Below, piece by piece: positions 1-64,000 of a stretch of DNA of 64,000 nucleotides (positions are counted from its first letter, which is position 1; the number at the start of each line of letters is the position of its first letter). A program made the translations under genes and the position numbers. Origin of the DNA: an uncultured Sulfurovum sp. (GTDB taxonomy: Bacteria > Campylobacterota > Campylobacteria > Campylobacterales > Sulfurovaceae); assembly GCA_902727895.1 (NCBI GenBank), contig CACVAP010000090.1:5129-69128 (forward strand). Reading direction: 5' to 3'. The notes below the pieces were generated by a model that saw nothing but the letters and a program-made list of their open reading frames with translations, ran no database searches and was not told the origin of the DNA.

Positions 1-1138
1 CATATCCATTATAAATACCGTCTCTACCCTGTTCTATTAGGACTTCAAGGTTTTGATTGTTTGCTAATCTAAAATCACGGTTTTTTGTTTTTACTAAAGC
101 CGTTAACTCTCTAAGACGCTCTTTTGCAATGTTTCCTCTTATTTCTGGTTTCATTGTTGCTGAAGCTGTGTTGTCACGTTTAGAGTAAGAGAAAGCATGG
201 ACATGGGTTAACGGTAAAGTTTTAACTCTTTCTATGGCTTCTTTCCATTCAGTTTCATCTTCACCAGGATGTCCGACAATATAGTCAGTCCCTATTCCGT
301 AACCTTTATCAGCTATTTCATGTAAAAGATCAAAATCTGTCTTAAAGTCATTTCTTCTGTTCATTATTTTTAGCATTTTGTCTGAGGTATGCTGTAAGGC
401 TATGTGTAAATGTCTCGCCATCCAAGGCTCTGATAACAATTCTTTAAACTCATCATCAATCTGTATAGGCTCTAAACTTCCTATACGAATACGTCTAACA
501 CCCCGTATCATACTCATACGCTTAAGTAGTTTTGCCATAGAAGAACCCTCTTTACTTCCATAACTTCCTACATTTGTTCCTGTCAAGATAAACTCTCCAA
601 AACCATTGGCTGCAAGCTTTTGAATTTGCGTTAAAATGTCTTCTTCATTGTGACTTCTTGCATCTCCACGTACAGAAGGAATAATACAATAAGAACATCT
701 AAAGTCACAACCCTCTTGGATTTTAATAAATGCCCTACTTTTTCCTACAAACTCTTCCACAATCGTTGAGTCGATATGCTTTAAATCCCCTATCTGATAA
801 AAAGGTTCCTCATATTTTAAAATTTCATTAATTTTCTCTTTTTCAGAATGACCAATGACCCCAAAAACCTTCTTATCTTCAAAGAGAGATTCACCCTTAG
901 AGTGTGAACCACAACCAGCCAAAATAACTTTAGCATTCGGGTTTTTCTTCTCTCGTCCATTAATATAAGAACGAACAGAAGAATCTGCTCCATTGGTTAC
1001 CGTACATGAATTTACCATGATAACGTCTGCTTCAGTTTCATCTTGTGTTAATTCAAAGTCTTTTAACTTTGACATCATTACTTGTGTATCGAATTGGTTG
1101 GTTCTACATCCAAAGGTCTTAAAATATACTTTTTTCAT
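1..1138 (-). CDS. mtaB: radical-SAM methylthiotransferase, MiaB/MtaB family (C-terminal part lies outside the window)
   Basis: Not in the ORF track because it runs off the window. Hand translation from ATG at 1138 gives MKKVYFKTFGCRTNQFDTQ... (UPF0004-type N-domain) and IQEGCDFRCSYCIIPSVRG (CxxxCxxC radical-SAM cluster). MtaB versus MiaB/RimO assignment is tentative. Confidence 0.75.
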   Translation of the reverse strand, partial: MKKVYFKTFGCRTNQFDTQVMMSKLKDFELTQDETEADVIMVNSCTVTNGADSSVRSYINGREKKNPNAKVILAGCGSHSKGESLFEDKKVFGVIGHSEKEKINEILKYEEPFYQIGDLKHIDSTIVEEFVGKSRAFIKIQEGCDFRCSYCIIPSVRGDARSHNEEDILTQIQKLAANGFGEFILTGTNVGSYGSKEGSSMAKLLKRMSMIRGVRRIRIGSLEPIQIDDEFKELLSEPWMARHLHIALQHTSDKMLKIMNRRNDFKTDFDLLHEIADKGYGIGTDYIVGHPGEDETEWKEAIERVKTLPLTHVHAFSYSKRDNTASATMKPEIRGNIAKERLRELTALVKTKNRDFRLANNQNLEVLIEQGRDGIYNGY

Positions 1139-1163
1139 TTTTTCATCTTTTTTATTTTTTAAT

Positions 1164-2954
1164 TTATATCGCTGTATGATTTTCCGTAGGTTCATCACCA
1201 TCTTTAAGTGCTACTCTTGGATTATCTGGGTTCTTATGGTAAATAGATTGACTTGGAAGAGCAAGCTCAATGTCATCTTCAGCTTGTATACGTGCTAAAA
1301 TTTCTACTGAAATAGTCGTTCTTAAAGTCAAGGTTGCATAAGAGTTGGTTAAGTACCATGCTGAAACACGCATCCCATACGGTTCAAAAATAGTAAATAT
1401 ACGAGGTTCAACCCCTGTGTTTCTAACACTGTATTTAGAACGTAAACGGTTTAACTGTTTTCTGGTCATGTCTGTATAACCTTTTGAATACTTACGTGTT
1501 ACCTCTTTCGCAATCTGTTGTGCTTTCGCAATGTTAGAATCAAAGGTAACAATAAACTCAGCACCATCCCAAACAGTTTTAAGTCCTGAATGAGAGTAAT
1601 TCGCAATCATATCTGTAAAAATGTAATTATTGGGGATAAATACAATACGTCCTGAACGCTTATTGAGCATAATGGTTGTTAAAGTTACATCTTCATGTAA
1701 AGTCATACGAAGTACCGAAATATCAACAATATCTCCAACATACTCTACCCCATCTTTTACAAATTTAACCCTATCACCAACATGAATAGAACCCGAAACC
1801 AAGATGACAAACCATCCAAGTAAAGACATAAACCAATCTTTAAGGGCAATGGCAATACCAGCTGAAGCAAATGACAAAATGGTCATAAGATTTTCTACAT
1901 TTTCAAGGTAGGTAAAAAGTAGAATAATAAAAATCATAAAGATAAACATAAAGTTTACCACTTTATTCATTCCATAAAAGAGGTCATTATCAGACATATA
2001 TTTACGTACTAAGTACTTAACCAATAGGAAAATTAAAAGTAAAACTAAAATAATCGTTCCAGTCACAATTGACTTTTTAATCTCTTTTTGAATACCTTTG
2101 TCTATGTTCAAGTTAATTTGAGAAACTCTTTGAATAAAAGTCTCAATCGAAGTTTCAAAAACCTCTGATGCCAACTCAAAGTCTTTCATCTTCTCTTTTG
2201 TTCTGTCTAGCTCTTCAACATAAGTTTTATCATCACTCAAAAGACACAGTTCTCTTAGAATTGTATTTTTTTCTCGAATTTGCATAAGCGCAGCACTCAA
2301 TGAAATATATTTTCTATCATTTTCCTCTTTAAGTGTTGTCAAATGCTTTTGATAAGACATTGCAGTAATAATATCTAAAGGATTTGTAATACCTGGCTCT
2401 TCTTCAAGTTGAATCGGCTTAATAAGTTCAGCAAATGGGTCAGTTCTATATTCATTAAGTTGAGATATTTTTCCTGAAACAATTTTATACTCTTCTTCTA
2501 AGTTTTTAAGTTCTAATTTCCTAACATCACTTAAATCTTTTTCATTTTTATAAACTTTAATTTCATCTAGAAGCTCTTGAAGTTTCATATTAAAGTTTTG
2601 ATATCTCTCATAAGGTAAATACTTACTTGCCCAGATATTGTCTTTGTCTAATTCCTCAATAGCTGTTTTCTTTTCTATAAGTGATTCAATCCGTAGAGCT
2701 AACTTCTTCTCCCCAACTAATCTTTTTTGCTCTCTAATCAGTGCCTTTTTTTTCTTTTCTTCTTCTAATTTTCTTTCTTCTTCTAGTTTCTTCTGTACTA
2801 AAAGATTCTCAATAACCAAAATACTTTCTTGGTTTCTTTGCTTATCTTCAGCTTCAAGCATCTCCATGAGTGTAGAGTTTACTTCATTTGTTAGATTGCT
2901 ATCTGCCTGTGCAAATTGCAATAGTAGTAAAATAGAAAATAAAAAAGTTTTCAT
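1164..2954 (-). CDS. mechanosensitive ion channel family protein (MscS-like) with signal peptide and long coiled-coil periplasmic region
   Basis: 596 aa. N-terminal signal MKTFLFSILLLLQFAQA and a K/E-rich coiled-coil half. TM helices are followed by an MscS-type beta domain (GDRVKFVKDGVEYVGDIVDISVLRMTLH...RIVFIPNNYIF). Confidence 0.8.
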   Translation of the reverse strand: MKTFLFSILLLLQFAQADSNLTNEVNSTLMEMLEAEDKQRNQESILVIENLLVQKKLEEERKLEEEKKKKALIREQKRLVGEKKLALRIESLIEKKTAIEELDKDNIWASKYLPYERYQNFNMKLQELLDEIKVYKNEKDLSDVRKLELKNLEEEYKIVSGKISQLNEYRTDPFAELIKPIQLEEEPGITNPLDIITAMSYQKHLTTLKEENDRKYISLSAALMQIREKNTILRELCLLSDDKTYVEELDRTKEKMKDFELASEVFETSIETFIQRVSQINLNIDKGIQKEIKKSIVTGTIILVLLLIFLLVKYLVRKYMSDNDLFYGMNKVVNFMFIFMIFIILLFTYLENVENLMTILSFASAGIAIALKDWFMSLLGWFVILVSGSIHVGDRVKFVKDGVEYVGDIVDISVLRMTLHEDVTLTTIMLNKRSGRIVFIPNNYIFTDMIANYSHSGLKTVWDGAEFIVTFDSNIAKAQQIAKEVTRKYSKGYTDMTRKQLNRLRSKYSVRNTGVEPRIFTIFEPYGMRVSAWYLTNSYATLTLRTTISVEILARIQAEDDIELALPSQSIYHKNPDNPRVALKDGDEPTENHTAI

Positions 2955-2956
2955 AA

Positions 2957-3997
2957 TTAAAATGCTTTCAACACTTTTTTCAATACAGCTTCCGAAATAT
3001 CATCTCTAATTTTATGTCCACCAATACTTTGAGCTAAAATAAACTTCAATTTATTATTAGCTGCTTTTTTATCCAAAAAGAACTTATCATAAAATGCATC
3101 CACATCTTTAATCTCATAAGTTGTAGGCAAAGCATGTTTCTTTAAAAATGTTTCAACTGAATCCATCTCTTCTTGACTCAGCATCCCTAATTCAACAGAC
3201 AAAGCATTTACCATCATCATTCCTATGGCAACTGCTTCACCATGTAAATACGTTTTATAATTTGTCTCATTTTCCACAACATGAGCAAAAGTATGCCCAT
3301 AGTTTAAAACAGCTCTAATTCCTGATTCTTTTTCATCAAGGTTAACAACCTCAGCTTTTAATTCAACTGAACGGTGAATGACCTTTTCTAAAATAGCTTT
3401 TTCTCTAAAGTCAGCCTCCATCAAAAAGTCAAAGTATTCTTTATCAAACATAACAGCCATTTTAACAATCTCTGCTATCCCTGCTGCAAACTCTCGAGCA
3501 GGTAAAGTCTTTAAAAACTCAGTATCTATGTAAACAGCTTCTGGCTGATAAAAAGCACCTATAAGATTTTTACCATAAGCATTGTTTACACCAGTTTTTC
3601 CTCCAACAGAAGCATCAACTTGTGAAAGTAATGTTGTGGGTACTTGAACAAATCCAATACCACGTTGATAAAGTGACGCTGTAAATCCAGTCATATCACC
3701 AATAACACCACCACCTAATGCAATAAGAAGTGATTTTCTGTCTAACTTATGCTCAAAAAGCTCATTTAAAATACTTTCTACTGTTTTTAAATTTTTAAAT
3801 TCTTCACCATCTTTTACAGTTACAACAAATAACTCATCAGCATTAATCTTAGACTTAAGTGTCTCTAAATGTAAAGCAGATACTGTCGTATTTGTAACAA
3901 TTGCTACTTTACGATTAAAAGTAAGTTCTGGTAGTGAATCAATTAGTACATCGTATTTTACGGCTGTGCTATTTTCTAAATGGATGGGTACAATCAT
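2957..3997 (-). CDS. aroB: 3-dehydroquinate synthase
   Basis: 346 aa. Contains GGGVIGDMTGFTASLYQRGIGFVQVPTTLLSQVDASVGGKTGVN and the metal-site region NYGHTFAHVVE...HGEAVAIG, both typical of AroB. Confidence 0.9.
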   Translation of the reverse strand: MIVPIHLENSTAVKYDVLIDSLPELTFNRKVAIVTNTTVSALHLETLKSKINADELFVVTVKDGEEFKNLKTVESILNELFEHKLDRKSLLIALGGGVIGDMTGFTASLYQRGIGFVQVPTTLLSQVDASVGGKTGVNNAYGKNLIGAFYQPEAVYIDTEFLKTLPAREFAAGIAEIVKMAVMFDKEYFDFLMEADFREKAILEKVIHRSVELKAEVVNLDEKESGIRAVLNYGHTFAHVVENETNYKTYLHGEAVAIGMMMVNALSVELGMLSQEEMDSVETFLKKHALPTTYEIKDVDAFYDKFFLDKKAANNKLKFILAQSIGGHKIRDDISEAVLKKVLKAF

Positions 3998-4082
3998 GAA
4001 TTTTAAGACCTAATTTTAAGAGTTTTATATGACTATAATTTTATCTTAAAATTGTGATTAAAGGACTTAATATTAAAGGTAG

Positions 4083-5501
4083 CTAATTATTAACAGGAAG
4101 CAAAAGCTGTGGATGTTTCTTTATGGACATAATATAGTTATTTGGCTCAGTAGAAAAAAGCTTCCACAGAGAAAACTTCTTAATCTCACTCGTAAGAGGC
4201 GTAATATGCAATACTTCCTCGTGATCTAAAAGTGCACGTACAGGATTCACAGGTTTTTTCTCAATACTTACTTTAAAGTTATAGAGCCTCGAAAGTGTTT
4301 CATAATGCTCAATAATCTTTTCATTGTCTCCAAAGTCACCTTCTGGACTATAATCACAAAGGCTTAGCTCAAGACCTAAATTATCTGCAAAGTCAAAAAC
4401 AGATGCTGAAAGTGACTCCATAACCTGTTCATCTCCCATTAAAATCAAAGCCTCTTTTATGTTAAAAAGAGACTTCTCACCAAATAGATAAATAGGTCGA
4501 TTATAACCCAACAAGTAATCTCTACAGGCTTTCGTAAAAAAATGCTTTCTCCCGACAAGAAAGAGTCCTATTTCATATTTGCTAATATCAAAGTCCATAT
4601 CTTCAATAACTTTATTCTTTTCATAAGTTATAAGAACCTGTATATCATCTGTTTGTAAAGCTCTAATTTCATTGGAAAGTTCAAAATTATTGGAAAATAT
4701 TAGACGAATATAAAGCTTGGATCTTTTGAGTTGATTACTTAAAAAGATTGCCTCATTCACTTGTATAAGAATATCTTCTTTCTTCTCCTTCATGTCAATA
4801 ATAAGATACAAATTTTTACCAAAAGGCTCTGGGAAAACACCTTGTCTACGATTTACTTTTTTATAGACTTCTTCTAAAACCAAAGGATTCCCAATAACAA
4901 TTAATCTGTCATTTGGCTGTAACATCGTAGCCGAGTTCGTAAATATCTGTTTTTCTTTCCTATATAAAGCAACTATTTTCCATTTTCTATGAGAGATGGC
5001 TCCAACGTGACGATAAGCAAAACTACTTCCAAAAGGAATAAGTATTTCCATAATTTCACCCTGACCTAAGCCAATATTTTTAGCAATAAGAGGCACATTT
5101 GGAAGTTTTTCATAAAGATTAGAAGAGATAATTTCATTGATATTTAATACCGTTAAATTATCATCATCAAACTTTATGTCTATCCAATTGGAAACAAAAA
5201 CAATAAAGCTTTTACTTGTAAGCATGCGTACATTTTTATAAGCAAACTCAGCTTCTTTTCTATTGTCCATCACGATGAATACCGTTGCAAAGTTCTTGTC
5301 ATCCATAACATTTTTAACACGCATATAAGAAGTAGGATCTATATCTATGTATGTAATGTTGTCAACAGAGGTAGCACAAGCTGCTACCTCTTCTTTTTTA
5401 CAAGTTATGTAATACTGGTTGGTATCAATACGGCTTGTTCCCACCCACTGAACAAAATGTTTCGCCAACTCACCACTTGCTAGTATTAATACGTTTTTCA
5501 T
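4083..5501 (-). CDS. conserved hypothetical protein with RCK/TrkA-C-like domain (COG3400-like)
   Basis: 472 aa. The central segment EIMEILIPFGSSFAYRHVGAISHRKWKIVALYRKEKQIFTNSATMLQPNDRLIVIGNP resembles a TrkA-C domain. It sits between aroB and tgt, as I recall for Campylobacter. Function unknown. Confidence 0.55.
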   Translation of the reverse strand: MKNVLILASGELAKHFVQWVGTSRIDTNQYYITCKKEEVAACATSVDNITYIDIDPTSYMRVKNVMDDKNFATVFIVMDNRKEAEFAYKNVRMLTSKSFIVFVSNWIDIKFDDDNLTVLNINEIISSNLYEKLPNVPLIAKNIGLGQGEIMEILIPFGSSFAYRHVGAISHRKWKIVALYRKEKQIFTNSATMLQPNDRLIVIGNPLVLEEVYKKVNRRQGVFPEPFGKNLYLIIDMKEKKEDILIQVNEAIFLSNQLKRSKLYIRLIFSNNFELSNEIRALQTDDIQVLITYEKNKVIEDMDFDISKYEIGLFLVGRKHFFTKACRDYLLGYNRPIYLFGEKSLFNIKEALILMGDEQVMESLSASVFDFADNLGLELSLCDYSPEGDFGDNEKIIEHYETLSRLYNFKVSIEKKPVNPVRALLDHEEVLHITPLTSEIKKFSLWKLFSTEPNNYIMSIKKHPQLLLPVNN

Positions 5502-5526
5502 TATAATTCACCAAATATTAAATTAG

Positions 5527-6663
<1,137 letters not shown>

Positions 6664-6678
6664 ACGCTCTTTTCGAAC

Positions 6679-6810
6679 TTATAGCCCTGCTTGTCTATAA
6701 GTTCCTGTCTCAACATTGTTATTCTTAATAAACTCTGCAAGATCTCTAACTGTCATACAACCTTCTTTGATTGCAAGTTTTAATAGGTTACTTTTATCAG
6801 ATAAGTTCAT
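6679..6810 (-). CDS. possible small protein (43 aa), hypothetical
   Basis: Below the track cutoff. Hand translation gives MNLSDKSNLLKLAIKEGCMTVRDLAEFIKNNNVETGTYRQAGL. The ATG is preceded by AAGGAAA at about 7 nt. No recognisable family. Confidence 0.25.
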   Translation of the reverse strand: MNLSDKSNLLKLAIKEGCMTVRDLAEFIKNNNVETGTYRQAGL

Positions 6811-6954
6811 AATAATTTCCTTATATTAAAATTAAATAAATTAGTATATTTAATTATTTAATTTATTATAATGGAACTTTTTACTATTTAAACTTAAATT
6901 TAAATAAATTTAAGTTTTTAGATTTATATTTTAAAATATAAATTATATAATGTT

Positions 6955-9009
6955 TTATATGGTTATTTCTTGTATGTCTGCTATCTCTTTAAATGATTTA
7001 TAGATTGATGCAACCGTATTTTTACGGTTTGTTTTTACAGCTTCATCTTCTGCATTTACCATTACATCATCAAAGTAAGTATCTAGTTTTGATTTCAATG
7101 CAAACATCGCTGTTAATTGTTCTTCATATGAAGCATAAGACTGCGCCATAGTCCCTGTATAGTCGTCATATAACGTACTTTCTATATTTTCAGAGAAAAG
7201 TGCTCTGTCCACTTTTAGATCGGCATCAAGATTTACTTCTTTAGAGATGTTAGCAACACGCTTAAAGGTTGAAAGTTGCTCTTTAAAGCTCTCCTGAGAA
7301 ACAATGCTATTTAAAGCTGAAACCTTTTTAGCTATTTCATTTACATCAAGTTCACCTGAACCCAATACAGCTGCAATCACCGATGGATTCGCCACTAAAG
7401 ACTTTTTAATACGTTCTAAAATAAATTCAATAAGCTGAACCGTCTCATAATCAGCATAAAGTTCATTCAGAACATTAACTATTTCACTTAAGTTAAACGC
7501 TAAATCATAATTGATAACCATACGAACAATACCATTAACAGCACGACGTAGGGCAAATGGGTCTTTTGAACCAGAAGGTATTTTACCTACTGAGAAAAGT
7601 CCAATGAGTGTGTCAAGCTTAATTGACATCGCAACAATAGCAGAGAAAGTAGAAGATGGAAGTTCAGCACCCTCACCTAAAGGGAAGTACTGCTCTTTAA
7701 TGGCTGTGTAAACAACCTCATCTTTACCCAATGCTTTTGCATAGTAATAACCCATAAGCCCTTGAAGTTCTGTAAACTCATAAACCATTTCAGAAGTAAG
7801 ATCAGCTTTTGCCAATGAAATGGTTTCAGCCATTAGTTCTTTTAGCTCTGCTTCATTCTTTCCAGTCTCAGTTTTTACCTGTTCCATATAAAGGTCAAGT
7901 AGTTTAGCAGCTATTTTACTTTCACGGTCTATTTTGTCCGTTAAAGTTCCAAGACCATCCATAAAAGTAATCTTTTCTAAACCATCAGTAAGTAGTCCAC
8001 GTTTTAAATCGTTTCTATAAAAGAAAAGACCATCAGCCAAACGTGGTTTGAGTACTCTTTCATTTCCAGCCACAACTTTAGAATAGTCACCATTATCAGG
8101 TACTGCATTTGAGACAACCACAAACTTGTTAGAAAGGGTATCCTTTTCAAACACAGGAAAATAACGTTGATGCTCTTTCATAGAAGCAATAATGGCTTCA
8201 GGTGGTAACTCAATAAACAGTTCATCAAAAGTACCAAGAAGTGACTTAGGATTTTCAGTAATAGCCACAATCTCAGCCAACAAATCCAAGTCTCTTTCTA
8301 TAACTATGCTATGCTCTTTTTCAAGCTCATCAAACTCAGCTAAGATTTTCGCTTCTCTGTTCTTAGGATACAAAGAAACTTCACCTTTAGCCAAGATATT
8401 TTCATACTCTGCCACATCAGCAACTTCAACAGCATCAAAGTTCACCATTCTATGTACATAAGTTTTTGTGTCAGATTTTATACCAAAAAGTTCCACATCT
8501 ACAGAGTCATTATCCATACGTACTTGTAACCAACGAATAGGACGAATAAACTCATCAGTTCGACTTCCCCAACGCATCATTTTCCCAAATGCCATTGAAC
8601 CCAGCCATTTTGTCAACATCTCTTCAAGTAAAGTTACAGTTTCTGATCCTGCTTGCTCTTGTTTATAGTAAAGGCATTCTTTCCCTTTTTTCTCTATACG
8701 TCCAAGCGCTTCAAAACTCACACCACATTTACGTGCAAAACCTTCTCCAGCTTTTGTAACCACGCCATCACGAACAGCAGCCATAAGAGGTGGTCCAACC
8801 AGTTCAGTTGTATTGTCAGCTTGTTTAGTAGGTATTGCCGTATGTCGAAGTACTAAACGACGAGGGGTATAGATAAATTCAAACTCGGATTCGAGTCTAT
8901 ATTCTACGAGTAAATCTTTCCATGATTTTTCAATATTTTTTACAATTTTAAGAAGTGGTATAGCAGGTAGTTCTTCTACCCCTATTTCGATAAGAAGTGC
9001 TTTTGTCAT
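6955..9009 (-). CDS. glyS: glycine--tRNA ligase beta subunit
   Basis: 684 aa. N-terminus is LLIEIGVEELPA and the layout is GlyS-like throughout (TPRRL, HQRYFP, DPFALRR). Confidence 0.95.
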   Translation of the reverse strand: MTKALLIEIGVEELPAIPLLKIVKNIEKSWKDLLVEYRLESEFEFIYTPRRLVLRHTAIPTKQADNTTELVGPPLMAAVRDGVVTKAGEGFARKCGVSFEALGRIEKKGKECLYYKQEQAGSETVTLLEEMLTKWLGSMAFGKMMRWGSRTDEFIRPIRWLQVRMDNDSVDVELFGIKSDTKTYVHRMVNFDAVEVADVAEYENILAKGEVSLYPKNREAKILAEFDELEKEHSIVIERDLDLLAEIVAITENPKSLLGTFDELFIELPPEAIIASMKEHQRYFPVFEKDTLSNKFVVVSNAVPDNGDYSKVVAGNERVLKPRLADGLFFYRNDLKRGLLTDGLEKITFMDGLGTLTDKIDRESKIAAKLLDLYMEQVKTETGKNEAELKELMAETISLAKADLTSEMVYEFTELQGLMGYYYAKALGKDEVVYTAIKEQYFPLGEGAELPSSTFSAIVAMSIKLDTLIGLFSVGKIPSGSKDPFALRRAVNGIVRMVINYDLAFNLSEIVNVLNELYADYETVQLIEFILERIKKSLVANPSVIAAVLGSGELDVNEIAKKVSALNSIVSQESFKEQLSTFKRVANISKEVNLDADLKVDRALFSENIESTLYDDYTGTMAQSYASYEEQLTAMFALKSKLDTYFDDVMVNAEDEAVKTNRKNTVASIYKSFKEIADIQEITI

Positions 9010-9098
9010 TTTTAGGTTATCCTATTGATAATTATTGAAAGGATTTTATCTAAATGATGGTTATAAAGATGTTAATACAAAAGTCCAAATTAACAAAG

Positions 9099-9650
9099 CT
9101 ATTTACTTCGTTCTAAAACATTCGTCTTCTCACCATCAAGTGTTTCAACATTCTTCTCTGTCCAATAAACTTTCATGCCCTCACGTCCTACTCTTTTTGC
9201 CCATTTTTCCAACTTATTTCGCTCGCCAATGTACTTGTATTGTGGCACACCAAATCCACAAGAGGTTAAAACCAATTCTACTTTTAGCTCAAAAAACTGT
9301 CTGGCTCCTAAAAATTCATTAAAATGCGTACACATCTCATCCCATCGTTCATCAGCATCATGAATAACATCTGCTGTTCCATACAACTTAAGAATCATGG
9401 GTGCTTTATCAAAAGAGTTAAACATAATGGTCATGCGTCCATTTTCTTGAACATGTGCTGAGGTTTCATTACCTGAACCCGTATGATTTAACCAAACTAC
9501 GGTATGTTCATCAATGATTTTAAAGGTATCCATCCCTTTTGGCGAAACATTAATAAACCCCTCAGCTCCAGCACTTCCGATAACAAACATTTTTTGCTTC
9601 TCTATGAACTCTTTATGTGCTTTGTTTATGGTTTTGAATTTTACTGCCAT
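9099..9650 (-). CDS. pyridoxamine 5'-phosphate oxidase family (FMN-binding split-barrel) protein
   Basis: 183 aa. The pattern FINVSPKG...VVWLNHTGSGNETSAHVQENGRMTIMF is typical of PNPOx-like split-barrel proteins. AAGGA RBS upstream. Confidence 0.7.
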   Translation of the reverse strand: MAVKFKTINKAHKEFIEKQKMFVIGSAGAEGFINVSPKGMDTFKIIDEHTVVWLNHTGSGNETSAHVQENGRMTIMFNSFDKAPMILKLYGTADVIHDADERWDEMCTHFNEFLGARQFFELKVELVLTSCGFGVPQYKYIGERNKLEKWAKRVGREGMKVYWTEKNVETLDGEKTNVLERSK

Positions 9651-9675
9651 TTTTTGTCCTTGAGATATAATCTAA

Positions 9676-11205
9676 TTATTTTAATTTTTCTAAAACTATC
9701 TTCAGCTCTTCTATAAGTTCTATACTATTTAAACATTCTTTACGATAAATTTCAATTTCCTCATTACTATGAGAAGAAGGATTAAATAAAATATTTTTAT
9801 AAAAATCTACTTTTATTAAAATAGATTTTAGATTTGATAAATCACATTTTTTCTGGGTTATTTCATTATTAATAACCTCTAAAAGCTCTCGCACTTTATC
9901 TATTTTTTTATCTTCATCCATTGTACTATTTAATATTCCCAATAAATTAGGAATACGTTTATTAATTTGATTCAAAAGGTCATGAGGCTTTACAGCAAAA
10001 ATAATATCATTAGATTTTAAAGCACCAATCATATCTTCTAGTTTTTCCATTTTTCCTATTTCTAATAACTGTTTAAATTCATGAACAATTTTTTCAAATT
10101 CTTTTCTTAAATAATTACCACTACTATGAAATTCTCCCCGTTTCAATTCTTTCTTTGCACGGTACAAATAGTTTACATTACTTTCTTTTATTAGTGCAGT
10201 TTCATGATTATTTTCTCTAAATAAAAATATATTTTTAATATCCCACTTCTCATTTTCATGTCTTATGTTTAACATTCTATTTATTAAATTATAAAACTGA
10301 ATATTATGAGTCAAAATAATTTTCTGGTACTTTCCAAAATTATCTAGAATATATTGAATAATTAGTTTTCTATTTGCCATATCTAAACTAGTTAGAAAAT
10401 CATCTAAGACTAAAAGCTTTAAGTCACTATTAGTCTCATACTTTTTAGCTAATGCAAAATAAATAGCAATAGAAATAAGTTTTAATTTAGCTTCATTAAA
10501 GTGATTTTTAAAATCTCCTTTATCATCAATATCTTTTACTTTTATAGCTATTTTAGGAGAGATAAACTTTTTAGTATCAAATTGAATATCAGAATCCTTA
10601 ACTTCAAAAATAATTTCAAAATTTTCATCTAACTTTTTTAAAATAATATTTACCTCATCTAAAGGTATCTTCTCTTGAAATTTTTCTTTAAATAATCTAT
10701 CAGCCTCTTGTCTCTCTATAACTAATTTTTCTTGTTCATCAATACTACTTCTGTTGACGCTTGTCCGAATCGTCCTATAAATAGAATCTAACTCTGTAAG
10801 TAATGGAAAATGTTTTATCAATTCACTATTAATAACTTGATAGAAATCATATTGAGTAATTTTCTGAAAAACCTTTTCATCTGCAAAATAAATAGTTTGA
10901 TTCTCTAACAGCTCTGCATTAGTTAATATATTATTTTCTCTGTTTAAGTAATTATTATTTAACTCAATATTAACTTCTAAATTCTCAGTAGAGAACTCTC
11001 TATGTATAAATTTCTCTTTTATATCTATTTGATTGGTCACTATTTTCTTATCTTTAAAATAGTAAAAGTTACTATAAAGAGCTTTATATATTGAGCTTTT
11101 ACCTGTTCCATTTTCTCCATAAACTAAGAAGTTCTGTTCGCTTATATCAAAATCTAGGTTATGATGAAATTTGAAGTTTCTAATTATCATATTATTTATT
11201 TTCAT
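9676..11205 (-). CDS. SMC/ABC-type (AAA_13-like) ATPase with extra C-terminal domain, partner of the DUF262 gene
   Basis: Walker A GENGTGKSS, then a ~200-aa helical insertion. Signature-like NEAKLKLISIAIYFAL, Walker B/D-loop LLVLDDFLTSLD and H-loop ILTHN follow. I place the start at ATG 11205 (MKINNMIIRNF...), not the track's 11247. AAGGAG lies 9 nt upstream and the upstream gene's TAA ends 1 nt before it. Confidence 0.75.
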   Translation of the reverse strand: MKINNMIIRNFKFHHNLDFDISEQNFLVYGENGTGKSSIYKALYSNFYYFKDKKIVTNQIDIKEKFIHREFSTENLEVNIELNNNYLNRENNILTNAELLENQTIYFADEKVFQKITQYDFYQVINSELIKHFPLLTELDSIYRTIRTSVNRSSIDEQEKLVIERQEADRLFKEKFQEKIPLDEVNIILKKLDENFEIIFEVKDSDIQFDTKKFISPKIAIKVKDIDDKGDFKNHFNEAKLKLISIAIYFALAKKYETNSDLKLLVLDDFLTSLDMANRKLIIQYILDNFGKYQKIILTHNIQFYNLINRMLNIRHENEKWDIKNIFLFRENNHETALIKESNVNYLYRAKKELKRGEFHSSGNYLRKEFEKIVHEFKQLLEIGKMEKLEDMIGALKSNDIIFAVKPHDLLNQINKRIPNLLGILNSTMDEDKKIDKVRELLEVINNEITQKKCDLSNLKSILIKVDFYKNILFNPSSHSNEEIEIYRKECLNSIELIEELKIVLEKLK

Positions 11206-11206
11206 C

Positions 11207-12931
11207 TTAATTAAACTCCTTGCTTCTATACTTATCATTCTCATCATCTAAGAATATCGCTAACCTTTTAATTAACTCTTTAGTCCTATCTTCAAGGTTC
11301 GTACCCACCAATTCATATTCTGAAATTTTTTTCCCTATTTTTCTTACATCTTTTATGTTAGAATTCAAAAATAATTTTACTTGATTATCAAAACTATTAT
11401 AATTTTGGGTAAAGTCTACAACTATTTTATTACCTAAACTTTTTTTAATTTCAGTATATTTATCTGGATAAAATGGAGAAGCCAACCACAGCTTTTTAGT
11501 AAGGTCGTTTCTTTTTTTCTTATCTTCTATTGTTAGAAGTCCATCTTTCTTATCATGTGAATTCATTTTTTGCATTATCTTTTTATCTAAAGTACTCATA
11601 GTGTCATGAATCATTATATAATTAAAAGAAAATAAAGGAGAAATTGCATTTTGCTCATTATTTAAATAAAAACTTAACAGAGTAAAAATATCTAATGATA
11701 AATCTTTTGGAATTTTATAACTATCTTTTACTAACTCATCAATTTTCAATTGAACCATCTCATAATTTTTTAGAATAAATTTTCTAATATATCTTCGAGA
11801 AAATAAAATCAATGAGTCATATTCTTGATGCTTATCTTTAGGATAATCCGTTAAACTAGTTTTATATAATTTTAAAATTAATTCTATATCAATTTTCTTT
11901 TTTTTATCTATATACTTAATAACTTGAAAGTACTTTGCCAATACAGGGTATACTTGTGGTCTATTAGAAACATCATTGTAAAAATTTATAGACTCTATTA
12001 TTCTAAATAAGTCATTAAATATTTCTTGATATTTTTTATGATTAAATGGAGAATCTTCTTTTTCTAAGAAAAAAATTCTTAAGTTAATCTCATTTTCAAT
12101 TTTGTTATTTTTATCAATATGAGCATATATCTTAAAGATTTCATCTATAGAGTAATTTATTTTATCAGAATAACTATATAATTTTTTCCATTGTTGAATA
12201 AACTCTTTATGTTCTAATTCATTTAATGCCATAGAGTATAGTCGTGCCTTAAATATATCAGAAGTAGAAAGACTTAATCCTCTATTATTGATGGTTTCAA
12301 AAATTTTCAATGCTTTTTCTCTAGCTTTATCAGCATCCTCATCTTCTGTTTCAATAGGTAATATATAGATAGAATCTAATAAAAAATCTGAAAACTTCAA
12401 TATATCATTATGTTTTTTAAACTCTTTTAACTCATTATAAAAATAACAAATATTTTTCTTAAATAAATTGTCTTTTTCTTTGATAGAATTACAAATATCA
12501 CTAGAAAGATTAAAAGCTAAAACTTCTTTAAAATAATTAAAATCTTTTTCCATAAAGACAGTGGTTTCTAATCGTTGTATCTCTTCATCTGTTCTTCTAT
12601 CTTTTATCCATATCGCATCATATAGAGCTTTATTATCTTTATCAAAACTCAATAATACCTTTAAAAGTAAAGTTAAAGAAGTAAGTCTCTGTTGACCATC
12701 AATAACCTCTAACTTATTTCTTTCTTCTCTACTTTTAGCAAGAACAATATTCCCCAAAAAATACCCCTCTTGCTCACTATCATAAAATGCTTTTTTTATA
12801 TCTTCAAAAAGTGCTTTACATTCAATATTTGTCCAAGAGTAGGCTCTTTGATATGGAGGAATAATATATTGATTCTCTCCACTAAAAATTTTATATATTG
12901 ATTTTTGTTCTGCATTTAATGTTAACGCCAT
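11207..12931 (-). CDS. DUF262 (GmrSD N-terminal, ParB-like NTPase/nuclease fold) domain protein
   Basis: 574 aa. Has the hallmark DUF262 motifs IPPYQRAYSW and VIDGQQRLTSLTLLL. The C-terminal third resembles a DUF1524 His-Me finger only weakly (IMIHD ... SLGNKIVV ... NYNSFDNQVK). Confidence 0.85.
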   Translation of the reverse strand: MALTLNAEQKSIYKIFSGENQYIIPPYQRAYSWTNIECKALFEDIKKAFYDSEQEGYFLGNIVLAKSREERNKLEVIDGQQRLTSLTLLLKVLLSFDKDNKALYDAIWIKDRRTDEEIQRLETTVFMEKDFNYFKEVLAFNLSSDICNSIKEKDNLFKKNICYFYNELKEFKKHNDILKFSDFLLDSIYILPIETEDEDADKAREKALKIFETINNRGLSLSTSDIFKARLYSMALNELEHKEFIQQWKKLYSYSDKINYSIDEIFKIYAHIDKNNKIENEINLRIFFLEKEDSPFNHKKYQEIFNDLFRIIESINFYNDVSNRPQVYPVLAKYFQVIKYIDKKKKIDIELILKLYKTSLTDYPKDKHQEYDSLILFSRRYIRKFILKNYEMVQLKIDELVKDSYKIPKDLSLDIFTLLSFYLNNEQNAISPLFSFNYIMIHDTMSTLDKKIMQKMNSHDKKDGLLTIEDKKKRNDLTKKLWLASPFYPDKYTEIKKSLGNKIVVDFTQNYNSFDNQVKLFLNSNIKDVRKIGKKISEYELVGTNLEDRTKELIKRLAIFLDDENDKYRSKEFN

Positions 12932-13167
12932 AGCTCTTACCTTTATTACAATTAATTTTATTTTATCATTTTCTTACTTGTTACTTCTCTAAAGCCTAAT
13001 CAATGGTCGAACACAACAAAGTCTTTCAAAATATTTAAATAACCCAAGATTCACACTTCCTCAAAAAAGTAGTAGTTAACAAAAGGAAAAATAATATACT
13101 AGCTATTTTAAGAGAAGTAATTTAAGCCTTTCGGAAAAGTTTTTATTTTATGCGAATTAATTTTAAT

Positions 13168-13189
13168 GGTGGGTTGAAACCCACCCTAC
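13168..13189 (-). repeat. REP-like element (GTAG head plus GC-rich hairpin); may also terminate the cytochrome b gene
   Basis: The minus strand reads GTAGGGTGGGTTTCAACCCACC, with an 8-bp stem GGTGGGTT/AACCCACC. It starts 11 nt after the stop of the 13200..13787 gene. Same head-plus-hairpin design as at 20.7 kb and 31.3 kb. Confidence 0.6.
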
Positions 13190-13199
13190 GAATTGGAAA

Positions 13200-13787
13200 T
13201 TATTTCCCTTCCCCATCATCATGTATCATCCCCGAAATAATTCCTTTTTCATCACGAGCATCAGCAACAATAACACCGACAATATGTAATGGTACAAAAA
13301 CAAGAATAACGTTAAAAACCAATTCATGAATATCTTTAATGTCATGTACTAACTCTTTGGTTAATCCTAATACCTCATGGAAGTGCATTGTTAACCCACT
13401 TATGGTCATAAACAAAATAGTTGCATAAATGAATAAATATCCGTACTTAACCATTTTTTTATGCAAAGTCTCTTTCTCTAAGTTTTGATAATTTTGATTA
13501 CCACTTTCTGTGAAAAAGAGTGCTATCCTCCAAATAACCAGAGCTGTCAAAGCATAACCTAAAAGTATATGCCACTCCCACATAGGTGAACGAATGGCTT
13601 TGGCTAACATTTTTCCTTGTTCTACGGTAATATCGATATTAATCTCAGCAAGTTTCTGAACCAAAAGCTCACTATTGGTTCGCCAACTTAGAAATGTTTT
13701 TCGTAAAAATACGGTTCCAAGTAAACCTAAAATAACCACGGCATGTATCCAGTGCCATATTCTAAAATCTAAACGCCATTTTTGCAT
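13200..13787 (-). CDS. cytochrome b561 / Ni-Fe hydrogenase b-type cytochrome-like membrane protein
   Basis: 195 aa with four predicted TM helices carrying conserved-looking His residues (RIWHWIHAVVILG, WEWHILLGY, MHFHEVLG, PLHIVG). Confidence 0.65.
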   Translation of the reverse strand: MQKWRLDFRIWHWIHAVVILGLLGTVFLRKTFLSWRTNSELLVQKLAEINIDITVEQGKMLAKAIRSPMWEWHILLGYALTALVIWRIALFFTESGNQNYQNLEKETLHKKMVKYGYLFIYATILFMTISGLTMHFHEVLGLTKELVHDIKDIHELVFNVILVFVPLHIVGVIVADARDEKGIISGMIHDDGEGK

Positions 13788-13825
13788 TGAATATCCTTTT
13801 TTAATTCTTTATCATTTGCGTTAAA

Positions 13826-14677
13826 CTAAGAATCCTTATGCCCCTTAGAAATCAACCTCAAGTACTTCAACGGCGTAACTTTTTTCATCTCTTCAGCCAA
13901 CCACTGTATCTGAAACCATGCAGCACCAGAGTCTCTTAGGTCAAAATAGTTTTTGAGTGAACGAATATTAAAGGTCACTACCATGTCTACTTTCCAATTG
14001 TCGGAAACAATGTGTTTAAATCCATCGCCTACGTTTCTTTTTTTCTTTCCATTTTCTAAGGCTTCAAAAAGTGCTTCAGGGTCGCCTTGTAGCTCTTGTA
14101 CAAATGGCAATGATGACTTAGCAACAGCACCCACTAAAAAGTCTGGGTTTCTTTTGTATTGAAACACAAATTTTTCATAGATAGCTTTTATTTCTATGGC
14201 TAAGTATTCTTCATCCGTAATAACAAAAAGCTTTAAACCTAAAAGTTTTTCTAAGAAAAAGTTAAATGATTCATCACTCTCTACCCCTACCGTTACCGAA
14301 GCCACAAAAGCATTAATCACAGAAGACATGGTATAACGTGTACTACGTACTGAAATGGCTTGGAGTCTATGACGTGCATGTTCTTGTAAAACACCTCTTG
14401 AAGTACCTTCTACTAAAAAAGAAAGCGTTGCATGCTCTATAATAGAATGATGATGATGCACCCATGCTAAATTAGTAAGCAAATCTGAATCTTCTATGTT
14501 ATTAATGGCATCCCTGTCAAGCTCGGTCATTGCATTTTTAACACAATCATTTTCTGAATTATCAAAACTATCGTAACAGGTTCGCGCTGCCATCTCGGCA
14601 ACCCCTAAACCAGAATCTTGAAGAAGAGTTACTTTTGGTTTTTCATATTCTATATTATATTTTTCTATTTTTTCCAT
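13826..14677 (-). CDS. thyX: FAD-dependent thymidylate synthase (ThyX-like), unusually long
   Basis: 283 aa. Contains HHSIIEHATLSFLVEGTSRGVLQEHARHRLQAISVRSTRY (ThyX RHR...S.RSxRY motif) and a later NIRSLKNYFDLR...AAWFQIQWLAEEM. The spacing between the two blocks is about twice what I expect for ThyX. Confidence 0.7.
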   Translation of the reverse strand: MEKIEKYNIEYEKPKVTLLQDSGLGVAEMAARTCYDSFDNSENDCVKNAMTELDRDAINNIEDSDLLTNLAWVHHHHSIIEHATLSFLVEGTSRGVLQEHARHRLQAISVRSTRYTMSSVINAFVASVTVGVESDESFNFFLEKLLGLKLFVITDEEYLAIEIKAIYEKFVFQYKRNPDFLVGAVAKSSLPFVQELQGDPEALFEALENGKKKRNVGDGFKHIVSDNWKVDMVVTFNIRSLKNYFDLRDSGAAWFQIQWLAEEMKKVTPLKYLRLISKGHKDS

Positions 14678-14786
14678 CTCTCAAACACCTCAATATATAA
14701 ACTATTTTTAGATTTTATTATAGCTAAGAATCATAATTATTTTACTTATCTAAAACATTATGACTATGAATGGAATGCTATTACTG

Positions 14787-14792
14787 TATAAT
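14787..14792 (+). promoter_or_regulatory. putative -10 box (TATAAT, TG immediately upstream)
   Basis: ctgTATAATcc lies about 30 nt upstream of the SD (GAAGG) and ATG at 14821, in the divergent thyX/oxygenase intergenic region. Confidence 0.3.
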
Positions 14793-14856
14793 CCATCAAA
14801 ACTGCGACAGAAGGTAAAATATGGGAAGATACCATCCATTAAACGGGACAATATAG

Positions 14857-15588
14857 GTGCATAAAACCATACAACTTAGTAATAAAATATTTTGTGACGA
14901 CTTTTTACATACAGCTGTTACAGAAAATAAATATTTACCCAACCCCTATAATGATTATCCATTTTTAATTATTGAGAATTTTTTAACATCAAAAGAAACT
15001 CAAACCATTAGCAATACCATTCAGCAACAAGCAGAAGTTGCCAAAGCCAAAGTGAAAGCAAAACTTTTAGACAGCATAGAAGTACCTAAAGTTGTAGAAG
15101 AGATTCGTAAAACAAGCCTTCATGTATTACCCCAAGTATTTGAAGAATTGTACATGGAAAAGTTTTTAAGTCATCAGAAAAAGATAGAAGAATTTTTCTC
15201 TATGGGATTACTACAGTCAACACCCTTACAAGTCTTAGTTTATCGTGAAGGTGATTTTTACATCAAACATGCTGATGACTCTCGTGAAATTGTTGATAAA
15301 AATGGAGAGACCGTGGGCTTTAATTGTGTTGTTCCTACGCGAAAACTCTCCACTGTACTTTTTGGAACTTCTCATTCAAGTAATAAAATATCTAATGATG
15401 AGTACACTTTTGAAGGAGGAGAATTGGTTTTTAACTATCTTTTTGATGATAATGGGGACGCCCTTGTTATCTACCCTAAAGCTGGAGAGATGATAATCTT
15501 TTTTTCCAATCCATTTTTTAGCCATGAAGTAAAACCAGTTACCTCAGGCTATCGTTTGAGTATGGTACAGTGGCATAATGCCCTATAA
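14857..15588 (+). CDS. 2OG-Fe(II) oxygenase, prolyl-4-hydroxylase-like
   Basis: 243 aa. HxD in YIKHADDS, distal His in FFSHEVKPV and Arg in GYRLSMVQW, plus PKAGEMIIF. The only in-frame start is GTG at 14857, directly after an in-frame TAG (see findings). Confidence 0.7.
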   Translation: MHKTIQLSNKIFCDDFLHTAVTENKYLPNPYNDYPFLIIENFLTSKETQTISNTIQQQAEVAKAKVKAKLLDSIEVPKVVEEIRKTSLHVLPQVFEELYMEKFLSHQKKIEEFFSMGLLQSTPLQVLVYREGDFYIKHADDSREIVDKNGETVGFNCVVPTRKLSTVLFGTSHSSNKISNDEYTFEGGELVFNYLFDDNGDALVIYPKAGEMIIFFSNPFFSHEVKPVTSGYRLSMVQWHNAL

Positions 15589-16944
15589 TTAGATATCAAG
15601 CTCATTGGTATACTCTTTTACAACCTTTAAGGTTGTAAAACCTGTACCTTCTTCTCCATCTATATTCGCCTTTACATTTATGACAACACCCTCTGCATCG
15701 TATTTAAATACTCTTTTAACATCATCTATAAATGGACACACACCACCTAAAAATGTACTAACTTCACTTTCTATTTGCCCTATACTTGTATAGGTACTCT
15801 CTGTCATATAGTGACAAGCTTCTCTATCCTCTAATGCATACTTAATTTCTTTCTTTATAACTTGACCATCTTTATTATAATCCATAATTTGTAAACGTGA
15901 ATCATAACTTGAAATCGAATGTCTTTCACTTCTAGTTATTTTGTTATCTTCGTCGTAACTCATTTTGTTTACAGCCTTAGCATCACCATAGTAAAGTTCT
16001 TCATAAATAACTTGACCATTATCATTTAACTCAATTATATCTTTAGCTACCTGATCTTCTTCACTCGGAGTTACAACATAGGGATCCTCATAATAAACTG
16101 CTCCTTCATACATAGAATAGTCTTCATCTACTAAATCATTTTCGTTAGTACCTCTTTTAGTAGTAACAACTGTTCCATTATCATCATAGGTATGAGCTGA
16201 ATAATAAATAGATTCACCTTGAGCATCAAACGTTTGAGATGTTAAACGATTAGCATTGTCATCATAAGTATATGATATTTTCCTATTTTCACTAGGATAG
16301 AGATAATACTCAACAGTTCGTTCTGTCAAATTACTGTTTTCATCATAAAATGAATACTCTTTTAAGTAAGTACCATCATCATAAAGAACATACATTCCTT
16401 GATGGTTCATAGTCTGCTTTTCAACAGAAAGTAAATTCCCATAGTGAGGGTCATAATTTAAACGCTTAATACTATAATAATCATATGCATTTACTGTTAC
16501 AGAACTATTTGTTTCTGTGCCATTAGCATCTCTCACCACAACGGTAATGTCATGCTCGCCTTTCGAAAAAGCCTTTTCTAGCGTTGCACCCATATCAATA
16601 AGTTCTTTACCTTCATACCACCAGTAATTACATCTACTTATCTCAGTCGTATTATTTACCTCTGCTACTAACTTAAGTACTGTGTCTCTAGTTATGTTTA
16701 AATCACCTTTAATACTTATTGAAAACCTTTTAGCTTCTTCTGTTTCATTTACTTCACCTGTTTTATTCATCTCGTCCATACTGTTATTATAAACTTCTAA
16801 AATTCCTTCTCCTATCAAAATCTCCGATGGTGCCGTAACTGTTTGAGGTGCAGGCATTCCATCAATATCTGTATGATATAAATAAAAAATAATCAGCGTT
16901 AATAGCATAGGTATAATTAAGAGTTTTTGTATTAGTTTTTTCAT
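15589..16944 (-). CDS. membrane-anchored/secreted protein with a PKD-like Ig domain and YD-repeat-like segments
   Basis: 451 aa. N-terminal hydrophobic anchor LLIIPMLLTLIIFYLY. PKD-like block GEHDITVVVRDANGTETNSSVTVNA. Several Y-x-YD-x-x-(G/N) repeats, for example YTYDDNANRLTSQTFD and HTYDDNGTVV. Confidence 0.55.
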   Translation of the reverse strand: MKKLIQKLLIIPMLLTLIIFYLYHTDIDGMPAPQTVTAPSEILIGEGILEVYNNSMDEMNKTGEVNETEEAKRFSISIKGDLNITRDTVLKLVAEVNNTTEISRCNYWWYEGKELIDMGATLEKAFSKGEHDITVVVRDANGTETNSSVTVNAYDYYSIKRLNYDPHYGNLLSVEKQTMNHQGMYVLYDDGTYLKEYSFYDENSNLTERTVEYYLYPSENRKISYTYDDNANRLTSQTFDAQGESIYYSAHTYDDNGTVVTTKRGTNENDLVDEDYSMYEGAVYYEDPYVVTPSEEDQVAKDIIELNDNGQVIYEELYYGDAKAVNKMSYDEDNKITRSERHSISSYDSRLQIMDYNKDGQVIKKEIKYALEDREACHYMTESTYTSIGQIESEVSTFLGGVCPFIDDVKRVFKYDAEGVVINVKANIDGEEGTGFTTLKVVKEYTNELDI

Positions 16945-17098
16945 CTGATTCTTCCTTATTTTTTAGAGTATATATTTAAGTCATGCTTTACTATGATTAA
17001 AAAACTATACTTAATTCTATTTTTAAACTTTATGAACTATTTTTCCAAGAGAAATAGTAATTTTATAAGCCATACACCATCTGTTAACGAATTTTTCA

Positions 17099-17104
17099 TA
17101 TAAT
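17099..17104 (+). promoter_or_regulatory. putative -10 box (TATAAT)
   Basis: caTATAATtcgc follows a T-rich tract about 70 nt upstream of the 17173 start. The same TATAATTCGC decamer precedes the aminotransferase gene at 50800. Confidence 0.25.
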
Positions 17105-17172
17105 TCGCAATAATTTAGGGAATTTAAAGAAATTTATAGGAAATTATTCTTAACAGTAAAGAAAGGGAAACT

Positions 17173-19005
17173 TTGATAACTAATAATAAAAAGAAAGATT
17201 GGGTAGATTTTTCTGCTAAAATTGTTTATTTATATGAAAATTTATTTAAAAATGACAAGAATATGCTTATCCAATACTTTTCAGATAAAACAGCTAAACA
17301 ACAACTAAGTAACCGTAAAAAGACCATCGAGAATTGGTTAGAAGGAAAAACTAAAAAGCCAAATGGATTTCACCTTTCAAAATTTAAGATAAATGAATAC
17401 ACCCTAAATGGAGAACTACTACTCCCAAAAATAGCCTTTGAAAAATGGTCACTGGAAACTTTTCAAAAAAGAGTCAATCGCTATTTATTACAGAAGCAAG
17501 AGATAGACGTTCCCCATAAAATGAAATATATTTATTTTTTCAGTACCAGAGAAAGCAAACTAAGTTATTTTGAAATCAGCTATCCAAAGCCAGAAAATGA
17601 TGCTATTATTAGTGTAACTTCCCCAACCTATACCCTAAATTCAATCTATCATGGAAGTATTACTGTTCATAGTAGTATGTGTTATATAAATGTTCAAAAT
17701 GACTTTGACTACATGAATTACATCTTTAAAAACAATGCAGACTTCTATACAGATGAAATAAAAGTCTTTGGTGTTGCCCAAGCTGTGGATGCACTAACAA
17801 GAGAGCCCAAAGCTTTTTTGACCCTTCTAACTTCCAACAAATTAACTGCTGAAGAAGAATGCCGTTATGCCCATAAACTAAACTACTCCAACCTTATGAT
17901 TGCAGATGATTTTACTCATGGATGTGCCTTAGAACGTGACTACTTTTTAGAAAACTTTTCCCAAAAAATTCGTGACCTATACAGAGACACAAACCATTAT
18001 GCCATTAATGAGCATTTTAAAAATGATATGTACTTTGACATCGTACTGCAAGAGTATCAATCATATATAGAGTTACTAGAAAAGTCTCTTTACCACAATG
18101 ACTACCCCATTAACCACAAACGTCAATCCATCTTGTTTGCCTTAGAACATATGTGTAAAGAAAAAAAAGAAACAGCGACCATACTCTATCATCTCGATAG
18201 TGAGAGTTTAAGCATACTCGACTCTAAAAACTCTATTATGGACATGCAACTTAAACTGGTCAAAGCAGATAAATTAACACTCTCTTACCTCTTCACCATT
18301 GAAGATATATCACTCATCACAGAAAGGGTTATTCAACAAATTCAATATTTAGAAAAAAACAACATCTCTGTTAAACTAACGAATAATTCAAGGTCTATTT
18401 ATTCTAAAATTTTAATTGTCTATAACAAAGACTTTGCGATTTACAAAAGAAAAAATGAACAGACTGACAACCATGTCACTAAAAGTGCAGGCAGGATTGA
18501 GCGTTTAGGCTATGAAGTTGAGGCATTGGAAAAAGATGCTATTTGTATTGATGACTTTCTTGAAGAGAACTACCCACTCAATGGACGATGGTACCACTAC
18601 TCTTTTACTTCAAAAAAAGATACAAATGTTTTTCAGGAAACTATCTTCGACATTAAAAACTATACCTTTACAGCATCATACCCCAAAGGTCAACGTATTG
18701 GCTCATTGTTACAGACAGAAGAATATACCTTGATTTTATTACAAAACTCTGTAATCCGATTACATAACATACATTTAAAAGAAAAGATTTTTCATGTGAG
18801 TATCATTGGTAAAGAGATAGGTATACATCATAAAGACGTACTACTCTTTGGGCTCTTTTCTAAAACGAAACTCTCAAATGAACAAGCACTTTTATTACTC
18901 AATAGCATACACCAAAAAGAAGATGAAGAATTTAGAGTCAAAATATGCAACAATTTTGACTCTACTTTAGCATATTTTGATGCCAATGACGACACTTTGA
19001 CTTAA
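17173..19005 (+). CDS. hypothetical protein (610 aa), possible N-terminal XRE-like HTH
   Basis: Long uninterrupted ORF with a TTG start after AAAGGGAAA. The N-terminal segment KTAKQQLSNRKKTIENWLEGKTKKPN resembles the HTH_XRE pattern. I recognise nothing in the rest. Confidence 0.5.
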   Translation: MITNNKKKDWVDFSAKIVYLYENLFKNDKNMLIQYFSDKTAKQQLSNRKKTIENWLEGKTKKPNGFHLSKFKINEYTLNGELLLPKIAFEKWSLETFQKRVNRYLLQKQEIDVPHKMKYIYFFSTRESKLSYFEISYPKPENDAIISVTSPTYTLNSIYHGSITVHSSMCYINVQNDFDYMNYIFKNNADFYTDEIKVFGVAQAVDALTREPKAFLTLLTSNKLTAEEECRYAHKLNYSNLMIADDFTHGCALERDYFLENFSQKIRDLYRDTNHYAINEHFKNDMYFDIVLQEYQSYIELLEKSLYHNDYPINHKRQSILFALEHMCKEKKETATILYHLDSESLSILDSKNSIMDMQLKLVKADKLTLSYLFTIEDISLITERVIQQIQYLEKNNISVKLTNNSRSIYSKILIVYNKDFAIYKRKNEQTDNHVTKSAGRIERLGYEVEALEKDAICIDDFLEENYPLNGRWYHYSFTSKKDTNVFQETIFDIKNYTFTASYPKGQRIGSLLQTEEYTLILLQNSVIRLHNIHLKEKIFHVSIIGKEIGIHHKDVLLFGLFSKTKLSNEQALLLLNSIHQKEDEEFRVKICNNFDSTLAYFDANDDTLT

Positions 19006-19074
19006 CAGGAATTATGCTAAAATTCACCCAATATTTTACGCCTACTTATCTAGCGTAATTCCAAAGGAATTTTA

Positions 19075-20658
19075 TTGATTAATTTACAAAATTACTCTAC
19101 CCAAAACATCAAAAATGATGTTCTATCAGGTGCCTTAGTCGCCGTAGCATTGGTACCTGAAGCCATTGCATTTTCATTTATTGCTGGAGTAAGTCCTGTT
19201 GTTGGACTTTATGGAGCATTTATTATTGGTCTGATTACAGCCATTCTTGGTGGTAAACCAGGAATGATTTCTGGTGCAACTGGTTCTGTGGCTGTTGTTT
19301 TTGTTGGATTAGGACTTTCGGTTAAGGGTATGTACCCCGACTTAGATGCCCAAGCACTTTCTATGATGGTACTGCATACCATCTTACTTACTTCCATTAT
19401 TGCAGGTCTTATACAAATAGCCATTGGTGTTATGAAAATGGGTAAATTTATCCGTTTAGTACCTCAGCCAGCACTATTTGGTTTTGTAAATGGTTTGGCG
19501 ATTGTTATTGCTTTAGCACAACTGACTTTTTTAGCACCTGCCAATGTAGATCAATACGGCTCATGGATAGAGATTGCTAAAGCAAGTTTTACTGAGAACT
19601 ACATCATGTACATTATTATTGCTATCACCATGGCAACCATGCAGTTTTTACCCAAAGTATCTAAGGCAGTTCCTGCTGGTTTAGTAGCCATTGTTGTTAT
19701 TACGCTGGTTGTTTACTTTGCAAATATCTCTACTAAAGTAGTTGGTGACCTAGCTGACTTATCTTCTGTATCTATGCCTACCTTTGTTATGCCTATAGCT
19801 GAACTTTTCTCTTGGCAAGCCATGTCTATGATTTTACCTGTGGCATTTATTGTCGCTTTGGTTGGACTTATCGAATCACTCCTTACCCTTTCAGTATTAG
19901 ATGAAATGGGTGGGGAACGTGGTTCAGGAAATAAAGAGTGTGTTGCGCTTGGTGTAGGAAATACAACTTCAGGACTCTTTGGTGGTATGGCTGGATGTGC
20001 GATGATTGGTCAATCAGTTATTAACTTTACCTCTGGTGGTCTTGGTCGTTTATCTTCATTTACAGCTGCTGTATTACTTATTATTCTGGTGGTAAGTTTC
20101 TCAAGTGTTATTGCTGCCATTCCTGTGGCTGTACTTGTGGGTATTATGTTCATGGTAAGTATTGGTACTTTTGAATTCTCTTCAATGAAACGTTTAAAAC
20201 ATATGCCAAGAGCAGATGCTTTTGTACTTATCGTTGTAACCATTATTACTGTATTAGAAGACTTGGCTGTTGCTGTTATTGCAGGTATTATTATCTCTGC
20301 ACTTGTATTTGCTTGGGAACATGCCAAAATACAGGCAAGAACCTCAAAAGACAAAGATGGTAAAAAAATCTACGAACTAGATGGTCCTCTATTCTTTGCT
20401 TCAGTAACTTCATTTAATGAACAGTTTGACCTTGAAAATGATCCAGATGAAGTTATCATTGACTTTAAAAATGCTAGAGTTATGGACAGTTCAGGTGTTG
20501 AAGCCATTGATGGTATTACTGAAAAGTACAATAAAGCTGGGAAGAAAGTCTCACTTAGACATTTATCAGAAGATTGTAAAAAAGTACTGACAATCGCTGG
20601 TCCATTCTGTGCCTATGAAGAAAATGATCCTACTTATAAAGTTGCTGTTAATAAGTAA
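19075..20658 (+). CDS. SulP family inorganic anion transporter with C-terminal STAS domain
   Basis: 527 aa. Typical N-terminus DVLSGALVAVALVPEAIAFSFIAGV, multiple TM helices, and a STAS-like tail (LDGPLFFASV...IIDFKNARVMDSSGVEAI). TTG start after AAAGGAA. Confidence 0.9.
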   Translation: MINLQNYSTQNIKNDVLSGALVAVALVPEAIAFSFIAGVSPVVGLYGAFIIGLITAILGGKPGMISGATGSVAVVFVGLGLSVKGMYPDLDAQALSMMVLHTILLTSIIAGLIQIAIGVMKMGKFIRLVPQPALFGFVNGLAIVIALAQLTFLAPANVDQYGSWIEIAKASFTENYIMYIIIAITMATMQFLPKVSKAVPAGLVAIVVITLVVYFANISTKVVGDLADLSSVSMPTFVMPIAELFSWQAMSMILPVAFIVALVGLIESLLTLSVLDEMGGERGSGNKECVALGVGNTTSGLFGGMAGCAMIGQSVINFTSGGLGRLSSFTAAVLLIILVVSFSSVIAAIPVAVLVGIMFMVSIGTFEFSSMKRLKHMPRADAFVLIVVTIITVLEDLAVAVIAGIIISALVFAWEHAKIQARTSKDKDGKKIYELDGPLFFASVTSFNEQFDLENDPDEVIIDFKNARVMDSSGVEAIDGITEKYNKAGKKVSLRHLSEDCKKVLTIAGPFCAYEENDPTYKVAVNK

Positions 20659-20671
20659 TAAACTAATAAGC

Positions 20672-20692
20672 GTTGGCTGAAGCCAACCCTAC
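20672..20692 (-). repeat. REP-like element (GTAG head plus hairpin)
   Basis: The minus strand reads GTAGGGTTGGCTTCAGCCAAC, with stem GTTGGC/GCCAAC. It starts 14 nt after the sulP stop. Confidence 0.6.
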
Positions 20693-20723
20693 ACATCTCG
20701 AACGTAATTTAAATTCGAAACCT

Positions 20724-20744
20724 GTAGGGTCGGCTTCAGCCGAC
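20724..20744 (+). repeat. REP-like element (GTAG head plus hairpin), head-to-head partner of 20672..20692
   Basis: The plus strand reads GTAGGGTCGGCTTCAGCCGAC. It differs from its partner only by a compensatory pair in the stem (T/A versus C/G). Confidence 0.6.
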
Positions 20745-20812
20745 GCAACTAAAGCTATAAAGAAGAAAAGACATGCAAATAAGAATTAAAATTCAATACA
20801 GCGAGGCACTAA

Positions 20813-21748
20813 ATGCCGAGTCGTAAAATAGCCATCTCCATCGGTGACCTAAACGGCATCGGAATACAACTCGCCCTCGAAAATCACGAAAGCATCAAAC
20901 AAATTATAGACCCACTTTATTGTATAGATGATAAAATGCTTAAACAAGCTTCAAAACTTTTAAATATCCCTATTCCTTCTGATTTTAAAACGGTCAAAAA
21001 AATAGCCAAAGAGTTTACCATAGAGCCTGCTAAAGTAAGTAAAGAGAGTGGCGTCTATTCTTTTGCCTCTTTTCTAAAAGCTGTAGAACTTTCTAAAACA
21101 GGGGAACTTGATGGTATTATGACCTTGCCTATTCATAAAAAAGCTTGGGAATTAGGAGGCGTTACTTTTAAAGGTCATACAGATGCCTTGAGAGAGTTTT
21201 TCTTTGCACCAGCCATTATGATGTTGGGTTCTCCTAAAATGTACGTAGCTCTCTACACAGAACACATCCCATTAAATCAAGTAAGCGCAGAAGTTAAAAA
21301 TGTAGAAAAACTTTCTGAATTTCTAATCGATTTTTATGACAATATTAAAAATGATTTAAAAGAAAATGAACAGATAGGACTTTTAGGGCTTAATCCACAT
21401 GCTGGAGATGATGGTGTTTTAGGAAATGAAGAAATTCAAATAAATGAAGCCAGAGAAATTGCACATCAAAACATAGGAAAAGAAGTTTATACAATGCCTT
21501 TAGTACCAGATGTTGCTTTTACACCAAACTCTCGTAAAAAGCACCATTACTTTGTTGCCATGTATCATGACCAAGGCTTAGCACCTTTAAAAGCACTCTA
21601 TTTTGATGAAGGGATTAACATCTCTTTAAATCTACCAATTATTAGAACATCAGTAGACCATGGAACAGCTTTTGACATTGCCTATAAAAAGTTCAAGCTT
21701 AATAACTTGAGTTATGTAAATGCCATTAACTATTTTGTAACTACTTGA
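20813..21748 (+). CDS. pdxA: 4-hydroxythreonine-4-phosphate dehydrogenase
   Basis: 311 aa. Contains IAISIGDLNGIG, FKGHTDALRE, GLNPHAGDDGVLGNEE, YHDQGLAPLK and IRTSVDHGTAFDIA. Confidence 0.9.
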   Translation: MPSRKIAISIGDLNGIGIQLALENHESIKQIIDPLYCIDDKMLKQASKLLNIPIPSDFKTVKKIAKEFTIEPAKVSKESGVYSFASFLKAVELSKTGELDGIMTLPIHKKAWELGGVTFKGHTDALREFFFAPAIMMLGSPKMYVALYTEHIPLNQVSAEVKNVEKLSEFLIDFYDNIKNDLKENEQIGLLGLNPHAGDDGVLGNEEIQINEAREIAHQNIGKEVYTMPLVPDVAFTPNSRKKHHYFVAMYHDQGLAPLKALYFDEGINISLNLPIIRTSVDHGTAFDIAYKKFKLNNLSYVNAINYFVTT

Positions 21749-22719
21749 TTTCGTCCATTTTCTTTGGCTTCATACAGTGCTTCATCAACTCTTTTAAATA
21801 AGAGTCGCTCTGTGTCTCCAGCTCTAAATTCAGTTACACCAAAACTACAAGTAACATCTTTAACGGTAGAAAAATGAAACTTTTCAATTTCCTGACGTAA
21901 ACGAGAAGCTAACGCAGTAGTCTCTTTTAAAGATGTATTTTTTAATAAAATAACAAACTCTTCTCCACCCCAACGTGCAAAAATATCTTCAGGTCTTAGT
22001 GAGATTCTTACCAAGCCAGAAAGTTCTATTAAAACACTATCTCCAACATTATGACCATAGTCATCATTAACACTTTTAAAATGATCTATATCAAAAAGAA
22101 TTAAAGTTGCCTCTTGATTAAATTTTTTTACATCAAAAGATATATCCCTTAGGAGCCTATCTAATTTAACCCTATTATATATATTGGTTAAAGGATCATA
22201 CTCAGCTTGTTTCTTAATACTTAATCTTTTGGCTTCTAACTGTGAAATATTTGTAAATGAAAGGCTATACTGATTACTAAATTTTAATTTAGAAACCGTA
22301 ATCTGATAATTCTGATCTAAGAGGTCTTCTTTAGAAAAGATTTTAACTTTAACTTGTTTTGTAGGACTCCTAGCAATAGTATCTATCCAGTTTTTTCCAT
22401 AGCTATACCTATCAATATAAGGAATACTTGCCTTTTTATTATCATCTATAGCATCATTATCTATCTCATTATTTATAAAAGAGTTTGATATATCAACATT
22501 AGATAATAGAAAAGACTTTAATGACTCATAACCAAAAACTTTTAGTCCTGCATCATTAATCATGTTAATCTTATGTCTATCACTTAATATCAATATATTA
22601 TCATGAGAATTTAAAAATGTTTGGATTATCTTGTTTGCACGAATTTTATATATAAAAAGGGCAAGTGCTAAAATAAGAACTACTAAAAGAATAGCAGCAT
22701 AAAGAGTAAATTCTGACAT
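21730..22719 (-). CDS. diguanylate cyclase (TM anchor, sensor region, GGDEF domain)
   Basis: 329 aa. N-terminal TM helix, then YDPLTNIYNR, DIDHFKSVNDDYGHNVGD and RWGGEEFVILL (GGEEF active site). Confidence 0.85.
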   Translation of the reverse strand: MSEFTLYAAILLVVLILALALFIYKIRANKIIQTFLNSHDNILILSDRHKINMINDAGLKVFGYESLKSFLLSNVDISNSFINNEIDNDAIDDNKKASIPYIDRYSYGKNWIDTIARSPTKQVKVKIFSKEDLLDQNYQITVSKLKFSNQYSLSFTNISQLEAKRLSIKKQAEYDPLTNIYNRVKLDRLLRDISFDVKKFNQEATLILFDIDHFKSVNDDYGHNVGDSVLIELSGLVRISLRPEDIFARWGGEEFVILLKNTSLKETTALASRLRQEIEKFHFSTVKDVTCSFGVTEFRAGDTERLLFKRVDEALYEAKENGRNQVVTK

Positions 22720-22746
22720 TATAGTCCCCCTATAGGATTTATTTAA

Positions 22747-22968
22747 TTAAAATAAAGAATTATTTTTAGAATCAAGTGACTCACAATTAGCATCTAATTT
22801 CTCTGCTAACACTTCCTGACAAGCTTCACAAAGATAACAACAATTTTCCATGTCGTAAAAAATGATTTGATTTTTTTGAACTTCACTGTAACACTCAGCA
22901 CAGAAACTAGCAACATTTTTAATAATTTCTAATGTTGCTTCTTGTCTAACAAAACAGTTGCCTGTCAT
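22747..22968 (-). CDS. small Cys-rich (zinc-ribbon-like) hypothetical protein
   Basis: 73 aa with CAEC ... CCYLCEAC pairs. Its start overlaps the upstream TPR gene's stop by 4 nt (ATGA). Confidence 0.4.
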   Translation of the reverse strand: MTGNCFVRQEATLEIIKNVASFCAECYSEVQKNQIIFYDMENCCYLCEACQEVLAEKLDANCESLDSKNNSLF

Positions 22969-23597
22969 GAAAGCTCTTTAACCATCTTTTCTGCTTCTTC
23001 TAAAGTACTATCAAGTGCTAAAGCAGCTTTATAGTACTTTAATGCTTCTTCTTTTTCATCTAAGTCATACAGTGTATTAGCATAATTAAAGTGATGTGGT
23101 ACAGAATTTTTATCAAACTCTATCGCACTTAAATGATGTTCTTTAGCTTTTTCATTATCACCAAGTTTATGTAAAATATTTGCCAATGCACCATGTGCCA
23201 TGTCTTCTTTTTCATCAATGGCTAAAAGATTTTCATACACTTCTTTTGCATCTTCAAGACGTTCTAACATCAATAATACAAAACCATGTTGTAATAAAAT
23301 CTCTGTATTATCTGGCTCAATAATATTTGCTGAAGTTAAAGCTTTATCTGCTTCTAGATAATCCTCTTTTTCAATAGCTGTATCTGCCATTTTCATAAGT
23401 TGTTCAATTCTAGAAACTTGGGGTTGTGCTTCAGAAAAAGTTTTGTTTCTCTCTGTAACTCCACCAATTTGTTCATCATCTTTTTTTGCATCAAAATCAA
23501 CACCACGTTTAGGGTAAGAACTAGAAAATAATTGTTTAAAAAAAAGGTAAAAAACGACAGCTGATATTAAGAAAAGTAATAGTTGAAAGGTACTCAT
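22965..23597 (-). CDS. TPR repeat protein with N-terminal TM helix
   Basis: TPR-like 34-aa repeats (EDAKEVYENLLAIDEKEDMAHGALANILHKLGDNEKAKEHHLSAIEFD...). I prefer ATG at 23597 (MSTFQLLLF), which has GGAG 6 nt upstream, over the track's GTG at 23621. Confidence 0.6.
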   Translation of the reverse strand: MSTFQLLLFLISAVVFYLFFKQLFSSSYPKRGVDFDAKKDDEQIGGVTERNKTFSEAQPQVSRIEQLMKMADTAIEKEDYLEADKALTSANIIEPDNTEILLQHGFVLLMLERLEDAKEVYENLLAIDEKEDMAHGALANILHKLGDNEKAKEHHLSAIEFDKNSVPHHFNYANTLYDLDEKEEALKYYKAALALDSTLEEAEKMVKELS

Positions 23598-23678
23598 TGT
23601 TGCTCCATATTTAAGAATCACATAATAGACTATTATTGCTTAGAAGATAGCACAAGCGTAAAGATTTAAACTTAATCT

Positions 23679-23948
23679 TTACTTTAGTTGTGTCGCTAGT
23701 TTAGCTATTGCATCATTTAGTTCAGCTCTATCTTTATAGATAAAAGAGTGTTTCTCTGTATCTGATATAACCACAAATATTCCATAGCCTGTTACTTCAA
23801 CACGACCCTTAGATTCTATGTCTATCCAAGCCAAACTCATCTCTGTTGTTTCAGTATCATCATAACCAGTTTTCACCAACACAGCAGGGTATAAATTTTT
23901 AACATTTTTAAGATCAAATGTCTTTTCTTCAATTGTAATTGTACTCAT
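23679..23948 (-). CDS. hypothetical protein (89 aa)
   Basis: Clean ORF in a coding-dense region. No motif I recognise. Confidence 0.4.
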   Translation of the reverse strand: MSTITIEEKTFDLKNVKNLYPAVLVKTGYDDTETTEMSLAWIDIESKGRVEVTGYGIFVVISDTEKHSFIYKDRAELNDAIAKLATQLK

Positions 23949-23997
23949 AATGCGATTATAGTATAATCTTCTAAAATTATTAGATGGAGAATATTAT

Positions 23998-24441
23998 ATG
24001 AGTTTGAATGCCCAAATAAAAAGTGACATTAAAGATGCTATGCGTGCGAAAGACACTGCAAAAAGAGACACCTTGAGAAATATACAAGCCGTAGTAAAAC
24101 AAATAGAAGTTGATGAACGCAGAGAAGTAACTGATGCTGATATGGAATCTATTTTAATGAAGTATTGCAAACAAAGAGAAGATGCAATGGCACAATTCAA
24201 AGATGCAGGACGTGATGACCTTGTAGAAAAAGAAGAAGCTGAACTACTTATTATAAAGGCTTATTTACCAGAACCTATGACAGATGAAGAGTTAGAAAGC
24301 ATTATCAAAGACATTATCACAAAAACTGCTGCTACTTCTATGAAAGATATGGGAAAAGTAATGGGTGCTGCTAAAGGTGCCATTGGTTCAAAAGCAGATG
24401 GTGGAAGAATTAATGCTTGTGTAAAAAGTTTATTAGCTTAA
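23998..24441 (+). CDS. GatB/YqeY domain-containing protein
   Basis: 147 aa. IKSDIKDAMRAKDTAKRDTLRNI...YCKQREDAMAQFKDAGRDDLVEKEEAELLIIKAYLP is the classic YqeY pattern. Confidence 0.85.
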   Translation: MSLNAQIKSDIKDAMRAKDTAKRDTLRNIQAVVKQIEVDERREVTDADMESILMKYCKQREDAMAQFKDAGRDDLVEKEEAELLIIKAYLPEPMTDEELESIIKDIITKTAATSMKDMGKVMGAAKGAIGSKADGGRINACVKSLLA

Positions 24442-24476
24442 CTATTATCTAAAAAACAAGTCCTAATCTACAGAAA

Positions 24477-25787
24477 CTAGGACTTATACCCCTTCACATT
24501 ATGCTCATTTTTTTGAAACCATTGTAAATTTACACGCTTTGGATCAATATCAAAAATATCCGTAATAGCCCCTATTTTCTTAGAACCATCAGTTTGTGTA
24601 GAACATTTACGTAAGTTTTGCGTGGCATCATGTAAAAAGTGGTTAAACATCTGCTCAGCCATCTTTTGCATATTTTCTTTATACTCTTCAGGCACAAATT
24701 TTTTCTTAATTGCACGACTTAGCTCTTTATCAATCGCCTCTTGAACTTGAAGTCTCATATCACGAATAACAGGCTCTACAGAAGATGCTTTAAGCCACGT
24801 ATAGTATTCGTCTTTAAAACGCCGAACAATCTCTTTGGCTTTGATTGCCTGTTCTTGCTTAAGCGCATAGTTTTCATTTGAAATACTCTTTAAATCATCA
24901 ATTCTAAACAATCTTAACTTCTCTAAACCCATGTCACCTATGTCTCTAGGAATTGCCATGTCAAACCAAACCCTATCAAAGTTTGGATTCTCAATCATAC
25001 GTGGTTCAATAATTGCTTCTTTTGAAGAAGTTGCTGAAAATAGTAAACGATAACGGTTAAGATATTTCGGTAAGTCAACTGTCGTTCCAGCTTTAACATT
25101 TTCTCCTAACTCTTCAGCTATTCTCTGTGTTTTCTCTAAATCTCTTCCAAGTAAAAGAACATCACAACCTAAACGTAAAAGATGCTTAGCTGCAATCATA
25201 CCCATCTCACCAGTACCTATGACAACCCCTCGCATACCAGAAATGTTTTCACCATATATTTTATATGCTTGAGCAACTGCTACAGAGGCTATAGAGATTG
25301 GATTTTTAGAAATCTCAGTCACATTTCTAACTTCGGCAGCACATTTTAAACCATGTGCAAGTACACGATTTAATTTTACACCAGCTGTTCCATTTCTCTG
25401 AGAAAATCTAAAATCTTCTTTAACCTGCCCTGTTATCTGTGATTCACCGATAACCACTGAGTCTAAAGAGGAAACAACTGAAAAAGTATGAACAATCGCC
25501 TCTTCATCATCATAACAACGTCCAGCAGATTTTAATTTATAGAAATCTACCTGTGACTTTTTACTAAGTAGTCCTAATATAGTATGATAAGAAGAAAAGT
25601 TGTCACTTGTGGCTGCAAAAATTTCAACACGATTACACGTTGAAACAATATAAGCTTCATGAATAAACTTAAACTCTACAAGTTCATTAAGAAAGTTCTT
25701 TTTCTCATCTTCACTAGTAAAAGCCAATTGTTCACGTAATGACTGTTCACAATTATGATGGTTAAACGCAAGAACTTGATAATACAT
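24477..25787 (-). CDS. hemA: glutamyl-tRNA reductase
   Basis: 436 aa. Contains VSTCNRVEIF (catalytic Cys), GESQITGQVK and the NADPH-binding motif VIGTGEMG. Confidence 0.95.
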   Translation of the reverse strand: MYYQVLAFNHHNCEQSLREQLAFTSEDEKKNFLNELVEFKFIHEAYIVSTCNRVEIFAATSDNFSSYHTILGLLSKKSQVDFYKLKSAGRCYDDEEAIVHTFSVVSSLDSVVIGESQITGQVKEDFRFSQRNGTAGVKLNRVLAHGLKCAAEVRNVTEISKNPISIASVAVAQAYKIYGENISGMRGVVIGTGEMGMIAAKHLLRLGCDVLLLGRDLEKTQRIAEELGENVKAGTTVDLPKYLNRYRLLFSATSSKEAIIEPRMIENPNFDRVWFDMAIPRDIGDMGLEKLRLFRIDDLKSISNENYALKQEQAIKAKEIVRRFKDEYYTWLKASSVEPVIRDMRLQVQEAIDKELSRAIKKKFVPEEYKENMQKMAEQMFNHFLHDATQNLRKCSTQTDGSKKIGAITDIFDIDPKRVNLQWFQKNEHNVKGYKS

Positions 25788-25806
25788 TAGAGTTTTCTCT
25801 CTATCA

Positions 25807-26703
25807 TTAGAAACTTCTCTCTATCATGGCTTTTGCAATGTTAGACAAGTCTTTTTCCCCTAAGCACTCCATTAGTTCAATGGCTTCATCAATCAAAACT
25901 TTAGCTTCAAGGTAAGATTTTTCTATAATCCCATTTTTTTCCATAGCTACTTTGATCCATTCAGCTTCATCATTACTCAAGCGCTTTTTATGTAAAGAGA
26001 CTAAAAATTCTCTATCTTCAACAGCTAACACTTCATGTAAATAGATGTAAGGTAAAGTTACTTTTCCTTCTACAAAATCATGTAATGCTGGTTTACCCAA
26101 AGTTTTAGAATCTTCCGTAATATCCAAAATATCATCAATCATCTGAAAGGCAAGTCCTAAGTTATGCCCATACTGACGATATGCCTGACGGTTTTTACCT
26201 ACTAAAATAGCAGCAGACTCAGCCGAAGCTTCCATTAAAGAAGCTGTTTTTTGATAAAGCATTTTTAAATAAGCATCACGATTAGTATGAAAAGTACGTG
26301 ATAATCTAACATCAGCCAACTCACCAAGACTCAACTGGACAACAGCATTTGAAATAACTTTTGCAACTTCAGAAGAGATACTATTTAATTCAAAAAAAGC
26401 TTTTGAATAGAGAATATCACCCATCATAATTGCTGTTTTATTTCCCTCTGAAGCATTAACAGAAACTGTACCACGTCTTGTGTTTGCATCATCAATCACA
26501 TCATCATGAAGAAGACTTGCAGCATGAATCATCTCTACAGTTGCAGCAGTTTTAACAACCTTTAAAGAAGAACCAGCAATTTTTAAAATGAGTTTGGTTC
26601 TTAATCGTTTACCATGTGGTAAATTTTGATAGAGTCTCAAAACATACTGATCACCGAGTTCACCTATGTACTGTTCTATCTTTCTTTCTACGGCATCTAC
26701 CAA
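25807..26703 (-). CDS. polyprenyl diphosphate synthase (IspB-like)
   Basis: 298 aa with both Asp-rich motifs, LLHDDVIDDANTRRG and FQMIDDILD. TTG start after AAGGA. Confidence 0.85.
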   Translation of the reverse strand: MVDAVERKIEQYIGELGDQYVLRLYQNLPHGKRLRTKLILKIAGSSLKVVKTAATVEMIHAASLLHDDVIDDANTRRGTVSVNASEGNKTAIMMGDILYSKAFFELNSISSEVAKVISNAVVQLSLGELADVRLSRTFHTNRDAYLKMLYQKTASLMEASAESAAILVGKNRQAYRQYGHNLGLAFQMIDDILDITEDSKTLGKPALHDFVEGKVTLPYIYLHEVLAVEDREFLVSLHKKRLSNDEAEWIKVAMEKNGIIEKSYLEAKVLIDEAIELMECLGEKDLSNIAKAMIERSF

Positions 26704-26996
26704 TATCTATCCTTAAAATCTTTCTATATTCTTACTCTTTATTATTGGCTAGGATTATACCCTATAGTCATTTAATTCTCTATGCGAAGCCTCTTTCTTG
26801 TTTCTCTATGGGATTTTCTGTAATAATTTCATTCTTTATTGTTTACTTTTTTAACTATTCTTCATAATTTCTCCACAATTAAGCTATACTATATTCTTAG
26901 GGCTTGCTCACATCTAAAAATATTTTTGAATATAAATTGTTTAAATACTTTTTAGTTTTGACCAAGTACCAATATAAAAAATTACGGAGAAACAAT

Positions 26997-27287
26997 ATGT
27001 TTAAACAAAGTATAATCACAATCGCAACACTAGGACTACTTTCAGTAACTGCATCAGCATTTGACACAGCTTCATGTGTAGGATGTCACGGAGCAAATTT
27101 TGAAAAAGCTGCAATGGGTAAATCTAAAATTGTTAAAGATATGACTGCAGAAGAAATTACAACTGCACTTAACGGTTATAAAGATGGTTCTTATGGTGGT
27201 CCAATGAAAATGCTTATGAAAGCTCCAGCGACTGGAATGTCTGAAGCTGATATTAAAGCATTTGCTGACGAACACGGGAAAAAGTAG
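26997..27287 (+). CDS. class I c-type cytochrome (c553-like), periplasmic
   Basis: I place the start at ATG 26997 (GGAGAAACAAT upstream), giving MFKQSIITIATLGLLSVTASA as signal peptide followed by the haem motif CVGCH. The track's 26904 start adds an implausible N-terminal extension. Confidence 0.8.
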   Translation: MFKQSIITIATLGLLSVTASAFDTASCVGCHGANFEKAAMGKSKIVKDMTAEEITTALNGYKDGSYGGPMKMLMKAPATGMSEADIKAFADEHGKK

Positions 27288-27295
27288 TTTTTCCT

Positions 27296-27319
27296 TTTCC
27301 CATCTTTATAGATGGGAAA
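27296..27319. terminator. hairpin between convergent genes (putative bidirectional terminator)
   Basis: TTTCCCATC-tttata-GATGGGAAA, a 9-bp perfect stem. It lies 9 nt after the cytochrome c stop and 9 nt after the VOC gene stop. Confidence 0.5.
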
Positions 27320-27327
27320 CTTATACT

Positions 27328-27663
27328 TTAATTACTTTTTAACTCTATCTTTCTTCCATCTGGATCCTCTACAACAAAAACATTTTTATCTTCATATTGA
27401 TATTGAGAACAAACAACTATTGTTTCTCTTTCTAAGTATTCAAAAATATTTTCAATTTCCATTAAAAAGCCCAAACGAATATTGTCTATCTCAGAACCTT
27501 TTGTTAATGGATAGAGTTCCATCACCAACTCTTCCATTAATGTTGAATAATGTACAGGACCTTTTCCGTGCTGTTCTTGTACAAAAGTTAAGCCTAGTTT
27601 CTCATAGAACGCTTTGCTTGTTTTTATGTTTTTACATCTTAGGACTAGTAAGTTTAGTTGCAT
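27328..27663 (-). CDS. VOC (glyoxalase/bleomycin-resistance) family protein
   Basis: 111 aa. The N-terminus LLVLRCKNIKTSKAFYEKLGLTF and overall size fit a single VOC module. It overlaps the upstream ARH gene by 10 nt. The antisense track ORF 27312..27707 is rejected. Confidence 0.6.
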   Translation of the reverse strand: MQLNLLVLRCKNIKTSKAFYEKLGLTFVQEQHGKGPVHYSTLMEELVMELYPLTKGSEIDNIRLGFLMEIENIFEYLERETIVVCSQYQYEDKNVFVVEDPDGRKIELKSN

Positions 27664-28418
27664 TGAGTTTTAAACCTCTCCAAAATTCCAACAAACTCAT
27701 CAGATAAATAATCATTTATTTTTTCTTCTATCTCTTTGGGAACTCCATAATATGCCTCAGCAATCCCACCTGCTATCGCTCCCATAGTATCAGCATCTCC
27801 ACCTAATGACACACAGTTACGTATACAATCTTCAAATGTATCAGAATCTAAAAAACAGATAATCGACTCAGGCACTGACTTTTGACAAGATACCTCAAAT
27901 TTATAAGTCGGTCGTATCTCATCTACAGTTCGCTTTAAATCGTACTCAAAGCCTTTAGATATTCGTTCTCGAATCTCCTCTTTACTTTTCCCCATTCGTG
28001 CCATAAAAATAGCCAATGCCGTAGCCTCTGCCCCTTTTATTCCTTCTGGATGGTTATGCGTAATTTCAGCCGATTTTCGAGCCTCTTCTAAAACTTTTTC
28101 TTCATTATCAAAAGCCCATGCTATAGGTGAAACCCTCATGGCTGAACCATTACCCCAAGAGTTGTAAGGCTCATGACTTTCGGCTTTAAGCCATTTTTTA
28201 AATGAGCCACCATAACCAACTTCAAAATAACGCAGACCAAAATCTACAACATTATCTAAATAAGGTTCGTCATCCAAAATAGACTTGGCTATTGCCATAC
28301 TTAGTGTTGTATCATCCGTAAATTTACTCTCAGGATGAAACAACTCAAACTCTTTTGTCTTTATAGCATGAAACTCATACCACGAACCTATAATATCACC
28401 TGCTATTGCTCCTAGCAT
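27654..28418 (-). CDS. ADP-ribosylglycohydrolase family protein
   Basis: 254 aa. Contains MLGAIAGDIIGSWYEF, TDDT, GNGSAMRVSP, THNHPEG and GGDADTMGAIAGGIAEAYYG, the full set of ARH/DraG-type motifs. Confidence 0.85.
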   Translation of the reverse strand: MLGAIAGDIIGSWYEFHAIKTKEFELFHPESKFTDDTTLSMAIAKSILDDEPYLDNVVDFGLRYFEVGYGGSFKKWLKAESHEPYNSWGNGSAMRVSPIAWAFDNEEKVLEEARKSAEITHNHPEGIKGAEATALAIFMARMGKSKEEIRERISKGFEYDLKRTVDEIRPTYKFEVSCQKSVPESIICFLDSDTFEDCIRNCVSLGGDADTMGAIAGGIAEAYYGVPKEIEEKINDYLSDEFVGILERFKTQCN

Positions 28419-28444
28419 TTTTTATCCTTTAATATTTTTTTATC

Positions 28445-29032
28445 TTATACTCCAAATCCACTACTATATAAAACATCTGAACGCATAGCATACTTTATTC
28501 CTTTTATAACCTCATCACCTCGATGTCTATAGCGATGATAAAAGAAAAGTGCTGTTCCAGCTTTAGGTTGAACTGTAAAATCAATAAAACCTTCATCTGT
28601 TCCTATATTTTTAAATGAAGTACCTCCACCTTTAAAATCATCATTTAAATAGACAAAAAAAGTAAAATAACTTGTTGTAAATGGATTTGGTGTATAAAAG
28701 CCATCTACATGCCAATCAAACTTTTGTCCTACATCGTAACGATAAAATTGAATTCGACTATTCAAGCTATCAACTTTTCGTGCGTTAAAAGTTTTAGGTA
28801 AATAACGCTTCATTCGTTTCCATAACTCTTCCGAAAACTCTACACTGTCATAAGTAAACCGAGTATTGTTTCTAACACTATTATTTTCAACGGCTCCATT
28901 ACTAGTATTAATAGTTGCTTTTTTCATACCATTTAACTCTGCTAATTCAATGTATTCCTTACATTCTAATTGAGTTAAAAAATTATCTACTTGAAATATA
29001 TTATCTGCTAATTTTTTATATATAAATGTCAT
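28445..29032 (-). CDS. 2OG-Fe(II) oxygenase, prolyl-4-hydroxylase-like
   Basis: 195 aa. HxD in FDWHVDG, then FFVYLNDDFKGGGTSF, PKAGTALFFYHRYRHRGDEV (distal His) and KYAMRSDVLY. Confidence 0.7.
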   Translation of the reverse strand: MTFIYKKLADNIFQVDNFLTQLECKEYIELAELNGMKKATINTSNGAVENNSVRNNTRFTYDSVEFSEELWKRMKRYLPKTFNARKVDSLNSRIQFYRYDVGQKFDWHVDGFYTPNPFTTSYFTFFVYLNDDFKGGGTSFKNIGTDEGFIDFTVQPKAGTALFFYHRYRHRGDEVIKGIKYAMRSDVLYSSGFGV

Positions 29033-29035
29033 TAT

Positions 29036-29392
29036 TTATTCCTTAAACTTTATTTCTTTATCAAAAAATGCATACAATGCATTCTCAATAATACCTATAA
29101 CTTCATTTAAATCACTATCATTTGTTTCTCTAAAAAATGCTTCATTCACATAGTCATCAATTTCTATAATATAAGATTTATTTGGCATTAAAAACAAACA
29201 ATAAACTTCCCCCTCTGCCCACTCTCTACCTATAGGATTTAAAAGTGTTAGTAACATATCTTTTTTATTGGAAACTGCTCTCGTCCATTTGTTTGAAGGT
29301 ATTCTGTCTAAATAACTTGGAAATATTTTATATTTTCCAAGTTGTATATTTTCTCGTTCTAAATTTTTTGGTAGTTTTTTATAAAATTTCAT
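29036..29392 (-). CDS. hypothetical protein (118 aa)
   Basis: Clean ORF whose stop lies 3 nt from the next gene's start. Very AT-rich. No recognisable motif. Confidence 0.45.
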   Translation of the reverse strand: MKFYKKLPKNLERENIQLGKYKIFPSYLDRIPSNKWTRAVSNKKDMLLTLLNPIGREWAEGEVYCLFLMPNKSYIIEIDDYVNEAFFRETNDSDLNEVIGIIENALYAFFDKEIKFKE

Positions 29393-29441
29393 TTTATTTT
29401 CCTTATATTTTTTAAGCCTTTCAGCAACACATCATTTCATA

Positions 29442-29849
29442 CTAATTTTTATTAACGGTGGATTGAAGACTAAATTTAATACTTACACAATAGCAAATAT
29501 CAGTCATCGATTTATTACTATTAACCCAAATATTCATAGACTCTTCTAAAAGCTTCTTATTTTCTCTTGTTCCTAAAGACTTACACTTATAAAAAGTTGT
29601 AAATTTTTTCATATCAGGGTCAAAAAATGTACTTGTTTCATTTAACTCTATTTCTACTTTTGAATATTTATCAGCTAACATATATCTTACACCTATAGAA
29701 AAAAACCATACATCCGTTATTTTGTCATATAAACCTTGATGCTTAATATTGAACTCTTTTTGAAACTGGGATTTATATTTACTCCATAATCCATCTAAGT
29801 TATATTTTGCTATCTCTTTTTCAGTAATTTCTCTTCTCATAAATGGCAT
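29442..29849 (-). CDS. hypothetical protein (135 aa), translationally coupled to nadV
   Basis: ATG at 29849 has GAGG 7 nt upstream, inside the nadV 3' end. An alternative ATG at 29840 forms an ATGA overlap with the nadV stop. No recognisable motif. Confidence 0.45.
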   Translation of the reverse strand: MPFMRREITEKEIAKYNLDGLWSKYKSQFQKEFNIKHQGLYDKITDVWFFSIGVRYMLADKYSKVEIELNETSTFFDPDMKKFTTFYKCKSLGTRENKKLLEESMNIWVNSNKSMTDICYCVSIKFSLQSTVNKN

Positions 29850-31207
29850 CTTCTAACCTCATCAAACCCAAACTCTTTTAACAACTTCCCATTCCTAAAC
29901 ACAGGAACTAAAAGATTCTCCCTATCCCCCAACTCCTCAACCCTTACAGTCTCAAAATCTTTAGTCAAACCCAACCTCCCCCTCTTAGACCTCTTCCCAC
30001 TATCAGTAACAGGGTCTTTATAAACATCTCGCCACTCTCCATCAACACAAATAGCCGAAGCTTTCATGGCAAATCTAAAGTCATCTCTATTAGGTTCTTG
30101 TAAAAGACCTCCACCCATTCCAAAGGCGATGTTATCAGCAGAAAAACCTTCATTTTTTAAAACTTCCAATATCTCTTTAATAGCTTCCTTATCTACCCCA
30201 TCACCTTGGATAATACGTACTGAATCATCTAAAACAATATAACCTTTTGAATTCTTATATCCTCCAAAGGTTTTATAGACTCGTTTCATCACTTCTAGGA
30301 CTATCTCTTTTGGTTCTCCTGAGTCTGGGCGAATGACTAAAGTTGCTCCACTCTGTTTTACTTGTTCTTTTAGCTCTTTACCCCAAATGTTACTTACAGC
30401 ATTGTAGATGTCATATGAGTCTGAAACCACAGCAAAGATTTTACCCTCTCCTCCAAACTGTTTAACCATGTTAGCATAAGCATCACTTTCACCTTCTCTT
30501 TGCCATGAAGTCATGGTTGAGTGTTCAGAAGCTGGAATGGAAAAACCTGCCATCTCTGCTCCATAGTATCTTCTAGCACCCATAACTCCTGACAAGTTAT
30601 CAGTACCTTGAAAATTGACTAAGTGAGCCATGCCACCAAGCATTGCTGATTCTTCACTTGATGTTCCTCTAGCTCCAAAGTCGTGTAGTTTAAAAGGAAG
30701 TTCAGCCTCTACATTATCACTTGTTTCTTCTAGGTAGTTTCGGATAATCTCTTTTATAGAGTATGAAAGGGTCGCTACCGTTGTTGGAAACCATATGGCT
30801 CTGAGTAAAGCTGTCTCCATATATGACGTTAACCATGGAACCTTCTTATCAGTATTGATTACTTGTACCAAGGGGCATTTTAAAGGTATTAACATTCCTT
30901 CTTTTACTGCTGATATCTCTATGGGTAAATACCCCTCATATTCATCTAAAATATATTGCCATCCCTCTTCGTTAAAAGGTAATCCGTGAGCCGTTATGAT
31001 TGCTTTGGCTTCATCTATGTCCTCTTGGGTAATCGGCGTTAACAAGTACTCTTTTATGAATGCTTGTAATCCAAAGAAAAGTGTTTTAGGGTAGTCTCCA
31101 CCTCGTGCTTCTATGTATGAAGAAACATACTCACTCTTTGGTGGGTATTGTAAGTAGTGACTTGATTTGTAGCTGTCTGTGTTTAGTATTATGTTCTTTG
31201 TGTTCAT
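29837..31207 (-). CDS. nadV: nicotinamide phosphoribosyltransferase (NAMPT)
   Basis: 456 aa. The N-terminus NIILNTDSYKSSHYLQYPP, DFGARGTSS and RPDSGEP are characteristic of NadV/NAMPT. Confidence 0.9.
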   Translation of the reverse strand: MNTKNIILNTDSYKSSHYLQYPPKSEYVSSYIEARGGDYPKTLFFGLQAFIKEYLLTPITQEDIDEAKAIITAHGLPFNEEGWQYILDEYEGYLPIEISAVKEGMLIPLKCPLVQVINTDKKVPWLTSYMETALLRAIWFPTTVATLSYSIKEIIRNYLEETSDNVEAELPFKLHDFGARGTSSEESAMLGGMAHLVNFQGTDNLSGVMGARRYYGAEMAGFSIPASEHSTMTSWQREGESDAYANMVKQFGGEGKIFAVVSDSYDIYNAVSNIWGKELKEQVKQSGATLVIRPDSGEPKEIVLEVMKRVYKTFGGYKNSKGYIVLDDSVRIIQGDGVDKEAIKEILEVLKNEGFSADNIAFGMGGGLLQEPNRDDFRFAMKASAICVDGEWRDVYKDPVTDSGKRSKRGRLGLTKDFETVRVEELGDRENLLVPVFRNGKLLKEFGFDEVRRCHL

Positions 31208-31261
31208 AGAAAATCCTTCTATTATGATAAATGTTCTTTACCGTCTTTCGGTTTGGAACCT

Positions 31262-31407
31262 GTAGGTCGGGCTGTCCTCTGCCCGACACCTATTTAAATA
31301 ACCAATATATTTCATTGTTCAATGTATATTTTTATGCCAATAACTTTTGTTTTATTGAGTTTTTATTTTATGCATATTATTGTCGGTCAGAGGACAGCCC
31401 GACCTAC
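31262..31407. repeat. MITE-like/BIME-like element bounded by 26-nt inverted REP-type hairpins
   Basis: Left end is GTAGGTCGGGCTGTCCTCTGCCCGAC (31262-31287). The right end (31382-31407) is its reverse complement with 25/26 identity. Each end is itself a 7-bp-stem hairpin, and the AT-rich core is about 94 nt. Confidence 0.6.
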
Positions 31408-31412
31408 GATTT

Positions 31413-32423
31413 CTACCCAACCATAGCCTGAATAATATGAAAATGATCTTCAAACATCATTTCAGGCTTTACTTCAGCAAAAGGAACCCAAAAAGCTTTG
31501 GCAGCGTCATCACCACCTTTTACTTTTGGTAGACTCTCACCTTTTAACTCTATGAGATAAGCATGGGTAACGGTACGACCTCGTGCTGAACGGTGTGGGT
31601 TATCAAATACTTCTTGTTTTGTAATGCTTCCTGCTAAAACAGGAGCTGGTACTTTTATGCGTGTCTCTTCTCTTAGTTCACGAATAACAGCTGTTTTTAA
31701 TGTCTCATTCCCATCTAAAAATCCACCAGGTAATGCCATAAGACCTTTTCCTGGTTGGGCTTTTCTTTCTATGAGTAAAATATGTCCAGACTGAACCACC
31801 ACAGCATCTACGGTAATGAACATTGGTGTGTAAGGAGCTTTGTCCCATGCACTCTTGTATTTCTTTACAAAATAAAATTCATTTTGAACTTCTTCAAATG
31901 CTTTAGTCTTTTTGAACTTTTCTAAAGCCATGGCTATATTAGAATTTAATGGATTTGTAAACTCTTGATCATCAAAATAAAGTTCTCTAATATCTGTAGA
32001 AGAAATATTTTCATAGTTCTCTACCTCTTCACGTTCCCATTGAGGAAATTGTGTTAAGTAGTCTGATGTATTGTCTTTTTGGTGACCTATGAGTCCAACT
32101 TTGGGTTTAGAAGCAATCTTATTATGCACAACACCTGAAACCAAGAGTTGAACGGATTTAATCCATAATTGGTTGTTGTAAGTTTGGTCAAGTAGAGGAA
32201 AAGCTAAAATTCGTCTGTTTTCTTCTTCTGAAAAAGCCAAACGCATAAATGATTCTCGTTCATTAAAATCCCATGGATTACGAACCGTACGTGGCTGATA
32301 AGCTGAACCAACTAAAACAATAACTTTGTCTGATAATTGTAATGCTTTACGAATAACACTTTCGTGTCCTGTGTGAAATGGCTGAAATCTGCCTATAAAA
32401 ATGAGGTAATCATACTTCATCAC
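31413..32423 (-). CDS. nadM: bifunctional NMN adenylyltransferase / Nudix (ADP-ribose pyrophosphatase-type) hydrolase
   Basis: 336 aa. N-terminal nucleotidyltransferase motif FIGRFQPFHTGH and C-terminal Nudix box GGFLDGNETLKTAVIRELREETRI. Confidence 0.9.
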   Translation of the reverse strand: MMKYDYLIFIGRFQPFHTGHESVIRKALQLSDKVIVLVGSAYQPRTVRNPWDFNERESFMRLAFSEEENRRILAFPLLDQTYNNQLWIKSVQLLVSGVVHNKIASKPKVGLIGHQKDNTSDYLTQFPQWEREEVENYENISSTDIRELYFDDQEFTNPLNSNIAMALEKFKKTKAFEEVQNEFYFVKKYKSAWDKAPYTPMFITVDAVVVQSGHILLIERKAQPGKGLMALPGGFLDGNETLKTAVIRELREETRIKVPAPVLAGSITKQEVFDNPHRSARGRTVTHAYLIELKGESLPKVKGGDDAAKAFWVPFAEVKPEMMFEDHFHIIQAMVG

Positions 32424-32449
32424 TAAGCTCCTTAGCGAAATAAATTTAC

Positions 32450-32455
32450 ATTATA
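32450..32455 (-). promoter_or_regulatory. putative -10 box (TATAAT on minus strand) for the nadM cluster
   Basis: The minus strand reads CCCATATAATGTAAATTTATTTCGCTAAGGAGCTTAGTGATG. TATAAT lies about 16 nt upstream of the AAGGAG RBS of nadM. Confidence 0.25.
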
Positions 32456-32477
32456 TGGGTCTATCCCTAATGTAGAA

Positions 32478-32503
32478 CAGCATCAAAAAATCCTTTTGAG
32501 CTG
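32478..32503 (-). terminator. imperfect hairpin after the small lipoprotein gene
   Basis: The minus strand reads CAGCTCAAAA-GGATT-TTTTGATGCTG (one bulged base), 22 nt after the stop at 32526. Confidence 0.35.
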
Positions 32504-32525
32504 TTAAAAGTGTAACATAGTTTTC

Positions 32526-32717
32526 TTAATAGTGTTTAACTACTTCTATTCTTGAACGTCTAATGTGTTCTGGTATAAACTCTGCTGAGATAGTAGGTTC
32601 TGCACTACTTGTACGTATCTCAACTCTATCTTTTGTAGGAGCTTTGGGAGTTGGTTCTTTCTCGCTACATCCTATAAAAAATAAAATTACTGATAGCATC
32701 AATATGGTTTTTTTCAT
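32526..32717 (-). CDS. small lipoprotein (63 aa), hypothetical
   Basis: The signal peptide ends in the lipobox FFIGC (MKKTILMLSVILFFIGCSEK). Confidence 0.5.
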   Translation of the reverse strand: MKKTILMLSVILFFIGCSEKEPTPKAPTKDRVEIRTSSAEPTISAEFIPEHIRRSRIEVVKHY

Positions 32718-32793
32718 AATCTTCCTTATATGCTGAAATGCTCTAACAAGCGAGCAATGAAAGTATAGAGATTTTCAACTTAATATGACATTC

Positions 32794-33438
32794 TTATAAA
32801 GAAGCCATCAAGTAGTTATCATTCACTACACGACGTCCCCATAAGAAACGATCTTTATAAAACGATTTATTATCAAAATTATATACAACTATTTTTTTTG
32901 CAGCTGAACTTGCATGAATAAAGTTTCCAGATCCTAAATAAATGCCCACATGGGAAACAATACCTGATCTCTTTTTCTTAGTATCAAAAAATACCATATC
33001 TCCTCTTACTAGGTCTCCATATGCAATAAATTGACCAACTCTTGCCTGATCTCTCGATACTCTAGGAATATTAATCCCAGCATCACGATAAATTTTTTGT
33101 GTAAAACCTGAACAGTCATAAGTAGAAGGTCCAGTTGCACCCCATACATATTTAATGCCCAAAAGTTTTTTTGCATTTTGCTCTATCTCATTAACAACAG
33201 TATAATGATTACGCATGTATGTTTGAACTCTATCTCCATCAGCACTAGATAGATGATAGTTTCCTTGAGTAGGATAAGTTTGAGCTAAAGGTAGTTGACT
33301 TGTCTGCCCTGAGCTAACACCAATAATTGCTAATGTACTCAATTTTTTATCCTCAGGTTTTGGTGAGCTCTTTGAGCAGGCTGTAAATAGTGTTAAAGAG
33401 GTTAAAAGCATTAAATTTGTAAAAGTTATTATCTTCAT
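32794..33438 (-). CDS. C40 family (NlpC/P60) cell-wall peptidase lipoprotein
   Basis: 214 aa. Lipobox LFTAC, catalytic Cys motif YVWGATGPSTYDCSGFT and the His region VSHVGIYLG. Confidence 0.85.
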   Translation of the reverse strand: MKIITFTNLMLLTSLTLFTACSKSSPKPEDKKLSTLAIIGVSSGQTSQLPLAQTYPTQGNYHLSSADGDRVQTYMRNHYTVVNEIEQNAKKLLGIKYVWGATGPSTYDCSGFTQKIYRDAGINIPRVSRDQARVGQFIAYGDLVRGDMVFFDTKKKRSGIVSHVGIYLGSGNFIHASSAAKKIVVYNFDNKSFYKDRFLWGRRVVNDNYLMASL

Positions 33439-33600
33439 AAGTGTATCTCCTTTTCATTTTTTAATATTTGATTTTCTTCTGTTTCTAAAAATAGTATAGC
33501 AGTAATAATGTGTTCTAATTGTGATTTTTTTAAAGTTTTTTATTTTTCAGAAACCTTTTCAAAGCATTATATTGTGGGATATTATTTATTATTTTCTATC

Positions 33601-33634
33601 TAATATGTTATGTTTTTTTCTATTTAACATATTA
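33601..33634. promoter_or_regulatory. candidate operator: 10-bp perfect inverted repeat with 14-nt spacer
   Basis: TAATATGTTA-N14-TAACATATTA in the 352-bp AT-rich region upstream of the putative nickel transporter/sodN cluster. Confidence 0.25.
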
Positions 33635-33665
33635 ATATAAGATAAAATTATTTAGTTAAAGTTTC

Positions 33666-33681
33666 AATATTTATAAATATT
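33666..33681. promoter_or_regulatory. 16-bp perfect palindrome (candidate regulator site)
   Basis: AATATTTATAAATATT, about 110 nt upstream of the 33791 start. Palindromes are common in AT-rich DNA, so support is weak. Confidence 0.2.
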
Positions 33682-33790
33682 AAAAATATAATATATAAAT
33701 ATCTAATAATAAATATTTATAATGTCTGTTATTAAAAATTAATAATACTTTGGCTATAGTCTTGGACAGGAAGTAACAAAGGAAACTACT

Positions 33791-34432
33791 ATGGAATATA
33801 GCCTTATCATCATACTTTATTATGGTATTTTACATGCTCTTGGACCTGATCATTTATCAGCCATTGCACTCTTTTCAATTGGGAAAAATAAAAAAGAAAC
33901 AATTACTCTTAGTCTGCTCTTTGCTTTTGGGCATGGATTAATGCTATACATAATGGCTCAAATAATTACCTACTTTGCTAATGATGAACTTTTGGCTTAT
34001 GGTGATGTTATTTCTGCAGCTGTTATCTTACTTATGGGTCTATATCTGGTCTATTTAGCCTATACAGATAAAATAAAAATTGATAAACACCAACATGCAA
34101 ATGAAAAACATACACATATATACTATAAAGATGCACATTTACATGACAAAAGTATTCTTCTTTCACTAGGGTTACTAATGGGTGTGGGTGGTATACGTGG
34201 TATGCTCGTTACCTTGTCAGCTGTTTCACATCAAGCAGTAGGGGTAGAGATGATTTTAGCCTTTATTATAGGAGTAAGTATTGTCTTTTTGTGTTTTGGT
34301 TACTTAATCTACCTCATCAATGAACGTCTTGCTCTCTCTACTAATAGTCTACGTTATGCTCTATTTTCAGTAGGTCTTTTTTCTGTTATTATAGGTTCTT
34401 ACAATTTATCAGGAGTTTACAGTGTCAACTAA
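33791..34432 (+). CDS. putative nickel/cobalt transporter (NicO/RcnA- or HupE/UreJ-like)
   Basis: 213 aa, about 6 TM helices. N-terminal metal motif GILHALGPDHLSAI and a central His-rich loop DKHQHANEKHTHIYYKDAHLHDK. It lies directly upstream of sodN. Confidence 0.6.
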   Translation: MEYSLIIILYYGILHALGPDHLSAIALFSIGKNKKETITLSLLFAFGHGLMLYIMAQIITYFANDELLAYGDVISAAVILLMGLYLVYLAYTDKIKIDKHQHANEKHTHIYYKDAHLHDKSILLSLGLLMGVGGIRGMLVTLSAVSHQAVGVEMILAFIIGVSIVFLCFGYLIYLINERLALSTNSLRYALFSVGLFSVIIGSYNLSGVYSVN

Positions 34433-34916
34433 TGTACTCTCGTGTGAATTATTACTACATGCAGATGATTTAGACACCTTAGAACAACTCGTATTTAATG
34501 GTGCTGATCTAAACTATCAAGCTGAAAATGGTTGGTGTTTACTTTTTGAGTTTGCATCTTTGGACTTGCATAAAGAGCTAAGTCACTTTGCAAGAAAAAA
34601 CTTAAATATCTTCAACAGTGATACAAAAGGAAGAACAGCCATCTTTTGGGCAATATATCATTCTAAAGTAGAAAGTTTAAAAGTACTCCTACAACTAGGA
34701 TGTGATGCAAATGAAGATGCTATATCTGCACTTCCAGCTTTACATTATGCTGTTTATAAGAATAATACTAATATAGTCGAAACATTATTAGCACATGGTG
34801 CAGACATTCATAAAGAAGATGATTTAGGACATACTGCTTTATCTTATGCACAGGTTTATGAACGTGAAGAGATGATTAAACTTTTAGAATTACACGGTGC
34901 TGTAAAGCCAATTTAG
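34422..34916 (+). CDS. ankyrin repeat protein
   Basis: 164 aa with 3-4 ANK repeats (GRTAIFWAIYHSKVESLKVLLQLGCDAN; LHYAVYKNNTNIVETLLAHGADIH; GHTALSYA). GTG start with AGGAG 7 nt upstream. It overlaps the transporter gene by 11 nt. Confidence 0.8.
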   Translation: MSTNVLSCELLLHADDLDTLEQLVFNGADLNYQAENGWCLLFEFASLDLHKELSHFARKNLNIFNSDTKGRTAIFWAIYHSKVESLKVLLQLGCDANEDAISALPALHYAVYKNNTNIVETLLAHGADIHKEDDLGHTALSYAQVYEREEMIKLLELHGAVKPI

Positions 34917-34982
34917 ACTATACTTTATAGTTTAAGTTGGCTCTATTACGCCATAGAAATATATAAAATTGAAGGAATTACC

Positions 34983-35444
34983 ATGTTTAAACTAAATGAA
35001 GTAAAAGCACACTGTGACGTACCTTGTGGGATCTATGATCCATCAGCAGCTCAAATTGCAGCATTATCAGTAATCAGAATGATTGACTTAATGAATACAG
35101 CAGAAAAAGGTGCTGATGACGTAGCATACCATAATGATATGGCAAGATATGTTGCTGTTAAAGAAACAGAAGCTATTAAATGTAAAGACGAAATTGCTAT
35201 TATTTGGGGAGACTTTATTAAGCCTCCACACTTAATTAAATACCCAGATTTACATACACTAGCTCATAAAATCATGATGCTTGGTGGTGCTGCTAAGCAA
35301 CACGCATCAAGAGAAAAAGGTATGGAATTACTTGCAGCAGTAAACGAATTTGCAGCAATTTTCTGGGAAATCAAAGGTGTTAAAACTCAAACAGTTACAG
35401 CTCCTTACGCTCCTAGCGAATCTGTAATTTCTCCAGTTCTTTAA
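34983..35444 (+). CDS. sodN: nickel-containing superoxide dismutase precursor
   Basis: 153 aa. A 9-aa leader MFKLNEVKA is followed by the Ni-hook HCDVPCGIYDP. DFIKPPHLIKYPDLHTLA matches the region I remember from Streptomyces NiSOD (DYFKPPHFESYPELHTLV). Confidence 0.9.
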   Translation: MFKLNEVKAHCDVPCGIYDPSAAQIAALSVIRMIDLMNTAEKGADDVAYHNDMARYVAVKETEAIKCKDEIAIIWGDFIKPPHLIKYPDLHTLAHKIMMLGGAAKQHASREKGMELLAAVNEFAAIFWEIKGVKTQTVTAPYAPSESVISPVL

Positions 35445-35455
35445 GAACTACTTTT

Positions 35456-35734
35456 ATGATTAGAATCTTTAAAGTTTCTGGTCATTCTCTCTTCCCACTT
35501 CTTCAAGATGGGCAGAGAGTTTTCTGCATTAAAACTTTCAACTTTACTAAACTTAAAATATCAGACATTCTTGTCTTTGAAAAAGAACCCCATGGTCTTA
35601 TGATTAAAGAATTAAAGTCCATAGATGAAAAAGGTTATTTTGTTCAAGGTACAGATCCTTTTAGCATTGACAGTCGTGACTTTGGTAGCATAAGTAAAAA
35701 AAGTATTAAATACAAAGTCCTCTTTAAATTTTAA
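35456..35734 (+). CDS. sodX: NiSOD maturation protease (S26 signal-peptidase-like)
   Basis: 92 aa. Ser motif VSGHSLFPLL, Lys region MIKELK and the C-terminal QGTDPFSIDSRDFGSIS (GDN..S.DSR.fG pattern). It lies 12 nt after sodN. Confidence 0.7.
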   Translation: MIRIFKVSGHSLFPLLQDGQRVFCIKTFNFTKLKISDILVFEKEPHGLMIKELKSIDEKGYFVQGTDPFSIDSRDFGSISKKSIKYKVLFKF

Positions 35735-35781
35735 TAGACTTCTTACCACAATTAGCTACAATAAACCAAAAAGGTTTAGCT

Positions 35782-36345
35782 ATGAAAAACATACTATTAT
35801 CACTTCTATTTCTAATCCCATTATCTATCCAAGCAGGAGACAAAATGTCAGACAAGACCCAAACATTTTATGATTTTAATGCCACATCCATCATCGGTGA
35901 GAACATCTCTATATCAAAATATAAAGGCAAAGTAGTTTTAATTGTCAACGTTGCGAGTAAATGTGGTTTTACCCCTCAATATGAAGGGCTACAAAAGCTT
36001 TATGAAGATCATAAAGATAATAATTTTACTATTTTAGCCTTCCCTTGTAATCAATTTAAAGAACAAGAACCAGCTGACCATAAAGAGATTCAAAACTTTT
36101 GTAAGACCAACTACAACATAAGCTTTCCTCTTTTTGAAAAGATTGATGTTAACGGTGAAAACACTCACCCACTCTATGAGTTTTTAAAGTCAGAAGTTAC
36201 AGGTCTTATGTGGAGTGAAAGCATTAAATGGAACTTTACTAAATTTTTAGTGAACAAAAACGGTAAAGTCATAGAACGTTATGGTTCAACAACTAAGCCT
36301 AAAGATATCGAAGAAGATATTTTAAAATTACTTAAAGAAAAATAG
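35782..36345 (+). CDS. glutathione peroxidase family protein with signal peptide
   Basis: 187 aa. Contains VNVASKCGFTPQY (Cys-type active site), FPCNQFKEQEP and WNFTKFLV. Confidence 0.9.
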   Translation: MKNILLSLLFLIPLSIQAGDKMSDKTQTFYDFNATSIIGENISISKYKGKVVLIVNVASKCGFTPQYEGLQKLYEDHKDNNFTILAFPCNQFKEQEPADHKEIQNFCKTNYNISFPLFEKIDVNGENTHPLYEFLKSEVTGLMWSESIKWNFTKFLVNKNGKVIERYGSTTKPKDIEEDILKLLKEK

Positions 36346-36346
36346 T

Positions 36347-36925
36347 ATGCTCATCGACTTTAAAGACCAAAGCCCCAGCGAGCGTTACAAACTTATGGTG
36401 GCTTCTGTCATTCCTCGCCCTATTGCATGGGTCGTTACCCAAGGAGAAGTTTTAAACATTGCTCCATTTTCTTACTTTACACCCCTTTCTTCAAAACCTG
36501 CAACCATGATAGTTTCTATTGGGCATCGTCCAAATGGTGAACCTAAAGATACTTTAAAAAATTTACGCAACTCTAAAAAATGTGTCATTTGTATTATAGG
36601 CGAAGAGCATTTTGAACAAATGCATTTAAGTTCAAGTTCTTTGGAGCCAAATGAAAGTGAAATTGAAGCTTTTAACATAGAAACAGAAAACATACTTACT
36701 GATTTTCCACCTGTGCCAAAAAACATTCAGATTGCTTATTTTTGTGAATATCTTAAAGAAGTAGAGCTAGAAGGTTCAAATACTGTACCAACCATTGTAG
36801 AAATAAAACACCTCTATGTTAATGAAAGAATTATTACTGACAAAGAAGAAATTCACTTTGAAGTCGAAGCCATTGCACGTGTTGGTCGAGGTTATGCTAC
36901 TTTAACTAAAAAGGAAAATCCATGA
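36347..36925 (+). CDS. flavin reductase family protein (FMN-binding split barrel)
   Basis: 192 aa. PRPIAWVVTQGEVLNIAPFSYFTPLSSKPATMIVSIG is the flavin reductase-like domain pattern. Confidence 0.75.
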   Translation: MLIDFKDQSPSERYKLMVASVIPRPIAWVVTQGEVLNIAPFSYFTPLSSKPATMIVSIGHRPNGEPKDTLKNLRNSKKCVICIIGEEHFEQMHLSSSSLEPNESEIEAFNIETENILTDFPPVPKNIQIAYFCEYLKEVELEGSNTVPTIVEIKHLYVNERIITDKEEIHFEVEAIARVGRGYATLTKKENP

Positions 36926-37656
36926 AAAAAACCCTGCTCCTCTTACTCTTAACCATGCACACACTCTTTGCTTCTACGACAGAAGAAGTTTTAGACTATC
37001 TTAGTCTTTCTCATTCAGAACAAGCTGTATTAGAAATAGAACAAGTCTTTAACTCCATGCGTCAAAGCCAAGAAAACAACGAAAGTAATGAAAGCACAAC
37101 GCAAGTCAGCATTGTCTACCAAGAATACCTAGAAGATCACATAAGTTCTAATGAAATGGCTAAACTACTTCAACTCTACCGTTTACCCATTATGAACAGA
37201 TATGTTAGTGAAGTAAAAAACTTCAATATTAACCAAGATGACATGGATGCTTTTTTAGCTTCATTGGAAGAAGAACCTATACTTACTGAGCGTAAAGACA
37301 TTGTTGATGATATTGTGCAAGTTCTAGTGAATGAAGAGTTACAACTAAACTTTTACCGAAGTATGATGCAACGTTATATTGACAACAATAGCAGTAGTGA
37401 AAACAATGAAAGTAAAATGTCTCCAAGAGAAGAAAGTTATGTAAATTCCCTCAAAGAGTCTACTAAAAATGAACTTCTTTATGGTTCACAAGTTTTTTCA
37501 ATGGAAGAGATGAATGAGTTAAAAAGTGCCATTGATTCTAGTATTTTCAAAAAGATTAAACGTGTTGAAAATGAAGCCTTAGTTGGGATTATGAACAACT
37601 TTATACAAGGAATTGTCTCAGAGCCTAAACGACCCAAAGAAAAGAAAAATCCTTAG
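36922..37656 (+). CDS. secreted hypothetical protein (244 aa)
   Basis: Signal peptide MKKTLLLLLLTMHTLFAS and an ATGA overlap with the upstream gene. Two N/S/E-rich low-complexity stretches. Confidence 0.45.
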   Translation: MKKTLLLLLLTMHTLFASTTEEVLDYLSLSHSEQAVLEIEQVFNSMRQSQENNESNESTTQVSIVYQEYLEDHISSNEMAKLLQLYRLPIMNRYVSEVKNFNINQDDMDAFLASLEEEPILTERKDIVDDIVQVLVNEELQLNFYRSMMQRYIDNNSSSENNESKMSPREESYVNSLKESTKNELLYGSQVFSMEEMNELKSAIDSSIFKKIKRVENEALVGIMNNFIQGIVSEPKRPKEKKNP

Positions 37657-39527
37657 TTAGGAAGTATTTTATCAAAGGTAGAAATTTTATTAGCTAAAAC
37701 TGGTCGTGAATAATAATACCCTTGAATCTCATCACAATCATACTCTTTCAAAAATTCAAATTGTTCAAGCGTTTCTACTCCTTCTGCAATAACTTTTAAA
37801 TCAAGACTTTTTGCAATGGCTATGGTTGCTTTAACAATTGACTCTAACTCTTTTTTATTTCCTATCCCTTCAATAAAACTTCTATCTATTTTTAATTTAT
37901 CAAAAATCAATTCCTTAAGGTTTGACAAAGAGGAGTAACCTGTACCAAAATCATCTATGGCTATTAAAAAGCCTTGTGAACGTAAAGATCCAAGATTTGA
38001 AAAAGCTGTTCTTCTATTTGCAAACACAGCTGTTTCTGTTACTTCAAATTCAATATCCGATGGACTTATACCATGTTTTACTATGATACTTTTGATACGT
38101 GAAAGTAAATTTCTCTTACCCACTTCAAGACGAGAAAGATTAATCCCCACTCTATCTATGAAAATTCCTTCTTCTTTCCAAAGATTAATTTGTTTACAAA
38201 CTTCTCCCATCACCCAATCACTAATCTGTTCAATAACACCACATCGTTCTGCTATAGGAATAAATTTTGCTGGGGAAACTAACTCATTGGTTTTCCAACG
38301 TAATAGTGCTTCTACCCCTATTAATTTGTTGTCTGAAAGTTGCATTTGTGGTTGATATAACAGATAGAATTCATTATTTATAATAGCTTTCTTTAGCCTA
38401 ACTTCTATTATAAATTCATCATAAGCTTTTTCAGCCAATTCACGCGTAAAAAATCTATAGGTATTTCTTCCCGAATCCTTTGCCTTATACATTGCTATAT
38501 CTGCTTGCTTCAGCAATTGACTAGATGAAGAAATCATATCTGGAAAAGTACAAATTCCTACACTTGTAGTCATATCTAGTAGATATTTCTCTACTTTAAA
38601 AGGTTGTATAAACTGCTCCATAACTGAATCTGCGACTTTTCGTAATTCACTATCGGAAGCGTTATCTACAATAAGAACAAATTCATCTCCACCAAAACGT
38701 GCCAAAAAATATTTTTTATTCAATACACTTTTTAAACGCTTTGTGATTTTTAATAAAATCTTATCACCAATGTCATGTCCTAAATTATCATTAACCATTT
38801 TAAAGTGGTCAATATCTAAAAAAAACAATCCTCCTTGGCTTCTCTTATTTCGAGCTTCTTTTAAACTCTCTTTTAGTGTTTTCTGAAAGAATAAACGGTT
38901 CGGTAATTTTGTTAAATCATCATGTGTTGCCATGTATTCTAATTTTAATTGATTTTTCTTCTCCTTAGAGATATTCCTAACAATGCTAACTACTGTCTCT
39001 TTATTATCAATTAAATGTCCCATAGCGACTAGTCGTGCTTCATAATATTGTACTTTTTTATTAATAGTTAATTCAAACTCAATAATATTTAACTTAGCTG
39101 TCTCTATTGCCTTTTTTAAACTTTTTTTAAAAAAAGTTGCTAATTCTGGAGTAAAGAGATCTTGATACATTTTACCAATAATTTCACTTTTTGTCCTATG
39201 AAGATTATCTGATTCACTAACAAAAATATCAAGAAATACACCATCTTCATCATTCAAAAACATCATGTCTGGTATGGCATTGACCACTGCTTTTAATTGC
39301 GTTTGATACGAATTCTTTTGCTTTAACTGCAAAGTTTCAAGCTCTTCAAAAGATAGTTCCAAAGAACGTTCTAAGGTATAAGAATGACTATCATACTCCT
39401 CATAAGTTTTAGATATTGAATTTAAAAACTTTTCAAAATCTTCATTTTTTGCTAAATTTTCCTCTCCATCTTTACAAATCTTATTCAATTGTCGTAAAAG
39501 AAGTTTATGGAGTTCAGTATTCGCCAA
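37653..39527 (-). CDS. PAS-GGDEF-EAL c-di-GMP signalling protein
   Basis: 624 aa. Contains HDDLTKLPNR, DIDHFKMVNDNLGHDIGD and RFGGDEFVLIV (GGDEF), plus the EAL-domain motifs EALLRW and IDDFGTGYSSL. Confidence 0.85.
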   Translation of the reverse strand: MANTELHKLLLRQLNKICKDGEENLAKNEDFEKFLNSISKTYEEYDSHSYTLERSLELSFEELETLQLKQKNSYQTQLKAVVNAIPDMMFLNDEDGVFLDIFVSESDNLHRTKSEIIGKMYQDLFTPELATFFKKSLKKAIETAKLNIIEFELTINKKVQYYEARLVAMGHLIDNKETVVSIVRNISKEKKNQLKLEYMATHDDLTKLPNRLFFQKTLKESLKEARNKRSQGGLFFLDIDHFKMVNDNLGHDIGDKILLKITKRLKSVLNKKYFLARFGGDEFVLIVDNASDSELRKVADSVMEQFIQPFKVEKYLLDMTTSVGICTFPDMISSSSQLLKQADIAMYKAKDSGRNTYRFFTRELAEKAYDEFIIEVRLKKAIINNEFYLLYQPQMQLSDNKLIGVEALLRWKTNELVSPAKFIPIAERCGVIEQISDWVMGEVCKQINLWKEEGIFIDRVGINLSRLEVGKRNLLSRIKSIIVKHGISPSDIEFEVTETAVFANRRTAFSNLGSLRSQGFLIAIDDFGTGYSSLSNLKELIFDKLKIDRSFIEGIGNKKELESIVKATIAIAKSLDLKVIAEGVETLEQFEFLKEYDCDEIQGYYYSRPVLANKISTFDKILPN

Positions 39528-40638
39528 GTAAGACCACCGTCATTGTTTGATTGTACAAATCACATTGATCTATTGAGCTAGGAGAAATTTCACCATAAGA
39601 ATAATAACCTATTTGCATAACATCCAGAGAAGGAAAAGCTGAAAATACGGCTTCTATCTCATCTTCAACTCTTTGACCTAAAACCAACTTGCGACCAACA
39701 CAAGAAATAGCAATACAACAATACTTCTCACAAGTAGCTCTCTCAAAATTAATATTTTCAACAGCAGTAACGGCAGCATCAGTAAGACTTTTAAAGCTTG
39801 ACTTCATTAGACTTACAGTGCTCCCTTCAGGAATATCTCCAGCAAAAGTAATGGATTGTTCTTCCTCATCAACCGATAAAATACTTCTAACCTTAATCTC
39901 ATCGTCTGAATAAAGACCTAAAGGAAATAATAACCCTGTACTAGGTAAGCCATTAGCTCTCTCTCCTAAATAATGTTTATATAATGATAATGCTGGCTGA
40001 TTGTCTAATTCATATAAAATATTTGCACAGGATGAAGTAACTTTTCTTTTAAGTCCTAAACTACTCCATCCTCCCTCTGAACCATATCCAAAGTAAAATT
40101 CATCACCGTAGAAACCAACAGCCCCAATATAATGTGATTTTGGTTCCTTGTCTATAAGTACCCAAGTGCTTTCAAATCTTCCATCATCTCCTGCTAAACC
40201 TCCTGAGACCATAACCTTTTTTCCCAGCGTAGCAGAGAATGCTTTCGTTAACTGTGAACCATTTACATTTAACCCATCACTCAATACAATAACAGCTTTA
40301 GGTTCTCCTAAAGCAAGAGATAAAGTTTCTCCAGCCATGTAGGAATAGTCACTATCTTTAATTTTTGTATGGACTAATTTAAGAATTGTCTTTTCAAATT
40401 TAATTACTTGAACAACCAGATGTTCTTCAGCCAAGGTATTTCCATACATTTCACCAGCTGTAGAACAACCCATAAATTTTGACTGAGGAAAAGCCTTAAT
40501 TAATTTTTGTAGAGGTGCTTGTAAAGAAGGGTTGTCTAAGGATGAAAAAACTAGAACAAGTGTATTATCACTGTCCAGTGTTAAGTCAAGACGCTTATCC
40601 CAATCATTAGAAATATAAATATATTGATTTAATTTCAA
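39514..40638 (-). CDS. FIST N/C domain sensor protein
   Basis: 374 aa. Layout and segments (FMGCSTAGE..., SGGLAGDD, FYGYGSEGGW, GYYSYGEI) fit FIST_N plus FIST_C. It overlaps the downstream GGDEF-EAL gene by 14 nt. Confidence 0.7.
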   Translation of the reverse strand: MKLNQYIYISNDWDKRLDLTLDSDNTLVLVFSSLDNPSLQAPLQKLIKAFPQSKFMGCSTAGEMYGNTLAEEHLVVQVIKFEKTILKLVHTKIKDSDYSYMAGETLSLALGEPKAVIVLSDGLNVNGSQLTKAFSATLGKKVMVSGGLAGDDGRFESTWVLIDKEPKSHYIGAVGFYGDEFYFGYGSEGGWSSLGLKRKVTSSCANILYELDNQPALSLYKHYLGERANGLPSTGLLFPLGLYSDDEIKVRSILSVDEEEQSITFAGDIPEGSTVSLMKSSFKSLTDAAVTAVENINFERATCEKYCCIAISCVGRKLVLGQRVEDEIEAVFSAFPSLDVMQIGYYSYGEISPSSIDQCDLYNQTMTVVLLGEY

Positions 40639-40767
40639 TGTAGTTTTCCTTATTAAAGAGATATTAATCTATCATAATTTAATAACCGTTATATCAGACT
40701 TAAATAGCATAGATACAATGTGATTTAAGTGTGATAAGGAAGTAATAGCTCATAATCTTCTAAAAAT

Positions 40768-42129
40768 CTAAACAGCCCCTTGTTCAATCATAGAATTAGC
40801 TACTTTTCTAAAACCAGCAATATTTGCACCTGTAACTAAATCACCTTCACAATCAAACTCTTTTGAAGTTTCATAAGCTGTTTTGAAAATATTTTGCATA
40901 ATCGTACGTAGTTTAATATCTACTTCTTCAAAAGACCATTGTGCCATACTTGCATTTTGACTCATTTCTAATTGTGAAGTAGCAACACCTCCAGCATTGG
41001 CAGCTTTTCCTGGTGAAAATAAAATACCACTTTCTTGAATAAACTCTAAAGCATCTGGCATGGTAGGCATATTTGCCCCTTCATTCACCAAGATACAGCC
41101 ATTCATTTTTAAAGCTTTAGCATCGTTGAGTGTTAACTCATTTTGAGTAGCTGATGGAAAAGCAATGTCACAAGGAATATGCCATACAGCATGACCTCCC
41201 TCAGGATATTTACTAACAGGCGTATAGGTACAAGCACAATCTAGATAAGCATATTCTTCTAAAGAGGCATGATGTATTTCTTTAATTGATTTTAATGATT
41301 TAATATCAATACCATCTTCATGATAAATGGTTCCCTTACTATCTGAACAGGAAACAGGAATAGCCCCCATTTCATAGAGCTTTTCAATGGTATATATAGC
41401 AACATTACCAGAACCAGATACACAACAACGTTTACCCTTTAAACTCTTTCCATAAGCATTCAAAAAGTTTTCAGCAAAGTAAACAGACCCATAACCAGTT
41501 GCTTCTTTACGTGCTTTTGAACCTCCCCAGTCTAATCCTTTTCCTGTTAATACGCCTTCAAACTCTCCTGTCAGTCTCTTATATTGTCCAAATAAATATC
41601 CAATTTCTCTTGCACCCACACCAATGTCACCAGCTGGAACATCTTTATGTTTTCCAATATGATTATAAAGTTCTGTCATAAAAGCTTGACAAAATTTCAT
41701 AATTTCATTGTCAGACTTTCCTTTAGGATTAAAGTTTGATCCACCTTTAGCACCACCAATTTGCAAACCAGTTAATGCATTTTTAAATATCTGTTCAAAA
41801 CCTAAAAACTTAACCGTTCCTAAACTAACAGTCGGATGAAAACGTAAGCCCCCTTTATAGGGACCAATGGTGGAGTTAAACTGTACTCTATAACCAACAT
41901 TTGTTTGAACTTTTCCAGCATCATCAAGCCATGTTACACGAAAGATAATACTTCTTTCAGGCACAACTATTCTTTCTAAAATATTATGTTCTAAATATTT
42001 CGGATCTTGATTTAAAAGTGGACTTAAGGAATACAAGACCTCTTGTGCAGCTTGGTAAAACTCGTCCTGTCCAGGGCTATTATCTTTAATATATTTTAAA
42101 ACTTCTTCTATTTTTTGAGAGCTTGGCAT
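40768..42129 (-). CDS. gdhA: NADP-specific glutamate dehydrogenase
   Basis: 453 aa. Contains GPYKGGLRFHP, the catalytic region GGAKGGSNFNPKG and the dinucleotide fold GSGNVA. Confidence 0.95.
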   Translation of the reverse strand: MPSSQKIEEVLKYIKDNSPGQDEFYQAAQEVLYSLSPLLNQDPKYLEHNILERIVVPERSIIFRVTWLDDAGKVQTNVGYRVQFNSTIGPYKGGLRFHPTVSLGTVKFLGFEQIFKNALTGLQIGGAKGGSNFNPKGKSDNEIMKFCQAFMTELYNHIGKHKDVPAGDIGVGAREIGYLFGQYKRLTGEFEGVLTGKGLDWGGSKARKEATGYGSVYFAENFLNAYGKSLKGKRCCVSGSGNVAIYTIEKLYEMGAIPVSCSDSKGTIYHEDGIDIKSLKSIKEIHHASLEEYAYLDCACTYTPVSKYPEGGHAVWHIPCDIAFPSATQNELTLNDAKALKMNGCILVNEGANMPTMPDALEFIQESGILFSPGKAANAGGVATSQLEMSQNASMAQWSFEEVDIKLRTIMQNIFKTAYETSKEFDCEGDLVTGANIAGFRKVANSMIEQGAV

Positions 42130-42299
42130 TTTAAACCTTTATTTTATGGATTTATTATTTTTTTAAAGTAAAAGTATTATATCAAAGCTTTTTCTTATCC
42201 ATTTTAACAAATCATCTTTTCTCTCATAATTCACCCCAAATTTAGTACATTTACAGTAAAATCACGCAGAAAAATTTCCCCCATATAGGATAATAAACA

Positions 42300-44528
42300 A
42301 TGTCAAAACCATTAGAAAACTTAGATGAAGTACTTAAGAATCACAAGTTAAGCCAAATAGAATACACAAATATTTTAGAGATATTAGATGGTAGACATCC
42401 AAATATTGTAGAACTTGGAATCTTCTCTGCTATGTGGTCTGAACACTGTTCTTACAAGTCAAGTAAAAAGTACCTAAATGGTTTCCCTACAAAAGCACCA
42501 TGGGTAATCCAAGGGCCTGGTGAAAATGCTGGTGTTATTGACATTGGTGGAGGAATGGCTGCTGTATTTAAAATGGAGTCACACAACCACCCAAGCTTTA
42601 TTGAACCTTTTCAAGGAGCAGCAACAGGCGTTGGTGGAATCTTAAGAGATGTATTTACAATGGGAGCTAGACCTGTAGCCAACATGAATGCTCTACGTTT
42701 TGGTAACATTACCAATAACGATAAAACAGCCAGATACCAAAGACATCTTGTTAAAGGGGTAACTGAGGGAATTGGTGGATATGGTAACTGCATGGGTGTT
42801 CCAACCATTGGTGGAGAATGTTCTTTTGATGAATCTTACAATGGAAATATCTTAGTAAATGCTTTTGCACTTGGTCTATGTAAATCTGATGAAATCTTCC
42901 TTGGTATTGCTGAAGGAATTGGAAACACAGTTATGTACGTAGGTTCTAAAACAGGTCGTGATGGTCTAGGTGGTGCTGTTATGAGTTCAGATTCATTTAC
43001 AGAAGAGTCTAAATCATTACGTCCTACGGTTCAAGTTGGTGATCCATTCATTGAAAAACTTTTACTTGAAGCATGTTTAGAACTTTTTAAGACCAAAGAT
43101 GTTGTTGTTGGAATCCAAGACATGGGTGCTGCTGGACTGACGTCTTCGGCATTTGAAATGGCTGGAAAATCTGGTTCAGGAATGATTATGAACCTTGACC
43201 AAGTTCCTGCACGTGAAGAAGGAATGACACCTTATGACTTTATGCTTTCAGAATCACAAGAGCGTATGCTTGTTTGTGTTAAAAAAGGTAAAGAGCAAGA
43301 AGTTATTGACATTTTTGAGAAATGGGACTTAGACGTTGCTGTTATTGGTGAAGTAACTGACACAGGTCGTATGGAACTTACTTGGTATGGTGACACAGTT
43401 TGTGACATGCCTATTGGTCCGGTAAGTGAAGAAGCTCCTATTTTAGATAGACCAATTTCACGCCCTACTTACTTAGATGAAATCTCTGGAAAGAACATTA
43501 ACTCTTATGCAACGGTAGATAACCAAACAGCATTTGAAAAACTTCTAGGTTCTATGGAAGTTGTTGATAAAGCATGGATTTATGACCAATATGACTCAAT
43601 GGTACAGACGAACACAACAAAAGCTCCTGGTTCACTGGATGCTTCTTGTATTCGTATTAAAGAGACAGGTAAAGCCTTAGCTATGTCTGCTGACTGTAAC
43701 CCTCGTTACTGTTATGTTGACCCAGAGAAAGGTGGTGCTTTAGCTGTTATGGAATCTGGACGTAATGTTGCAATGTCTGGAGCTAGACCTCTTTCTATTA
43801 CTGACTGTCTAAACTTTGGTAACCCAGAAAACCCAGAAGTTATGTGGCAGTTTGCCCAAGCTTGTGAAGGAATTAAAGAAGCATGTTTAGCACTTAACAC
43901 GCCTGTTGTTTCTGGAAATGTTTCTCTTTATAATGAAACCAATGGTACTTCTGTTTTCCCTACCCCTGCCATTGCAATGGTTGGACTAAATGAAGATGAG
44001 AAAAAAGTACTTCCATCATGCTTCCAAGAAGATGAGAACCATTTACTACTTATTGGAGATACAGGAACAGAATTTGGTGCTTCACTTTATATTAAAGAGT
44101 TATTTGGAGAAACAGCTGGAACGTTAGCTGACCTTGACTATAAAAAAGAGTTAGCACTCTGGAAACTTGTAATCGATGCCAATGATGAATGTCTTTTATC
44201 ATCAGCTAAAGATTTAAGTTCTGGTGGAATTGCAATAGCCCTAGCAAAAATGGCTGCTGTATCTGGTAGAGGTGTAGTTGCTGGAATCAGACTTGAAGAC
44301 AAAAGAAGCTTGTTTGATGAATCTCAATCTAGAGCTATTTTAGAAGTAAGTTCAAAAGAAAATCTTGACAAAGTTATTGAAATGGCTAAAGGTTTAGGCT
44401 TAAGTACAGACATCATTGGTAAAGTTGGTGGAGACACAGTTAAAATTAATGATATAGAGATGAACTTAGAGAGATTACAAGAGACTTATTTCTCTAGCTT
44501 CAAGAATGTAGTAGAACAAGATATATAG
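42300..44528 (+). CDS. purL: phosphoribosylformylglycinamidine synthase subunit PurL
   Basis: 742 aa. Contains [29 protein letters not shown] and a duplicated PurM-like organisation. Confidence 0.95.
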
Positions 44529-44561
44529 AGGTTTTTAAACCTTTATATAATCAATTAAAGA

Positions 44562-44978
44562 CTACACACACTGAAAAGTGTTGTGTTGTGTGTCATAAAG
44601 AGGTTTTGTATTTTTATCACAAAAAAACTCAGAACTTGGAAGTCCTGTTTTCGTTAAAATTGTTTCTTCAAGCGTATCAGTTGAATCTACAACCAATAAC
44701 TGCTCTTCAACGTCATCTGCAACATATGATGAGTGAGGGAAGACCGTAATTAACTCACCATCTAAAACAATGGTCATACTTTTATCAATCATCTCTTCAA
44801 TATATCTTGGTTTTTCAATAACAACTAATTTTTCTTTTTGAAAACCTTTTGATGGGTCCAGATTATCTAAATTAACAAAACAAACTCCTCCAATACACTT
44901 TGATGTTCCAGCTCCTAAAAGAGTACTGGTCAACAAAGCAGAGATTGTACCTAATCTTAAAAATCTATGGTTTAACAT
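44562..44978 (-). CDS. secreted hypothetical protein (138 aa)
   Basis: N-terminal signal-like segment LGTISALLTSTLLGAG and four Cys residues. No recognised motif. Confidence 0.4.
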   Translation of the reverse strand: MLNHRFLRLGTISALLTSTLLGAGTSKCIGGVCFVNLDNLDPSKGFQKEKLVVIEKPRYIEEMIDKSMTIVLDGELITVFPHSSYVADDVEEQLLVVDSTDTLEETILTKTGLPSSEFFCDKNTKPLYDTQHNTFQCV

Positions 44979-45132
44979 ATTAATATCTATCCTTTTACAA
45001 ATTATAATTTTCTTTTCCTAGAATTATTATCTCAAAAAAGTGATGAAAGTACACACAAAGAGAGAGATTTTTTATAAAAAAATGCTCTTATATTTAAAAG
45101 AACGATAAAATTATAACAAAAAAAAACATATA

Positions 45133-45909
45133 CTATATTTTAACGGTAGATTCTATTGGAATTCCAAACTCTTTCCAGTCACTAATTTCATCAACTTTTG
45201 GAAAGCCATCTAAAATCTCTTGTCGCTGAAAATTTGGTTTATAGGCAAATGCTTTACAGCCATCTACCCAATATCCTAAATAAATCCATGGTAAATCCAA
45301 TACTTTTGCTAATTCAATTTGATAGAGAAGAGAATAAGTACCAAGCGATAAATTTAAATAATCAGGATCATAATAAAAATAAATAGAAGAGATTCCATCA
45401 TCTAAAATATCAATTAAGTCAACGCCTACCAGTTCGCCATCGACAAGGTAAAGAACTTCTTTACCAAAATCATGTGCTCCATCTACGAAATTTTCTTTAT
45501 ATTCCCTAGGTGCAATATTACGATGAGACCAATCATCTTGCTCATGCTTATAAGAGTGGTATTTGTTATAAAGGTTTATATGTGCCTGAGATAAACTGGG
45601 TTTTTGAATAATAATTTCTGTCTCTTTATTACGTTTAATCGCTTTTTTTTGAGATTTTCTAACTTTGAAATTATTGACATCAATACGTAAGGATTTACAT
45701 TCATTACAGCCAGCACAAATTGGATGAAAATAATAGTGACCAAAACGACGCCACCCACGGTTAATTAACGCTGTGTTGTATGCCTGAGTAGCATTCTCAA
45801 TATGTTTATAACTCATACGAACTTTATTGCCTTTTATATAGGCACAGTCGTAATCAAGCATGGAAAAATCTGTCGATTTGGGAGGTACATCTGTAAACTT
45901 ACTATTCAT
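45133..45909 (-). CDS. arginyl/leucyl-tRNA--protein transferase (ATE/Bpt family)
   Basis: 258 aa. Contains GWRRFGHYYFHPICAGCNECKSLRIDVNNF and the C-terminal GYWV...YK..F pattern typical of ATE_N/ATE_C. Confidence 0.8.
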   Translation of the reverse strand: MNSKFTDVPPKSTDFSMLDYDCAYIKGNKVRMSYKHIENATQAYNTALINRGWRRFGHYYFHPICAGCNECKSLRIDVNNFKVRKSQKKAIKRNKETEIIIQKPSLSQAHINLYNKYHSYKHEQDDWSHRNIAPREYKENFVDGAHDFGKEVLYLVDGELVGVDLIDILDDGISSIYFYYDPDYLNLSLGTYSLLYQIELAKVLDLPWIYLGYWVDGCKAFAYKPNFQRQEILDGFPKVDEISDWKEFGIPIESTVKI

Positions 45910-45980
45910 AACAATAATTTTATCTAAAAATTGTCAATTTATAGTAAAATTCATCTTCATTTTCATTTGGAGACTTATTT

Positions 45981-46676
45981 TTGTATCTTTATCAACCCAG
46001 TTCTGGCTATGCTTATAATAGCGACTCCATATTTCTATATGACTTTATATCAAGCTTCAAACCAAAAGGTTCATTACTTGATGTAGGTTGTGGTGTCGGG
46101 ATTATCTCTTTACTCTTAACCAGAGACTTTAATATAACAACAAGTATCGTTGACAAGCAAGAAGTAATGCTTAAATATGCGAAACATAACTATGTTCTTA
46201 ATAAACTCGAAGTCAATGCAAAGCTTCAAGACTTTACAGAATTTTCAGAAAAAGAAAAATTTGATTATGTTGTTTCAAATCCTCCTTTTTATGATCAAAA
46301 TGTAACTCAAAGTGAGAATGAACATTTAAACATTGCCCGTTATGCTCAGCATCTTCCCATTGAAACATTTATATATAAAGTAAAAAAAGTTTTAAAACCA
46401 CGAGGTCGTTTTATTTTCTGCTATGATGCAAAACAAGTTGACAAACTGCTCTATTCACTGATAACAAATAAGATCAACCCCGAACAAATACGTTTTGTAC
46501 ACTCTAAGATAGATCGCGATTCTAAACTTGTAATGATTTCAGCCAGAATGAATTCAAAATCAATGATGAAAGTCTTGCCTCCTCTTGTTGTTTTTGATCA
46601 ACAAAGTAACTATAATAACGAAGCCAGTCAAGCTTTTAAAAAAGCTGGAACAAACAGTATCAAAGGAGACTATTAA
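45981..46676 (+). CDS. SAM-dependent methyltransferase with NPPF motif (TrmN6/YfiC-like)
   Basis: 231 aa. SAM motif LLDVGCGVGIISL and N6-adenine-type motif VVSNPPFY. TTG start with GGAG 8 nt upstream. Confidence 0.7.
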   Translation: MYLYQPSSGYAYNSDSIFLYDFISSFKPKGSLLDVGCGVGIISLLLTRDFNITTSIVDKQEVMLKYAKHNYVLNKLEVNAKLQDFTEFSEKEKFDYVVSNPPFYDQNVTQSENEHLNIARYAQHLPIETFIYKVKKVLKPRGRFIFCYDAKQVDKLLYSLITNKINPEQIRFVHSKIDRDSKLVMISARMNSKSMMKVLPPLVVFDQQSNYNNEASQAFKKAGTNSIKGDY

Positions 46677-47059
46677 TGGAAAAACAAATTTTATCTGAAG
46701 TAGGCTACGACTATAAATTTACACCCTCAGCTTGTGACGAATGTGGTGGTGCTTGTTGTACTGGAAGTAGTGGATATATCTGGGCAAAATACCCAGAGAT
46801 AGAAGAAATGGCAAAATTTTTAGAACTAACTGTGGAAGACTTTGCTACAATGTACCTCAAGAAAGTCAAGCATCGATACTCTATAATAGAAAAGAAACTT
46901 GATGATGAAAATTTTGCATGTGTTTTCTTTGATGACAAGTTAAAACAATGTAGTATCTATTCTGTACGACCACGACAATGTAGAACATTTCCTTTTTGGG
47001 AAATATTTAAAAATAATAGTGAAGAGGTAAAGAAAGAGTGTCCTGGAATCATAAAATAA
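46676..47059 (+). CDS. YkgJ-family cysteine-cluster protein
   Basis: 127 aa. Contains CDECGGACC...G and a second Cys group (CVFF...CSIYSVRPRQCRTFPFW). Confidence 0.7.
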   Translation: MEKQILSEVGYDYKFTPSACDECGGACCTGSSGYIWAKYPEIEEMAKFLELTVEDFATMYLKKVKHRYSIIEKKLDDENFACVFFDDKLKQCSIYSVRPRQCRTFPFWEIFKNNSEEVKKECPGIIK

Positions 47060-48399
47060 TTCATAAATCTATTGTTACCCTATTTATTCTTTTAGCATTT
47101 TATCTTATAGGTTGTAGTACCTACTCTGTACCAAGCCAAAGCAAAGTTATAGTGCCAAAAGAGGACTTGAGTAAATACAACCCAAAGAACTTCTCAAAAA
47201 ACAATGCTACTGATAAAACTAAAAAACTAAAAAATGAAGATCAACTCATTATTCAAGCTATTTTTTTAGAAGAAGAAGGTGCTTATAAACAGAGTAATGA
47301 ATTTTATGCTCTGCTATATGAAGTAACCCAAAAAGAGGAATATCTTTTAAAAGAGATAAATACTGCCTACCAAGCTGGTATTCTCTCTAAAAATCTAGAT
47401 GACTTTAAAGTCTATACAGAAAGTAATCCTAAAAACCTTCAAGCTCAGCGACTCTTACTCTCCTTTTATCTAAATAAAAAAGAGTTTACTAAAGCAAAAG
47501 TAGTTGGAAAAAGGTTAACCAAACTTTCAGATGAGGCTATTGACTTTGAACTAGCAGCTAATCCTTACATTTTTACTGCTGACTATGAAACTTCATTAAT
47601 GTACCTAAAGCAAGCCTATGAAAAAACACTAAATGAAGACATATTGCTAAAAGTTGCAACCATTCAAATAAACTATCTTCATCGACTCGATGATGCCATT
47701 GATCAATTAGAGCAACATAGAGTAAAACAAGGCTGTTCAGAAAAAATTTGTTTACAACTTATTGGAATTTATGCTGGAGAGCAAAAAGTAGATAAACTTG
47801 TTCCAATTTATAAAGAACTTTATAACGTAACTCAAAAAGAAGTTTACCTCGAAAAAACTATTGAGGCTTATCTCTTAAATCAAGACATTGACTCTGCGAT
47901 TCATTACTTAGAAGAGAAAAATTCTAATCATAGCTTACTCTATTCTCTCTATATGGAGAAAAAGTCTTATGTAAAAGCGTATCAACTAACACAGGTCTTA
48001 ATAAAAAGCACCAAAGAGCCTAAATGGTATGCTGAATCTGCCATCTCTTATTATGAGTCTCTCTCAAATAAGAACGATAAAGTAGAACTTCAAAAAGTTA
48101 TTGATAGCTTTGAAAAAGCATTTGCGCTTGGTGAAAAAAATCCTGTGTACTTAAACTACTATGGATATACCCTCATAGAAAAAGAATTAGATGTAAAAAA
48201 AGGTTTAAGCATCGTAAAAAATGCCTTAACCCATGAACCTGATAATACTTACTACCTAGATTCATTAGCATGGGGTTATTACAAACTAAACAACTGTGAG
48301 AAAGCCTATCCAATTATGAAAAAAGTTGTTGAAGTTGAAGGCTTAAAAGAAGACGAGATTATTGAACACTGGAATGCCATAAATGACAAGTGTAAATAA
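47038..48399 (+). CDS. TPR-like lipoprotein
   Basis: 453 aa. Lipobox YLIGC, helical repeat content and a clear C-terminal TPR (YYLDSLAWGYYKLNNCEKAYPIMKKVVE). GTG is the only plausible start. Confidence 0.55.
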   Translation: MSWNHKIIHKSIVTLFILLAFYLIGCSTYSVPSQSKVIVPKEDLSKYNPKNFSKNNATDKTKKLKNEDQLIIQAIFLEEEGAYKQSNEFYALLYEVTQKEEYLLKEINTAYQAGILSKNLDDFKVYTESNPKNLQAQRLLLSFYLNKKEFTKAKVVGKRLTKLSDEAIDFELAANPYIFTADYETSLMYLKQAYEKTLNEDILLKVATIQINYLHRLDDAIDQLEQHRVKQGCSEKICLQLIGIYAGEQKVDKLVPIYKELYNVTQKEVYLEKTIEAYLLNQDIDSAIHYLEEKNSNHSLLYSLYMEKKSYVKAYQLTQVLIKSTKEPKWYAESAISYYESLSNKNDKVELQKVIDSFEKAFALGEKNPVYLNYYGYTLIEKELDVKKGLSIVKNALTHEPDNTYYLDSLAWGYYKLNNCEKAYPIMKKVVEVEGLKEDEIIEHWNAINDKCK

Positions 48400-48422
48400 G
48401 AATAAAATAAAAAGGTAAAACA

Positions 48423-49217
48423 TTGGCACAAATTTTAGATGACATCATTAAAAAGACAAAAGAAGACTTAGAGAAAAGAAAAGTTGACTATCCAGTAGAA
48501 TGGTTAGGTCGTTCTTTAGCACTCAACCCTTTTGCTCCAAAAGATGCCTTTACAGCACTTAAGTCTACAGAAGAAAATCCTTATAGAATAATTGCAGAAG
48601 TTAAAAAGGCAAGTCCTAGTAAAGGAATCATAAGAGAAGATTTTGACCCTATGTCTATTGGTCAAGCTTATGAAAAAGGTGGTGCAGACTCCCTCTCTAT
48701 CCTAACTGAACCTCATTTCTTTCAAGGTGACAAAGAGTACTTAGGCATGGTACGTCGTTATACGTCTATTCCTTTACTTCGTAAAGACTTTATTGTAGAT
48801 GAATACCAACTCGTAGAAGCCTTGGCTTATGGAGCAGACTATGTACTACTAATTGCAACTGCTTTAAGTCGTAAAGAGTTAAAAGGTCTTCTAAATTATA
48901 CGCGTCACCTAGGACTACAAGCTTTAGTTGAGATTCACGACAAAAAAGACTTAACCAAAGCTATTTTTGCAGGGGCAGATATTATTGGGATTAACCACCG
49001 TAATCTTGAAACTTTTGAAATGGACATGAGTTTAAGTGAAAAGCTAATTCCTTTAATTCCTAACAATAAAATTATTGTTGCAGAAAGTGGTATTACCAAT
49101 CATGAAACAGTCAAAGAACTCTCGAAAATTGGGGCTGATGCCTTTTTGGTTGGTGAACACTTTATGCGTCAAGATGATATTACTCAGGCCGTTAAAAACC
49201 TAAAATACGGAGTTTAA
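48423..49217 (+). CDS. trpC: indole-3-glycerol phosphate synthase
   Basis: 264 aa. Contains [35 protein letters not shown] and GINHRNL. Confidence 0.9.
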
Positions 49218-49218
49218 C

Positions 49219-50034
49219 ATGCAAAACATTGTCATTACGGGTTGTTCTACAGGCATTGGATTGGCGACAGCCCAATACTTAAAAGAGCAAGGATATAAAG
49301 TTTATCCCACTGTTAAAAATGAAAAAGATTTAACAGTTCTTCGAGCAATGGGTTTTGACAATGTTATGAAACTAGATGTTAGACATTCGGAAGAAATAGC
49401 TACCGTGATTAGTTCCATAGTTAAAGAAGATGGGAAAATAGATATTTGGTTTAACAATGCAGGGTTTGGACAGGCTGGTGCAGTTGAAGACATTAGAACA
49501 GATGTTTTAAGAGAACAATTTGAGACCAATGTTTTTGGCTTGCATGAATGTACCAGACAAATTATTCCTATTATGCGAAAACAAGGTTATGGAAAAATTA
49601 TCCAACACTCTTCTGTATTAGGTCTAATCTCATTGCTAGGTAGAGGTTCTTATAATGCTAGTAAATATGCCATTGAAGGTCTAACTGACACACTAAGACT
49701 TGAACTAGCTGGAACAAATATCTACCCTATCCTACTAAACACTGGTCCAATCACCAGTTCTTTTAGGAAAAATGCCATGCAGAAATTGAAAGAAAATGTA
49801 GATACTGAAAATTCTGTTTTTTCTGACTATTATAAAAAAGCATTATCAGCTGAGAAGTCAAAGGTCCCATTCAATGAAGAAGCTATTTCTGTAGCAAAAG
49901 TTGTACATAAAATCATTGTCACTGACAAACCAAAACCAAGATACTACATTACAAAAGCTACCTATTTACTTGGGTATTGTAAACGTATGTTAAGTACTTC
50001 TCTTTTAGATAATGTTTTAAAAAAACTTGCCTAA
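49219..50034 (+). CDS. SDR family oxidoreductase
   Basis: 271 aa. Contains ITGCSTGIGLA (TGxxxGxG), NNAG and the catalytic YNASK. Confidence 0.85.
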   Translation: MQNIVITGCSTGIGLATAQYLKEQGYKVYPTVKNEKDLTVLRAMGFDNVMKLDVRHSEEIATVISSIVKEDGKIDIWFNNAGFGQAGAVEDIRTDVLREQFETNVFGLHECTRQIIPIMRKQGYGKIIQHSSVLGLISLLGRGSYNASKYAIEGLTDTLRLELAGTNIYPILLNTGPITSSFRKNAMQKLKENVDTENSVFSDYYKKALSAEKSKVPFNEEAISVAKVVHKIIVTDKPKPRYYITKATYLLGYCKRMLSTSLLDNVLKKLA

Positions 50035-50072
50035 TTAAGTCAACTCTATAAAAACTATACCTAGGACACTAC

Positions 50073-50771
50073 TTGAATTTATTTAAAAACATAGCAGATG
50101 ACTTTTATAACGTAGGTCGAAACGATCCAGCTTTACATTCTAAGTTTGAACTTTTTTTCAACTACCCTGGTCTTTGGGCATTATTTTACCATCGTATTGC
50201 ACACTCACTATACAAAAGAGGTTTACGTTTTATTCCTCGTTTTATATCTGGATTTAATCGTTTAATTACAACCGTAGACATTCACCCTGCTGCACAAGTG
50301 GGAGAACGTGTTTTTATTGACCATGGAACGGGTGTGGTTATTGGTGAAACAGCCATTATAGGTAATGATGTTGTAATCTATCAACAAGTAACCTTAGGGG
50401 GTGTCAGTACTTCAGTTGGAAAACGTCACCCAACAGTAGGTGACCGTGTTGTTATTGGTGCTGGTGCAAAGATACTAGGTAACATTACTATAGGAGATGA
50501 TGCTAAAATTGGTGCGAACTCAGTCGTTGTAAAAAATGTTCCTTGTTGTGCTACAGCTGTTGGTGTTCCTGCCCGTATACTAAAATGTGATACACATAAT
50601 GAAGAGCTACGTCATGATGTCTTACCTGATGTAAACAAGGAAATTTTTCATTACCTTATTAAACGTATTGCTGTTTTAGAAGAGACCATTAAAACTGGTG
50701 ATGCAAACCTAATGGAGAGAGAAGATCATGAATTAGAAGAAATTTATGCAACTTTCATTAAGTCAATGTAA
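50073..50771 (+). CDS. cysE: serine O-acetyltransferase
   Basis: 232 aa. Contains DIHPAAQVGERVFIDHGTGVVIGETA followed by hexapeptide repeats. TTG start. Confidence 0.85.
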   Translation: MNLFKNIADDFYNVGRNDPALHSKFELFFNYPGLWALFYHRIAHSLYKRGLRFIPRFISGFNRLITTVDIHPAAQVGERVFIDHGTGVVIGETAIIGNDVVIYQQVTLGGVSTSVGKRHPTVGDRVVIGAGAKILGNITIGDDAKIGANSVVVKNVPCCATAVGVPARILKCDTHNEELRHDVLPDVNKEIFHYLIKRIAVLEETIKTGDANLMEREDHELEEIYATFIKSM

Positions 50772-50799
50772 TAAAACCCAATTTTTAATTCCTTTTTTT

Positions 50800-50805
50800 G
50801 TATAA
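50800..50805 (+). promoter_or_regulatory. putative -10 box (TATAAT preceded by TG and a T-run)
   Basis: tttttttgTATAATtcgcg, 35 nt upstream of the ATG at 50841. Confidence 0.3.
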
Positions 50806-50840
50806 TTCGCGAATTAAAATTAATTAAAAGGGCTAACATC

Positions 50841-52010
50841 ATGCTTTCAAAACGTATTCAAACATTATCTCCTTCTTTAACCATTGCTATTGCAACTCTT
50901 GCAAGAGAGCTCAAAGCAGAAGGTAAAGATGTTATCTCTTTCTCTGCTGGTGAACCAGACTTCGATACGCCCATAGCTGTTAAAGATGCTGCAAAAGATT
51001 CATTGGATGCTGGTCATACAAAATATACAGCTGTTCCAGGAACACCTGAATTACTTCAAGCAGTTGCTGATAAATTAAAAAGAGAAAATGGTTTGACTTA
51101 TGCAACAAACCAAATTCAAACTAACAATGGTGCGAAACACTCACTGTTTAACCTTTTTCAAGCGCTTGTAGATGAAGGTGATGAAGTTATTATTCCAGCA
51201 CCTTATTGGGTAACTTATCCAGAACTTGTTAACTATGCTGGTGGTGTTTCTGTTATTATTGATACTGATGACAGTACAGAGTTTAAAATTACAGCTGAGC
51301 AATTAAAAGCTGCGATCACTCCTAAAACAAAAATGCTTGTTTTAACTTCCCCTTCAAATCCAACTGGCGCAGTTTATTCAGAAGATGAACTTAAAGCATT
51401 GGCTGAAGTTCTTAAAGGTACAGACATCTTTGTTGCTTCCGATGAAATGTATGAAAAACTGGTTTTTGGTGACACAAAGTTTGTAGCTGCTGCGAGTATT
51501 TCAGATGATATGTTTGAACGTACCATTACTATTAATGGTTTAAGTAAATCAGCAGCCATGACAGGTTGGCGTTTTGGATACATGGCTTCTGCGAAAACAG
51601 AGCTTATAGCTGCAATGAATAAATTACAATCTCAAAGTACTTCAAACATTAATTCTATTACCCAAGATGCAGCAATTGTTGGACTTGATGGAACAATTGA
51701 TAGCGTAGTAGAAGAGATGCGTGTTGTTTTTGAAGCACGTTGTAATGAAGCTACCGATTTATTTAATGCTGTAGATGGTCTTTCAGTGGTTAGACCAAAT
51801 GGTGCATTTTATCTATTTGTAAATATTAAAGAAGTTTCAAATGACTCTATGCAATTTTGTAAAGATTTATTGGCAGACCAAGGTGTGGCTGTAGTACCAG
51901 GTGTTGGTTTTGGTTCAGAAGGATATTTTAGATTCTCTTATGCAACTGATATGGACACCATTAAAGAAGGTGTTAGACGTATTGAAGATTTTCTAAAAAA
52001 ACAAAAATAG
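50841..52010 (+). CDS. class I pyridoxal-phosphate-dependent (aspartate-type) aminotransferase
   Basis: 389 aa. Contains PSNPTG, the PLP-lysine region NGLSKSAAMTGWRFGY and the C-terminal FRFSYA. Confidence 0.9.
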   Translation: MLSKRIQTLSPSLTIAIATLARELKAEGKDVISFSAGEPDFDTPIAVKDAAKDSLDAGHTKYTAVPGTPELLQAVADKLKRENGLTYATNQIQTNNGAKHSLFNLFQALVDEGDEVIIPAPYWVTYPELVNYAGGVSVIIDTDDSTEFKITAEQLKAAITPKTKMLVLTSPSNPTGAVYSEDELKALAEVLKGTDIFVASDEMYEKLVFGDTKFVAAASISDDMFERTITINGLSKSAAMTGWRFGYMASAKTELIAAMNKLQSQSTSNINSITQDAAIVGLDGTIDSVVEEMRVVFEARCNEATDLFNAVDGLSVVRPNGAFYLFVNIKEVSNDSMQFCKDLLADQGVAVVPGVGFGSEGYFRFSYATDMDTIKEGVRRIEDFLKKQK

Positions 52011-52044
52011 AAAAACAAAAATAGAACTAAAGTTATACTTCTAT

Positions 52045-52068
52045 AAAGTGGGTGTTAACACCCACTTT
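52045..52068. terminator. 24-nt perfect palindrome between convergent genes (putative bidirectional terminator)
   Basis: AAAGTGGGTGTT|AACACCCACTTT gives a 10-bp stem with a TTAA loop. It lies between the aminotransferase stop (52010) and the queC stop (52097). Confidence 0.5.
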
Positions 52069-52096
52069 AACCCTTCCCTTTTACTTCAAACGTAAC

Positions 52097-52768
52097 TTAT
52101 ACATAATCAATTGGGTCTTCAATCCCAGCAATTTTAAAACCATTTAAACGTAAGCGACAAGAATCACATACACCACAAGCCTTATCTTCATTTTGATAAC
52201 ATGACCAAGTATCTTCAAGAGGAACATCTAAGGCTACAGATTTCCCTACTATCTCAGACTTTTTCATGTGTACTAAGGGCATCTTAATCTCTAGGTTTGT
52301 TTCATCTTTTGTACCTAAATTAATTGACTTTTCCATAGACTTTATGTACTCATCTCTACAGTCAGGATAACCAGAACTGTCTTCTTCAACTACCCCTATA
52401 AAAAGAGCTTCAGCTCCATGCTTTTCAGCAATAGCCGTAGCAACAGAAATAAAAATTCCATTTCTAAAAGGTACATAAGTTATGGGTACGCCAGACGCAA
52501 CTCCTGTTGTTGGAACTTCTAAAGAACTGTCAGTTAAAGCAGATGCTCCAATTTGTTTAAAAAAATCTAAATCAATTTCATAAGACCCAATACAGTCTAA
52601 TTTTTTTGAAATTTTTCGAAAGGAATCTAACTCTTTTTTCTCTGTTCGTTGTCCATAATTAAAGTGTAAGGCAATAACATCATAACCCTCATTTTTAGCG
52701 ATTTTAGCGCCTAAAGCACTGTCCATACCACCTGATATTATGCAAACTGCTTTTTTATAATTTGGCAT
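52097..52768 (-). CDS. queC: 7-cyano-7-deazaguanine synthase
   Basis: 223 aa. PP-loop motif ISGGMDS and the C-terminal zinc cluster C...CGVCDSC. Confidence 0.9.
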   Translation of the reverse strand: MPNYKKAVCIISGGMDSALGAKIAKNEGYDVIALHFNYGQRTEKKELDSFRKISKKLDCIGSYEIDLDFFKQIGASALTDSSLEVPTTGVASGVPITYVPFRNGIFISVATAIAEKHGAEALFIGVVEEDSSGYPDCRDEYIKSMEKSINLGTKDETNLEIKMPLVHMKKSEIVGKSVALDVPLEDTWSCYQNEDKACGVCDSCRLRLNGFKIAGIEDPIDYV

Positions 52769-52859
52769 TTAATGTCCTACTATATTTAATTTCAATTCTC
52801 ATCATATAATTCATCCATTTTTGCAAGTATTTTACCTATTTTTGGGTAAACTTTACGCC

Positions 52860-53303
52860 ATGTTAAACATTGAAAATCTTACAGACTTTACTATCAAATC
52901 TGAATTGTTAGAAAATATTGCAAATAGTGTCACATCAAGGGAGATTGATTTGACTCTGTGCTACAATCATACTATTCAACAGTATAATAAGGAGTATCGT
53001 CACAAAGACCAAGCTACTGATGTTTTAAGCTTTCCCATTGAAAATGACATAATTATAAGTACAGATAACAACTTTATGCCTTTAGGCTCTATTGTAATCT
53101 CTCTTGATTTTGTTCTTGACAAAGCAAAAGAATTTAAACACAGTAGTGATGCTGAAATGGCCTTACTTTTTATTCATGGTTTACTACATATACTAGGATA
53201 TGACCATGAAACAGATAGTGGAGAAATGAGGGAAAAGGAAGCGTTAATAATCCAAAACTTTAACCTTCCCAGTAGTTTAATAGTAAGAACAGAGGAGAAT
53301 TAA
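52860..53303 (+). CDS. ybeY: rRNA maturation RNase YbeY
   Basis: Metal motif HGLLHILGYDHE. I start at ATG 52860 (MLNIENL...), which gives about 147 aa, a typical YbeY size. The track's TTG at 52821 is less likely. Confidence 0.85.
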   Translation: MLNIENLTDFTIKSELLENIANSVTSREIDLTLCYNHTIQQYNKEYRHKDQATDVLSFPIENDIIISTDNNFMPLGSIVISLDFVLDKAKEFKHSSDAEMALLFIHGLLHILGYDHETDSGEMREKEALIIQNFNLPSSLIVRTEEN

Positions 53304-54259
53304 TGGATTTCGTCATATTTATATTAGCCATGGGGGCGCTAATATTTGGAGCTGACTTTATCGTCAACCAGAGTGAACGTATAGCCCTACGTTTTAACAT
53401 TTCAGAATTTATCATTGGATCAACGCTTATTGCCTTAGGTACAAGCTTACCAGAAATGGCTGCCAGTATGGCTGCCAGTTTAGATAACAAACCTGAAATA
53501 GCCATTGCTAATGCAGTTGGCTCAAACATTATGAATATTACACTCGTTTTAGGTGTTATTTTTATCATATCTAAACCTTTTAAACCCACACGTGATTTCT
53601 TTGCTAAAGACAGTATTTGGGCATTAATGCCAATCTTAGTCTTTTTACTTATGAGTATAGATGGTGAAATAGGGAAATTTGATGCCACCTTACTCTTTGT
53701 ACTTATGTTTGCTTATTTGCTCTTTTTACTAGAAGATGCACAAACAGATGAAGTTGAGGAAGTTGATCCAGAGTTAAAAGAAAATTTTTCATGGGTAAAA
53801 TCACTAGTACTACTTTTACTAGGTTTTACTATGGTTGTGCTAGGAGCTAGTTTCGCTATTGATTCAGCTTCAAATATTGCTACTAGTTTTGGTGTAAGTC
53901 AATGGCTTATTGGTGTTGTTGTTATCGCTTTTGGTACTTCACTTCCTGAACTTATAGTTTCTATTACGGCTGTTCTAAAAGGAAAAGTAGGTATGGCAAT
54001 AGGAAACATTATCGGTTCAAACCTAGCGAACACTACGATGGTTATCGGTGGAGCTGCTATGGTTAATAACTTAAATATTGACTTACATGCATACCACTAT
54101 GATTTAGCACTAATGACAGCTGCTACCGTTATGCTTATTTACATTACAGCCAATAAGCTTTACTCTAAACCAGCTGGAATTTCATTATTAATTGTGCTAT
54201 CTCTTTTCTTATATGAAAAAGTTTACCCTGTTATCCCAGCAGTAGCACCTGTTAGCTAA
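53303..54259 (+). CDS. calcium/sodium antiporter (CaCA family, YrbG-like)
   Basis: 318 aa with two alpha-repeat motifs, GTSLPEMAAS and GTSLPELIVS. TAATG overlap with ybeY. Confidence 0.85.
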   Translation: MDFVIFILAMGALIFGADFIVNQSERIALRFNISEFIIGSTLIALGTSLPEMAASMAASLDNKPEIAIANAVGSNIMNITLVLGVIFIISKPFKPTRDFFAKDSIWALMPILVFLLMSIDGEIGKFDATLLFVLMFAYLLFLLEDAQTDEVEEVDPELKENFSWVKSLVLLLLGFTMVVLGASFAIDSASNIATSFGVSQWLIGVVVIAFGTSLPELIVSITAVLKGKVGMAIGNIIGSNLANTTMVIGGAAMVNNLNIDLHAYHYDLALMTAATVMLIYITANKLYSKPAGISLLIVLSLFLYEKVYPVIPAVAPVS

Positions 54260-54273
54260 CCCTAAACAAACTT

Positions 54274-55518
54274 ATGAAAAACTACGACTGCATCGTCATT
54301 GGTGCAGGAGCAGCTGGTATGATGGCTGCCATTACAGCAGCCCAAAAAGACTTAGCTGTTCTTGTTCTTGAAAAACTTCCCAAAATCGCTGCCAAACTCA
54401 AAGCCACAGGTGGTGGACGCTGTAACTTAACCAATACCCTTTCAAATGAAGACTTCATGTCAAAATTTGGACGAGAAGGTCGTTTTATGACCCCTGCTCT
54501 TGAAGGATTAGATCATAAAGAACTGCAAACTTTCTTTAACAACTTAGGCGTTGAAACCCATGCTCCTGATGGATTTAGAGTTTTTCCTGTGGGACATGAT
54601 GCCATGAGCATTATTAAAGCCTTAAAAGAAGAGATGGAAAGACTAGAAGTAAACGTTATTGCGTCACAAAAGGTTGAGGCTTTAGAACACAATGGCGAAC
54701 ATATAACAGCTGTTCTAACCCAAGACAACACTTACTATAGTTCAAACGTCATTATGGCTTCTGGTGGTATGGGTTATCCTGTCTTAGGAGCAGAAGGAGA
54801 CGGTTACCCTTTAGCAGAATCTGTAGGACATAAAGTAACTGATATTCACCCAGCCATGATGCCTCTTAAAACCAAAGAACTGTGGGGAGCAAACTGTCGA
54901 GCAGATACCGTTGCCAAAGTTGAAATGCGTGTTGATATTAAAAAATATAAAAAACTTCATGCCAAAGGTGATTTGATATTTACTAAAAATGGTATCAGAG
55001 GACCTGTTGTCTTAGACTTTTCCAGAGAAATTACCCCTCTTTTGGCAAAATTTGATGAAGTTCCTATTTTAATGAACCTTACCAAAGGAATGAATGAAGA
55101 AGATATTCGTACACATTTTAAAAAATTACAAGCAGAAAACCCCCATATTACAACCCTAGAACTCGTAAAAAGTCTATTAGCAGAATCTGTAAGTATGGAA
55201 CTTTGTAAACTCGCAAATATTGACGATGCAAATGTAAGCCTAAAAAAACTCTCAGGAAGCGTACGTGACCAGCTTATTAAGTTTTTAGCTTGGACTCCCT
55301 TAACTGTAAATGGTCATGATGGTTTTAAACTTGCTATGATTACCCGTGGAGGTGTTTCTTTAAAAGAGATAGAGCCTAACACAATGCAAAGTAAAAAAAT
55401 GAAAGGCTTGTATTTTTGTGGAGAAGTCATGAACCTTGATGGTCCATGTGGAGGATACAACTTGCAATGGTCTTTTGCAAGTGGTTTTTTAGCTGGGAAA
55501 CTGTTGAGTAAGCACTAA
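54274..55518 (+). CDS. NAD(P)/FAD-dependent oxidoreductase, HI0933/BaiN-like flavoprotein
   Basis: 414 aa. Contains DCIVIGAGAAGMMAA, TGGGRCNLTN and the C-terminal GEVMNLDGPCGGYNLQW. Confidence 0.8.
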   Translation: MKNYDCIVIGAGAAGMMAAITAAQKDLAVLVLEKLPKIAAKLKATGGGRCNLTNTLSNEDFMSKFGREGRFMTPALEGLDHKELQTFFNNLGVETHAPDGFRVFPVGHDAMSIIKALKEEMERLEVNVIASQKVEALEHNGEHITAVLTQDNTYYSSNVIMASGGMGYPVLGAEGDGYPLAESVGHKVTDIHPAMMPLKTKELWGANCRADTVAKVEMRVDIKKYKKLHAKGDLIFTKNGIRGPVVLDFSREITPLLAKFDEVPILMNLTKGMNEEDIRTHFKKLQAENPHITTLELVKSLLAESVSMELCKLANIDDANVSLKKLSGSVRDQLIKFLAWTPLTVNGHDGFKLAMITRGGVSLKEIEPNTMQSKKMKGLYFCGEVMNLDGPCGGYNLQWSFASGFLAGKLLSKH

Positions 55519-55519
55519 C

Positions 55520-55672
55520 TTAATCTTCTTTTCTTTTATCTAACTTGGCTTGTTTTATTTTTGAAATGAGTCTTCCTGCAAAAGTATCAACATCCAATAC
55601 TAATTCAATAATTATAAAAATAACCGTAACAAATCCAAAAATTGCAAATACTAATTGTACATTTTCTAACAT
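55520..55672 (-). CDS. possible small membrane protein (50 aa)
   Basis: Below the track cutoff. Hand translation gives MLENVQLVFAIFGFVTVIFIIIELVLDVDTFAGRLISKIKQAKLDKRKED, one TM helix plus a basic tail. AAAGGA lies 7 nt upstream. Confidence 0.25.
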   Translation of the reverse strand: MLENVQLVFAIFGFVTVIFIIIELVLDVDTFAGRLISKIKQAKLDKRKED

Positions 55673-55739
55673 TATAAATCCTTTTTCTTTATGATATCAC
55701 AAAACTAATTATAAAGCGTTCATGAATAGACCTATAAGA

Positions 55740-56759
55740 CTATAAAACCTCAGCTCGACCATTTTCCATAACAACCATGTCTTCAATACGAATTCCAAAT
55801 TCTCCAGGAATGTAAATTCCTGGTTCAATGGTATAAACCATCCCGTCTTCAACTTTCACTTCAGATTTAGCACTGATGTATGGCATTTCATGAATATCTA
55901 ACCCAACACCATGTCCTGTAGAATGTACATAGTATTCACCAAAACCAGCTTTAGTAATGATGTCACGTGTAAAGGCATCTATCTTATTTGCTTTCATTCC
56001 TGAACGGGCTTTTTCAATGGCATTATCATGTGCTTTTAACACCAAGTCATAAGCTTTTTGGATTTTTTTCTTTTTAAACTTTTGCTCATATCCAAATTTG
56101 AAATCTTCTGTTGCAGAAACCGTACGTGTTCTATCTGAACAATAACGTTTGTATTTAAGTCCAGCATCTACTAACAGTAAATCATTGGTCTTTAATTTCG
56201 TAGTTGTAGGTAAAGCATGAGGTTTTGCAGCATTAGCATTGACAGCTGTTATGGGGTCGAATGAAAGTTCATACTTACCTCTTTTAGAAAGCATTGCTTT
56301 TCCCATAAAGGTTAACATGTTTTCGTCTTTTTTGAAACCATGTTTATGAATAAGTGCAGAAAAATCATCAAAGGCAGCAGCCCCAAGTTTCGCAGCTCGT
56401 CTAAGTAGTAAAAGTTCTTCTGAACTTTTTATAACCCGTTTTCTATGAGAAAAATCTGGGGCAGCTTTAAACTTAGCTTTTAACCCCTCAGACAACTTCT
56501 CAAAATGAAAGAGACTCCACTCTTTAGGGTCATACGTTATTTTCTTCACTGCTGATTTTGTTATGAGACTTTTCGCCTCAGCATATAAATCACCATTAAT
56601 GATGACCGTTGCACCTTGAACAAGTTCTTCAGCTTCAACAGTGTAGCGTGAATCGGTAATAAAAAAAGATTCGCTTCCTAATTTTAAAAACAATGCATTG
56701 TCTGAACTAAATCCACACTCATAATAGATGGAATTTTCGTCTTTTACTATGTAATTCAT
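55740..56759 (-). CDS. M24 family Xaa-Pro peptidase
   Basis: 339 aa. Contains LLVDAG...YCSDRTRT, HSTGHGVGLDIHE and TIEPGIY...GIRIED, the metal ligands of the pita-bread fold. Confidence 0.85.
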   Translation of the reverse strand: MNYIVKDENSIYYECGFSSDNALFLKLGSESFFITDSRYTVEAEELVQGATVIINGDLYAEAKSLITKSAVKKITYDPKEWSLFHFEKLSEGLKAKFKAAPDFSHRKRVIKSSEELLLLRRAAKLGAAAFDDFSALIHKHGFKKDENMLTFMGKAMLSKRGKYELSFDPITAVNANAAKPHALPTTTKLKTNDLLLVDAGLKYKRYCSDRTRTVSATEDFKFGYEQKFKKKKIQKAYDLVLKAHDNAIEKARSGMKANKIDAFTRDIITKAGFGEYYVHSTGHGVGLDIHEMPYISAKSEVKVEDGMVYTIEPGIYIPGEFGIRIEDMVVMENGRAEVL

Positions 56760-56802
56760 AGGAAGTTCTCCGTTTTAAATTTTATTAGCTAAATTTGGTA
56801 TT

Positions 56803-57294
56803 TTAGCCTTGTAAGTTTTGTTGTGCTATTTGAGCAGCCTGTGCTTCTCTCATAGATGCTACTTCATTCATTATTTGAATAATAGAAATCATTCCTAAAT
56901 GGTAAGACATTGGTCCAAAACCAGAAATTTGTCCAGCACATACAGGTGCTGTTAACGATTTATGTCTAAACTCTTCTCTTTGGTAAATGTTAGAAAGGTG
57001 TACTTCTACTGTAGGAATTTGTATCGCAGCAATTGCATCACGAATCGCAATAGAAGTATGTGTGTAAGCAGCAGGATTAATAATAATACCATCAGCATCA
57101 CCATAACATTCTTGAAGTCTGTCTACAATTTCACCCTCTAGGTTTGATTGAAAGAATTCAATTTCTACATTATTTTGCTTTGCAACACCTTCGATTTGAG
57201 CATGAATATCATCTAATTTTACTGGTCCATAAATATTTTGTTCTCTCATTCCGAGCATATTAAGGTTTGGACCTTGGATTACTACTACTTTCAT
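56803..57294 (-). CDS. aroQ: type II 3-dehydroquinate dehydratase
   Basis: 163 aa. Contains [36 protein letters not shown] and VEVHLSNI. Confidence 0.95.
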
Positions 57295-57338
57295 TCTTTC
57301 AAGCCTTCTTTGTTAATTTAGCACTAATTCTATCGAAA

Positions 57339-58460
57339 TTAACATTGGAAAACAATATCCCCATCAACATACACCTCAGAGATTTCAAATGCTTCATTAA
57401 ACAGCACAAAATCAGCCTCAAAGCCTTTTTCTATAAGCCCTTTGTTCAGTCCTAGTTTTTTAGCAGGGATCGTCGTAACCGTAGCAAGCAATTCAGGTAA
57501 ACTAATATCAGTATGTTCATAAAAATTCTTCAAGGCTTCATTCATTTTTAAAACAGAGCCAGCCAGTGTTCCATCTTCAAGCCGTGCTTCTCCATCTTTA
57601 ACAATCACTTTTTGACCACCAATATCAGAAACACCACAATGCAAACACCCTGCTCTCATGGCATCGGTGATCAAAATTAACTGCTCTTTTTTAAGTTTAG
57701 TCAACAAGTTAAAAAAAGAAGGATGAATGTGTATTAAATCTGCAATGACATCAAATGAAACCTCATCAGCTTCAAGCACAGCCCCAACAATCCCTGGTTC
57801 TCGATGATGCAAAGGATTCATAGCATTAAACAAATGCGTAGCATGAGAAACACCCCAAGAAAAACTCTCTTTACATTCCTCATAAGAAGCATTTGAATGT
57901 CCAACACTTAGTAAAACATGAGGATACTCTTTAGATAAATATTCTATAAACTCTCTAGCTCCATCAACTTCAGGTGCTAGTGTTATCATCTTCACGATGT
58001 CCATAAAAGGCAATATAAGTTCCATATTCGGCTTTTGAACATACTTGTCATTTTGCGCACCCTTCTTAGCAACATTAATAAAAGGTCCTTCCAAATGCAC
58101 ACCCAAAATCTTTGCACCACTTTTTTGCTCAAAATTTTGAACATTTAACAAGGCACAATAAATATCTTCTTTACTCATGGTCATAGTCGTTGCCAAAAAA
58201 GAAGTCGTCCCTGTTTGCAGTATACTTTTAGACATCTCAGCCAAAGCTTCTTCGGTTCCATCCATTACATCATAACCATTTGAACCATGTATGTGGATGT
58301 CAATAAATCCAGCAGAAAGGTAAAGCCCTTGTGCATCCATAAGTTCTGTGTTTTCAGGTACGTCTTGACTCAAAGCAACTATTTTCTCATCAAAAGAAAG
58401 TGCATAACCTTCTAAAACCTCATCTTGCGTAATTATCTTTGCATTTACAATCGTTTTCAT
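57339..58460 (-). CDS. nagA: N-acetylglucosamine-6-phosphate deacetylase
   Basis: 373 aa. Contains GFIDIHIHGSNGYDVMDG, GTTSFLATT, LEGPF, HLFNAM and ITDAM. Confidence 0.85.
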   Translation of the reverse strand: MKTIVNAKIITQDEVLEGYALSFDEKIVALSQDVPENTELMDAQGLYLSAGFIDIHIHGSNGYDVMDGTEEALAEMSKSILQTGTTSFLATTMTMSKEDIYCALLNVQNFEQKSGAKILGVHLEGPFINVAKKGAQNDKYVQKPNMELILPFMDIVKMITLAPEVDGAREFIEYLSKEYPHVLLSVGHSNASYEECKESFSWGVSHATHLFNAMNPLHHREPGIVGAVLEADEVSFDVIADLIHIHPSFFNLLTKLKKEQLILITDAMRAGCLHCGVSDIGGQKVIVKDGEARLEDGTLAGSVLKMNEALKNFYEHTDISLPELLATVTTIPAKKLGLNKGLIEKGFEADFVLFNEAFEISEVYVDGDIVFQC

Positions 58461-58894
58461 TAACGAATCGACCTTATGTTGGTTTGACTTAACTTATATA
58501 TTTTAGAAGCTTGTCCATTTTTTTTCTTAGGAAAAGAAACTATCACTTCGGCATTGTCTTTGGCGTATTGTTCTTCATAGTCTGCACCACTTAAGTTTGC
58601 TGAAGAAGAGTAAAACCATTTGAGCCGATCTAAAAGTAAATTGTGTTCCGTATTTTTAACCACACGAAATGACAAGCCATTGGGCATAATAAACGTTGTT
58701 CGTTTAGCACGACGCACACGGTTTTTAAATTTGTTAGGAACACGCGTAAATGTTTGTAAAGTTTCTAAAGAATTAACCACCTGTATATAGTGCTTATTTG
58801 GCTTCCTCTTTTTAGCTCGGTCTATTTTTGTACTCTCTTGAGAAACAAAGCCTATGGTGGTGTCTGTTTGGGTTAGGTAGAGGTTAGTTTTCAT
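58460..58894 (-). CDS. short Sua5/YciO/YrdC/YwlC family protein
   Basis: 144 aa. TDTTIGF (compare TDTVYG) and SSANLSG (compare TSAN.SG). TAATG overlap with nagA. AAGGAA RBS lies inside the end of the giant upstream ORF. Confidence 0.65.
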   Translation of the reverse strand: MKTNLYLTQTDTTIGFVSQESTKIDRAKKRKPNKHYIQVVNSLETLQTFTRVPNKFKNRVRRAKRTTFIMPNGLSFRVVKNTEHNLLLDRLKWFYSSSANLSGADYEEQYAKDNAEVIVSFPKKKNGQASKIYKLSQTNIRSIR

Positions 58895-61800
58895 TTAACT
58901 TCCTTTGTGCTAATGTTTTATTATTAATTGTCCTAAACTTCAATGGTAAAAAATATTTAGAATACTCCAAAGGTAACTCCATTAAGAGTTTATTAATTAT
59001 TACCTTTATCTCTTCATCATTTTCAAGACTAAATAATCCTAAATATTTTGAGAAAAGTTTAATTCTTAATTCAATATTATTTGTTTGCTTAATAGGCATG
59101 TAAATTAGTATTTCAAATAATGTAGCTCTTTGCTGTTTAGTTGTTATTTTAAGAGATATATTTTTAATATCTTCTTTAACTTTATTAGAAATTTGATAGT
59201 CATTAATATTTTTGAGTTGCTTTACAAAAAATAATGAATCATATAAACTTAGTAAAACTTGTTCTTCTGTATCTGAAAGAGGGGTATATTTTTCTATGGT
59301 TTCTACCAATCTATTTTTTAAATCATTACTCAGAGGGTAAACATTATATTTTAAATTAAAAAATGTAATAAATATAGAGTTATTTTCATTAGATACCTCT
59401 TCCATTTCTTCTAGCATCTCTTTTAATCTTGGGAAAGTATCTAAAATAGAGTTTTCTTCTAGTTGTAAAAAAGAATTAATAGCATTAAATCTATTATGTG
59501 TTAATTGTGTGAAATCTGGATAAGCGTCTTCTCTTATTAACTCTTCTAATTTTCTTTTTATAATAGAACTACCAAAGTAATCAAGGTTATCATCTGTAAT
59601 ATATGAAATAGAAGTCATTACAAATTCCTCATAGCTTAAATCATAATTCAACAAGTCCATACTATATGAACTATCAGGTCTAAATACTTCTAAAGTAACT
59701 CTATTAGAATGAGTCTTAAATTCTTTAAGTATCCAACTATAATCTACACTATAAGCAGTAAAATATTTCATTAGTTTATTGCTATGCGACCAAATAAGGG
59801 CTATTTTCATATCATCATTTAAAGTAGTAAATTTAATATCAAACTCTTGTTTAATAAATTTCTTTATAGCAAAGAATGCTTCTAATCTTAATTTAAATTC
59901 TTTAGTAAATATCTTTTTTGTCAGATAGAGTATAAACTTTTTATAGCTATCATTTTGAATAGACACCAAGACTTTTATAAGTTGTATATGTGATATTGGT
60001 GTAGATGAAGTATTTAAAAATGCTTTTAAAATTTCTTTTTGTTCTTTGTCTATTTTATCTTTTAATATATCAATGATTTGTTGAGGAAAAGAGATAGGGA
60101 AATGATGTATCTCATCAATGGTCTTTAAAATATCTTCTTCATTTACAAAAGTTTCTACAGAGAGATTAAATGCTTCATTAAATTCAAGGCTACTGTCTAG
60201 TCTAAAATGATTTAAAAGTATATCTATATTATCAGGAATTAAAGAGTCAAAATTTAACCTTTGCTTTTCTAAATCCTTTTGAATATTAGAGTAAAATTTA
60301 GAATCTTCTTTAACTTGATATAGTTTTTCTATTCTCTCATGATGATTCTGAACATTAATAATATCATGGATTAACTCTTTTTTCTTTGTATCTGACATGT
60401 CAAACCATTCAGGGTTTGCTTCTAATAACTTTTTTCTCTTAGGTCTTGATGTTGATAAAAGCATAAAGGTATCATTCATAAAGCCCTGATTATTAATTTT
60501 AATTCGTTTTTGATTTTCAATTATAATAGATTCTAAAATAATAGATTCATTCTTATCTATAGCTTTTATTATCTCTTTACCACCACCATTTATAACTTTT
60601 TTAATTTGATTATTAAAGACTTCATTATTGAATAATAAACCATTGACACCTATTCTTTTTTCAAATGGTAACTTTTCTATTAATTCTTTATTTTCATATA
60701 AATTATTTTTAATTTTTTCAGGTAAATTGCTAATCAGTCCTATAACTATTATCTGCTCCTCTTCTTTTAAATCTTTTATAAAAAAACTTTGAATTAATGA
60801 ATAGCTTAGGTTATCAATAAAATTTTGAAATAACTCAGAATTAGCCTTAAAAAACTTTGATATCAAATTATGATATATCCAATCAAAATACAATTTTTGA
60901 TTTTCATCAGAAATAATAGTAATTGCTTGAATAAATAGACTTGTAATTTCTATTACAGTCATAGTTCTTGTAATATCAGTATTATCTGATAGTTTATTTT
61001 TTATTAAAGAGAACATATTTAAAGTAAACAAGTTTTCTAAAACCCAATTTAAATAAATATATCTATCTTCTTCGTATTCAAAATCTTCATTCCATAAATC
61101 AATAATACTATGATTTATCTCTCTTACTTGATTTATTACAAAAAATGGTTCTGAATATTGGTTATTCTCTATCTCTGTTTGTTCAAATGGTTTAATATAT
61201 TTAAAATTCTGAACCATAAATTGTAATGACTCTTTTAATGTTTTTAAATCTTCACTTTCTTCTACTCTATTCCCTTCTATTTTACACTGTTTTAGATGAT
61301 AAATTATTTCTTTTGAACTAATAAGTAAAAAAAGATACTTTCTTTTTCTTATTTCTAATAAGCTAGAGTAGTATTCATGTTTTGTGATTATCTTACTTTT
61401 ATAAAATGTAAATAGTATATCATTTACACTAATTATTTCATTTTCATTTTTAGTTGTTTGAAAACTATTAACATATCTATCATCTATACAAATTAATATA
61501 TTATCTTTTTGAAATTCTAATAAAGTATAAATTGAAAGAAGTAAGTTTGATGACTCTTCTTTATCTTTTAATTTTTCTTTACTTACTTCAGGAGCATAAT
61601 ATAATTTTTCAAGTTTAAAATTTATTTTTAACAACTCTATTAACTCATGAGAAACATTAATATCATGCAAAATAAAAAATATATTACTTGGTAAATAAAC
61701 TTTAACAAAGGAATCAATGACTAGCTGTAACTGATGAATTGAGAACAATAAAAGTAAAGAAGTTATATCCAAATATAATTTAGCACTTTTAAATTTTTCA

Positions 61801-63995
61801 AGTTCTAAAAAAGTATATTTTTTGGCACTTCTAATATAAAGAGTTTTTTGATTTTCTTTACAAAAGCTATTAAAAAAATCTCTATCTAAATAATGAATTG
61901 AAATATCAGAGTTTTTATACAGAGTAGTTTCATGATTTTTTTGTTCATTAATTTTAGATGCGTATCCTTCAATTTCATTAAGGTTTATCATCTGACCTAT
62001 GATACTTTTATCCTCAATTAATTGGGGTAAATATGAAATTACTAAGTCATTTATAATACCATTTTTATGCAAATCTAAAGCCAGTTCTTTTTCTGATTTA
62101 TTTATACCATTATTATTTATGACTTCTTGTAAAAGAACAGAGCTATTTTTAGATACTGATGCAATTTGGATTTTAGAGTTAATATCAATATTTGGATTTT
62201 TAATTACATTAGTTGCCAAAGTTTCTAATTTATCTTGAGAGTCAGTTTTTTTATAAAAATAAGTTAAATTTGATATATCCTCTAATTTATTTGTAAAGTT
62301 ATTTTTTTCATAAATTTGTATTGAGCGTTCAGGAAAACCTAATGAGCTTTCACAAGTAGCCTTTATCTTTAAAAAGCTATCTTTTATTAATTTACTATTA
62401 ACTTTAGGTAACCATATATCTATAAGTTTATTTGCTTTATCAAAGTTTTGACTATTTATTTCCCCTAAAATAACTAATTCAACAACCTTTTCAGTTTGAA
62501 AATACTTTAACAAATAATCTGAATATTCAGTAATATATTCCCAATTATTCTCTTCTGATTTCATCTCACAAATTTTTAAGCGATAAATAGGATTTTTATT
62601 CTCTTTAAATAATTTCTCATATAACTCAGAAGCTGACTTATAATCATTGGTCACTTTATATATATGAGCCTTAACATCATCTTTTCTACTCATATCATTT
62701 TCATCAACAAATTTTAAAGCCTCTTTATAAAGTTCAAAATTTATTAAAATATTTATATAGTACTCTCTCCAATAATCTATTTTATTTTCTTCAAGATAAA
62801 TATTTTTATATTTATCTAATACTTCAAATGTTTTCTTTTTATCTTCCTGTTTAAAATAATACCTAATCAGAGTATCTGCTTTGTATAGATTATTAATATC
62901 TTCATCTAACTCTAAATTCTTTATATCCTCTCTAATATCTATGTTTAAATCATAAATAATATTAAATTGAACAGCCACAAGTCTATACTTTTTATCCTCA
63001 TATAAACTTTGAATATACTCTATAGCTTCATCTATGTTTATTAACCATTTAATAGTTGCTATCCAAGCTTTATCTCTATATTCAGAATTCTCTTTTTCAA
63101 CTTCATCTAGTATAGTTTTTGCCATATTTATTTTTTCTTGGCTTTTACTGTCTATTTTTAATGCATTTTTTTGAATAATAGGTGGAAGTAAATTAGGAAG
63201 AACATCATATAGTGTTGATTGGTAAAAAAGAATAATAGCTTTTACTCGTTTTGATTCTAAATAATTGTCTTTTATATCTAATGATTTATTTATATCTTTT
63301 AATGCTTGTTCATGATTATCATCTTTACGGTACAATTCATACAATGATTTCAGTCTATAAGTTTCATGATTTCTATCTTTTATATCAATAAGGTCTAATG
63401 TTGCCTTTACATCTTGAAAATTATTTGTACTCATATATAATGCTATTTTTTGATTTAATGTTGCTACTTCATTGTTATCAAGTAATAAAATAGCTTTAGC
63501 TAGGTCACCTTTATCAAATTCAATCCAAGATAAAAGTCTATTTACATATAATGAACTATCTAATTGTTGTACCTTATCTACTAAAGATTCAGTTTTATCA
63601 GATTCATTAGTTATAGATACTCTAGCTTCTTCATAAACTATTTTAGCTTTTTGTTGATTTGAAAGAATACTCCATTTAGGAGATATTTTAATTTCATCTA
63701 TCCAAGTTTGTACCTCTTTTTCTGTTCCATTAAGATATTCATCTTTGATTTTTTTGAACTCTTTTGTAACTTCCTCTTGAATAATAATCTTATACTCATC
63801 TAATTGCAAACTACTTGATTGTTGTAGAGAGCTTGATACTTCTATGCTTGTTGACTCTAGTGTTACTATCTCAATACCACCATACTTTTCTAAAGAAATA
63901 TCTTTCAATAAAAAACTAACATTTATACAATCAAATGAATTATTATCTGTAATAACCTTAGATATTACTCCTGTAAGCATATAATCACTATTCAC
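58884..63995 (-). CDS. giant hypothetical protein (at least 1703 aa) with TPR-like repeats and an internal PIN-like region; N-terminus may lie outside the window
   Basis: Uninterrupted 5.1-kb ORF. The track start is GTG at 63995, but the frame is still open to position 64000. The N-terminal third is helical-repeat rich. I saw no Walker A motif. Very AT-rich. Confidence 0.6.
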   Translation of the reverse strand: MNSDYMLTGVISKVITDNNSFDCINVSFLLKDISLEKYGGIEIVTLESTSIEVSSSLQQSSSLQLDEYKIIIQEEVTKEFKKIKDEYLNGTEKEVQTWIDEIKISPKWSILSNQQKAKIVYEEARVSITNESDKTESLVDKVQQLDSSLYVNRLLSWIEFDKGDLAKAILLLDNNEVATLNQKIALYMSTNNFQDVKATLDLIDIKDRNHETYRLKSLYELYRKDDNHEQALKDINKSLDIKDNYLESKRVKAIILFYQSTLYDVLPNLLPPIIQKNALKIDSKSQEKINMAKTILDEVEKENSEYRDKAWIATIKWLINIDEAIEYIQSLYEDKKYRLVAVQFNIIYDLNIDIREDIKNLELDEDINNLYKADTLIRYYFKQEDKKKTFEVLDKYKNIYLEENKIDYWREYYINILINFELYKEALKFVDENDMSRKDDVKAHIYKVTNDYKSASELYEKLFKENKNPIYRLKICEMKSEENNWEYITEYSDYLLKYFQTEKVVELVILGEINSQNFDKANKLIDIWLPKVNSKLIKDSFLKIKATCESSLGFPERSIQIYEKNNFTNKLEDISNLTYFYKKTDSQDKLETLATNVIKNPNIDINSKIQIASVSKNSSVLLQEVINNNGINKSEKELALDLHKNGIINDLVISYLPQLIEDKSIIGQMINLNEIEGYASKINEQKNHETTLYKNSDISIHYLDRDFFNSFCKENQKTLYIRSAKKYTFLELEKFKSAKLYLDITSLLLLFSIHQLQLVIDSFVKVYLPSNIFFILHDINVSHELIELLKINFKLEKLYYAPEVSKEKLKDKEESSNLLLSIYTLLEFQKDNILICIDDRYVNSFQTTKNENEIISVNDILFTFYKSKIITKHEYYSSLLEIRKRKYLFLLISSKEIIYHLKQCKIEGNRVEESEDLKTLKESLQFMVQNFKYIKPFEQTEIENNQYSEPFFVINQVREINHSIIDLWNEDFEYEEDRYIYLNWVLENLFTLNMFSLIKNKLSDNTDITRTMTVIEITSLFIQAITIISDENQKLYFDWIYHNLISKFFKANSELFQNFIDNLSYSLIQSFFIKDLKEEEQIIVIGLISNLPEKIKNNLYENKELIEKLPFEKRIGVNGLLFNNEVFNNQIKKVINGGGKEIIKAIDKNESIILESIIIENQKRIKINNQGFMNDTFMLLSTSRPKRKKLLEANPEWFDMSDTKKKELIHDIINVQNHHERIEKLYQVKEDSKFYSNIQKDLEKQRLNFDSLIPDNIDILLNHFRLDSSLEFNEAFNLSVETFVNEEDILKTIDEIHHFPISFPQQIIDILKDKIDKEQKEILKAFLNTSSTPISHIQLIKVLVSIQNDSYKKFILYLTKKIFTKEFKLRLEAFFAIKKFIKQEFDIKFTTLNDDMKIALIWSHSNKLMKYFTAYSVDYSWILKEFKTHSNRVTLEVFRPDSSYSMDLLNYDLSYEEFVMTSISYITDDNLDYFGSSIIKRKLEELIREDAYPDFTQLTHNRFNAINSFLQLEENSILDTFPRLKEMLEEMEEVSNENNSIFITFFNLKYNVYPLSNDLKNRLVETIEKYTPLSDTEEQVLLSLYDSLFFVKQLKNINDYQISNKVKEDIKNISLKITTKQQRATLFEILIYMPIKQTNNIELRIKLFSKYLGLFSLENDEEIKVIINKLLMELPLEYSKYFLPLKFRTINNKTLAQRKLNEN

Positions 63996-64000
63996 TGTAG

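Follow-up and report, generated by a model that had tools for sequence, protein, structure and literature searches.

The locus described here lies on a 64,000-nucleotide stretch of DNA from an uncultured Sulfurovum sp., which we refer to as the window. ORF calling bore out the two minus-strand reading frames of the original prediction, a DUF262 protein (gene 1) followed by an ABC-type ATPase (gene 2; Table 1). The sequence likewise agrees with the predicted TAA-g-ATG junction, with AAGGAG inside the end of gene 1, and with coupled translation of the two genes. At the gene 2 start (11205) the family alignment opens with MKI, M1 being nearly invariant. GC content is 0.237 for the pair versus 0.341 ± 0.028 for the other 47 ORFs of the window, so the direction of the predicted compositional shift was right, although the 43% purL sample used for comparison lies above the computed ORF values. 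The window copy stands alone among housekeeping genes, with a PNPOx-like housekeeping gene next downstream. A REP element had also been placed beside the pair, but the window contains the hairpin in question (13166..13189, immediately 3' of the cytochrome b561 stop codon) only once, so that its identity as a REP is unproven. A sigma-70-like match upstream of the pair (12984..12955) agrees at 9/12 positions, and shuffled sequence scores as well.

Table 1. Features of the two-gene locus, in window coordinates
Feature	Coordinates	Strand	Basis or remark
Upstream intergenic region, likely promoter of the pair	12932..13165	-	assigned by inference only
Gene 1: DUF262 (ParB-fold NTPase) protein, 574 aa	12931..11207	-	ORF; stop codon included
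DUF262 NTPase/sensor domain, residues 12-231; QR, DGQQR, FxxxN motifs	12239..12898	-	Pfam and alignment
Helical middle domain, residues ~232-422	11666..12238	-	putative equivalent of ParBDB / GmrSD-M / SspE-M DNA-binding domains
Degenerate His-Me (DUF1524-like) C-terminal region, residues 423-574	11210..11665	-	alignment
Coupling junction	11203..11221	-	AAGGAG (11221..11216)-N6-TAA (11209..11207)-g-ATG (11205..11203)
Gene 2: ABC (SMC/Rad50-type) ATPase, 509 aa, C-terminal effector-like domain	11205..9676	-	ORF; stop codon included
ATPase head, residues 1-341	10183..11205	-	Pfam, alignment, AF2 model
Walker A, G30-S38	11092..11118	-	alignment
All-alpha C-terminal domain, residues 343-509, putative divergent DUF4145-type HEPN	9679..10179	-	alignment, AF2 model
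R367	10105..10107	-	invariant
E371	10093..10095	-	invariant
H479	9769..9771	-	invariant
E490	9736..9738	-	invariant

The two genes are conserved as a coupled pair, as the original prediction had it. Exact-protein look-ups placed a GmrSD_N gene immediately before the ATPase in 13 of 13 loci, and a species-level genome scan found the same order for 17 ATPases of distinct sequence, encoded in Campylobacterota, Ghiorsea, Leptospiraceae and Bacteroidota. In every case with upstream sequence available, ATPase relatives of at least 35% identity were directly preceded by a member of the same DUF262 family. The pair is distributed sporadically over four or more bacterial phyla. The two genes overlap by 11 nt in eight homologous loci and by 1 nt in three; they are 1 nt apart in the window and 90 nt apart at a distant NsnA-like locus (L058). 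The two proteins also diverge together (Mantel r=0.76 for 21 pairs; none of 5000 permutations was as high), a correlation that shared inheritance alone could produce. There is no third conserved gene, the downstream genes differing in every locus examined. Homologous modules occur as Tn7-like cargo, beside transposases and near a Septu-like ATPase and HNH pair; one locus adjoins a methylase/HATPase/integrase cluster, and one is a tandem duplicate. Many others sit among housekeeping genes without a recognisable defence island. Together with the low GC, the mobile-element contexts are in keeping with the predicted horizontal acquisition of the pair.

Gene 1 matches GmrSD_N/DUF262 in Pfam (E=3.3e-38, residues 12-231). 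The motifs from which it was first recognised, IPPYQRAYSW and VIDGQQRLTSL, are present, and their core residues (Y27, Q28 and R29; D78, G79, Q80, Q81 and R82) are invariant in a 72-sequence alignment, as are F211, E212, T213 and N215; nothing in that alignment is invariant past Q336. A profile of the 72 homologues matches DndI (9jfl; 4.7e-15) over positions 8-515. The AF2 model (pLDDT 81.5) has an all-helical middle domain and matches DndI, SspE and BrxU in Foldseek, the alignment to DndI being full-length and including the middle domain. The concept of this ParBDB, or middle domain, as a DNA-binding domain comes from earlier work (PMC12065111).

The closest relatives of gene 1 are DndI among solved structures and HEC-06 among PADLOC models, and with these, SspE, GmrSD and BrxU it shares a three-part architecture and the QR, DGQQR and FxxxN motifs. 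Those proteins act alone and need a (D/E)H...N His-Me site, whose (D/E)H motif reads EHIYP in DndI, DHIYP in BrxU and EHICP in HEC-06. The substitutions H472A in HEC-06 and N541A in DndI reportedly abolish function. In the gene 1 family, by contrast, (K/E)(A/S) stands in place of the catalytic (D/E)H: alignment column 429 holds A in 44 sequences, S in 16, P in six, V in four and G in one, with zero His, and the window protein reads N428-A429. The whole C-terminal His-Me region is absent from 464-aa orthologues, and Pfam gave no DUF1524 match in gene 1 at E<=0.1, in line with the prediction of a nuclease-poor protein. Of the proposed C-terminal His-Me remnant, the SLGNK segment holds up, matching a conserved GN (500-501) that is, like D506, partly conserved; the IMIHD segment does not, being a private insertion that is a gap in 71 of the 72 sequences. 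Residues ~441-496 form a lineage-specific helical insertion. Because the catalytic histidine is lost and the domain is missing from some orthologues, gene 1 should still recognise DNA but probably cannot cut it. Unlike single-chain DUF262-DUF1524 enzymes it always has an ATPase partner, and the conservation of that overlapping partner argues against action as a single polypeptide.

The N-terminal part of gene 2 is an SMC_N-type ATPase head (Pfam, 4.5e-11, residues 3-319). Foldseek searches with its AF2 model (pLDDT 83.4) returned cohesin, condensin and Rad50 heads, a RecF-containing model (9a5q) and the ATPase chains of retron-IA (PtuA). The head carries a helical insert at ~110-191, and the model contains no long coiled coil or hinge. 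All the ATPase motifs originally listed (Walker A, signature-like motif, Walker B/D-loop and H-loop) are there and largely invariant. Across 82 aligned sequences the invariant positions are Walker A from G30 to S38 except T34, N237-E238 of the signature, Walker B D268-D269, S273 and D275 of the D-loop (S273-L-D275), and H-loop T299-H300. ATPase activity is nonetheless not assured, because the ABC signature is degenerate (FNEAK) and Walker B reads DD, not DE.

Behind the head lies a C-terminal domain of ~165 aa whose all-alpha core of ~120 aa contains a variable central insert and has a histidine opening its last helix. R367, E371, H479 and E490 are invariant in the 82 close homologues; distant Type IIG-linked relatives retain them too, in 45-46 of 46 cases, and so does a homologue on a Nostoc plasmid. 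With N475 and S478 nearly invariant, the pattern is R-x3-E ... N-P-x-S-H ... E. HEPN domains of the DUF4145-like sort are helical domains of ~100-120 aa with a conserved acidic residue upstream, a central insert, and a histidine that opens the last helix and has a polar residue at -4 before it. The size, secondary structure and motif layout of the C-terminal domain fit the published HEPN description. Its Pfam matches, all subthreshold, are to DUF4145 (9.2e-4, near the full profile) and HEPN (9.3e-3), both of HEPN clan CL0291; the best scored 19.7 bits against a gathering threshold of 23.1, and such matches appeared in 3 of 27 sequences. Searching the PDB and PADLOC with profiles of the C-terminal domain yielded no meaningful match. 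The arginine of the canonical HEPN Rx4-6H motif is absent, L-N-P-x-S-H having a hydrophobic residue at that position, and the invariant R367-x3-E371 lies away from it. Among 1.84 billion representatives the domain is found only as the C-terminus of ~500-aa proteins or fragments. From these sequence features we consider the tail a putative divergent DUF4145-type HEPN domain and a probable RNase effector, an assignment that is only moderately supported.

Distant relatives of the ATPase with the same tail sit behind other partners: Type IIG restriction-modification enzymes, TaqI_C specificity proteins, TIR-TPR-TaqI_C proteins, McrC and other DUF262 proteins. Complete Type IIG restriction-modification enzymes directly precede 46 of the 80 distinct ATPase-family sequences. 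The analogy originally drawn to PrrC is apt: the ATPase superfamily lies mostly behind such enzymes. Like PrrC and RloC, the gene 2 family combines an N-terminal Rad50-like ABC NTPase with a small helical C-domain bearing an essential-looking histidine, and is linked to restriction genes. It differs in that the tail is nearer DUF4145 than PrrC and without the Rx4-6H arginine, and in that it is partnered by DUF262 or Type IIG/TaqI_C proteins and not by a type I enzyme. The window ATPase has no Pfam match to AAA_13; in its homologues AAA_13 reaches 24-32 bits against a cut-off of 36, at head positions 510-618 only.

We compared the pair with named systems, and GmrSD/BrxU/SspE/DndI, Menshen, PrrC/RloC, Septu, Gabija, PARIS, Lamassu and MADS all failed to fit it. 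PADLOC matched domain-level parts only and the literature surveyed gives no such pair, as the original prediction had supposed. Its implication that the architecture is unprecedented goes too far, however: the Menshen pairing precedes it, as do the ABC-ATPase-HEPN proteins linked to restriction-modification that were described in 2013 (Anantharaman et al.; PMC3710099). In Menshen, a DUF262 sensor, an ABC ATPase transducer and a nuclease effector have been proposed (PMC12065111). Menshen and the pair look alike in placing an ABC ATPase behind a DUF262 protein that lacks an active DUF1524 and carries a helical domain for DNA binding. Menshen, however, has three genes (NsnA-NsnB-NsnC) to the two found here; its NsnB joins an OLD-type AAA_15 head to a DUF3696 tail, whereas our head is SMC_N-type and our tail HEPN-like; and its effector is the separate NsnC, whereas the present module would in effect fuse effector to ATPase. 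The PADLOC NsnA model is absent among gene 1 matches at E<=0.014, though the architecture is similar. Gene 2 has no PADLOC match to NsnB at E<=0.1, scores 22 bits for AAA_15 against a cut-off of 32, and has no DUF3696. No nsnC (inactive PIN plus nuclease) lies directly downstream, where genes vary by locus.

Other comparisons likewise reach only part of the pair. The best PADLOC match of the ATPase head is MAD3 of MADS (9.3e-9, and 5.6e-17 for a Type IIG-linked relative), an ABC-type ATPase beside the MAD2 methyltransferase and required for defence; the match covers the head alone (374 positions), and the mandatory mad6, mad7 and mad8 are absent from the two-gene locus. PtuA and GajA matches of gene 2 are confined to the N-terminal P-loop region, and the locus holds no PtuB HNH, GajA TOPRIM plus GajB, AriB TOPRIM or LmuA partner. 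Neither window protein matches the PADLOC models for Dazbog (DzbA/DzbB) or PD-T4-2 (PD-T4-2_A/B). TgvAB and GrwAB, two-protein GmrSD-like systems of Vibrio cholerae, resemble the pair in that a DUF262 protein depends on a second co-encoded protein, but there both partners have DUF262, one retains an active DUF1524 nuclease, and neither is an ABC ATPase. In another system an ABC ATPase co-evolves with an adjacent small DNA-specificity RHH protein. The ATPase is likewise partnered here, but it belongs to a different clade without a long coiled coil, and its partner is ParB-fold or TaqI_C.

We propose that the two genes form an immunity module, complete in itself and horizontally mobile, that joins a DNA sensor to an ATPase-effector, a reading to which we give about an even chance. 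Gene 1, with its intact ParB-fold DUF262 NTPase and helical DNA-binding domain, would be the sensor; gene 2, translated in step with it, would supply the ABC head and the HEPN-like effector. The two proteins would form a complex whose DUF262 subunit engages foreign DNA that is probably modified or in some other way non-self, and goes through cycles of NTP. The ABC ATPase dimer would then change state and release the HEPN-like domain, which would cut RNA (tRNA or mRNA) and stop translation in the infected cell. Complex formation, the RNase identity of the tail, the trigger and the defence phenotype are inferred. Of the two arrangements originally contemplated we favour that in which the DUF262 protein has handed its effector role over to the ATPase, because the ATPase has a conserved extra C-domain with catalytic-looking invariant residues.

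A guard arrangement in the manner of PrrC would instead have the ATPase-HEPN protein silenced by its partner and firing only once a phage anti-restriction factor attacks or dislodges the latter; it would then serve as a second line of defence and not relay a signal straight from sensor to effector. PrrC, itself an ABC-ATPase-HEPN protein, is held inactive through the EcoprrI restriction enzyme and freed by the T4 Stp peptide (PMC3710099), and the Type IIG enzymes preceding so much of the ATPase family are complete and need no extra effector. Several homologues show weak matches to AAA_13, the PrrC/RloC family, but these fall below threshold and are confined to the head. The partner in the DUF262 subfamily lacks a working nuclease and hence offers no first-line restriction to guard, while partners that are TaqI_C alone or TIR-TPR-TaqI_C better suit a DNA-recognition subunit than a guarded enzyme; we regard guarding as unlikely here. 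Somewhat less likely still is a DNA-targeting, type IV-like restriction complex, in which the ATPase would clamp or loop DNA as Rad50, SMC or DndD do and the cutter or nicker would be the ParB-fold DUF262 domain, or the R/E/H domain acting as a DNase. Characterised DUF262 relatives (GmrSD, BrxU, SspE, DndI, HEC-06 and GrwAB) all act on DNA, ParB/Srx-fold proteins can nick it (PMC12839542), the gene 2 head is SMC/Rad50-like, and MADS depends on the related MAD3 ATPase for restriction, though not for methylation. Yet there is no recognisable DNase site, the His-Me histidine being lost and other nuclease families unmatched; the head has no long coiled coil; and the weak family matches of the C-domain are only to HEPN-clan RNase domains.

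Two readings without immunity have much lower standing. An addiction module, with the ATPase-HEPN protein as toxin and the DUF262 protein as neutraliser, would stabilise its carrier element without sensing phage. The close translational coupling, in which the putative neutraliser is encoded first, the Tn7-like cargo and transposase neighbours, and the frequency of HEPN toxins in toxin-antitoxin systems (PMC3710099) would suit it, but an NTPase of 460-580 aa whose catalytic motifs are invariant would make an odd antitoxin, many copies stand singly in the chromosome amid housekeeping genes, and the wider family pairs the ATPase with DNA-recognition proteins; we think it very improbable. The least credible reading is a ParB-like/SMC-like pair serving DNA segregation or repair for a mobile element. 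SMC is loaded by ParB in chromosome segregation and both folds occur here, but the coiled coil and hinge are absent, the DUF262 clade is restriction-type (best matches DndI, HEC-06 and SspE), the pair is sporadic across phyla and low in GC, Type IIG restriction-modification enzymes can take the place of the DUF262 partner, and the tail has catalytic-looking invariant residues.

If the sensor-effector reading is true, the module joins foreign-DNA recognition of the DUF262/GmrSD type to ABC-ATPase-gated HEPN RNases of the PrrC type. Each is well studied, and their combination is not previously shown; the pair would be a compact two-protein model for DNA sensing that leads to an RNA-level abortive response. 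PADLOC v2.0.0 does not recognise the pair as a system, and therefore present-day defence annotations may overlook it. More tentatively, and at somewhat less than even likelihood, the pair could be one branch of a large, unnamed modular class, in which one ABC-ATPase-HEPN adaptor-effector is translationally coupled to swappable DNA-recognition partners of the kinds listed above (Type IIG, TaqI_C, TIR-TPR-TaqI_C, McrC and DUF262). Its wider family, with Type IIG, TaqI_C and TIR partners, offers a comparative series for the role of ATPases beside restriction-modification genes. Gene 1 may exemplify a restriction enzyme turned dedicated sensor; were the modular class real, it would give immunity based on DNA sensing a general RNA-targeting arm of the PrrC kind, and its DUF262 branch would be a type IV restriction enzyme that evolved into a pure sensor and discarded its own nuclease.

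Two minus-strand genes arranged head to tail form a candidate defence module, gene 1 encoding a DUF262 (GmrSD_N) protein and gene 2 an SMC/Rad50-type ABC ATPase with a C-terminal helical tail. They meet at AAGGAG-N6-TAA-g-ATG, the coupled junction that the original prediction had described, with the ATG at 11205..11203. As the alignment of 82 ATPase homologues begins at the Met of this ATG (MKI...), we take it as the start of the ATPase. The low G+C content claimed from short samples was also confirmed (23.7% for the pair versus a mean of 34.1 +/- 2.8% for the 47 other ORFs in the window), as was the position between housekeeping genes.

Features of the module and its immediate neighbours
Feature	Position	Strand	Basis or class
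Gene 1, DUF262 protein, 574 aa	12931..11207	-	ORF call
Gene 2, ABC ATPase, 509 aa	11205..9676 (ORF open from 11247)	-	ORF call, homologue alignment
glyS	downstream of pair		housekeeping
PNPOx-like gene	9099..9650, downstream of pair		housekeeping
Cytochrome b561 gene and thyX	upstream of pair		housekeeping

No tRNA gene that might mark an integration site was found near the pair, nor were there meaningful flanking direct or inverted repeats, and promoter and terminator scans returned no more sites than in shuffled sequence. The PNPOx-like gene has relatives at 75-88% identity in many metagenome contigs (L094-L135), and none of them adjoins glyS, cytochrome b or thyX. The genes around the pair are thus arranged differently even in close relatives, and an empty insertion site is not demonstrable because the order around the PNPOx relatives is not conserved. 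A REP element had been proposed next to the pair; the hairpin that directly follows the stop codon of the cytochrome b561 gene (13166..13189; perfect 7-bp stem GGTGGGT/ACCCACC, loop TTCA) occurs once only in the window, so that its identity as a REP is not shown. The hairpin lacks a T-run, and the terminator scan did not call it. Elsewhere in the window, a 1703-aa ORF near the end (58884..63995, minus strand) has a GC fraction of 0.234, as low as that of the pair, matches no Pfam family at E<=1e-3 and may be another horizontally acquired gene. Two further ORFs without a Pfam family, 15589..16944 (minus strand, 451 aa) and 17173..19005 (plus strand, 610 aa), flank a low-GC intergenic stretch at ~16800-17400.

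The pairing itself is conserved. Exact-protein look-ups of ATPase homologues placed a GmrSD_N gene directly upstream in 13/13 loci, and when a single genome per species was scanned the DUF262 family of gene 1 preceded 17 distinct ATPase sequences, from Sulfurovum, Sulfurimonas, Campylobacterales, Ghiorsea, Leptospiraceae and several Bacteroidota. The DUF262 gene overlaps the ATPase gene by 11 nt at 8 loci and by 1 nt at 3; in the window the two lie 1 nt apart. Pairwise identities of the two proteins correlate (Mantel r=0.76, 21 pairs; 0/5000 permutations reach r). The gene downstream of the module differs in every locus, indicating that there is no third component. In Aliarcobacter the module lies beside TnsA/TnsB of Tn7-like elements, apparently as cargo (L004-L007 and L092), with TniB/TniQ genes also adjacent in L092 and a DNA methylase, an HATPase_c protein, a metallophosphatase and an integrase following it in L005. 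Other copies adjoin transposases, lie near a Septu-like pair or sit within a polysaccharide locus. These contexts fit a mobile cassette; enrichment in defence islands is not demonstrated, since several loci, the window included, are simply wedged between housekeeping genes. One Campylobacterales MAG carries two complete modules in tandem (L008:5297-11407, locus coordinates), whose mutual identity of only 46-47% suggests paralogous specificities. Carriage of the DUF262 version by phages or plasmids was considered and discounted: GenBank phages gave no match, IMG/VR held only a version linked to Type IIG enzymes, on viral contigs, and a search of a plasmid collection returned two distant matches only.

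A protein identical to that of gene 1 is recorded for an uncultured Sulfurovum MAG. Further analysis of gene 1 with Pfam revealed only GmrSD_N/DUF262 (E=3.3e-38, residues 12-231), with no match to DUF1524. NCBIfam yielded no family, and the top PADLOC models, HEC-06 and Orf5, matched over N-terminal halves only. A profile of 72 homologues matched the DndI crystal structure 9jfl (4.7e-15, positions 8-515), and the AF2 model (pLDDT 81.5) aligned end to end with DndI, followed by SspE and BrxU. Gene 1 therefore has the same overall architecture as the single-chain DUF262-DUF1524 enzymes. Among the 72 sequences the motifs QR, DGQQR and FxxxN are invariant, and no residue beyond Q336 is. At the position of the His-Me motif, which reads EHIYP in DndI, DHIYP in BrxU and EHICP in HEC-06, the family has (K/E/D)(A/S)IYP, and no homologue in the alignment carries the catalytic His; HEC-06 and DndI lose function when that His or the Asn that partners it is mutated. 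The string IMIHD, previously read as a His-Me remnant, proved in the same alignment to be an insertion private to the window's protein. Orthologues of 464 aa lack the entire C-terminal region. Given the absent His and a C-terminal region that is unconserved or missing in orthologues, we conclude that gene 1 probably encodes a sensor/NTPase with no nuclease of its own, in line with the nuclease-poor protein foreseen in the original prediction.

The head of the gene 2 ATPase matches SMC_N (Pfam, 4.5e-11), and its closest solved relatives are Rad50 and SMC heads. Its Walker A is canonical and its signature (FNEAK) degenerate, and Walker B reads DD, the D-loop SLD and the H-loop TH; NCBIfam gave only RecF/Rad50 matches far under cut-off. 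A Foldseek search of the PDB with the full model returned ABC heads alone and is thus uninformative on the tail, an all-alpha domain that begins at residue ~343 of the AF2 model and is covered by no Pfam model. Within this tail R367, E371, H479 and E490 are invariant and N475 and S478 nearly so among the 82 homologues; 45-46 of 46 distant relatives (22-30% identity) retain them, as does a Nostoc plasmid homologue. The tail's core of ~120 aa is interrupted centrally by a variable insert, and its layout agrees with what has been published on HEPN domains: an early helix carries an acidic residue, an insert follows, and the last helix starts with a His that has a polar residue at -4. The tail lacks the Arg normally present in the HEPN Rx4-6H motif, a variation known from some HEPN families. 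When tails were scanned singly, 3 of 27 matched DUF4145 (best 9.2e-4, profile positions 3-85 of 88) and 3 of 27 matched HEPN (9.3e-3), all under Pfam thresholds. DUF4145 and HEPN are both members of the HEPN clan (CL0291), and the former is usually fused or linked to restriction enzymes. A tail profile found only chance helical matches among PDB sequences (FliS, designed proteins) and scattered single matches in PADLOC, and a word-indexed profile search returned 13 fragments only, with no bridging family. Among 1.84 billion representative proteins the tail was found solely at the C-terminal end of proteins of ~500 aa or of fragments. Assignment of the tail as a HEPN/RNase domain is moderately supported.

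The ATPase family extends beyond partnership with DUF262. For 46 of the 80 distinct ATPase sequences in the genome scan, the protein directly upstream is instead a Type IIG restriction-modification enzyme of 1100-1300 aa (Eco57I + TaqI_C; PADLOC REase_MTase_IIG to 3e-202), as in L018, L020, L023, L035, L042, L067, L081 and some 40 more (ATPase at ~8001 in the locus). Some of these enzymes have DUF7149 + DUF7814 N-termini, their ATPases keep the R-x3-E / N-P-x-S-H tail, and the combination appears to be unnamed. Further upstream partners include split Type IIG genes, McrC and Schlafen/AlbA_2 proteins. In Poribacteria and Latescibacterota the partner combines TPR repeats with a TaqI_C specificity domain (L029:4582-8004, L034:5626-8004, L072:5437-8004); the first two also showed a TIR domain at the N-terminus, and no methylase or nuclease domain was found in any of the three. 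On the conjugative Nostoc cf. commune plasmid pANSO36B (L169:4232-6678), the gene for a bare 338-aa TaqI-like specificity protein runs into the start of that for a 477-aa ATPase of the family. In Nonlabens tegetincola (L058:6513-7910), the partner is an NsnA-like DUF262 protein with a fused C-terminus that resembles type II restriction endonucleases, and a gap of 90 nt, with no overlap, lies between it and the ATPase. In the wider family the ATPase and its R/E/H tail stay constant, and what varies is a DNA-recognition protein.

Our favoured reading, to which we give an even chance, is a relay: the DUF262 subunit would detect foreign DNA, the ABC ATPase would pass the signal on, and the HEPN-like tail would cut RNA, producing an abortive response. 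The main rival, a PrrC-style guard, draws on the linkage of the ATPase to Type IIG enzymes, but we think it unlikely because the nuclease of the DUF262 partner is dead and some partners are bare specificity domains. We rate lower still the readings of the pair as a restriction complex that cuts DNA, as an addiction module or as having a role outside immunity.

The relay shares its proposed logic with Menshen (NsnA-NsnB-NsnC; PMC12065111), although here the effector would be fused to the ATPase, and gene 2, read in this way, would have the architecture of PrrC (PMC3710099) with a different partner. The theme of DUF262 with an ABC ATPase, and the linkage of ABC-ATPase-HEPN proteins to restriction, are already established. 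The pair is absent from the reviews and surveys of DUF262 systems that we consulted; the ABC-ATPase classification of Krishnan et al., 2020, may already describe this ATPase clade. Each system compared (Menshen, PrrC/RloC, MADS, GmrSD, BrxU, SspE, DndI, HEC-06, Septu, Gabija, PARIS, Lamassu, Dazbog and PD-T4-2) has at least one defining feature that the module lacks, in keeping with the original prediction, where no named system of exactly this pair was known. Its function and the RNase assignment are what we infer; the pair itself is real, occurs widely and lacks annotation, and it points to a general principle that can be tested.

Follow-up and report, generated by a model that had tools for sequence, protein, structure and literature searches.

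An ARH3-type ADP-ribosylhydrolase joined to the nadM-nadV NAD+ salvage operon of an uncultured Sulfurovum: a conserved core around a variable gene slot

Introduction

In Gammaproteobacteria, nadV and nadM reportedly belong to NrtR-regulated regulons, as is said to follow from Rodionov et al. 2008 and from the NadM/NadV work in Acinetobacter and Francisella.

Defence against viral ADP-ribosylation is the predicted role of ARG-centric host systems (Iyer, Burroughs, Anantharaman, Aravind 2022, Viruses 14:1977; PMC9503650, section 3.8), and predictions of the same logic are found in sections 3.4.3 and 3.8 of that paper. The mentions of NadV/NadM found there concern phage NADAR neighbourhoods (sections 3.4.3 and 3.6), phage Nudix clades and phage NAD synthesis. 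ARH3 also hydrolyses O-acetyl-ADP-ribose (section 3.4.2). The general idea discussed here has already been published as a prediction, in the form of ARG-centric systems and NadV/NadM-NADAR neighbourhoods (PMC9503650). The present study concerns a gene cluster in a 64-kb stretch of Sulfurovum DNA (the window), in which comparative genomics separates two layers, a conserved three-gene core and a variable slot.

Results

Seven genes lie on the minus strand at the coordinates and with the domains that the initial annotation had given, as ORF calls and profile searches confirmed. A 205-nt spacer separates nadM from nadV, nadV overlaps orphan 1 by 13 nt, and orphan 2 is followed by the 2OG oxygenase gene after 3 nt and by the ADP-ribosylhydrolase (ARH) gene after a further gap of 26 nt; the ARH and VOC genes overlap by 10 nt. 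These short junctions had been described before, and a 49-nt gap between orphan 1 and orphan 2 is to be added. The GC content of nadM, nadV and ARH is 0.36 to 0.39, and that of orphan 1, orphan 2, oxygenase and VOC is 0.26 to 0.30. The cluster is flanked by hemA, polyprenyl synthase, cytochrome c and NlpC/P60 genes, with neither integrase nor structural genes. Searches of the 64-kb window with the available seed proteins returned no ART, NrtR, NADAR, KptA or HD gene, and the window holds no WYL regulator or phosphatase of the kind typical of ARG-centric systems. In a consensus scan, the intergenic gaps from the nadM stop to the VOC stop contained no terminator-like site; two minus-strand matches sit within the nadM and nadV coding sequences, and the three terminator-like sites found against 2.3 expected are not above chance. 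The cluster is probably read as a single transcript.

The bifunctional NMN adenylyltransferase/Nudix ADP-ribose pyrophosphatase NadM (31413..32423, minus strand, 336 aa; PF01467 and PF00293) scored 496 bits against NF003786 (cut-off 397), and its translation displays HTGH, ISSTDIR and the Nudix box GGFLDGNETLKTAVIRELREET. Campylobacterota loci have its orthologs (67 to 91% identity) upstream of nadV. The nicotinamide phosphoribosyltransferase NadV (29837..31207, minus strand, 456 aa; PF18127 and PF04095) scored 642 bits against NF006629 (cut-off 405). Both proteins have strong phage-family matches (phrog_448 for NadV, phrog_395 for NadM), and nadM-nadV is vertically conserved in related MAGs. 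As a result of the orphan 1 insertion, the C-terminus of NadV reads RRCHL and not RGA or RNA as in relatives.

The third core gene (27654..28418, minus strand) encodes a short ARH3-type ADP-ribosyl(glyco)hydrolase of 254 aa (PF03747, 134 bits, cut-off 26.2; phrog_6572), whose best PDB relatives are ARH3 (E 6e-18). D8, E15, T34-D35-D36-T37, T120-H121, D208 and D210 are invariant in alignment A4, and all ARH3-type catalytic residues are kept. Its scores against DraG (79.6 bits, equivalog cut-off 337) and Tri1 (39 bits, cut-off 490) fall far short. Orthologs 72 to 91% identical lie downstream of nadV at seven loci (L003, L004, L006, L012, L014, L058 and L106). Between Sulfurovaceae genomes, ARH is 85 to 91% and NadV 85 to 89% identical, with dN/dS values of 0.06 to 0.11 and 0.03 to 0.06, respectively. 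The conservation of ARH equals that of NadV across these genomes, unlike that of the genes between them, which differ in every Sulfurovaceae genome compared. Furthermore, ARHs 67 to 69% identical to that of the window adjoin a PARP-like ADP-ribosyltransferase inside defence islands (L107 and L108); this pairing within one subfamily argues that the window ARH erases macromolecular ADP-ribosylation. Relatives from the subfamily are abundant on viral contigs, and the ARH family is mobile, occurring in many contexts including phages. Since only one of six members sampled regardless of nadV adjoins nadV (three of the six sit among unrelated genes), the link is not obligatory from the ARH side. None of 80 viral ARH loci had nadV within 8 kb.

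The claimed link between an ADP-ribosylhydrolase and NadM-Nudix/NadV salvage proved, in gene maps and HMM counts, to be a recurrent association, found in five lineages or more. Of 81 nadV loci (HMM count), 13 have ARH next to nadV/nadM, 10 have NADAR, and 17 carry one or the other; the lineages with ARH are Sulfurovaceae, Sulfuricurvum, Cellvibrio, Alcanivorax and Thiotrichaceae. A manual count found ARH or NADAR downstream of nadV in 11 of 14 Campylobacterota loci (window included, each with at least ~2 kb of sequence past nadV). The ARHs at nadV loci of different lineages are only 25 to 34% identical to each other, which points to repeated, independent recruitment; the same range separates gammaproteobacterial ARHs adjoining nadM/nadV from the window ARH. 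The position of ARH varies as well, being between nadM and nadV in Cellvibrio and upstream of nadM at L021. Cellvibrio operons comprise NrtR (as a divergent NrtR-like gene), PTPase, NadM, one to three ARHs, NADAR, DUF4291, NadV, PnuC, NadR-like and NadE.

Between nadV and ARH lies a slot whose gene content turns over fast. Relatives have NADAR, KptA, HD phosphatase (L021 is one example with KptA and HD phosphatase), DUF4917 or toxin-antitoxin pairs there, or nothing at all; VapBC, YoeB and DUF4917 are unrelated cargo, and AlbA-like genes also land there. Three low-GC genes occupy this slot in the window: the two orphans and a 2OG oxygenase of the P4H-like type. No other nadV locus compared has the seven-gene set, and the seven genes do not form a conserved unit. 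Orphan 1 (29442..29849, minus strand, 135 aa, GC 0.26) is a strict ORFan that fills a ~380-nt insertion unique to this genome, and its segment is cleanly missing from relatives in alignment A3. A word search of 5.8 billion proteins found only the protein itself, and an exhaustive phmmer scan of 1.84 billion representative proteins found no homolog. An ORF of this length arises in 2 of 5000 shuffles, with frame 0 preferred, and the AF2 model is unusable (pLDDT 41).

Orphan 2 (29036..29392, minus strand, 118 aa) is a small protein conserved downstream of nadV. Its homologs form five clusters (68 to 75% identity) across eight contigs, in six of which it directly follows nadV, starting ~80 nt past the nadV stop; at L092, a 91%-identical ARH lies directly 3' of it. 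The dN/dS is 0.27 to 0.44, and judged from sequence it is a real, fast-evolving gene. Its AF2 model (pLDDT 70) has no significant PDB fold match, and neither orphan matches Pfam, NCBIfam, PHROGs or PADLOC.

The oxygenase (28445..29032, minus strand, 195 aa; phrog_61; PADLOC '2OG') scored 45.6 bits against PF13640 (cut-off 27), with GC 0.29 and GC3 0.14. HVD (H108/D110) and H-x9-K (HRGDEVIKGIK) motifs are readable, and prolyl 4-hydroxylases lead the PDB matches, PBCV-1 5c5t (E 9e-7) first and then those of Bacillus anthracis and Chlamydomonas. No other Campylobacterota nadV locus compared has the gene, which is present in 4 of 81 nadV loci, from two lineages; outside the window, the nadV link occurs only in Cellvibrio, with the gene 3' of nadV in three loci, and at L101 a P4H-like 2OG oxygenase adjoins pnuC and a nadR-like gene. 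The closest relatives (40 to 43% identity) adjoin htpG and a DAHP synthase gene. The VOC/glyoxalase-fold protein (27328..27663, minus strand, 111 aa), whose gene overlaps the ARH stop, passes PF00903 marginally (23.8 bits, cut-off 20.6), has a weak PDB match (3g12, E 0.01) and shows a dN/dS of 0.27. Among nadV loci, it recurs only at L005 (64% identity), outside the nadV operon with opposite-strand genes in between. These contexts speak against the inclusion of oxygenase and VOC in the system. The oxygenase, the VOC gene and the orphans, previously regarded as the potentially new part, are mostly recent low-GC cargo, with orphan 2 tied to nadV by position; comparison favours module membership only for orphan 2 and, more weakly, for the oxygenase.

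The palindromic element reported between nadM and nadV is real. A repeat search identified a 146-nt inverted repeat (31262..31407, no strand assigned) with 40-nt arms (31262-31301 and 31368-31407) that are 83% complementary and 66 nt apart; it is unique in the window, with a chance expectation of 0 matches, and each arm is able to fold as a separate hairpin. Its sequence is not conserved among relatives, and L006 and L058 have analogous GTAGGTYCG...CGRACCTAC palindromes at the same site. Rfam returned only spurious miRNA-hairpin matches for the element, far under gathering scores. The structured 205-nt spacer could uncouple nadV from nadM transcriptionally. A small hairpin, ACCG-AAAGA-CGGT (31240..31252, minus strand), lies ~35 nt 5' of the nadV start codon; its loop A(T/A)AGA is constant in alignment A2, compensatory stem changes occur in L007, L006/L058 and L012, and no Rfam family matches it. 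Ahead of orphan 2, alignment A3 (window, L086, L088, L090 and L091) shows a conserved non-coding block of near-invariant columns, the intergenic part of which (29393..29441, minus strand) carries both GCC-GAAA-GGC and the ribosome-binding site of orphan 2. Upstream, the block reaches as far as ~29466 and takes in the 3' end of the orphan 1 ORF.

A promoter and a terminator had been proposed upstream of nadM. A perfect TATAAT (32455-32450), a candidate -10 box, and the putative ribosome-binding site AAGGAG are readable within 32428..32455 (minus strand), and the consensus scan reported neither a promoter nor a terminator there. The strong hairpin noted at the other end, where the VOC and cytochrome c genes converge (27296..27319, no strand assigned; 10-bp stem, 4-nt loop), is real and would mark the transcription-unit end. 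Since its T-run is on the plus strand, it formally terminates the cytochrome c gene, and it may act in both directions.

Discussion

We favour, with moderate confidence, a reading of the cluster as a chromosomal nadM-nadV NAD+ salvage operon with the ARH3-type ADP-ribosylhydrolase as ancestral third gene, a variable slot and a function in anti-ADP-ribosylation repair. Its role is most likely that of a host-side repair or recovery module against ADP-ribosylating or NAD-consuming enzymes of phages or competing bacteria. ARH would release ADP-ribose from macromolecules that carry it, and small ADP-ribose conjugates may be substrates as well; the Nudix half of NadM would cut the freed ADP-ribose into AMP and ribose-5-phosphate. 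NadV would make NMN out of the nicotinamide left over when an enzyme ADP-ribosylates its target or cleaves NAD, and from this NMN the adenylyltransferase half of NadM would regenerate NAD+. For the closed loop of the initial annotation, the comparison lends support to the nadM-nadV-ARH core and not to a system of seven genes. The history of the locus is layered, with three low-GC acquisitions between nadV and ARH and the VOC gene appended after ARH.

Housekeeping clean-up without a conflict role is a possible though rather unlikely alternative. ARH would then act on soluble products that NAD-consuming reactions of the cell itself leave behind, such as O-acetyl-ADP-ribose from sirtuin deacylation and ADP-ribose 1''-phosphate/cyclic phosphate from KptA-type RNA 2'-phosphate removal; NADAR, KptA and HD of relatives would act likewise, and ADP-ribose and nicotinamide would go back to NAD+. 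The window ARH is indeed nearest to ARH3, which acts on O-acetyl-ADP-ribose as well, the slot of relatives contains KptA and HD phosphatase, the flanking genes are housekeeping ones, and NAD biosynthesis and uptake genes dominate the Cellvibrio operons. However, members of this ARH subfamily accompany a PARP-like transferase in defence islands and are abundant on viral contigs, the rapid turnover between close relatives and the low-GC insertions are atypical of a housekeeping pathway, and the Cellvibrio operons also contain a PTPase and DUF4291, a predicted ART-like gene, as predicted conflict systems do.

It appears improbable that the nadV 3' end is simply an insertion hot spot and ARH a passenger with no functional tie to salvage. 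Toxin-antitoxin pairs, DUF4917 and AlbA-like genes do land at this site, and the ARH family is mobile, but ARHs of different subfamilies have joined nadM/nadV in several phyla and orders at differing positions, ARH and NadV diverge at a matching pace in Sulfurovaceae, and the other recurrent residents (NADAR, KptA and HD) are all ADP-ribose-related.

Quite improbable, too, is one dedicated seven-gene system in which oxygenase, VOC and both orphans function in the ADP-ribose/NAD loop. The single strand, tight spacing and overlaps would suit it, as would the Cellvibrio and L101 oxygenase contexts and the position of orphan 2; against it stand the unmatched gene set, the cleanly inserted orphan 1, the restriction of the oxygenase to two lineages with closest relatives in housekeeping contexts, the VOC gene outside the nadV operon at its one other locus, and the distinctly lower GC of the four extra genes. 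A prophage remnant or mobile anti-defence island, combining NARP2-type NAD+ reconstitution (the same enzyme pair; bioRxiv 10.1101/2024.02.11.579819) with phage ARH and oxygenase genes, is very unlikely despite the phrog_448, 395, 6572 and 61 matches, given the chromosomal flanks, the vertical conservation of nadM-nadV, phage homologs of ARH and oxygenase with no nadV/nadM within 12 kb, the 80 viral ARH loci, and viral-contig pattern scans with single oxygenase and ARH sequences and an orphan 2 alignment that found no relatives.

Read as a salvage operon with an ARH core, the cluster has in common with the writer-eraser pairs DraT/DraG, Tre1/Tri1 and DarT/DarG an eraser of the ARH fold whose binuclear metal site is intact, and its subfamily members at L107 and L108 sit with a PARP-like writer. 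In contrast, the window ARH is far under the DraG and Tri1 cut-offs, and the 64-kb window yielded no writer gene. The oxygenase has the PF13640 fold of the P4H-like enzymes from PBCV-1, Bacillus anthracis, Chlamydomonas and phages (phrog_61), with the HxD...H iron triad and a Lys ten residues past the distal His; however, identities are only 22 to 30%, with E 9e-7 at best, and nadV adjacency among the 81 nadV loci is confined to the window and Cellvibrio.

As in NrtR regulons, the non-deamidating salvage pair lies in one operon, the logic is ADP-ribose-linked, and Cellvibrio has the divergent NrtR-like gene. The window, in which no NrtR was found, has a structured spacer and the small conserved hairpin before nadV instead, and adds ARH, oxygenase, VOC and orphan genes. 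Phage salvage (KVP40 NadV/NatV, NARP2) uses the same NAMPT plus NMNAT-Nudix pair, and phage NadM/NadV-NADAR neighbourhoods likewise encode an ADP-ribose-processing domain alongside, whereas the window cluster is chromosomal, vertically inherited and not phage-borne, its partner is ARH rather than NADAR, and nadV adjoins none of the 80 viral ARH loci.

The ARG-centric systems differ in that the window is without NrtR or WYL regulator and phosphatase, its Nudix domain is a catalytic domain of NadM, and its ARH is joined to the NadV/NadM pair, a link not described for ARG systems in PMC9503650, where 2OG oxygenase and VOC protein have 0 occurrences. The likeness is nevertheless considerable: an ADP-ribosylglycohydrolase with no transferase found in cis in the 64-kb window, a conserved core with variable, quickly exchanged modules, relatives linking ARH to an alarmone-type HD phosphatase (L006, L058 and L106) and NADAR, Cellvibrio loci with an NrtR regulator and PTPase-type phosphatase, and free ADP-ribose passed to a Nudix domain. 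By analogy, the cluster would be an ARG-centric variant with NAD resynthesis built in.

Results

A recurrent nadM-nadV-ARH core with a variable slot

The seven genes at 27328-32423 are co-directional ORFs on the minus strand, and the ORF map of the window places each of them exactly where the initial annotation had it, in the order nadM, nadV, orphan 1 (135 aa), orphan 2 (118 aa), 2OG oxygenase, ARH (an ADP-ribosylglycohydrolase, also written ARG) and VOC. The tight junctions described there were also borne out, namely a 13-nt overlap between nadV and orphan 1, 3 nt between orphan 2 and the oxygenase gene, 26 nt between the oxygenase gene and ARH, and a 10-nt overlap between ARH and VOC. The other spacings are 205 nt (nadM to nadV) and 49 nt (orphan 1 to orphan 2).

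The domain assignments of the two salvage enzymes were confirmed. NadV scored 641.9 bits against NF006629 (cut-off 405) and matched PF18127 and PF04095, and NadM-Nudix scored 496.4 bits against NF003786 (cut-off 397), with HTGH, ISSTDIR and Nudix-box GGFLDGNETLKTAVIRELREET motifs readable in its sequence. With NadV scoring as a NAMPT equivalog and NadM carrying the NMNAT-Nudix motifs, the two are predicted to form the non-deamidating salvage pair.

We fetched 80 genomic nadV loci (handles beginning with L denote these and other comparison loci or contigs), mapped the window proteins onto them, clustered the neighbouring ORFs and counted partners by HMM. Over 81 nadV loci, the window included, which were picked by similarity to NadV or ARH, are phylogenetically non-independent and often lie on short contigs, the partner was ARH in 13, NADAR (PF08719-type) in 10 and either in 17. 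The P4H-like oxygenase was found at 4 of the 81, the window and three Cellvibrio loci. By hand count, ARH or NADAR lies downstream of nadV in 11 of 14 Campylobacterota loci (window included; at least about 2 kb downstream). The proposal in the initial annotation that all seven genes form one system is unsupported for the seven as a unit, given this low count for the oxygenase, a single occurrence of VOC elsewhere and the uniqueness of orphan 1. The three-activity loop that it envisaged (de-ADP-ribosylation, ADP-ribose breakdown and NAD resynthesis) does gain support from the recurrent nadM-nadV-ARH core.

The genes in the slot between nadV and ARH are different in every related genome. Two Sulfuricurvum loci (L012, L014) have nadV followed by ARH after a 20-nt gap, while the order is nadV-HD-ARH in L006, nadV-NADAR-HD-ARH in L058, nadV-343-aa protein-ARH in L003, and nadV-small ORF-VapBC-253-aa protein-NADAR-KptA-ARH in L004. 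Four loci (L009, L011, L013, L018) have nadV-NADAR and L002 has nadV-DUF4917; in L005, an opposite-strand membrane protein and a YoeB pair separate nadV from VOC, and L007 and L017 have none of these genes downstream of nadV. The 343-aa protein (L003 11434-12465) had no Pfam, NCBIfam or PDB match, and a macro/PARG-like identity suggested by eye from a GGGVFGND motif was therefore not retained. Fragments of its gene occur at L004 9507-9629 (just upstream of ARH), L005 3624-3776 (just upstream of VOC) and L104 5878-5973, and the decayed copies in L004 and L005 show directly that genes turn over in the slot.

Across relatives, ARH is 85-91% and NadV 85-89% identical, with dN/dS values of 0.06-0.11 and 0.03-0.06, respectively; ARH diverges in step with NadV. 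The GC content tells the same story, at 0.36 for nadM, 0.39 for nadV and 0.38 for ARH versus 0.26 for each orphan, 0.29 for the oxygenase gene and 0.30 for VOC. The simplest history is that nadM-nadV-ARH formed the ancestral operon and that other genes were inserted later, both in the gap from nadV to ARH and behind ARH.

Orphan genes, oxygenase and VOC protein

Neither orphan matched Pfam, NCBIfam, PHROGs or PADLOC. For orphan 1, no relative was found among 5.8 billion clustered proteins by word-index search or among 1.84 billion representatives by exhaustive phmmer. The alignment of the nadV-3′/orphan 2 junction (A3) shows that it fills a clean ~380-nt insertion absent from relatives, which has altered the C-terminal end of NadV (RRCHL in the window, RGA or RNA in relatives); the ORF extends from one insert edge into the conserved flank. 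Its length was reached in 2 of 5000 shuffles and frame 0 is preferred; an ORF arising by chance appears unlikely, and orphan 1 is probably expressed. Being specific to this genome, it is therefore no general component of the module. Its single-sequence AF2 model (pLDDT 41) was unusable.

Orphan 2 is a genuine gene, with five homolog clusters of 68-75% identity on eight contigs. In six of these eight other carrier contigs its start lies ~80 nt past nadV and is preceded by a conserved non-coding block, and the next gene is ARH in L092 (91% identical), DUF1152 in L088 and L089, and a YoeB toxin-antitoxin pair in L090. Its dN/dS of 0.27-0.44 indicates purifying but relaxed selection. A six-sequence AF2 model (pLDDT 70) gave no significant PDB fold in Foldseek (best E 0.34); orphan 2 may still be a TY-chaperone or a SUKH-like immunity protein. 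DUF1152 is a further resident of the slot. Downstream of nadV, it is the gene immediately after orphan 2 on four metagenomic contigs, as an intact copy (L088 633-1577), a copy cut by the contig end (L089 685-1137) and two truncated copies (L086 756-1094, L087 742-1080).

The oxygenase was verified as P4H-like, scoring 45.6 bits against 27 for PF13640, with P4H of PBCV-1, B. anthracis and Chlamydomonas as the top PDB matches. Its sequence contains H108-V-D110 and H172-x9-K182; by analogy with known P4H, we take H108, D110 and H172 to be the HxD...H triad and K182 the 2OG-binding lysine. The nearest relatives (40-43% identical) adjoin htpG and a DAHP synthase gene, and the family cannot be called NAD-linked in general on that account. 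NAD-linked 2OG oxygenases occur in the three Cellvibrio loci and in L101, a high-GC metagenomic contig in which GTP cyclohydrolase I, a 291-aa P4H-like 2OG oxygenase, PnuC and a NadR-like gene stand in a row (1574-4590). A link between such oxygenases and NAD genes would amount to about two or three independent events, which is suggestive but thin.

The VOC assignment is marginal (PF00903, 23.8 bits versus 20.6; best PDB match E 0.01), and the only other occurrence of the protein is in L005, at 64% identity and away from the nadV operon.

The ARH and its family contexts

The ARH domain was confirmed with PF03747 at 134.4 bits (gathering score 26.2), and a PDB search returned ARH3 as the closest solved structures (E 6e-18). 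An alignment (A4) spanning the ARH subfamily, phage members and divergent Cellvibrio and Thiotrichaceae ARHs shows D8, E15, T34-D35-D36-T37, T120-H121, D208 and D210 to be invariant; these residues correspond to the catalytic Glu, the ‘TH’ motif and the binuclear metal site of ARG domains as set out in PMC9503650. Judged from its sequence, the catalytic site is intact and the protein is an ARH3-like member of the ARH/ARG superfamily. It is neither DraG (TIGR02662, 79.6 bits; cut-off 337) nor a Tri1 ADP-ribosylarginine hydrolase immunity protein (NF041672, 39.1 bits; cut-off 490).

In vent and Campylobacterota metagenomes, this short (~255 aa) ARH has many relatives and forms a large family. 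Among six members on long contigs sampled irrespective of nadV, one stands in a NadM...NadV-HD-ARH arrangement (L106), three are in unrelated contexts, and two (L107, L108) form a triad of ARH, a ~340-aa protein and a PARP-like transferase within defence-rich islands. Each triad (L107 7001-9367; L108 7001-9424) has an ARH 67-69% identical to that of the window, a middle protein that has no Pfam match and by eye seems to span the membrane, and a PARP-like ADP-ribosyltransferase of 187 aa; the island neighbours are CHAT/caspase/NB-ARC in L107 and DO-GTPase/GAP1 in L108. The triad resembles a writer-eraser module, either a toxin or a defence system.

More than 563 IMG/VR viral contigs encode an ARH 46-58% identical to the window protein. 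None of 80 fetched viral ARH loci (L110-L189) has nadV within 8 kb, other NAD/ADP-ribose genes are almost always absent nearby, and GenBank phage homologs are likewise solitary. PMC9503650 (section 3.4.2) gives the impression that phages seldom carry ARG domains; the viral abundance of the short ARH subfamily qualifies it. ARH is joined to NAD salvage in cells and not in viruses. Because the family is met in a salvage locus, beside PARP-like transferases, in unrelated surroundings and on viruses, the ARH is best described as a mobile ‘eraser’ that is at times the partner of a writer. The occasional pairing with a writer is good evidence that the ARH would act on macromolecular ADP-ribose adducts.

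Outside Campylobacterota, the gammaproteobacterial ARHs linked to nadM/nadV are just 25-34% identical to the window ARH; therefore, different ARHs have been recruited repeatedly. In Cellvibrio L023, a PTPase and a divergent NrtR gene precede NadM-ARH-NADAR-DUF4291-ARH-x-ARH-NadV-SPFH-x-2OG, and Cellvibrio L045 reads NadM-NADAR-DUF4291-ARH-TonB receptor-PnuC-NadR-like-NadV-2OG-x-x-NadE-2OG-cytidylyltransferase-Smr. The order is ARH-KptA-NadM-NadV in Thiotrichaceae L021, and in Alcanivorax L020 the ARH gene adjoins a divergent NrtR-like gene next to NadM. DUF4291 is a proposed ART-like (ADP-ribosyltransferase-like) family often found near Nudix, Macro, ARH and KptA genes (PMC12522546).

Cis elements and other regions of the window

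The palindrome noted earlier between nadM and nadV spans 146 nt, with its two arms of 40 nt at 31262-31301 and 31368-31407, and occurs once in the window. Analogous GTAGGTYCG...CGRACCTAC palindromes occupy the same place in L006 and L058, and the spacer alignment showed no sequence conservation of the inverted repeat in relatives. A riboswitch or known RNA was rejected, as Rfam gave miRNA-hairpin artefacts far under threshold and the sequence is unconserved. The spacer holds small ORFs instead in L003 and L004 (two each), L017 and L106 (four, membrane-spanning in appearance by eye). The strong hairpin at the end of the cluster (27296-27319) is present. Upstream of nadM, where a promoter and a terminator had been suggested, a perfect TATAAT (32455-32450) and an AAGGAG ribosome-binding site can be read by eye; a consensus scan reported neither promoter nor terminator.

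A candidate hairpin, ACCG-AAAGA-CGGT (31240-31252, minus strand), precedes the start codon of nadV by ~35 nt and has counterparts at equivalent positions in L002, L005, L006, L007, L012, L015 and L058. All share the loop A(T/A)AGA, and the differences among the stems seem to be compensatory (GAGTCG/CGACTC in L007, AAACCG/CGGTTT in L006 and L058; in L012 the stem is longer and GC-rich). Rfam has no matching family, and the hairpin may regulate nadV in cis at the RNA level. The ~75-nt non-coding block between nadV and orphan 2 (29393-29466, minus strand) is shared with L086, L088, L090 and L091 in A3; it is conserved more strongly than the flanking coding sequence and holds a GCC-GAAA-GGC tetraloop-type hairpin. 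In the window, the last codons and the stop codon of orphan 1 fall within this block.

Elsewhere, glycyl-tRNA-synthetase-like and cytochrome b-like genes flank a low-GC island (~0.24; 9676-12931) with two minus-strand genes. One encodes a P-loop ATPase of 523 aa and the other a protein of 574 aa whose N-terminus resembles DUF262 (QRxYSW, by eye), and the island probably serves defence or restriction. At the window edge, one minus-strand ORF of 1703 aa spans 58884-63995 in DNA of very low GC content (0.21-0.26). At 34983-35734, a gene resembling that of nickel superoxide dismutase (N-terminal HCDVPCGIYDP, by eye) lies ahead of a small ORF of signal-peptidase type, presumably the usual SodN/SodX arrangement.

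Discussion

The present study establishes the gene content of this cluster, the intactness of its active sites, a recurrent and convergent synteny, and a layered history. From family knowledge, ARH would free ADP-ribose from modified targets, the Nudix domain of NadM would split it into AMP and ribose-5-phosphate, NadV would convert nicotinamide and PRPP to NMN, and the adenylyltransferase domain of NadM would make NAD+. The substrates of the ARH and the salvage enzymes, co-transcription and the biological trigger are what we infer from the genes.

We lean towards a role in repair and recovery against phage or competitor enzymes that transfer ADP-ribose or consume NAD, because the ARH subfamily pairs with PARP-like writers and is abundant on viruses, because slot turnover is conflict-style, and because the cluster matches the published ARG-centric template. 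The main rival, that the core serves a purely housekeeping clean-up, seems rather unlikely to us. It is improbable that the slot is a dedicated cargo site of an NAD/ADP-ribose conflict module, with orphan 2, the L003 343-aa protein and the oxygenase (which joined nadV operons independently in Sulfurovum and Cellvibrio) as new ADP-ribose-system components. On that reading, where ARH fails, the oxygenase could oxidatively remove or modify ADP-ribose adducts, or it could hydroxylate target proteins; orphan 2 might associate with NadV or ARH as an adaptor or an inhibitor-decoy. A phage origin of the cluster is rejected given its housekeeping flanks, the lack of relatives when viral contigs were scanned for patterns taken from the single oxygenase and ARH sequences and from an orphan 2 alignment, and the absence of nadV near any of the 80 viral ARHs.

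If the repair-and-recovery reading of the core is right, some bacteria hard-wire ADP-ribose removal to the immediate rebuilding of NAD+ from both leftovers. The core would then equip them with a compact means of recovery from ADP-ribosylating toxins and from attacks that deplete NAD, and would be a host-side counterpart of phage NARP pathways. The nadM-nadV-ARH arrangement of Sulfuricurvum offers a small three-gene model for the so far purely predicted ARG-centric systems, and the slot a hunting ground for ADP-ribose-handling proteins, with orphan 2 and the nadV-linked P4H-like oxygenases as first candidates.

Previously, the same salvage pair has been described in phages as NARP2 (bioRxiv 10.1101/2024.02.11.579819), and phage NADAR genes adjoin NadM and NadV (PMC9503650). 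Unlike NARP2, the window cluster is flanked by housekeeping and no phage genes, and the pair is conserved in related MAG chromosomes. The closer likeness is to the ARG-centric host systems predicted in PMC9503650 and proposed there to counter viral ADP-ribosylation, in which ARG is combined with an NrtR/WYL regulator, phosphatases including an alarmone-type HD, chaperones, Macro/NADAR and nucleases. As in those systems, the window ARH has no coupled ART or sirtuin gene; a search of the 64-kb window with a small set of seed proteins, by which an ART could go unrecognised, gave no match to PARP-like ART, KptA or DUF4291, and the seed-protein search of the window found no recognisable writer, NrtR, NADAR, KptA or HD gene. 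Shared as well is a conserved core with quickly exchanged accessory modules, seen here in the differing slots, the low-GC insertion and the fragments in L004 and L005.

In contrast, more than 42% of ARG-centric systems have a Nudix-HTH (NrtR) or WYL one-component regulator (PMC9503650), and the window has neither, its sole NrtR-seed match being the Nudix domain of NadM; NrtR-like genes do occur in the Cellvibrio and Alcanivorax loci. About 55% have a rhodanese-phosphatase, calcineurin-like, HD or HAD phosphatase (PMC9503650), whereas a Pfam search of the window cluster found no phosphatase; among relatives, HD_4 stands beside ARH in L006, L058 and L106, and a PTPase occurs in L023. The published systems also include a small peptide-binding chaperone of TY-Chap or YbjN-like fold (PMC9503650). 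That paper makes no mention of 2OG or VOC proteins and draws no link between ARG and NadV/NadM, which the window adds. Thus, lacking the regulator and the phosphatase yet adding NadV/NadM, the cluster is a variant of the predicted ARG-centric kind and not novel in kind.

Follow-up and report, generated by a model that had tools for sequence, protein, structure and literature searches.

The stretch of DNA analysed here (the window) comprises 64,000 nucleotides from an uncultured Sulfurovum sp. and ends inside a giant gene. The giant ORF is located at 58884..63995 on the minus strand, as are all its parts described below, and encodes 1703 amino acids counted from a GTG. Without a stop, the frame runs on to 63998, where the final complete codon of the window lies. 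No other ORF in the window is as long, the runner-up being 742 amino acids, and an earlier note on this DNA had correctly described both the length of the giant ORF and its truncation at the window edge. Chance origin of the 1704-codon frame is excluded because the stop probability at this composition is 0.10 per codon (P ∼1e-79); the other five frames of the region contain 85-300 stops each. The low G+C content relative to neighbouring genes was also confirmed, with 23.4% in the giant gene versus 33.1% in the remaining window, and homologues of the gene are likewise low in G+C relative to their flanks. The GTG at 63995 is not the true start; homologues carry additional N-terminal sequence and extend about 170-230 amino acids further upstream, so that some 180 N-terminal residues are placed outside the window. 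The window ORF is best explained as the 3′ 5.1 kb of a predicted gene of about 5.6-5.8 kb.

Family and domain architecture

Searches of Pfam, PADLOC and NCBIfam with the giant window protein gave nothing above threshold. A search with phmmer recovered seven close homologues (45-57% identity, 1863-1934 amino acids) and two distant ones (E 1.9e-52 and 3.6e-46). A core profile covering window residues 640-1704 recovered 1751 clusters, more than 100 of which align end to end, with a best E-value of 1e-236 to proteins of the PF24407/PF24388 family; the same profile had no match among PDB sequences. All 24 sampled representatives match PF24407 (HTH_upst_double_PIN) and 6 of 24 match PF20698 (PIN-TPR-GreABC). 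On this basis the family belongs to the TGP (TPR–GreA/B-C–PIN) conflict systems. The homologues P0008-P0013 also match PF24407. The giant protein is thus a member of the TGP-like superfamily, as judged by transitive homology at about 20% identity. The earlier note could not place the protein, but PF24407 and PF20698 are matched by distant homologues, and Kaur et al. 2021 include the architecture in their source data. A Foldseek search with a 1065-residue core model returned nothing but helical-repeat noise, for example importins and FANCD2.

The N-terminal effector domain is swapped between relatives. It is a trypsin-like protease in the close clade, HNH in the distant homologue P0008 and a weak Mrr match in P0009, and PNPase, GT4-conflict and trypsin domains occur among the sampled representatives. 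Of the protease, which in the close homologues is of the LmuA/Avs2/UG9 defence type, the window shows just the tail (residues 1-45, 63864..64000), as defined by alignment with the seven close homologues. The window protein begins three residues past their GYSGSGLF motif, and its first 45 residues are near-identical to the protease tail of the homologue P0003. The earlier statement that no protease motif is present was therefore wrong in substance, since the window edge cuts through the domain. The His, Asp and GYSGSG Ser motifs of the window protein presumably sit beyond the edge. Among the homologues, the N-terminal 220 residues match the PADLOC model LmuA PDLC03855 in 7/7 cases (1e-22 to 1e-25), RT_UG9_large in 7/7 and the Avs2 N-terminus in 6/7, the PADLOC matches spanning 1e-10 to 1e-25. 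They also match Pfam Trypsin (best 8e-5) and Trypsin_2, and H47, D91 and S175 are invariant. Against PDB sequences the protease N-terminus gave only non-significant matches, to factor Xa, factor IXa and enteropeptidase, around the Ser motif. Full-length P0001 had no match in PADLOC, yet its N-terminal fragment matches at 1e-22; long low-complexity queries appear to lose PADLOC matches.

The protease tail is followed by a TPR-like helical repeat region (residues 46-640, 62079..63863), presumed to be a sensor or oligomerisation scaffold. The earlier note had described the N-terminal part as rich in TPR-like hairpins. In the window protein, TPR matches stay below the Pfam threshold (TPR_19, E=0.021; TPR_2, E=0.039). 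Distant family members have significant TPR/ANAPC3 matches in the equivalent region, with E-values down to 2.5e-10. Residues 672-727 (61818..61985) align with the PF24407 matches of P0008 (E 5e-14) and P0009 (E 6.5e-10). The same model is weakly matched by the close homologues P0005 and P0007 (E 0.03-0.06) and has no match in the window protein, where AF2 confidence is below 50 at these residues.

A compact, single PIN-like nuclease domain covers residues 739-885 (61344..61784), as indicated by conservation, AF2 and Foldseek. Its acidic residues are D744, D773, D839/D840 and D860. In an alignment of 10 sequences D744, D839, D840 and R841 are invariant, D860 is at least 90% conserved and D773 is conserved, and the counterpart D and DDR motifs do not vary among 24 diverse representatives. 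The acidic residues follow D744 at +29, +95 and +116, a spacing that we take to resemble that of canonical VapC PINs. The AF2 model of the domain has a pLDDT of 81.7, a pTM of 0.81 and an alternating beta/alpha fold. The Foldseek matches with the highest probability were PIN domains (SMG6, SMG5, EST1A, VapC4 and PAE2754; probability 0.8-0.99, TM 0.45-0.59), albeit at E 0.02 or worse, and no match of this model reached E≤1e-3. PF20698 is matched by homologues only and not by the window protein. The distance from the first Asp to DDR is 95 amino acids in the window protein and the seven close homologues, versus about 250-300 in 121 of 138 proteins measured, which indicates a single compact PIN in place of the double-PIN region, the latter being ∼180 amino acids larger. 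The Asp has been lost from the second unit of double-PIN proteins. The PIN domain had been overlooked when the protein was described as lacking a nuclease motif; the reported lack of a Walker A motif held in a regular-expression search of the giant protein.

The remainder of the protein consists of three domains. A helical linker domain (residues 886-1112, 60663..61343) is conserved family-wide; it is all-helical in the AF2 core model, with a pLDDT of about 70-90, and can be aligned over its full length across more than 100 representatives. A small beta-beta-alpha-beta-beta-beta domain (residues 1113-1170, 60489..60662) is a candidate permuted GreA/B-C domain, modelled by AF2 as five strands and one helix at core residues 476-529 (pLDDT about 70-80). 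The Permuted_GreAB-C model hits the same aligned position in 5/9 homologue fragments, all sub-threshold (12-20 bits, cut-off 27), and has no match in the window fragment. Comparison of the beta domain in hhalign with an approximate sequence of the tandem E. coli GreA C-terminal domain gave a probability of 0.4% and did not support the assignment. Residues 1171-1704 (58887..60488) form an all-helical C-terminal domain in the AF2 model; it too is conserved family-wide in the alignment, with W1403, H1405 and D1448 invariant. Read from the window protein together with its close homologues, which supply the protease, the domain order is best explained as trypsin-like protease, TPR-like array, HTH-like region, PIN, helical domain, small beta domain and large helical C-terminal domain.

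Insertion site and genomic contexts

The 3′ end of the giant gene forms an insertion junction at 58884..58894, where the end of its reading frame, stop included, runs 11 nt into a YrdC-like gene and across the ATG of the latter. Within the YrdC-like ORF (ATGAAAACTAA) the stop is found at 11 nt, and AGGAAG is located 4 nt before the YrdC-like ATG, so that the overlap and the embedded ribosome-binding site were described correctly before. The same is true of the 1-nt overlap between the YrdC-like gene and nagA and of the 44-nt gap between nagA and aroQ, but the gap between aroQ and the M24 gene is 43 nt, not 44. The proposed coupling to this housekeeping operon is not conserved. Three related Sulfurovum contigs retain the yrdC-like–nagA–aroQ–M24 operon with different upstream genes and without the giant gene, and DNA homology to these contigs starts at the yrdC-like start codon, with none upstream of the ATG. 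This identifies the 11-nt overlap as a local insertion junction and not as conserved coupling. At five homologous loci the giant gene has different neighbours, and the similarity of these loci to the window is restricted to the gene itself. DNA similarity to the other giant-gene copies stops at about 58916-58935, 10-17 codons ahead of the stop. Scanning the junction for promoters and terminators gave matches no commoner than chance, with no terminator-like site between the two genes. The overlap is an accident of the insertion site of a low-GC cassette, and the giant gene is strain-specific and located beside the housekeeping operon by chance.

The homologues occur sporadically, in defence islands or a mobile context, next to type I RM, OLD+UvrD, DarTG, AbiE, an integrase or a Tn7-like element. 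In 5/5 readable contexts of close homologues, a gene for an MBL-fold nuclease is located directly upstream and overlaps the start of the giant gene by 11-35 nt. The MBL proteins match PADLOC LmuA PDLC03854 at 1e-81 to 1e-86, as well as RTasMBL and Avs1a, and carry a ComEC-like H-x-D-x-D-H motif. The distant members P0008 and P0009 have no MBL neighbour. For the Sulfurovum contig, we infer that the MBL gene and the protease N-terminus would be found beyond the window edge. One of the homologous loci (L004) also encodes a T2SSE protein with 38% identity to the T2SSE of a Sulfurovum contig.

Relation to described systems

TGP conflict systems and a model for their action were described by Kaur, Iyer, Burroughs & Aravind (eLife 2021, PMC8195603, section 7), who regarded them as mostly stand-alone genes and suggested that engaging hijacked RNA polymerase is what triggers them. 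Agp, the TGP protein of the Bab/Agp system, acts in anti-T5 abortive infection (bioRxiv 10.1101/2024.11.07.622273). The protein studied here resembles TGP proteins in joining a variable N-terminal effector, TPR-like repeats and a PIN domain within one giant polypeptide, in its rapid evolution and in its association with defence islands; its distant homologues match Pfam models built for TGP systems. It differs in predicted domain order (TPR–HTH–PIN–...–beta domain versus TPR–GreAB-C–PIN), in size (about 1900 versus 1100-1700 amino acids), in having only a candidate GreA/B-C domain, and in the partner, which in close homologues is an MBL nuclease and not the amyloid-signalling Bell protein. With the PF24407/PF24388 family (about 2000 amino acids) it shares the core at residues 640-1704 from end to end, together with the invariant D and DDR motifs, but the clade has 95 residues between these motifs where most members have about 275, and the window protein itself has no direct Pfam match.

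[quoted passage not shown] Such cassettes are found in Hachiman (HamMAB), Avs1/2/4, Lamassu and DRT (Tuck et al., Science 2025, PMC12799240; Evans et al., bioRxiv 10.1101/2025.11.14.688446), with experimental demonstration of the cassette in Hachiman, Avs and Lamassu. Unmasking of the nuclease by proteolysis upon sensor oligomerisation has been demonstrated for Hachiman and Avs alone (PMC12799240; bioRxiv 10.1101/2025.11.14.688446). The close homologues have the MBL gene directly upstream and the same type of N-terminal protease, but their protease is fused to a TGP-like TPR–PIN scaffold without an NTPase, and the giant carrier protein holds a second nuclease, the PIN domain. The TGP-like sensor is not named in the main texts of PMC12799240 and bioRxiv 10.1101/2025.11.14.688446, and may be among the ‘20 uncharacterized types’ of MBL-protease modules. 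The combination of a TGP-like scaffold with a protease-gated MBL DNase is found in supplementary tables only.

The eukaryotic SMG6, SMG5 and EST1A, which function in nonsense-mediated decay, have no detectable sequence relationship to the protein and are an architectural analogy only; they combine a helical repeat with a C-terminal PIN, and among named structures they matched the PIN model best.

Proposed function and alternatives

We consider it likely that the gene encodes a giant anti-phage TGP-like protein of the HTH_upst_double_PIN branch, operating in a cassette with an MBL pro-nuclease and a fused protease. The TPR, HTH and C-terminal scaffold would sense infection and oligomerise, with hijacked RNA polymerase as a candidate trigger by analogy with the proposal of Kaur et al. 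The clustered protease domains would then cleave gating loops of the MBL zymogen, and the released enzyme would break down dsDNA and abort the infection. The PIN domain, with its acidic residues retained, may act as a first-line RNase against invader transcripts. In this scheme the trigger, the oligomerisation, any activity of the PIN domain and the involvement of RNA polymerase are all presumed. The suggestion that the ORF is a giant repeat-scaffold protein of a conflict system with an embedded nuclease is supported by the PIN domain, the defence-island homologues and the TGP-like family.

The protein could instead be a stand-alone TGP effector, in which a GreA/B-C-like domain binds RNA polymerase and the PIN domain cuts extruded invader transcripts, while the protease targets other proteins or the MBL cassette is absent or non-essential. 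The PIN acidic residues that are invariant across the family, the distant members P0008 and P0009 without an MBL neighbour, and the mostly stand-alone nature of such systems according to Kaur et al. (PMC8195603) are all compatible with this arrangement. We nevertheless regard it as unlikely, as the MBL gene overlaps the start in 5/5 contexts of the close clade, the protease is of exactly the type paired with MBL pro-nucleases, and GreA/B-C is undetectable in the window protein. Somewhat less probable still is a decaying or orphaned copy with an intact scaffold, in which the partner or the N-terminus was lost at insertion, leaving a non-functional system. The N-terminus and the partner gene do fall outside the window, and the last 10-17 codons, non-homologous to other copies, suggest that the 3′ end was remodelled at the junction. 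Against decay, the frame is unbroken over 1704 codons at a stop probability of 10% per codon, every family-invariant residue is retained, and the first 45 residues are almost completely identical to the P0003 protease tail.

A housekeeping or structural protein peculiar to the lineage and expressed together with the yrdC-like–nagA–aroQ–pepP operon would fit the physical 11-nt overlap with the yrdC-like start and the absence of a terminator-like site between the giant and yrdC-like genes. This very improbable explanation was rejected: in the three related Sulfurovum contigs the operon is present without the giant gene and homology ends at the yrdC ATG, the five homologous copies adjoin unrelated defence genes with similarity confined to the giant gene, and the G+C content of the giant gene is 10 points under that of the genome.

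With the defence cassette as the preferred reading, an apparent orphan giant ORF becomes a recognisable two-gene defence module, and its ‘coupling to housekeeping genes’ an insertion artefact. A further possibility, which we put forward tentatively and think rather doubtful, is that the Sulfurovum clade represents a streamlined, previously undescribed sensor class with a captured MBL-protease cassette, in which a single scaffold would control both an RNase-like PIN and a DNase gated by the protease. This refers to the single PIN and the lack of a recognisable GreA/B-C domain and of an NTPase. If true, such a class could show how NTPase-free TPR scaffolds detect infection. Apart from these points, the giant gene counts as an ordinary accessory defence gene, and its kind has been catalogued before and is mostly predicted. 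The compact, AT-rich Campylobacterota version is possibly tractable for studying what NTPase-free sensors recognise and whether the PIN domain is a true first-line effector. TGP-like sensors are abundant, with 1751 clusters in this branch alone, and experimental data exist for Bab/Agp only. A scan of viral contigs found no relatives of the giant protein, and the contig scan for relatives gave a single match, in a distant Pyrinomonadaceae.

Reading frame and domain anatomy of the giant protein

The giant ORF at 58884..63995 (-) encodes 1703 aa counted from a GTG, and its frame contains no stop up to 63998, the last complete codon in the window. With 43% A and 34% T on the coding strand, a stop is expected approximately every 10 codons; the composition-based probability of 1704 open codons by chance is ~1e-79, and the five remaining frames over the ORF contain 85-300 stops each. 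The ORF is a real gene. The GTG at 63995 is not its start, since close homologues reach ~170-230 residues further N-terminally. G+C content is 23.4% in the gene and 33.1% in the remainder of the window, in agreement with the earlier note, which had counted ~22% over 60 nt and judged the ORF unlike its neighbours. That note was also right that the window protein has no Walker A motif, but not in its claim of no nuclease or protease motif: the visible part contains a PIN-like nuclease domain and, at its N-terminal edge, the end of a protease domain.

Window aa 1-45 correspond to the last strands of a trypsin-like protease domain, as judged from alignment with close homologues. The N-terminal region described previously as TPR-like corresponds to aa 46-640, which is helical and TPR-like by sequence only; scans of the window protein with Pfam, PADLOC and NCBIfam gave nothing above threshold, and TPR matches were sub-threshold only. 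The HTH domain of distant homologues aligns to aa 672-727, a poorly modelled stretch, and the PIN-like domain follows (aa 739-885). The AlphaFold2 model places a helical region at aa 886-1112 and a beta-beta-alpha-beta-beta-beta domain at aa 1113-1170, and, together with the alignment, a helical domain with invariant W1403, H1405 and D1448 at aa 1171-1704.

Three weak-to-moderate lines concur in supporting aa 739-885 as a PIN-like domain: alignments, an AlphaFold2 model and Foldseek. D744 lies at the end of the first strand, in the motif LYLDITSLLLL, D773, also acidic and conserved, comes after strand 2, ICIDDRY holds D839 and D840, and VNDIL holds D860. D744, D839, D840 and R841 are invariant in a ten-sequence alignment, and their counterparts are invariant in 24 diverse representatives. 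Modelled alone, the domain shows alternating strands and helices (pLDDT 81.7, pTM 0.81). Foldseek against PDB gave no match at E<=1e-3; the highest-probability matches were the PIN domains of SMG6, SMG5 and EST1A (prob 0.82-0.89, TM 0.45-0.59), VapC4 and PAE2754, and a 948-residue chain of the 90S pre-ribosome complex was also matched (prob 0.99).

The spacing between the first Asp and the DDR motif is ~275 residues in most family members ('double PIN'), whereas it is 95 residues throughout the close clade (window protein plus seven homologues). This is the size of one ordinary PIN domain, and the clade is a compact single-PIN version. In double-PIN members (P0008-P0012 and L006; alignments A4/A5) the second unit aligns with the first PIN strand-helix and reads LMST, CLHS, LKSE or FFAN where the first has LDIS/LDIT. 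As the catalytic Asp is gone, one of the two units looks degenerate.

Family placement and a predicted MBL partner

A search of 5.8 billion proteins returned two groups of homologues: seven close ones, with 45-57% identity across the full length (1863-1934 aa), and two distant ones, P0008 and P0009, with ~20% identity (E 1.9e-52 and 3.6e-46). The distant homologues match PF24407 HTH_upst_double_PIN (E 5e-14 and 6.5e-10), score just under threshold for PF20698 'PIN domain associated with the TPR-GreAB-C-PIN system', and match PF24388 Permuted_GreAB-C weakly. A core profile of window aa 640-1704 and six homologues (alignment A2), run against 1.84 billion cluster representatives, matched 1751 clusters at E<=1e-3 and 720 at E<=1e-30, with end-to-end matches to >100 proteins of 1300-2300 aa. 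HTH_upst_double_PIN was found in all 24 sampled representatives and PIN-TPR-GreABC in 6; their N-terminal domains included PNPase (3), GT4-conflict (1) and trypsin (1), while in P0008 this position is taken by an HNH nuclease and in P0009 it gives a weak Mrr-like match. The protein, which the earlier note could not place, can be assigned to a TGP-like family by the Pfam matches of its homologues and the core profile. Like the TPR–GreA/B-C–PIN (TGP) system described by Kaur et al., eLife 2021 (PMC8195603, section 7), the family has effector domains that differ between members at the N-terminus, then a TPR array and a constant but fast-evolving core with a PIN. One TGP protein, Agp, acts as sensor in an anti-T5 abortive-infection system (bioRxiv 10.1101/2024.11.07.622273).

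The GreA/B-C domain is the defining TGP feature, but the window protein offers only one candidate 'permuted GreA/B-C' domain, the beta domain at aa 1113-1170. Permuted_GreAB-C matched 5 of 9 homologue fragments at the aligned position, all sub-threshold, and not the window fragment; profile comparison with a tandem E. coli GreA C-terminal domain gave no support.

Within the first 220 residues, the motifs TTRH (His), DLVVL (Asp) and GYSGSG (Ser) are invariant among the seven close homologues. These N-termini match PADLOC LmuA PDLC03855 (7/7, 1e-22 to 1e-25), RT_UG9_large (7/7) and the Avs2 N-terminus (6/7), as well as Pfam Trypsin (best 8e-5) and Trypsin_2. Directly upstream, in 5 of 5 readable close-homologue loci, lies an MBL-fold gene of ~355 aa whose stop overlaps the giant-gene start by 11-35 nt; in locus L013 it was shortened by the gene caller, and tblastn recovered a full-length copy (63% identity). 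The MBL proteins match PADLOC LmuA PDLC03854 (1e-81 to 1e-86), RTasMBL and Avs1a, and carry the ComEC-like H-S-D-R-D-H motif. By these sequence matches the pair is a predicted MBL pro-nuclease/fused-protease cassette. In the 2025 work on this cassette, the MBL protein acts as a gated pro-nuclease, and the sensor types named are Hachiman, Avs, Lamassu/ABC3C, DRT, retron, SPARTA, Dsr2 and '20 uncharacterized' (PMC12799240; bioRxiv 10.1101/2025.11.14.688446); a TGP-like sensor is absent by name from the main texts.

Genomic setting

The giant-gene stop and the YrdC-like start share one stretch, ATGAAAACTAA, with an 11-nt overlap and AGGAAG four bases 5' of the YrdC-like ATG. Further along, the YrdC-like gene and nagA share 1 nt, and aroQ follows after 44 nt and the M24 peptidase gene after 43 nt. 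Both overlaps and the RBS within the giant gene had been correctly read earlier, as had the first of two 44-nt gaps; the second is 43 nt. In keeping with a Sulfurovum-like host, NagA shows 87% identity to NagA of an uncultured Sulfurovum. The order yrdC-like (144-150 aa)–nagA–aroQ–M24 peptidase and the downstream synteny are kept in three related Sulfurovum contigs, none of which has the giant gene, and the window matches them at the nucleotide level from the yrdC-like start codon onward. The 11-nt overlap thus marks the point where a low-GC cassette inserted into a variable site. Upstream of yrdC, L009 has Fic, LRR-kinase and unknown genes, L010 two Fic genes, and L011 small ORFs and core genes. 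Between them, the variable stretches in L009 (2655-9479) and L010 (7069-9549) encode Fic-domain proteins, an LRR domain fused to a protein kinase, a Trypsin_2 protein and unknown products, pointing to a possible hotspot where accessory or conflict genes insert. No terminator-like site was found between the giant gene and the operon, so read-through transcription is possible.

The YrdC-like protein itself, 58460-58894 (-), is unusually short at 144 aa, as in the related contigs. It only just clears the Pfam Sua5_yciO_yrdC cut-off (30.7 against 25.1 bits), falls far under that of NCBIfam TsaC, and is perhaps not a canonical threonylcarbamoyl-AMP synthase.

The homologous copies have defence and mobile genes as neighbours: type I restriction-modification, OLD-family nuclease with UvrD helicase, DarT/NADAR, AbiE, AAA_15/21 ATPases, phage integrase and a Tn7-like transposon. 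At the DNA level these loci resemble the window only within the giant gene (65-75% identity), and the similarity ceases 10-17 codons short of the window gene's stop; the homologous genes are 5-7 G+C points under their own flanks. In none of these loci does yrdC adjoin the giant gene, and the proposed coupling to a housekeeping operon is not conserved. In L012 (1-16478) the MBL and giant-gene pair is bordered on one side by a phage-type integrase and on the other by an adenosine-deaminase-like protein (760 aa) and a protein of 801 aa that together recall RADAR, an arrangement indicative of an integrative element with several defence systems. In L005 (8812-10603) the giant gene is followed, 1 base past its stop, by a 418-aa AAA_15/AAA_21 ATPase gene and then by an overlapping 180-aa gene; the ATPase may belong to a separate adjacent system or serve as an accessory of that copy.

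A second low-GC islet (9676-12931 (-); 23.7% G+C in 10-12 kb) lies near the core gene glyS (6955-9009). Its GmrSD_N (DUF262) protein (574 aa, E 3e-38) overlaps an SMC_N/AAA_15 ATPase (523 aa), and the islet is probably a further small defence module set among core genes.

Proposed function and rival explanations

We consider it likely that the gene codes for the large subunit, most of it visible here, of an abortive-infection module made up of two genes, a predicted MBL pro-nuclease and a protease–TPR–HTH–PIN–helical sensor; the MBL gene and the bulk of the protease are predicted to lie beyond the window edge. The scaffold would detect infection and then oligomerise, the protease would license the MBL DNase, and the PIN domain might add cleavage of RNA; any RNA polymerase role hinges on the candidate GreA/B-C domain. 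The PIN-like domain could instead act as a stand-alone effector, which we regard as unlikely given the MBL gene in all readable close-homologue loci, and it is somewhat less likely still that the window gene is an orphaned copy. A housekeeping role is suggested by the junction with the operon, but related contigs keep that operon without the giant gene and homologues stand beside other genes, making this reading highly improbable.

Such a module is of a familiar kind, predicted before and in part demonstrated experimentally: Pfam models exist for the family, and published source data list this very gene pair. The novelty lies in the Campylobacterota clade itself, which is divergent and compact, has a single PIN and is not recognised directly by any profile library. 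One close homologue (P0001; 1882 aa, AT-rich) had no PADLOC match at E<=0.01 at full length, whereas its first 223 aa matched LmuA at 1e-22; long, compositionally biased proteins therefore need domain-wise scanning.
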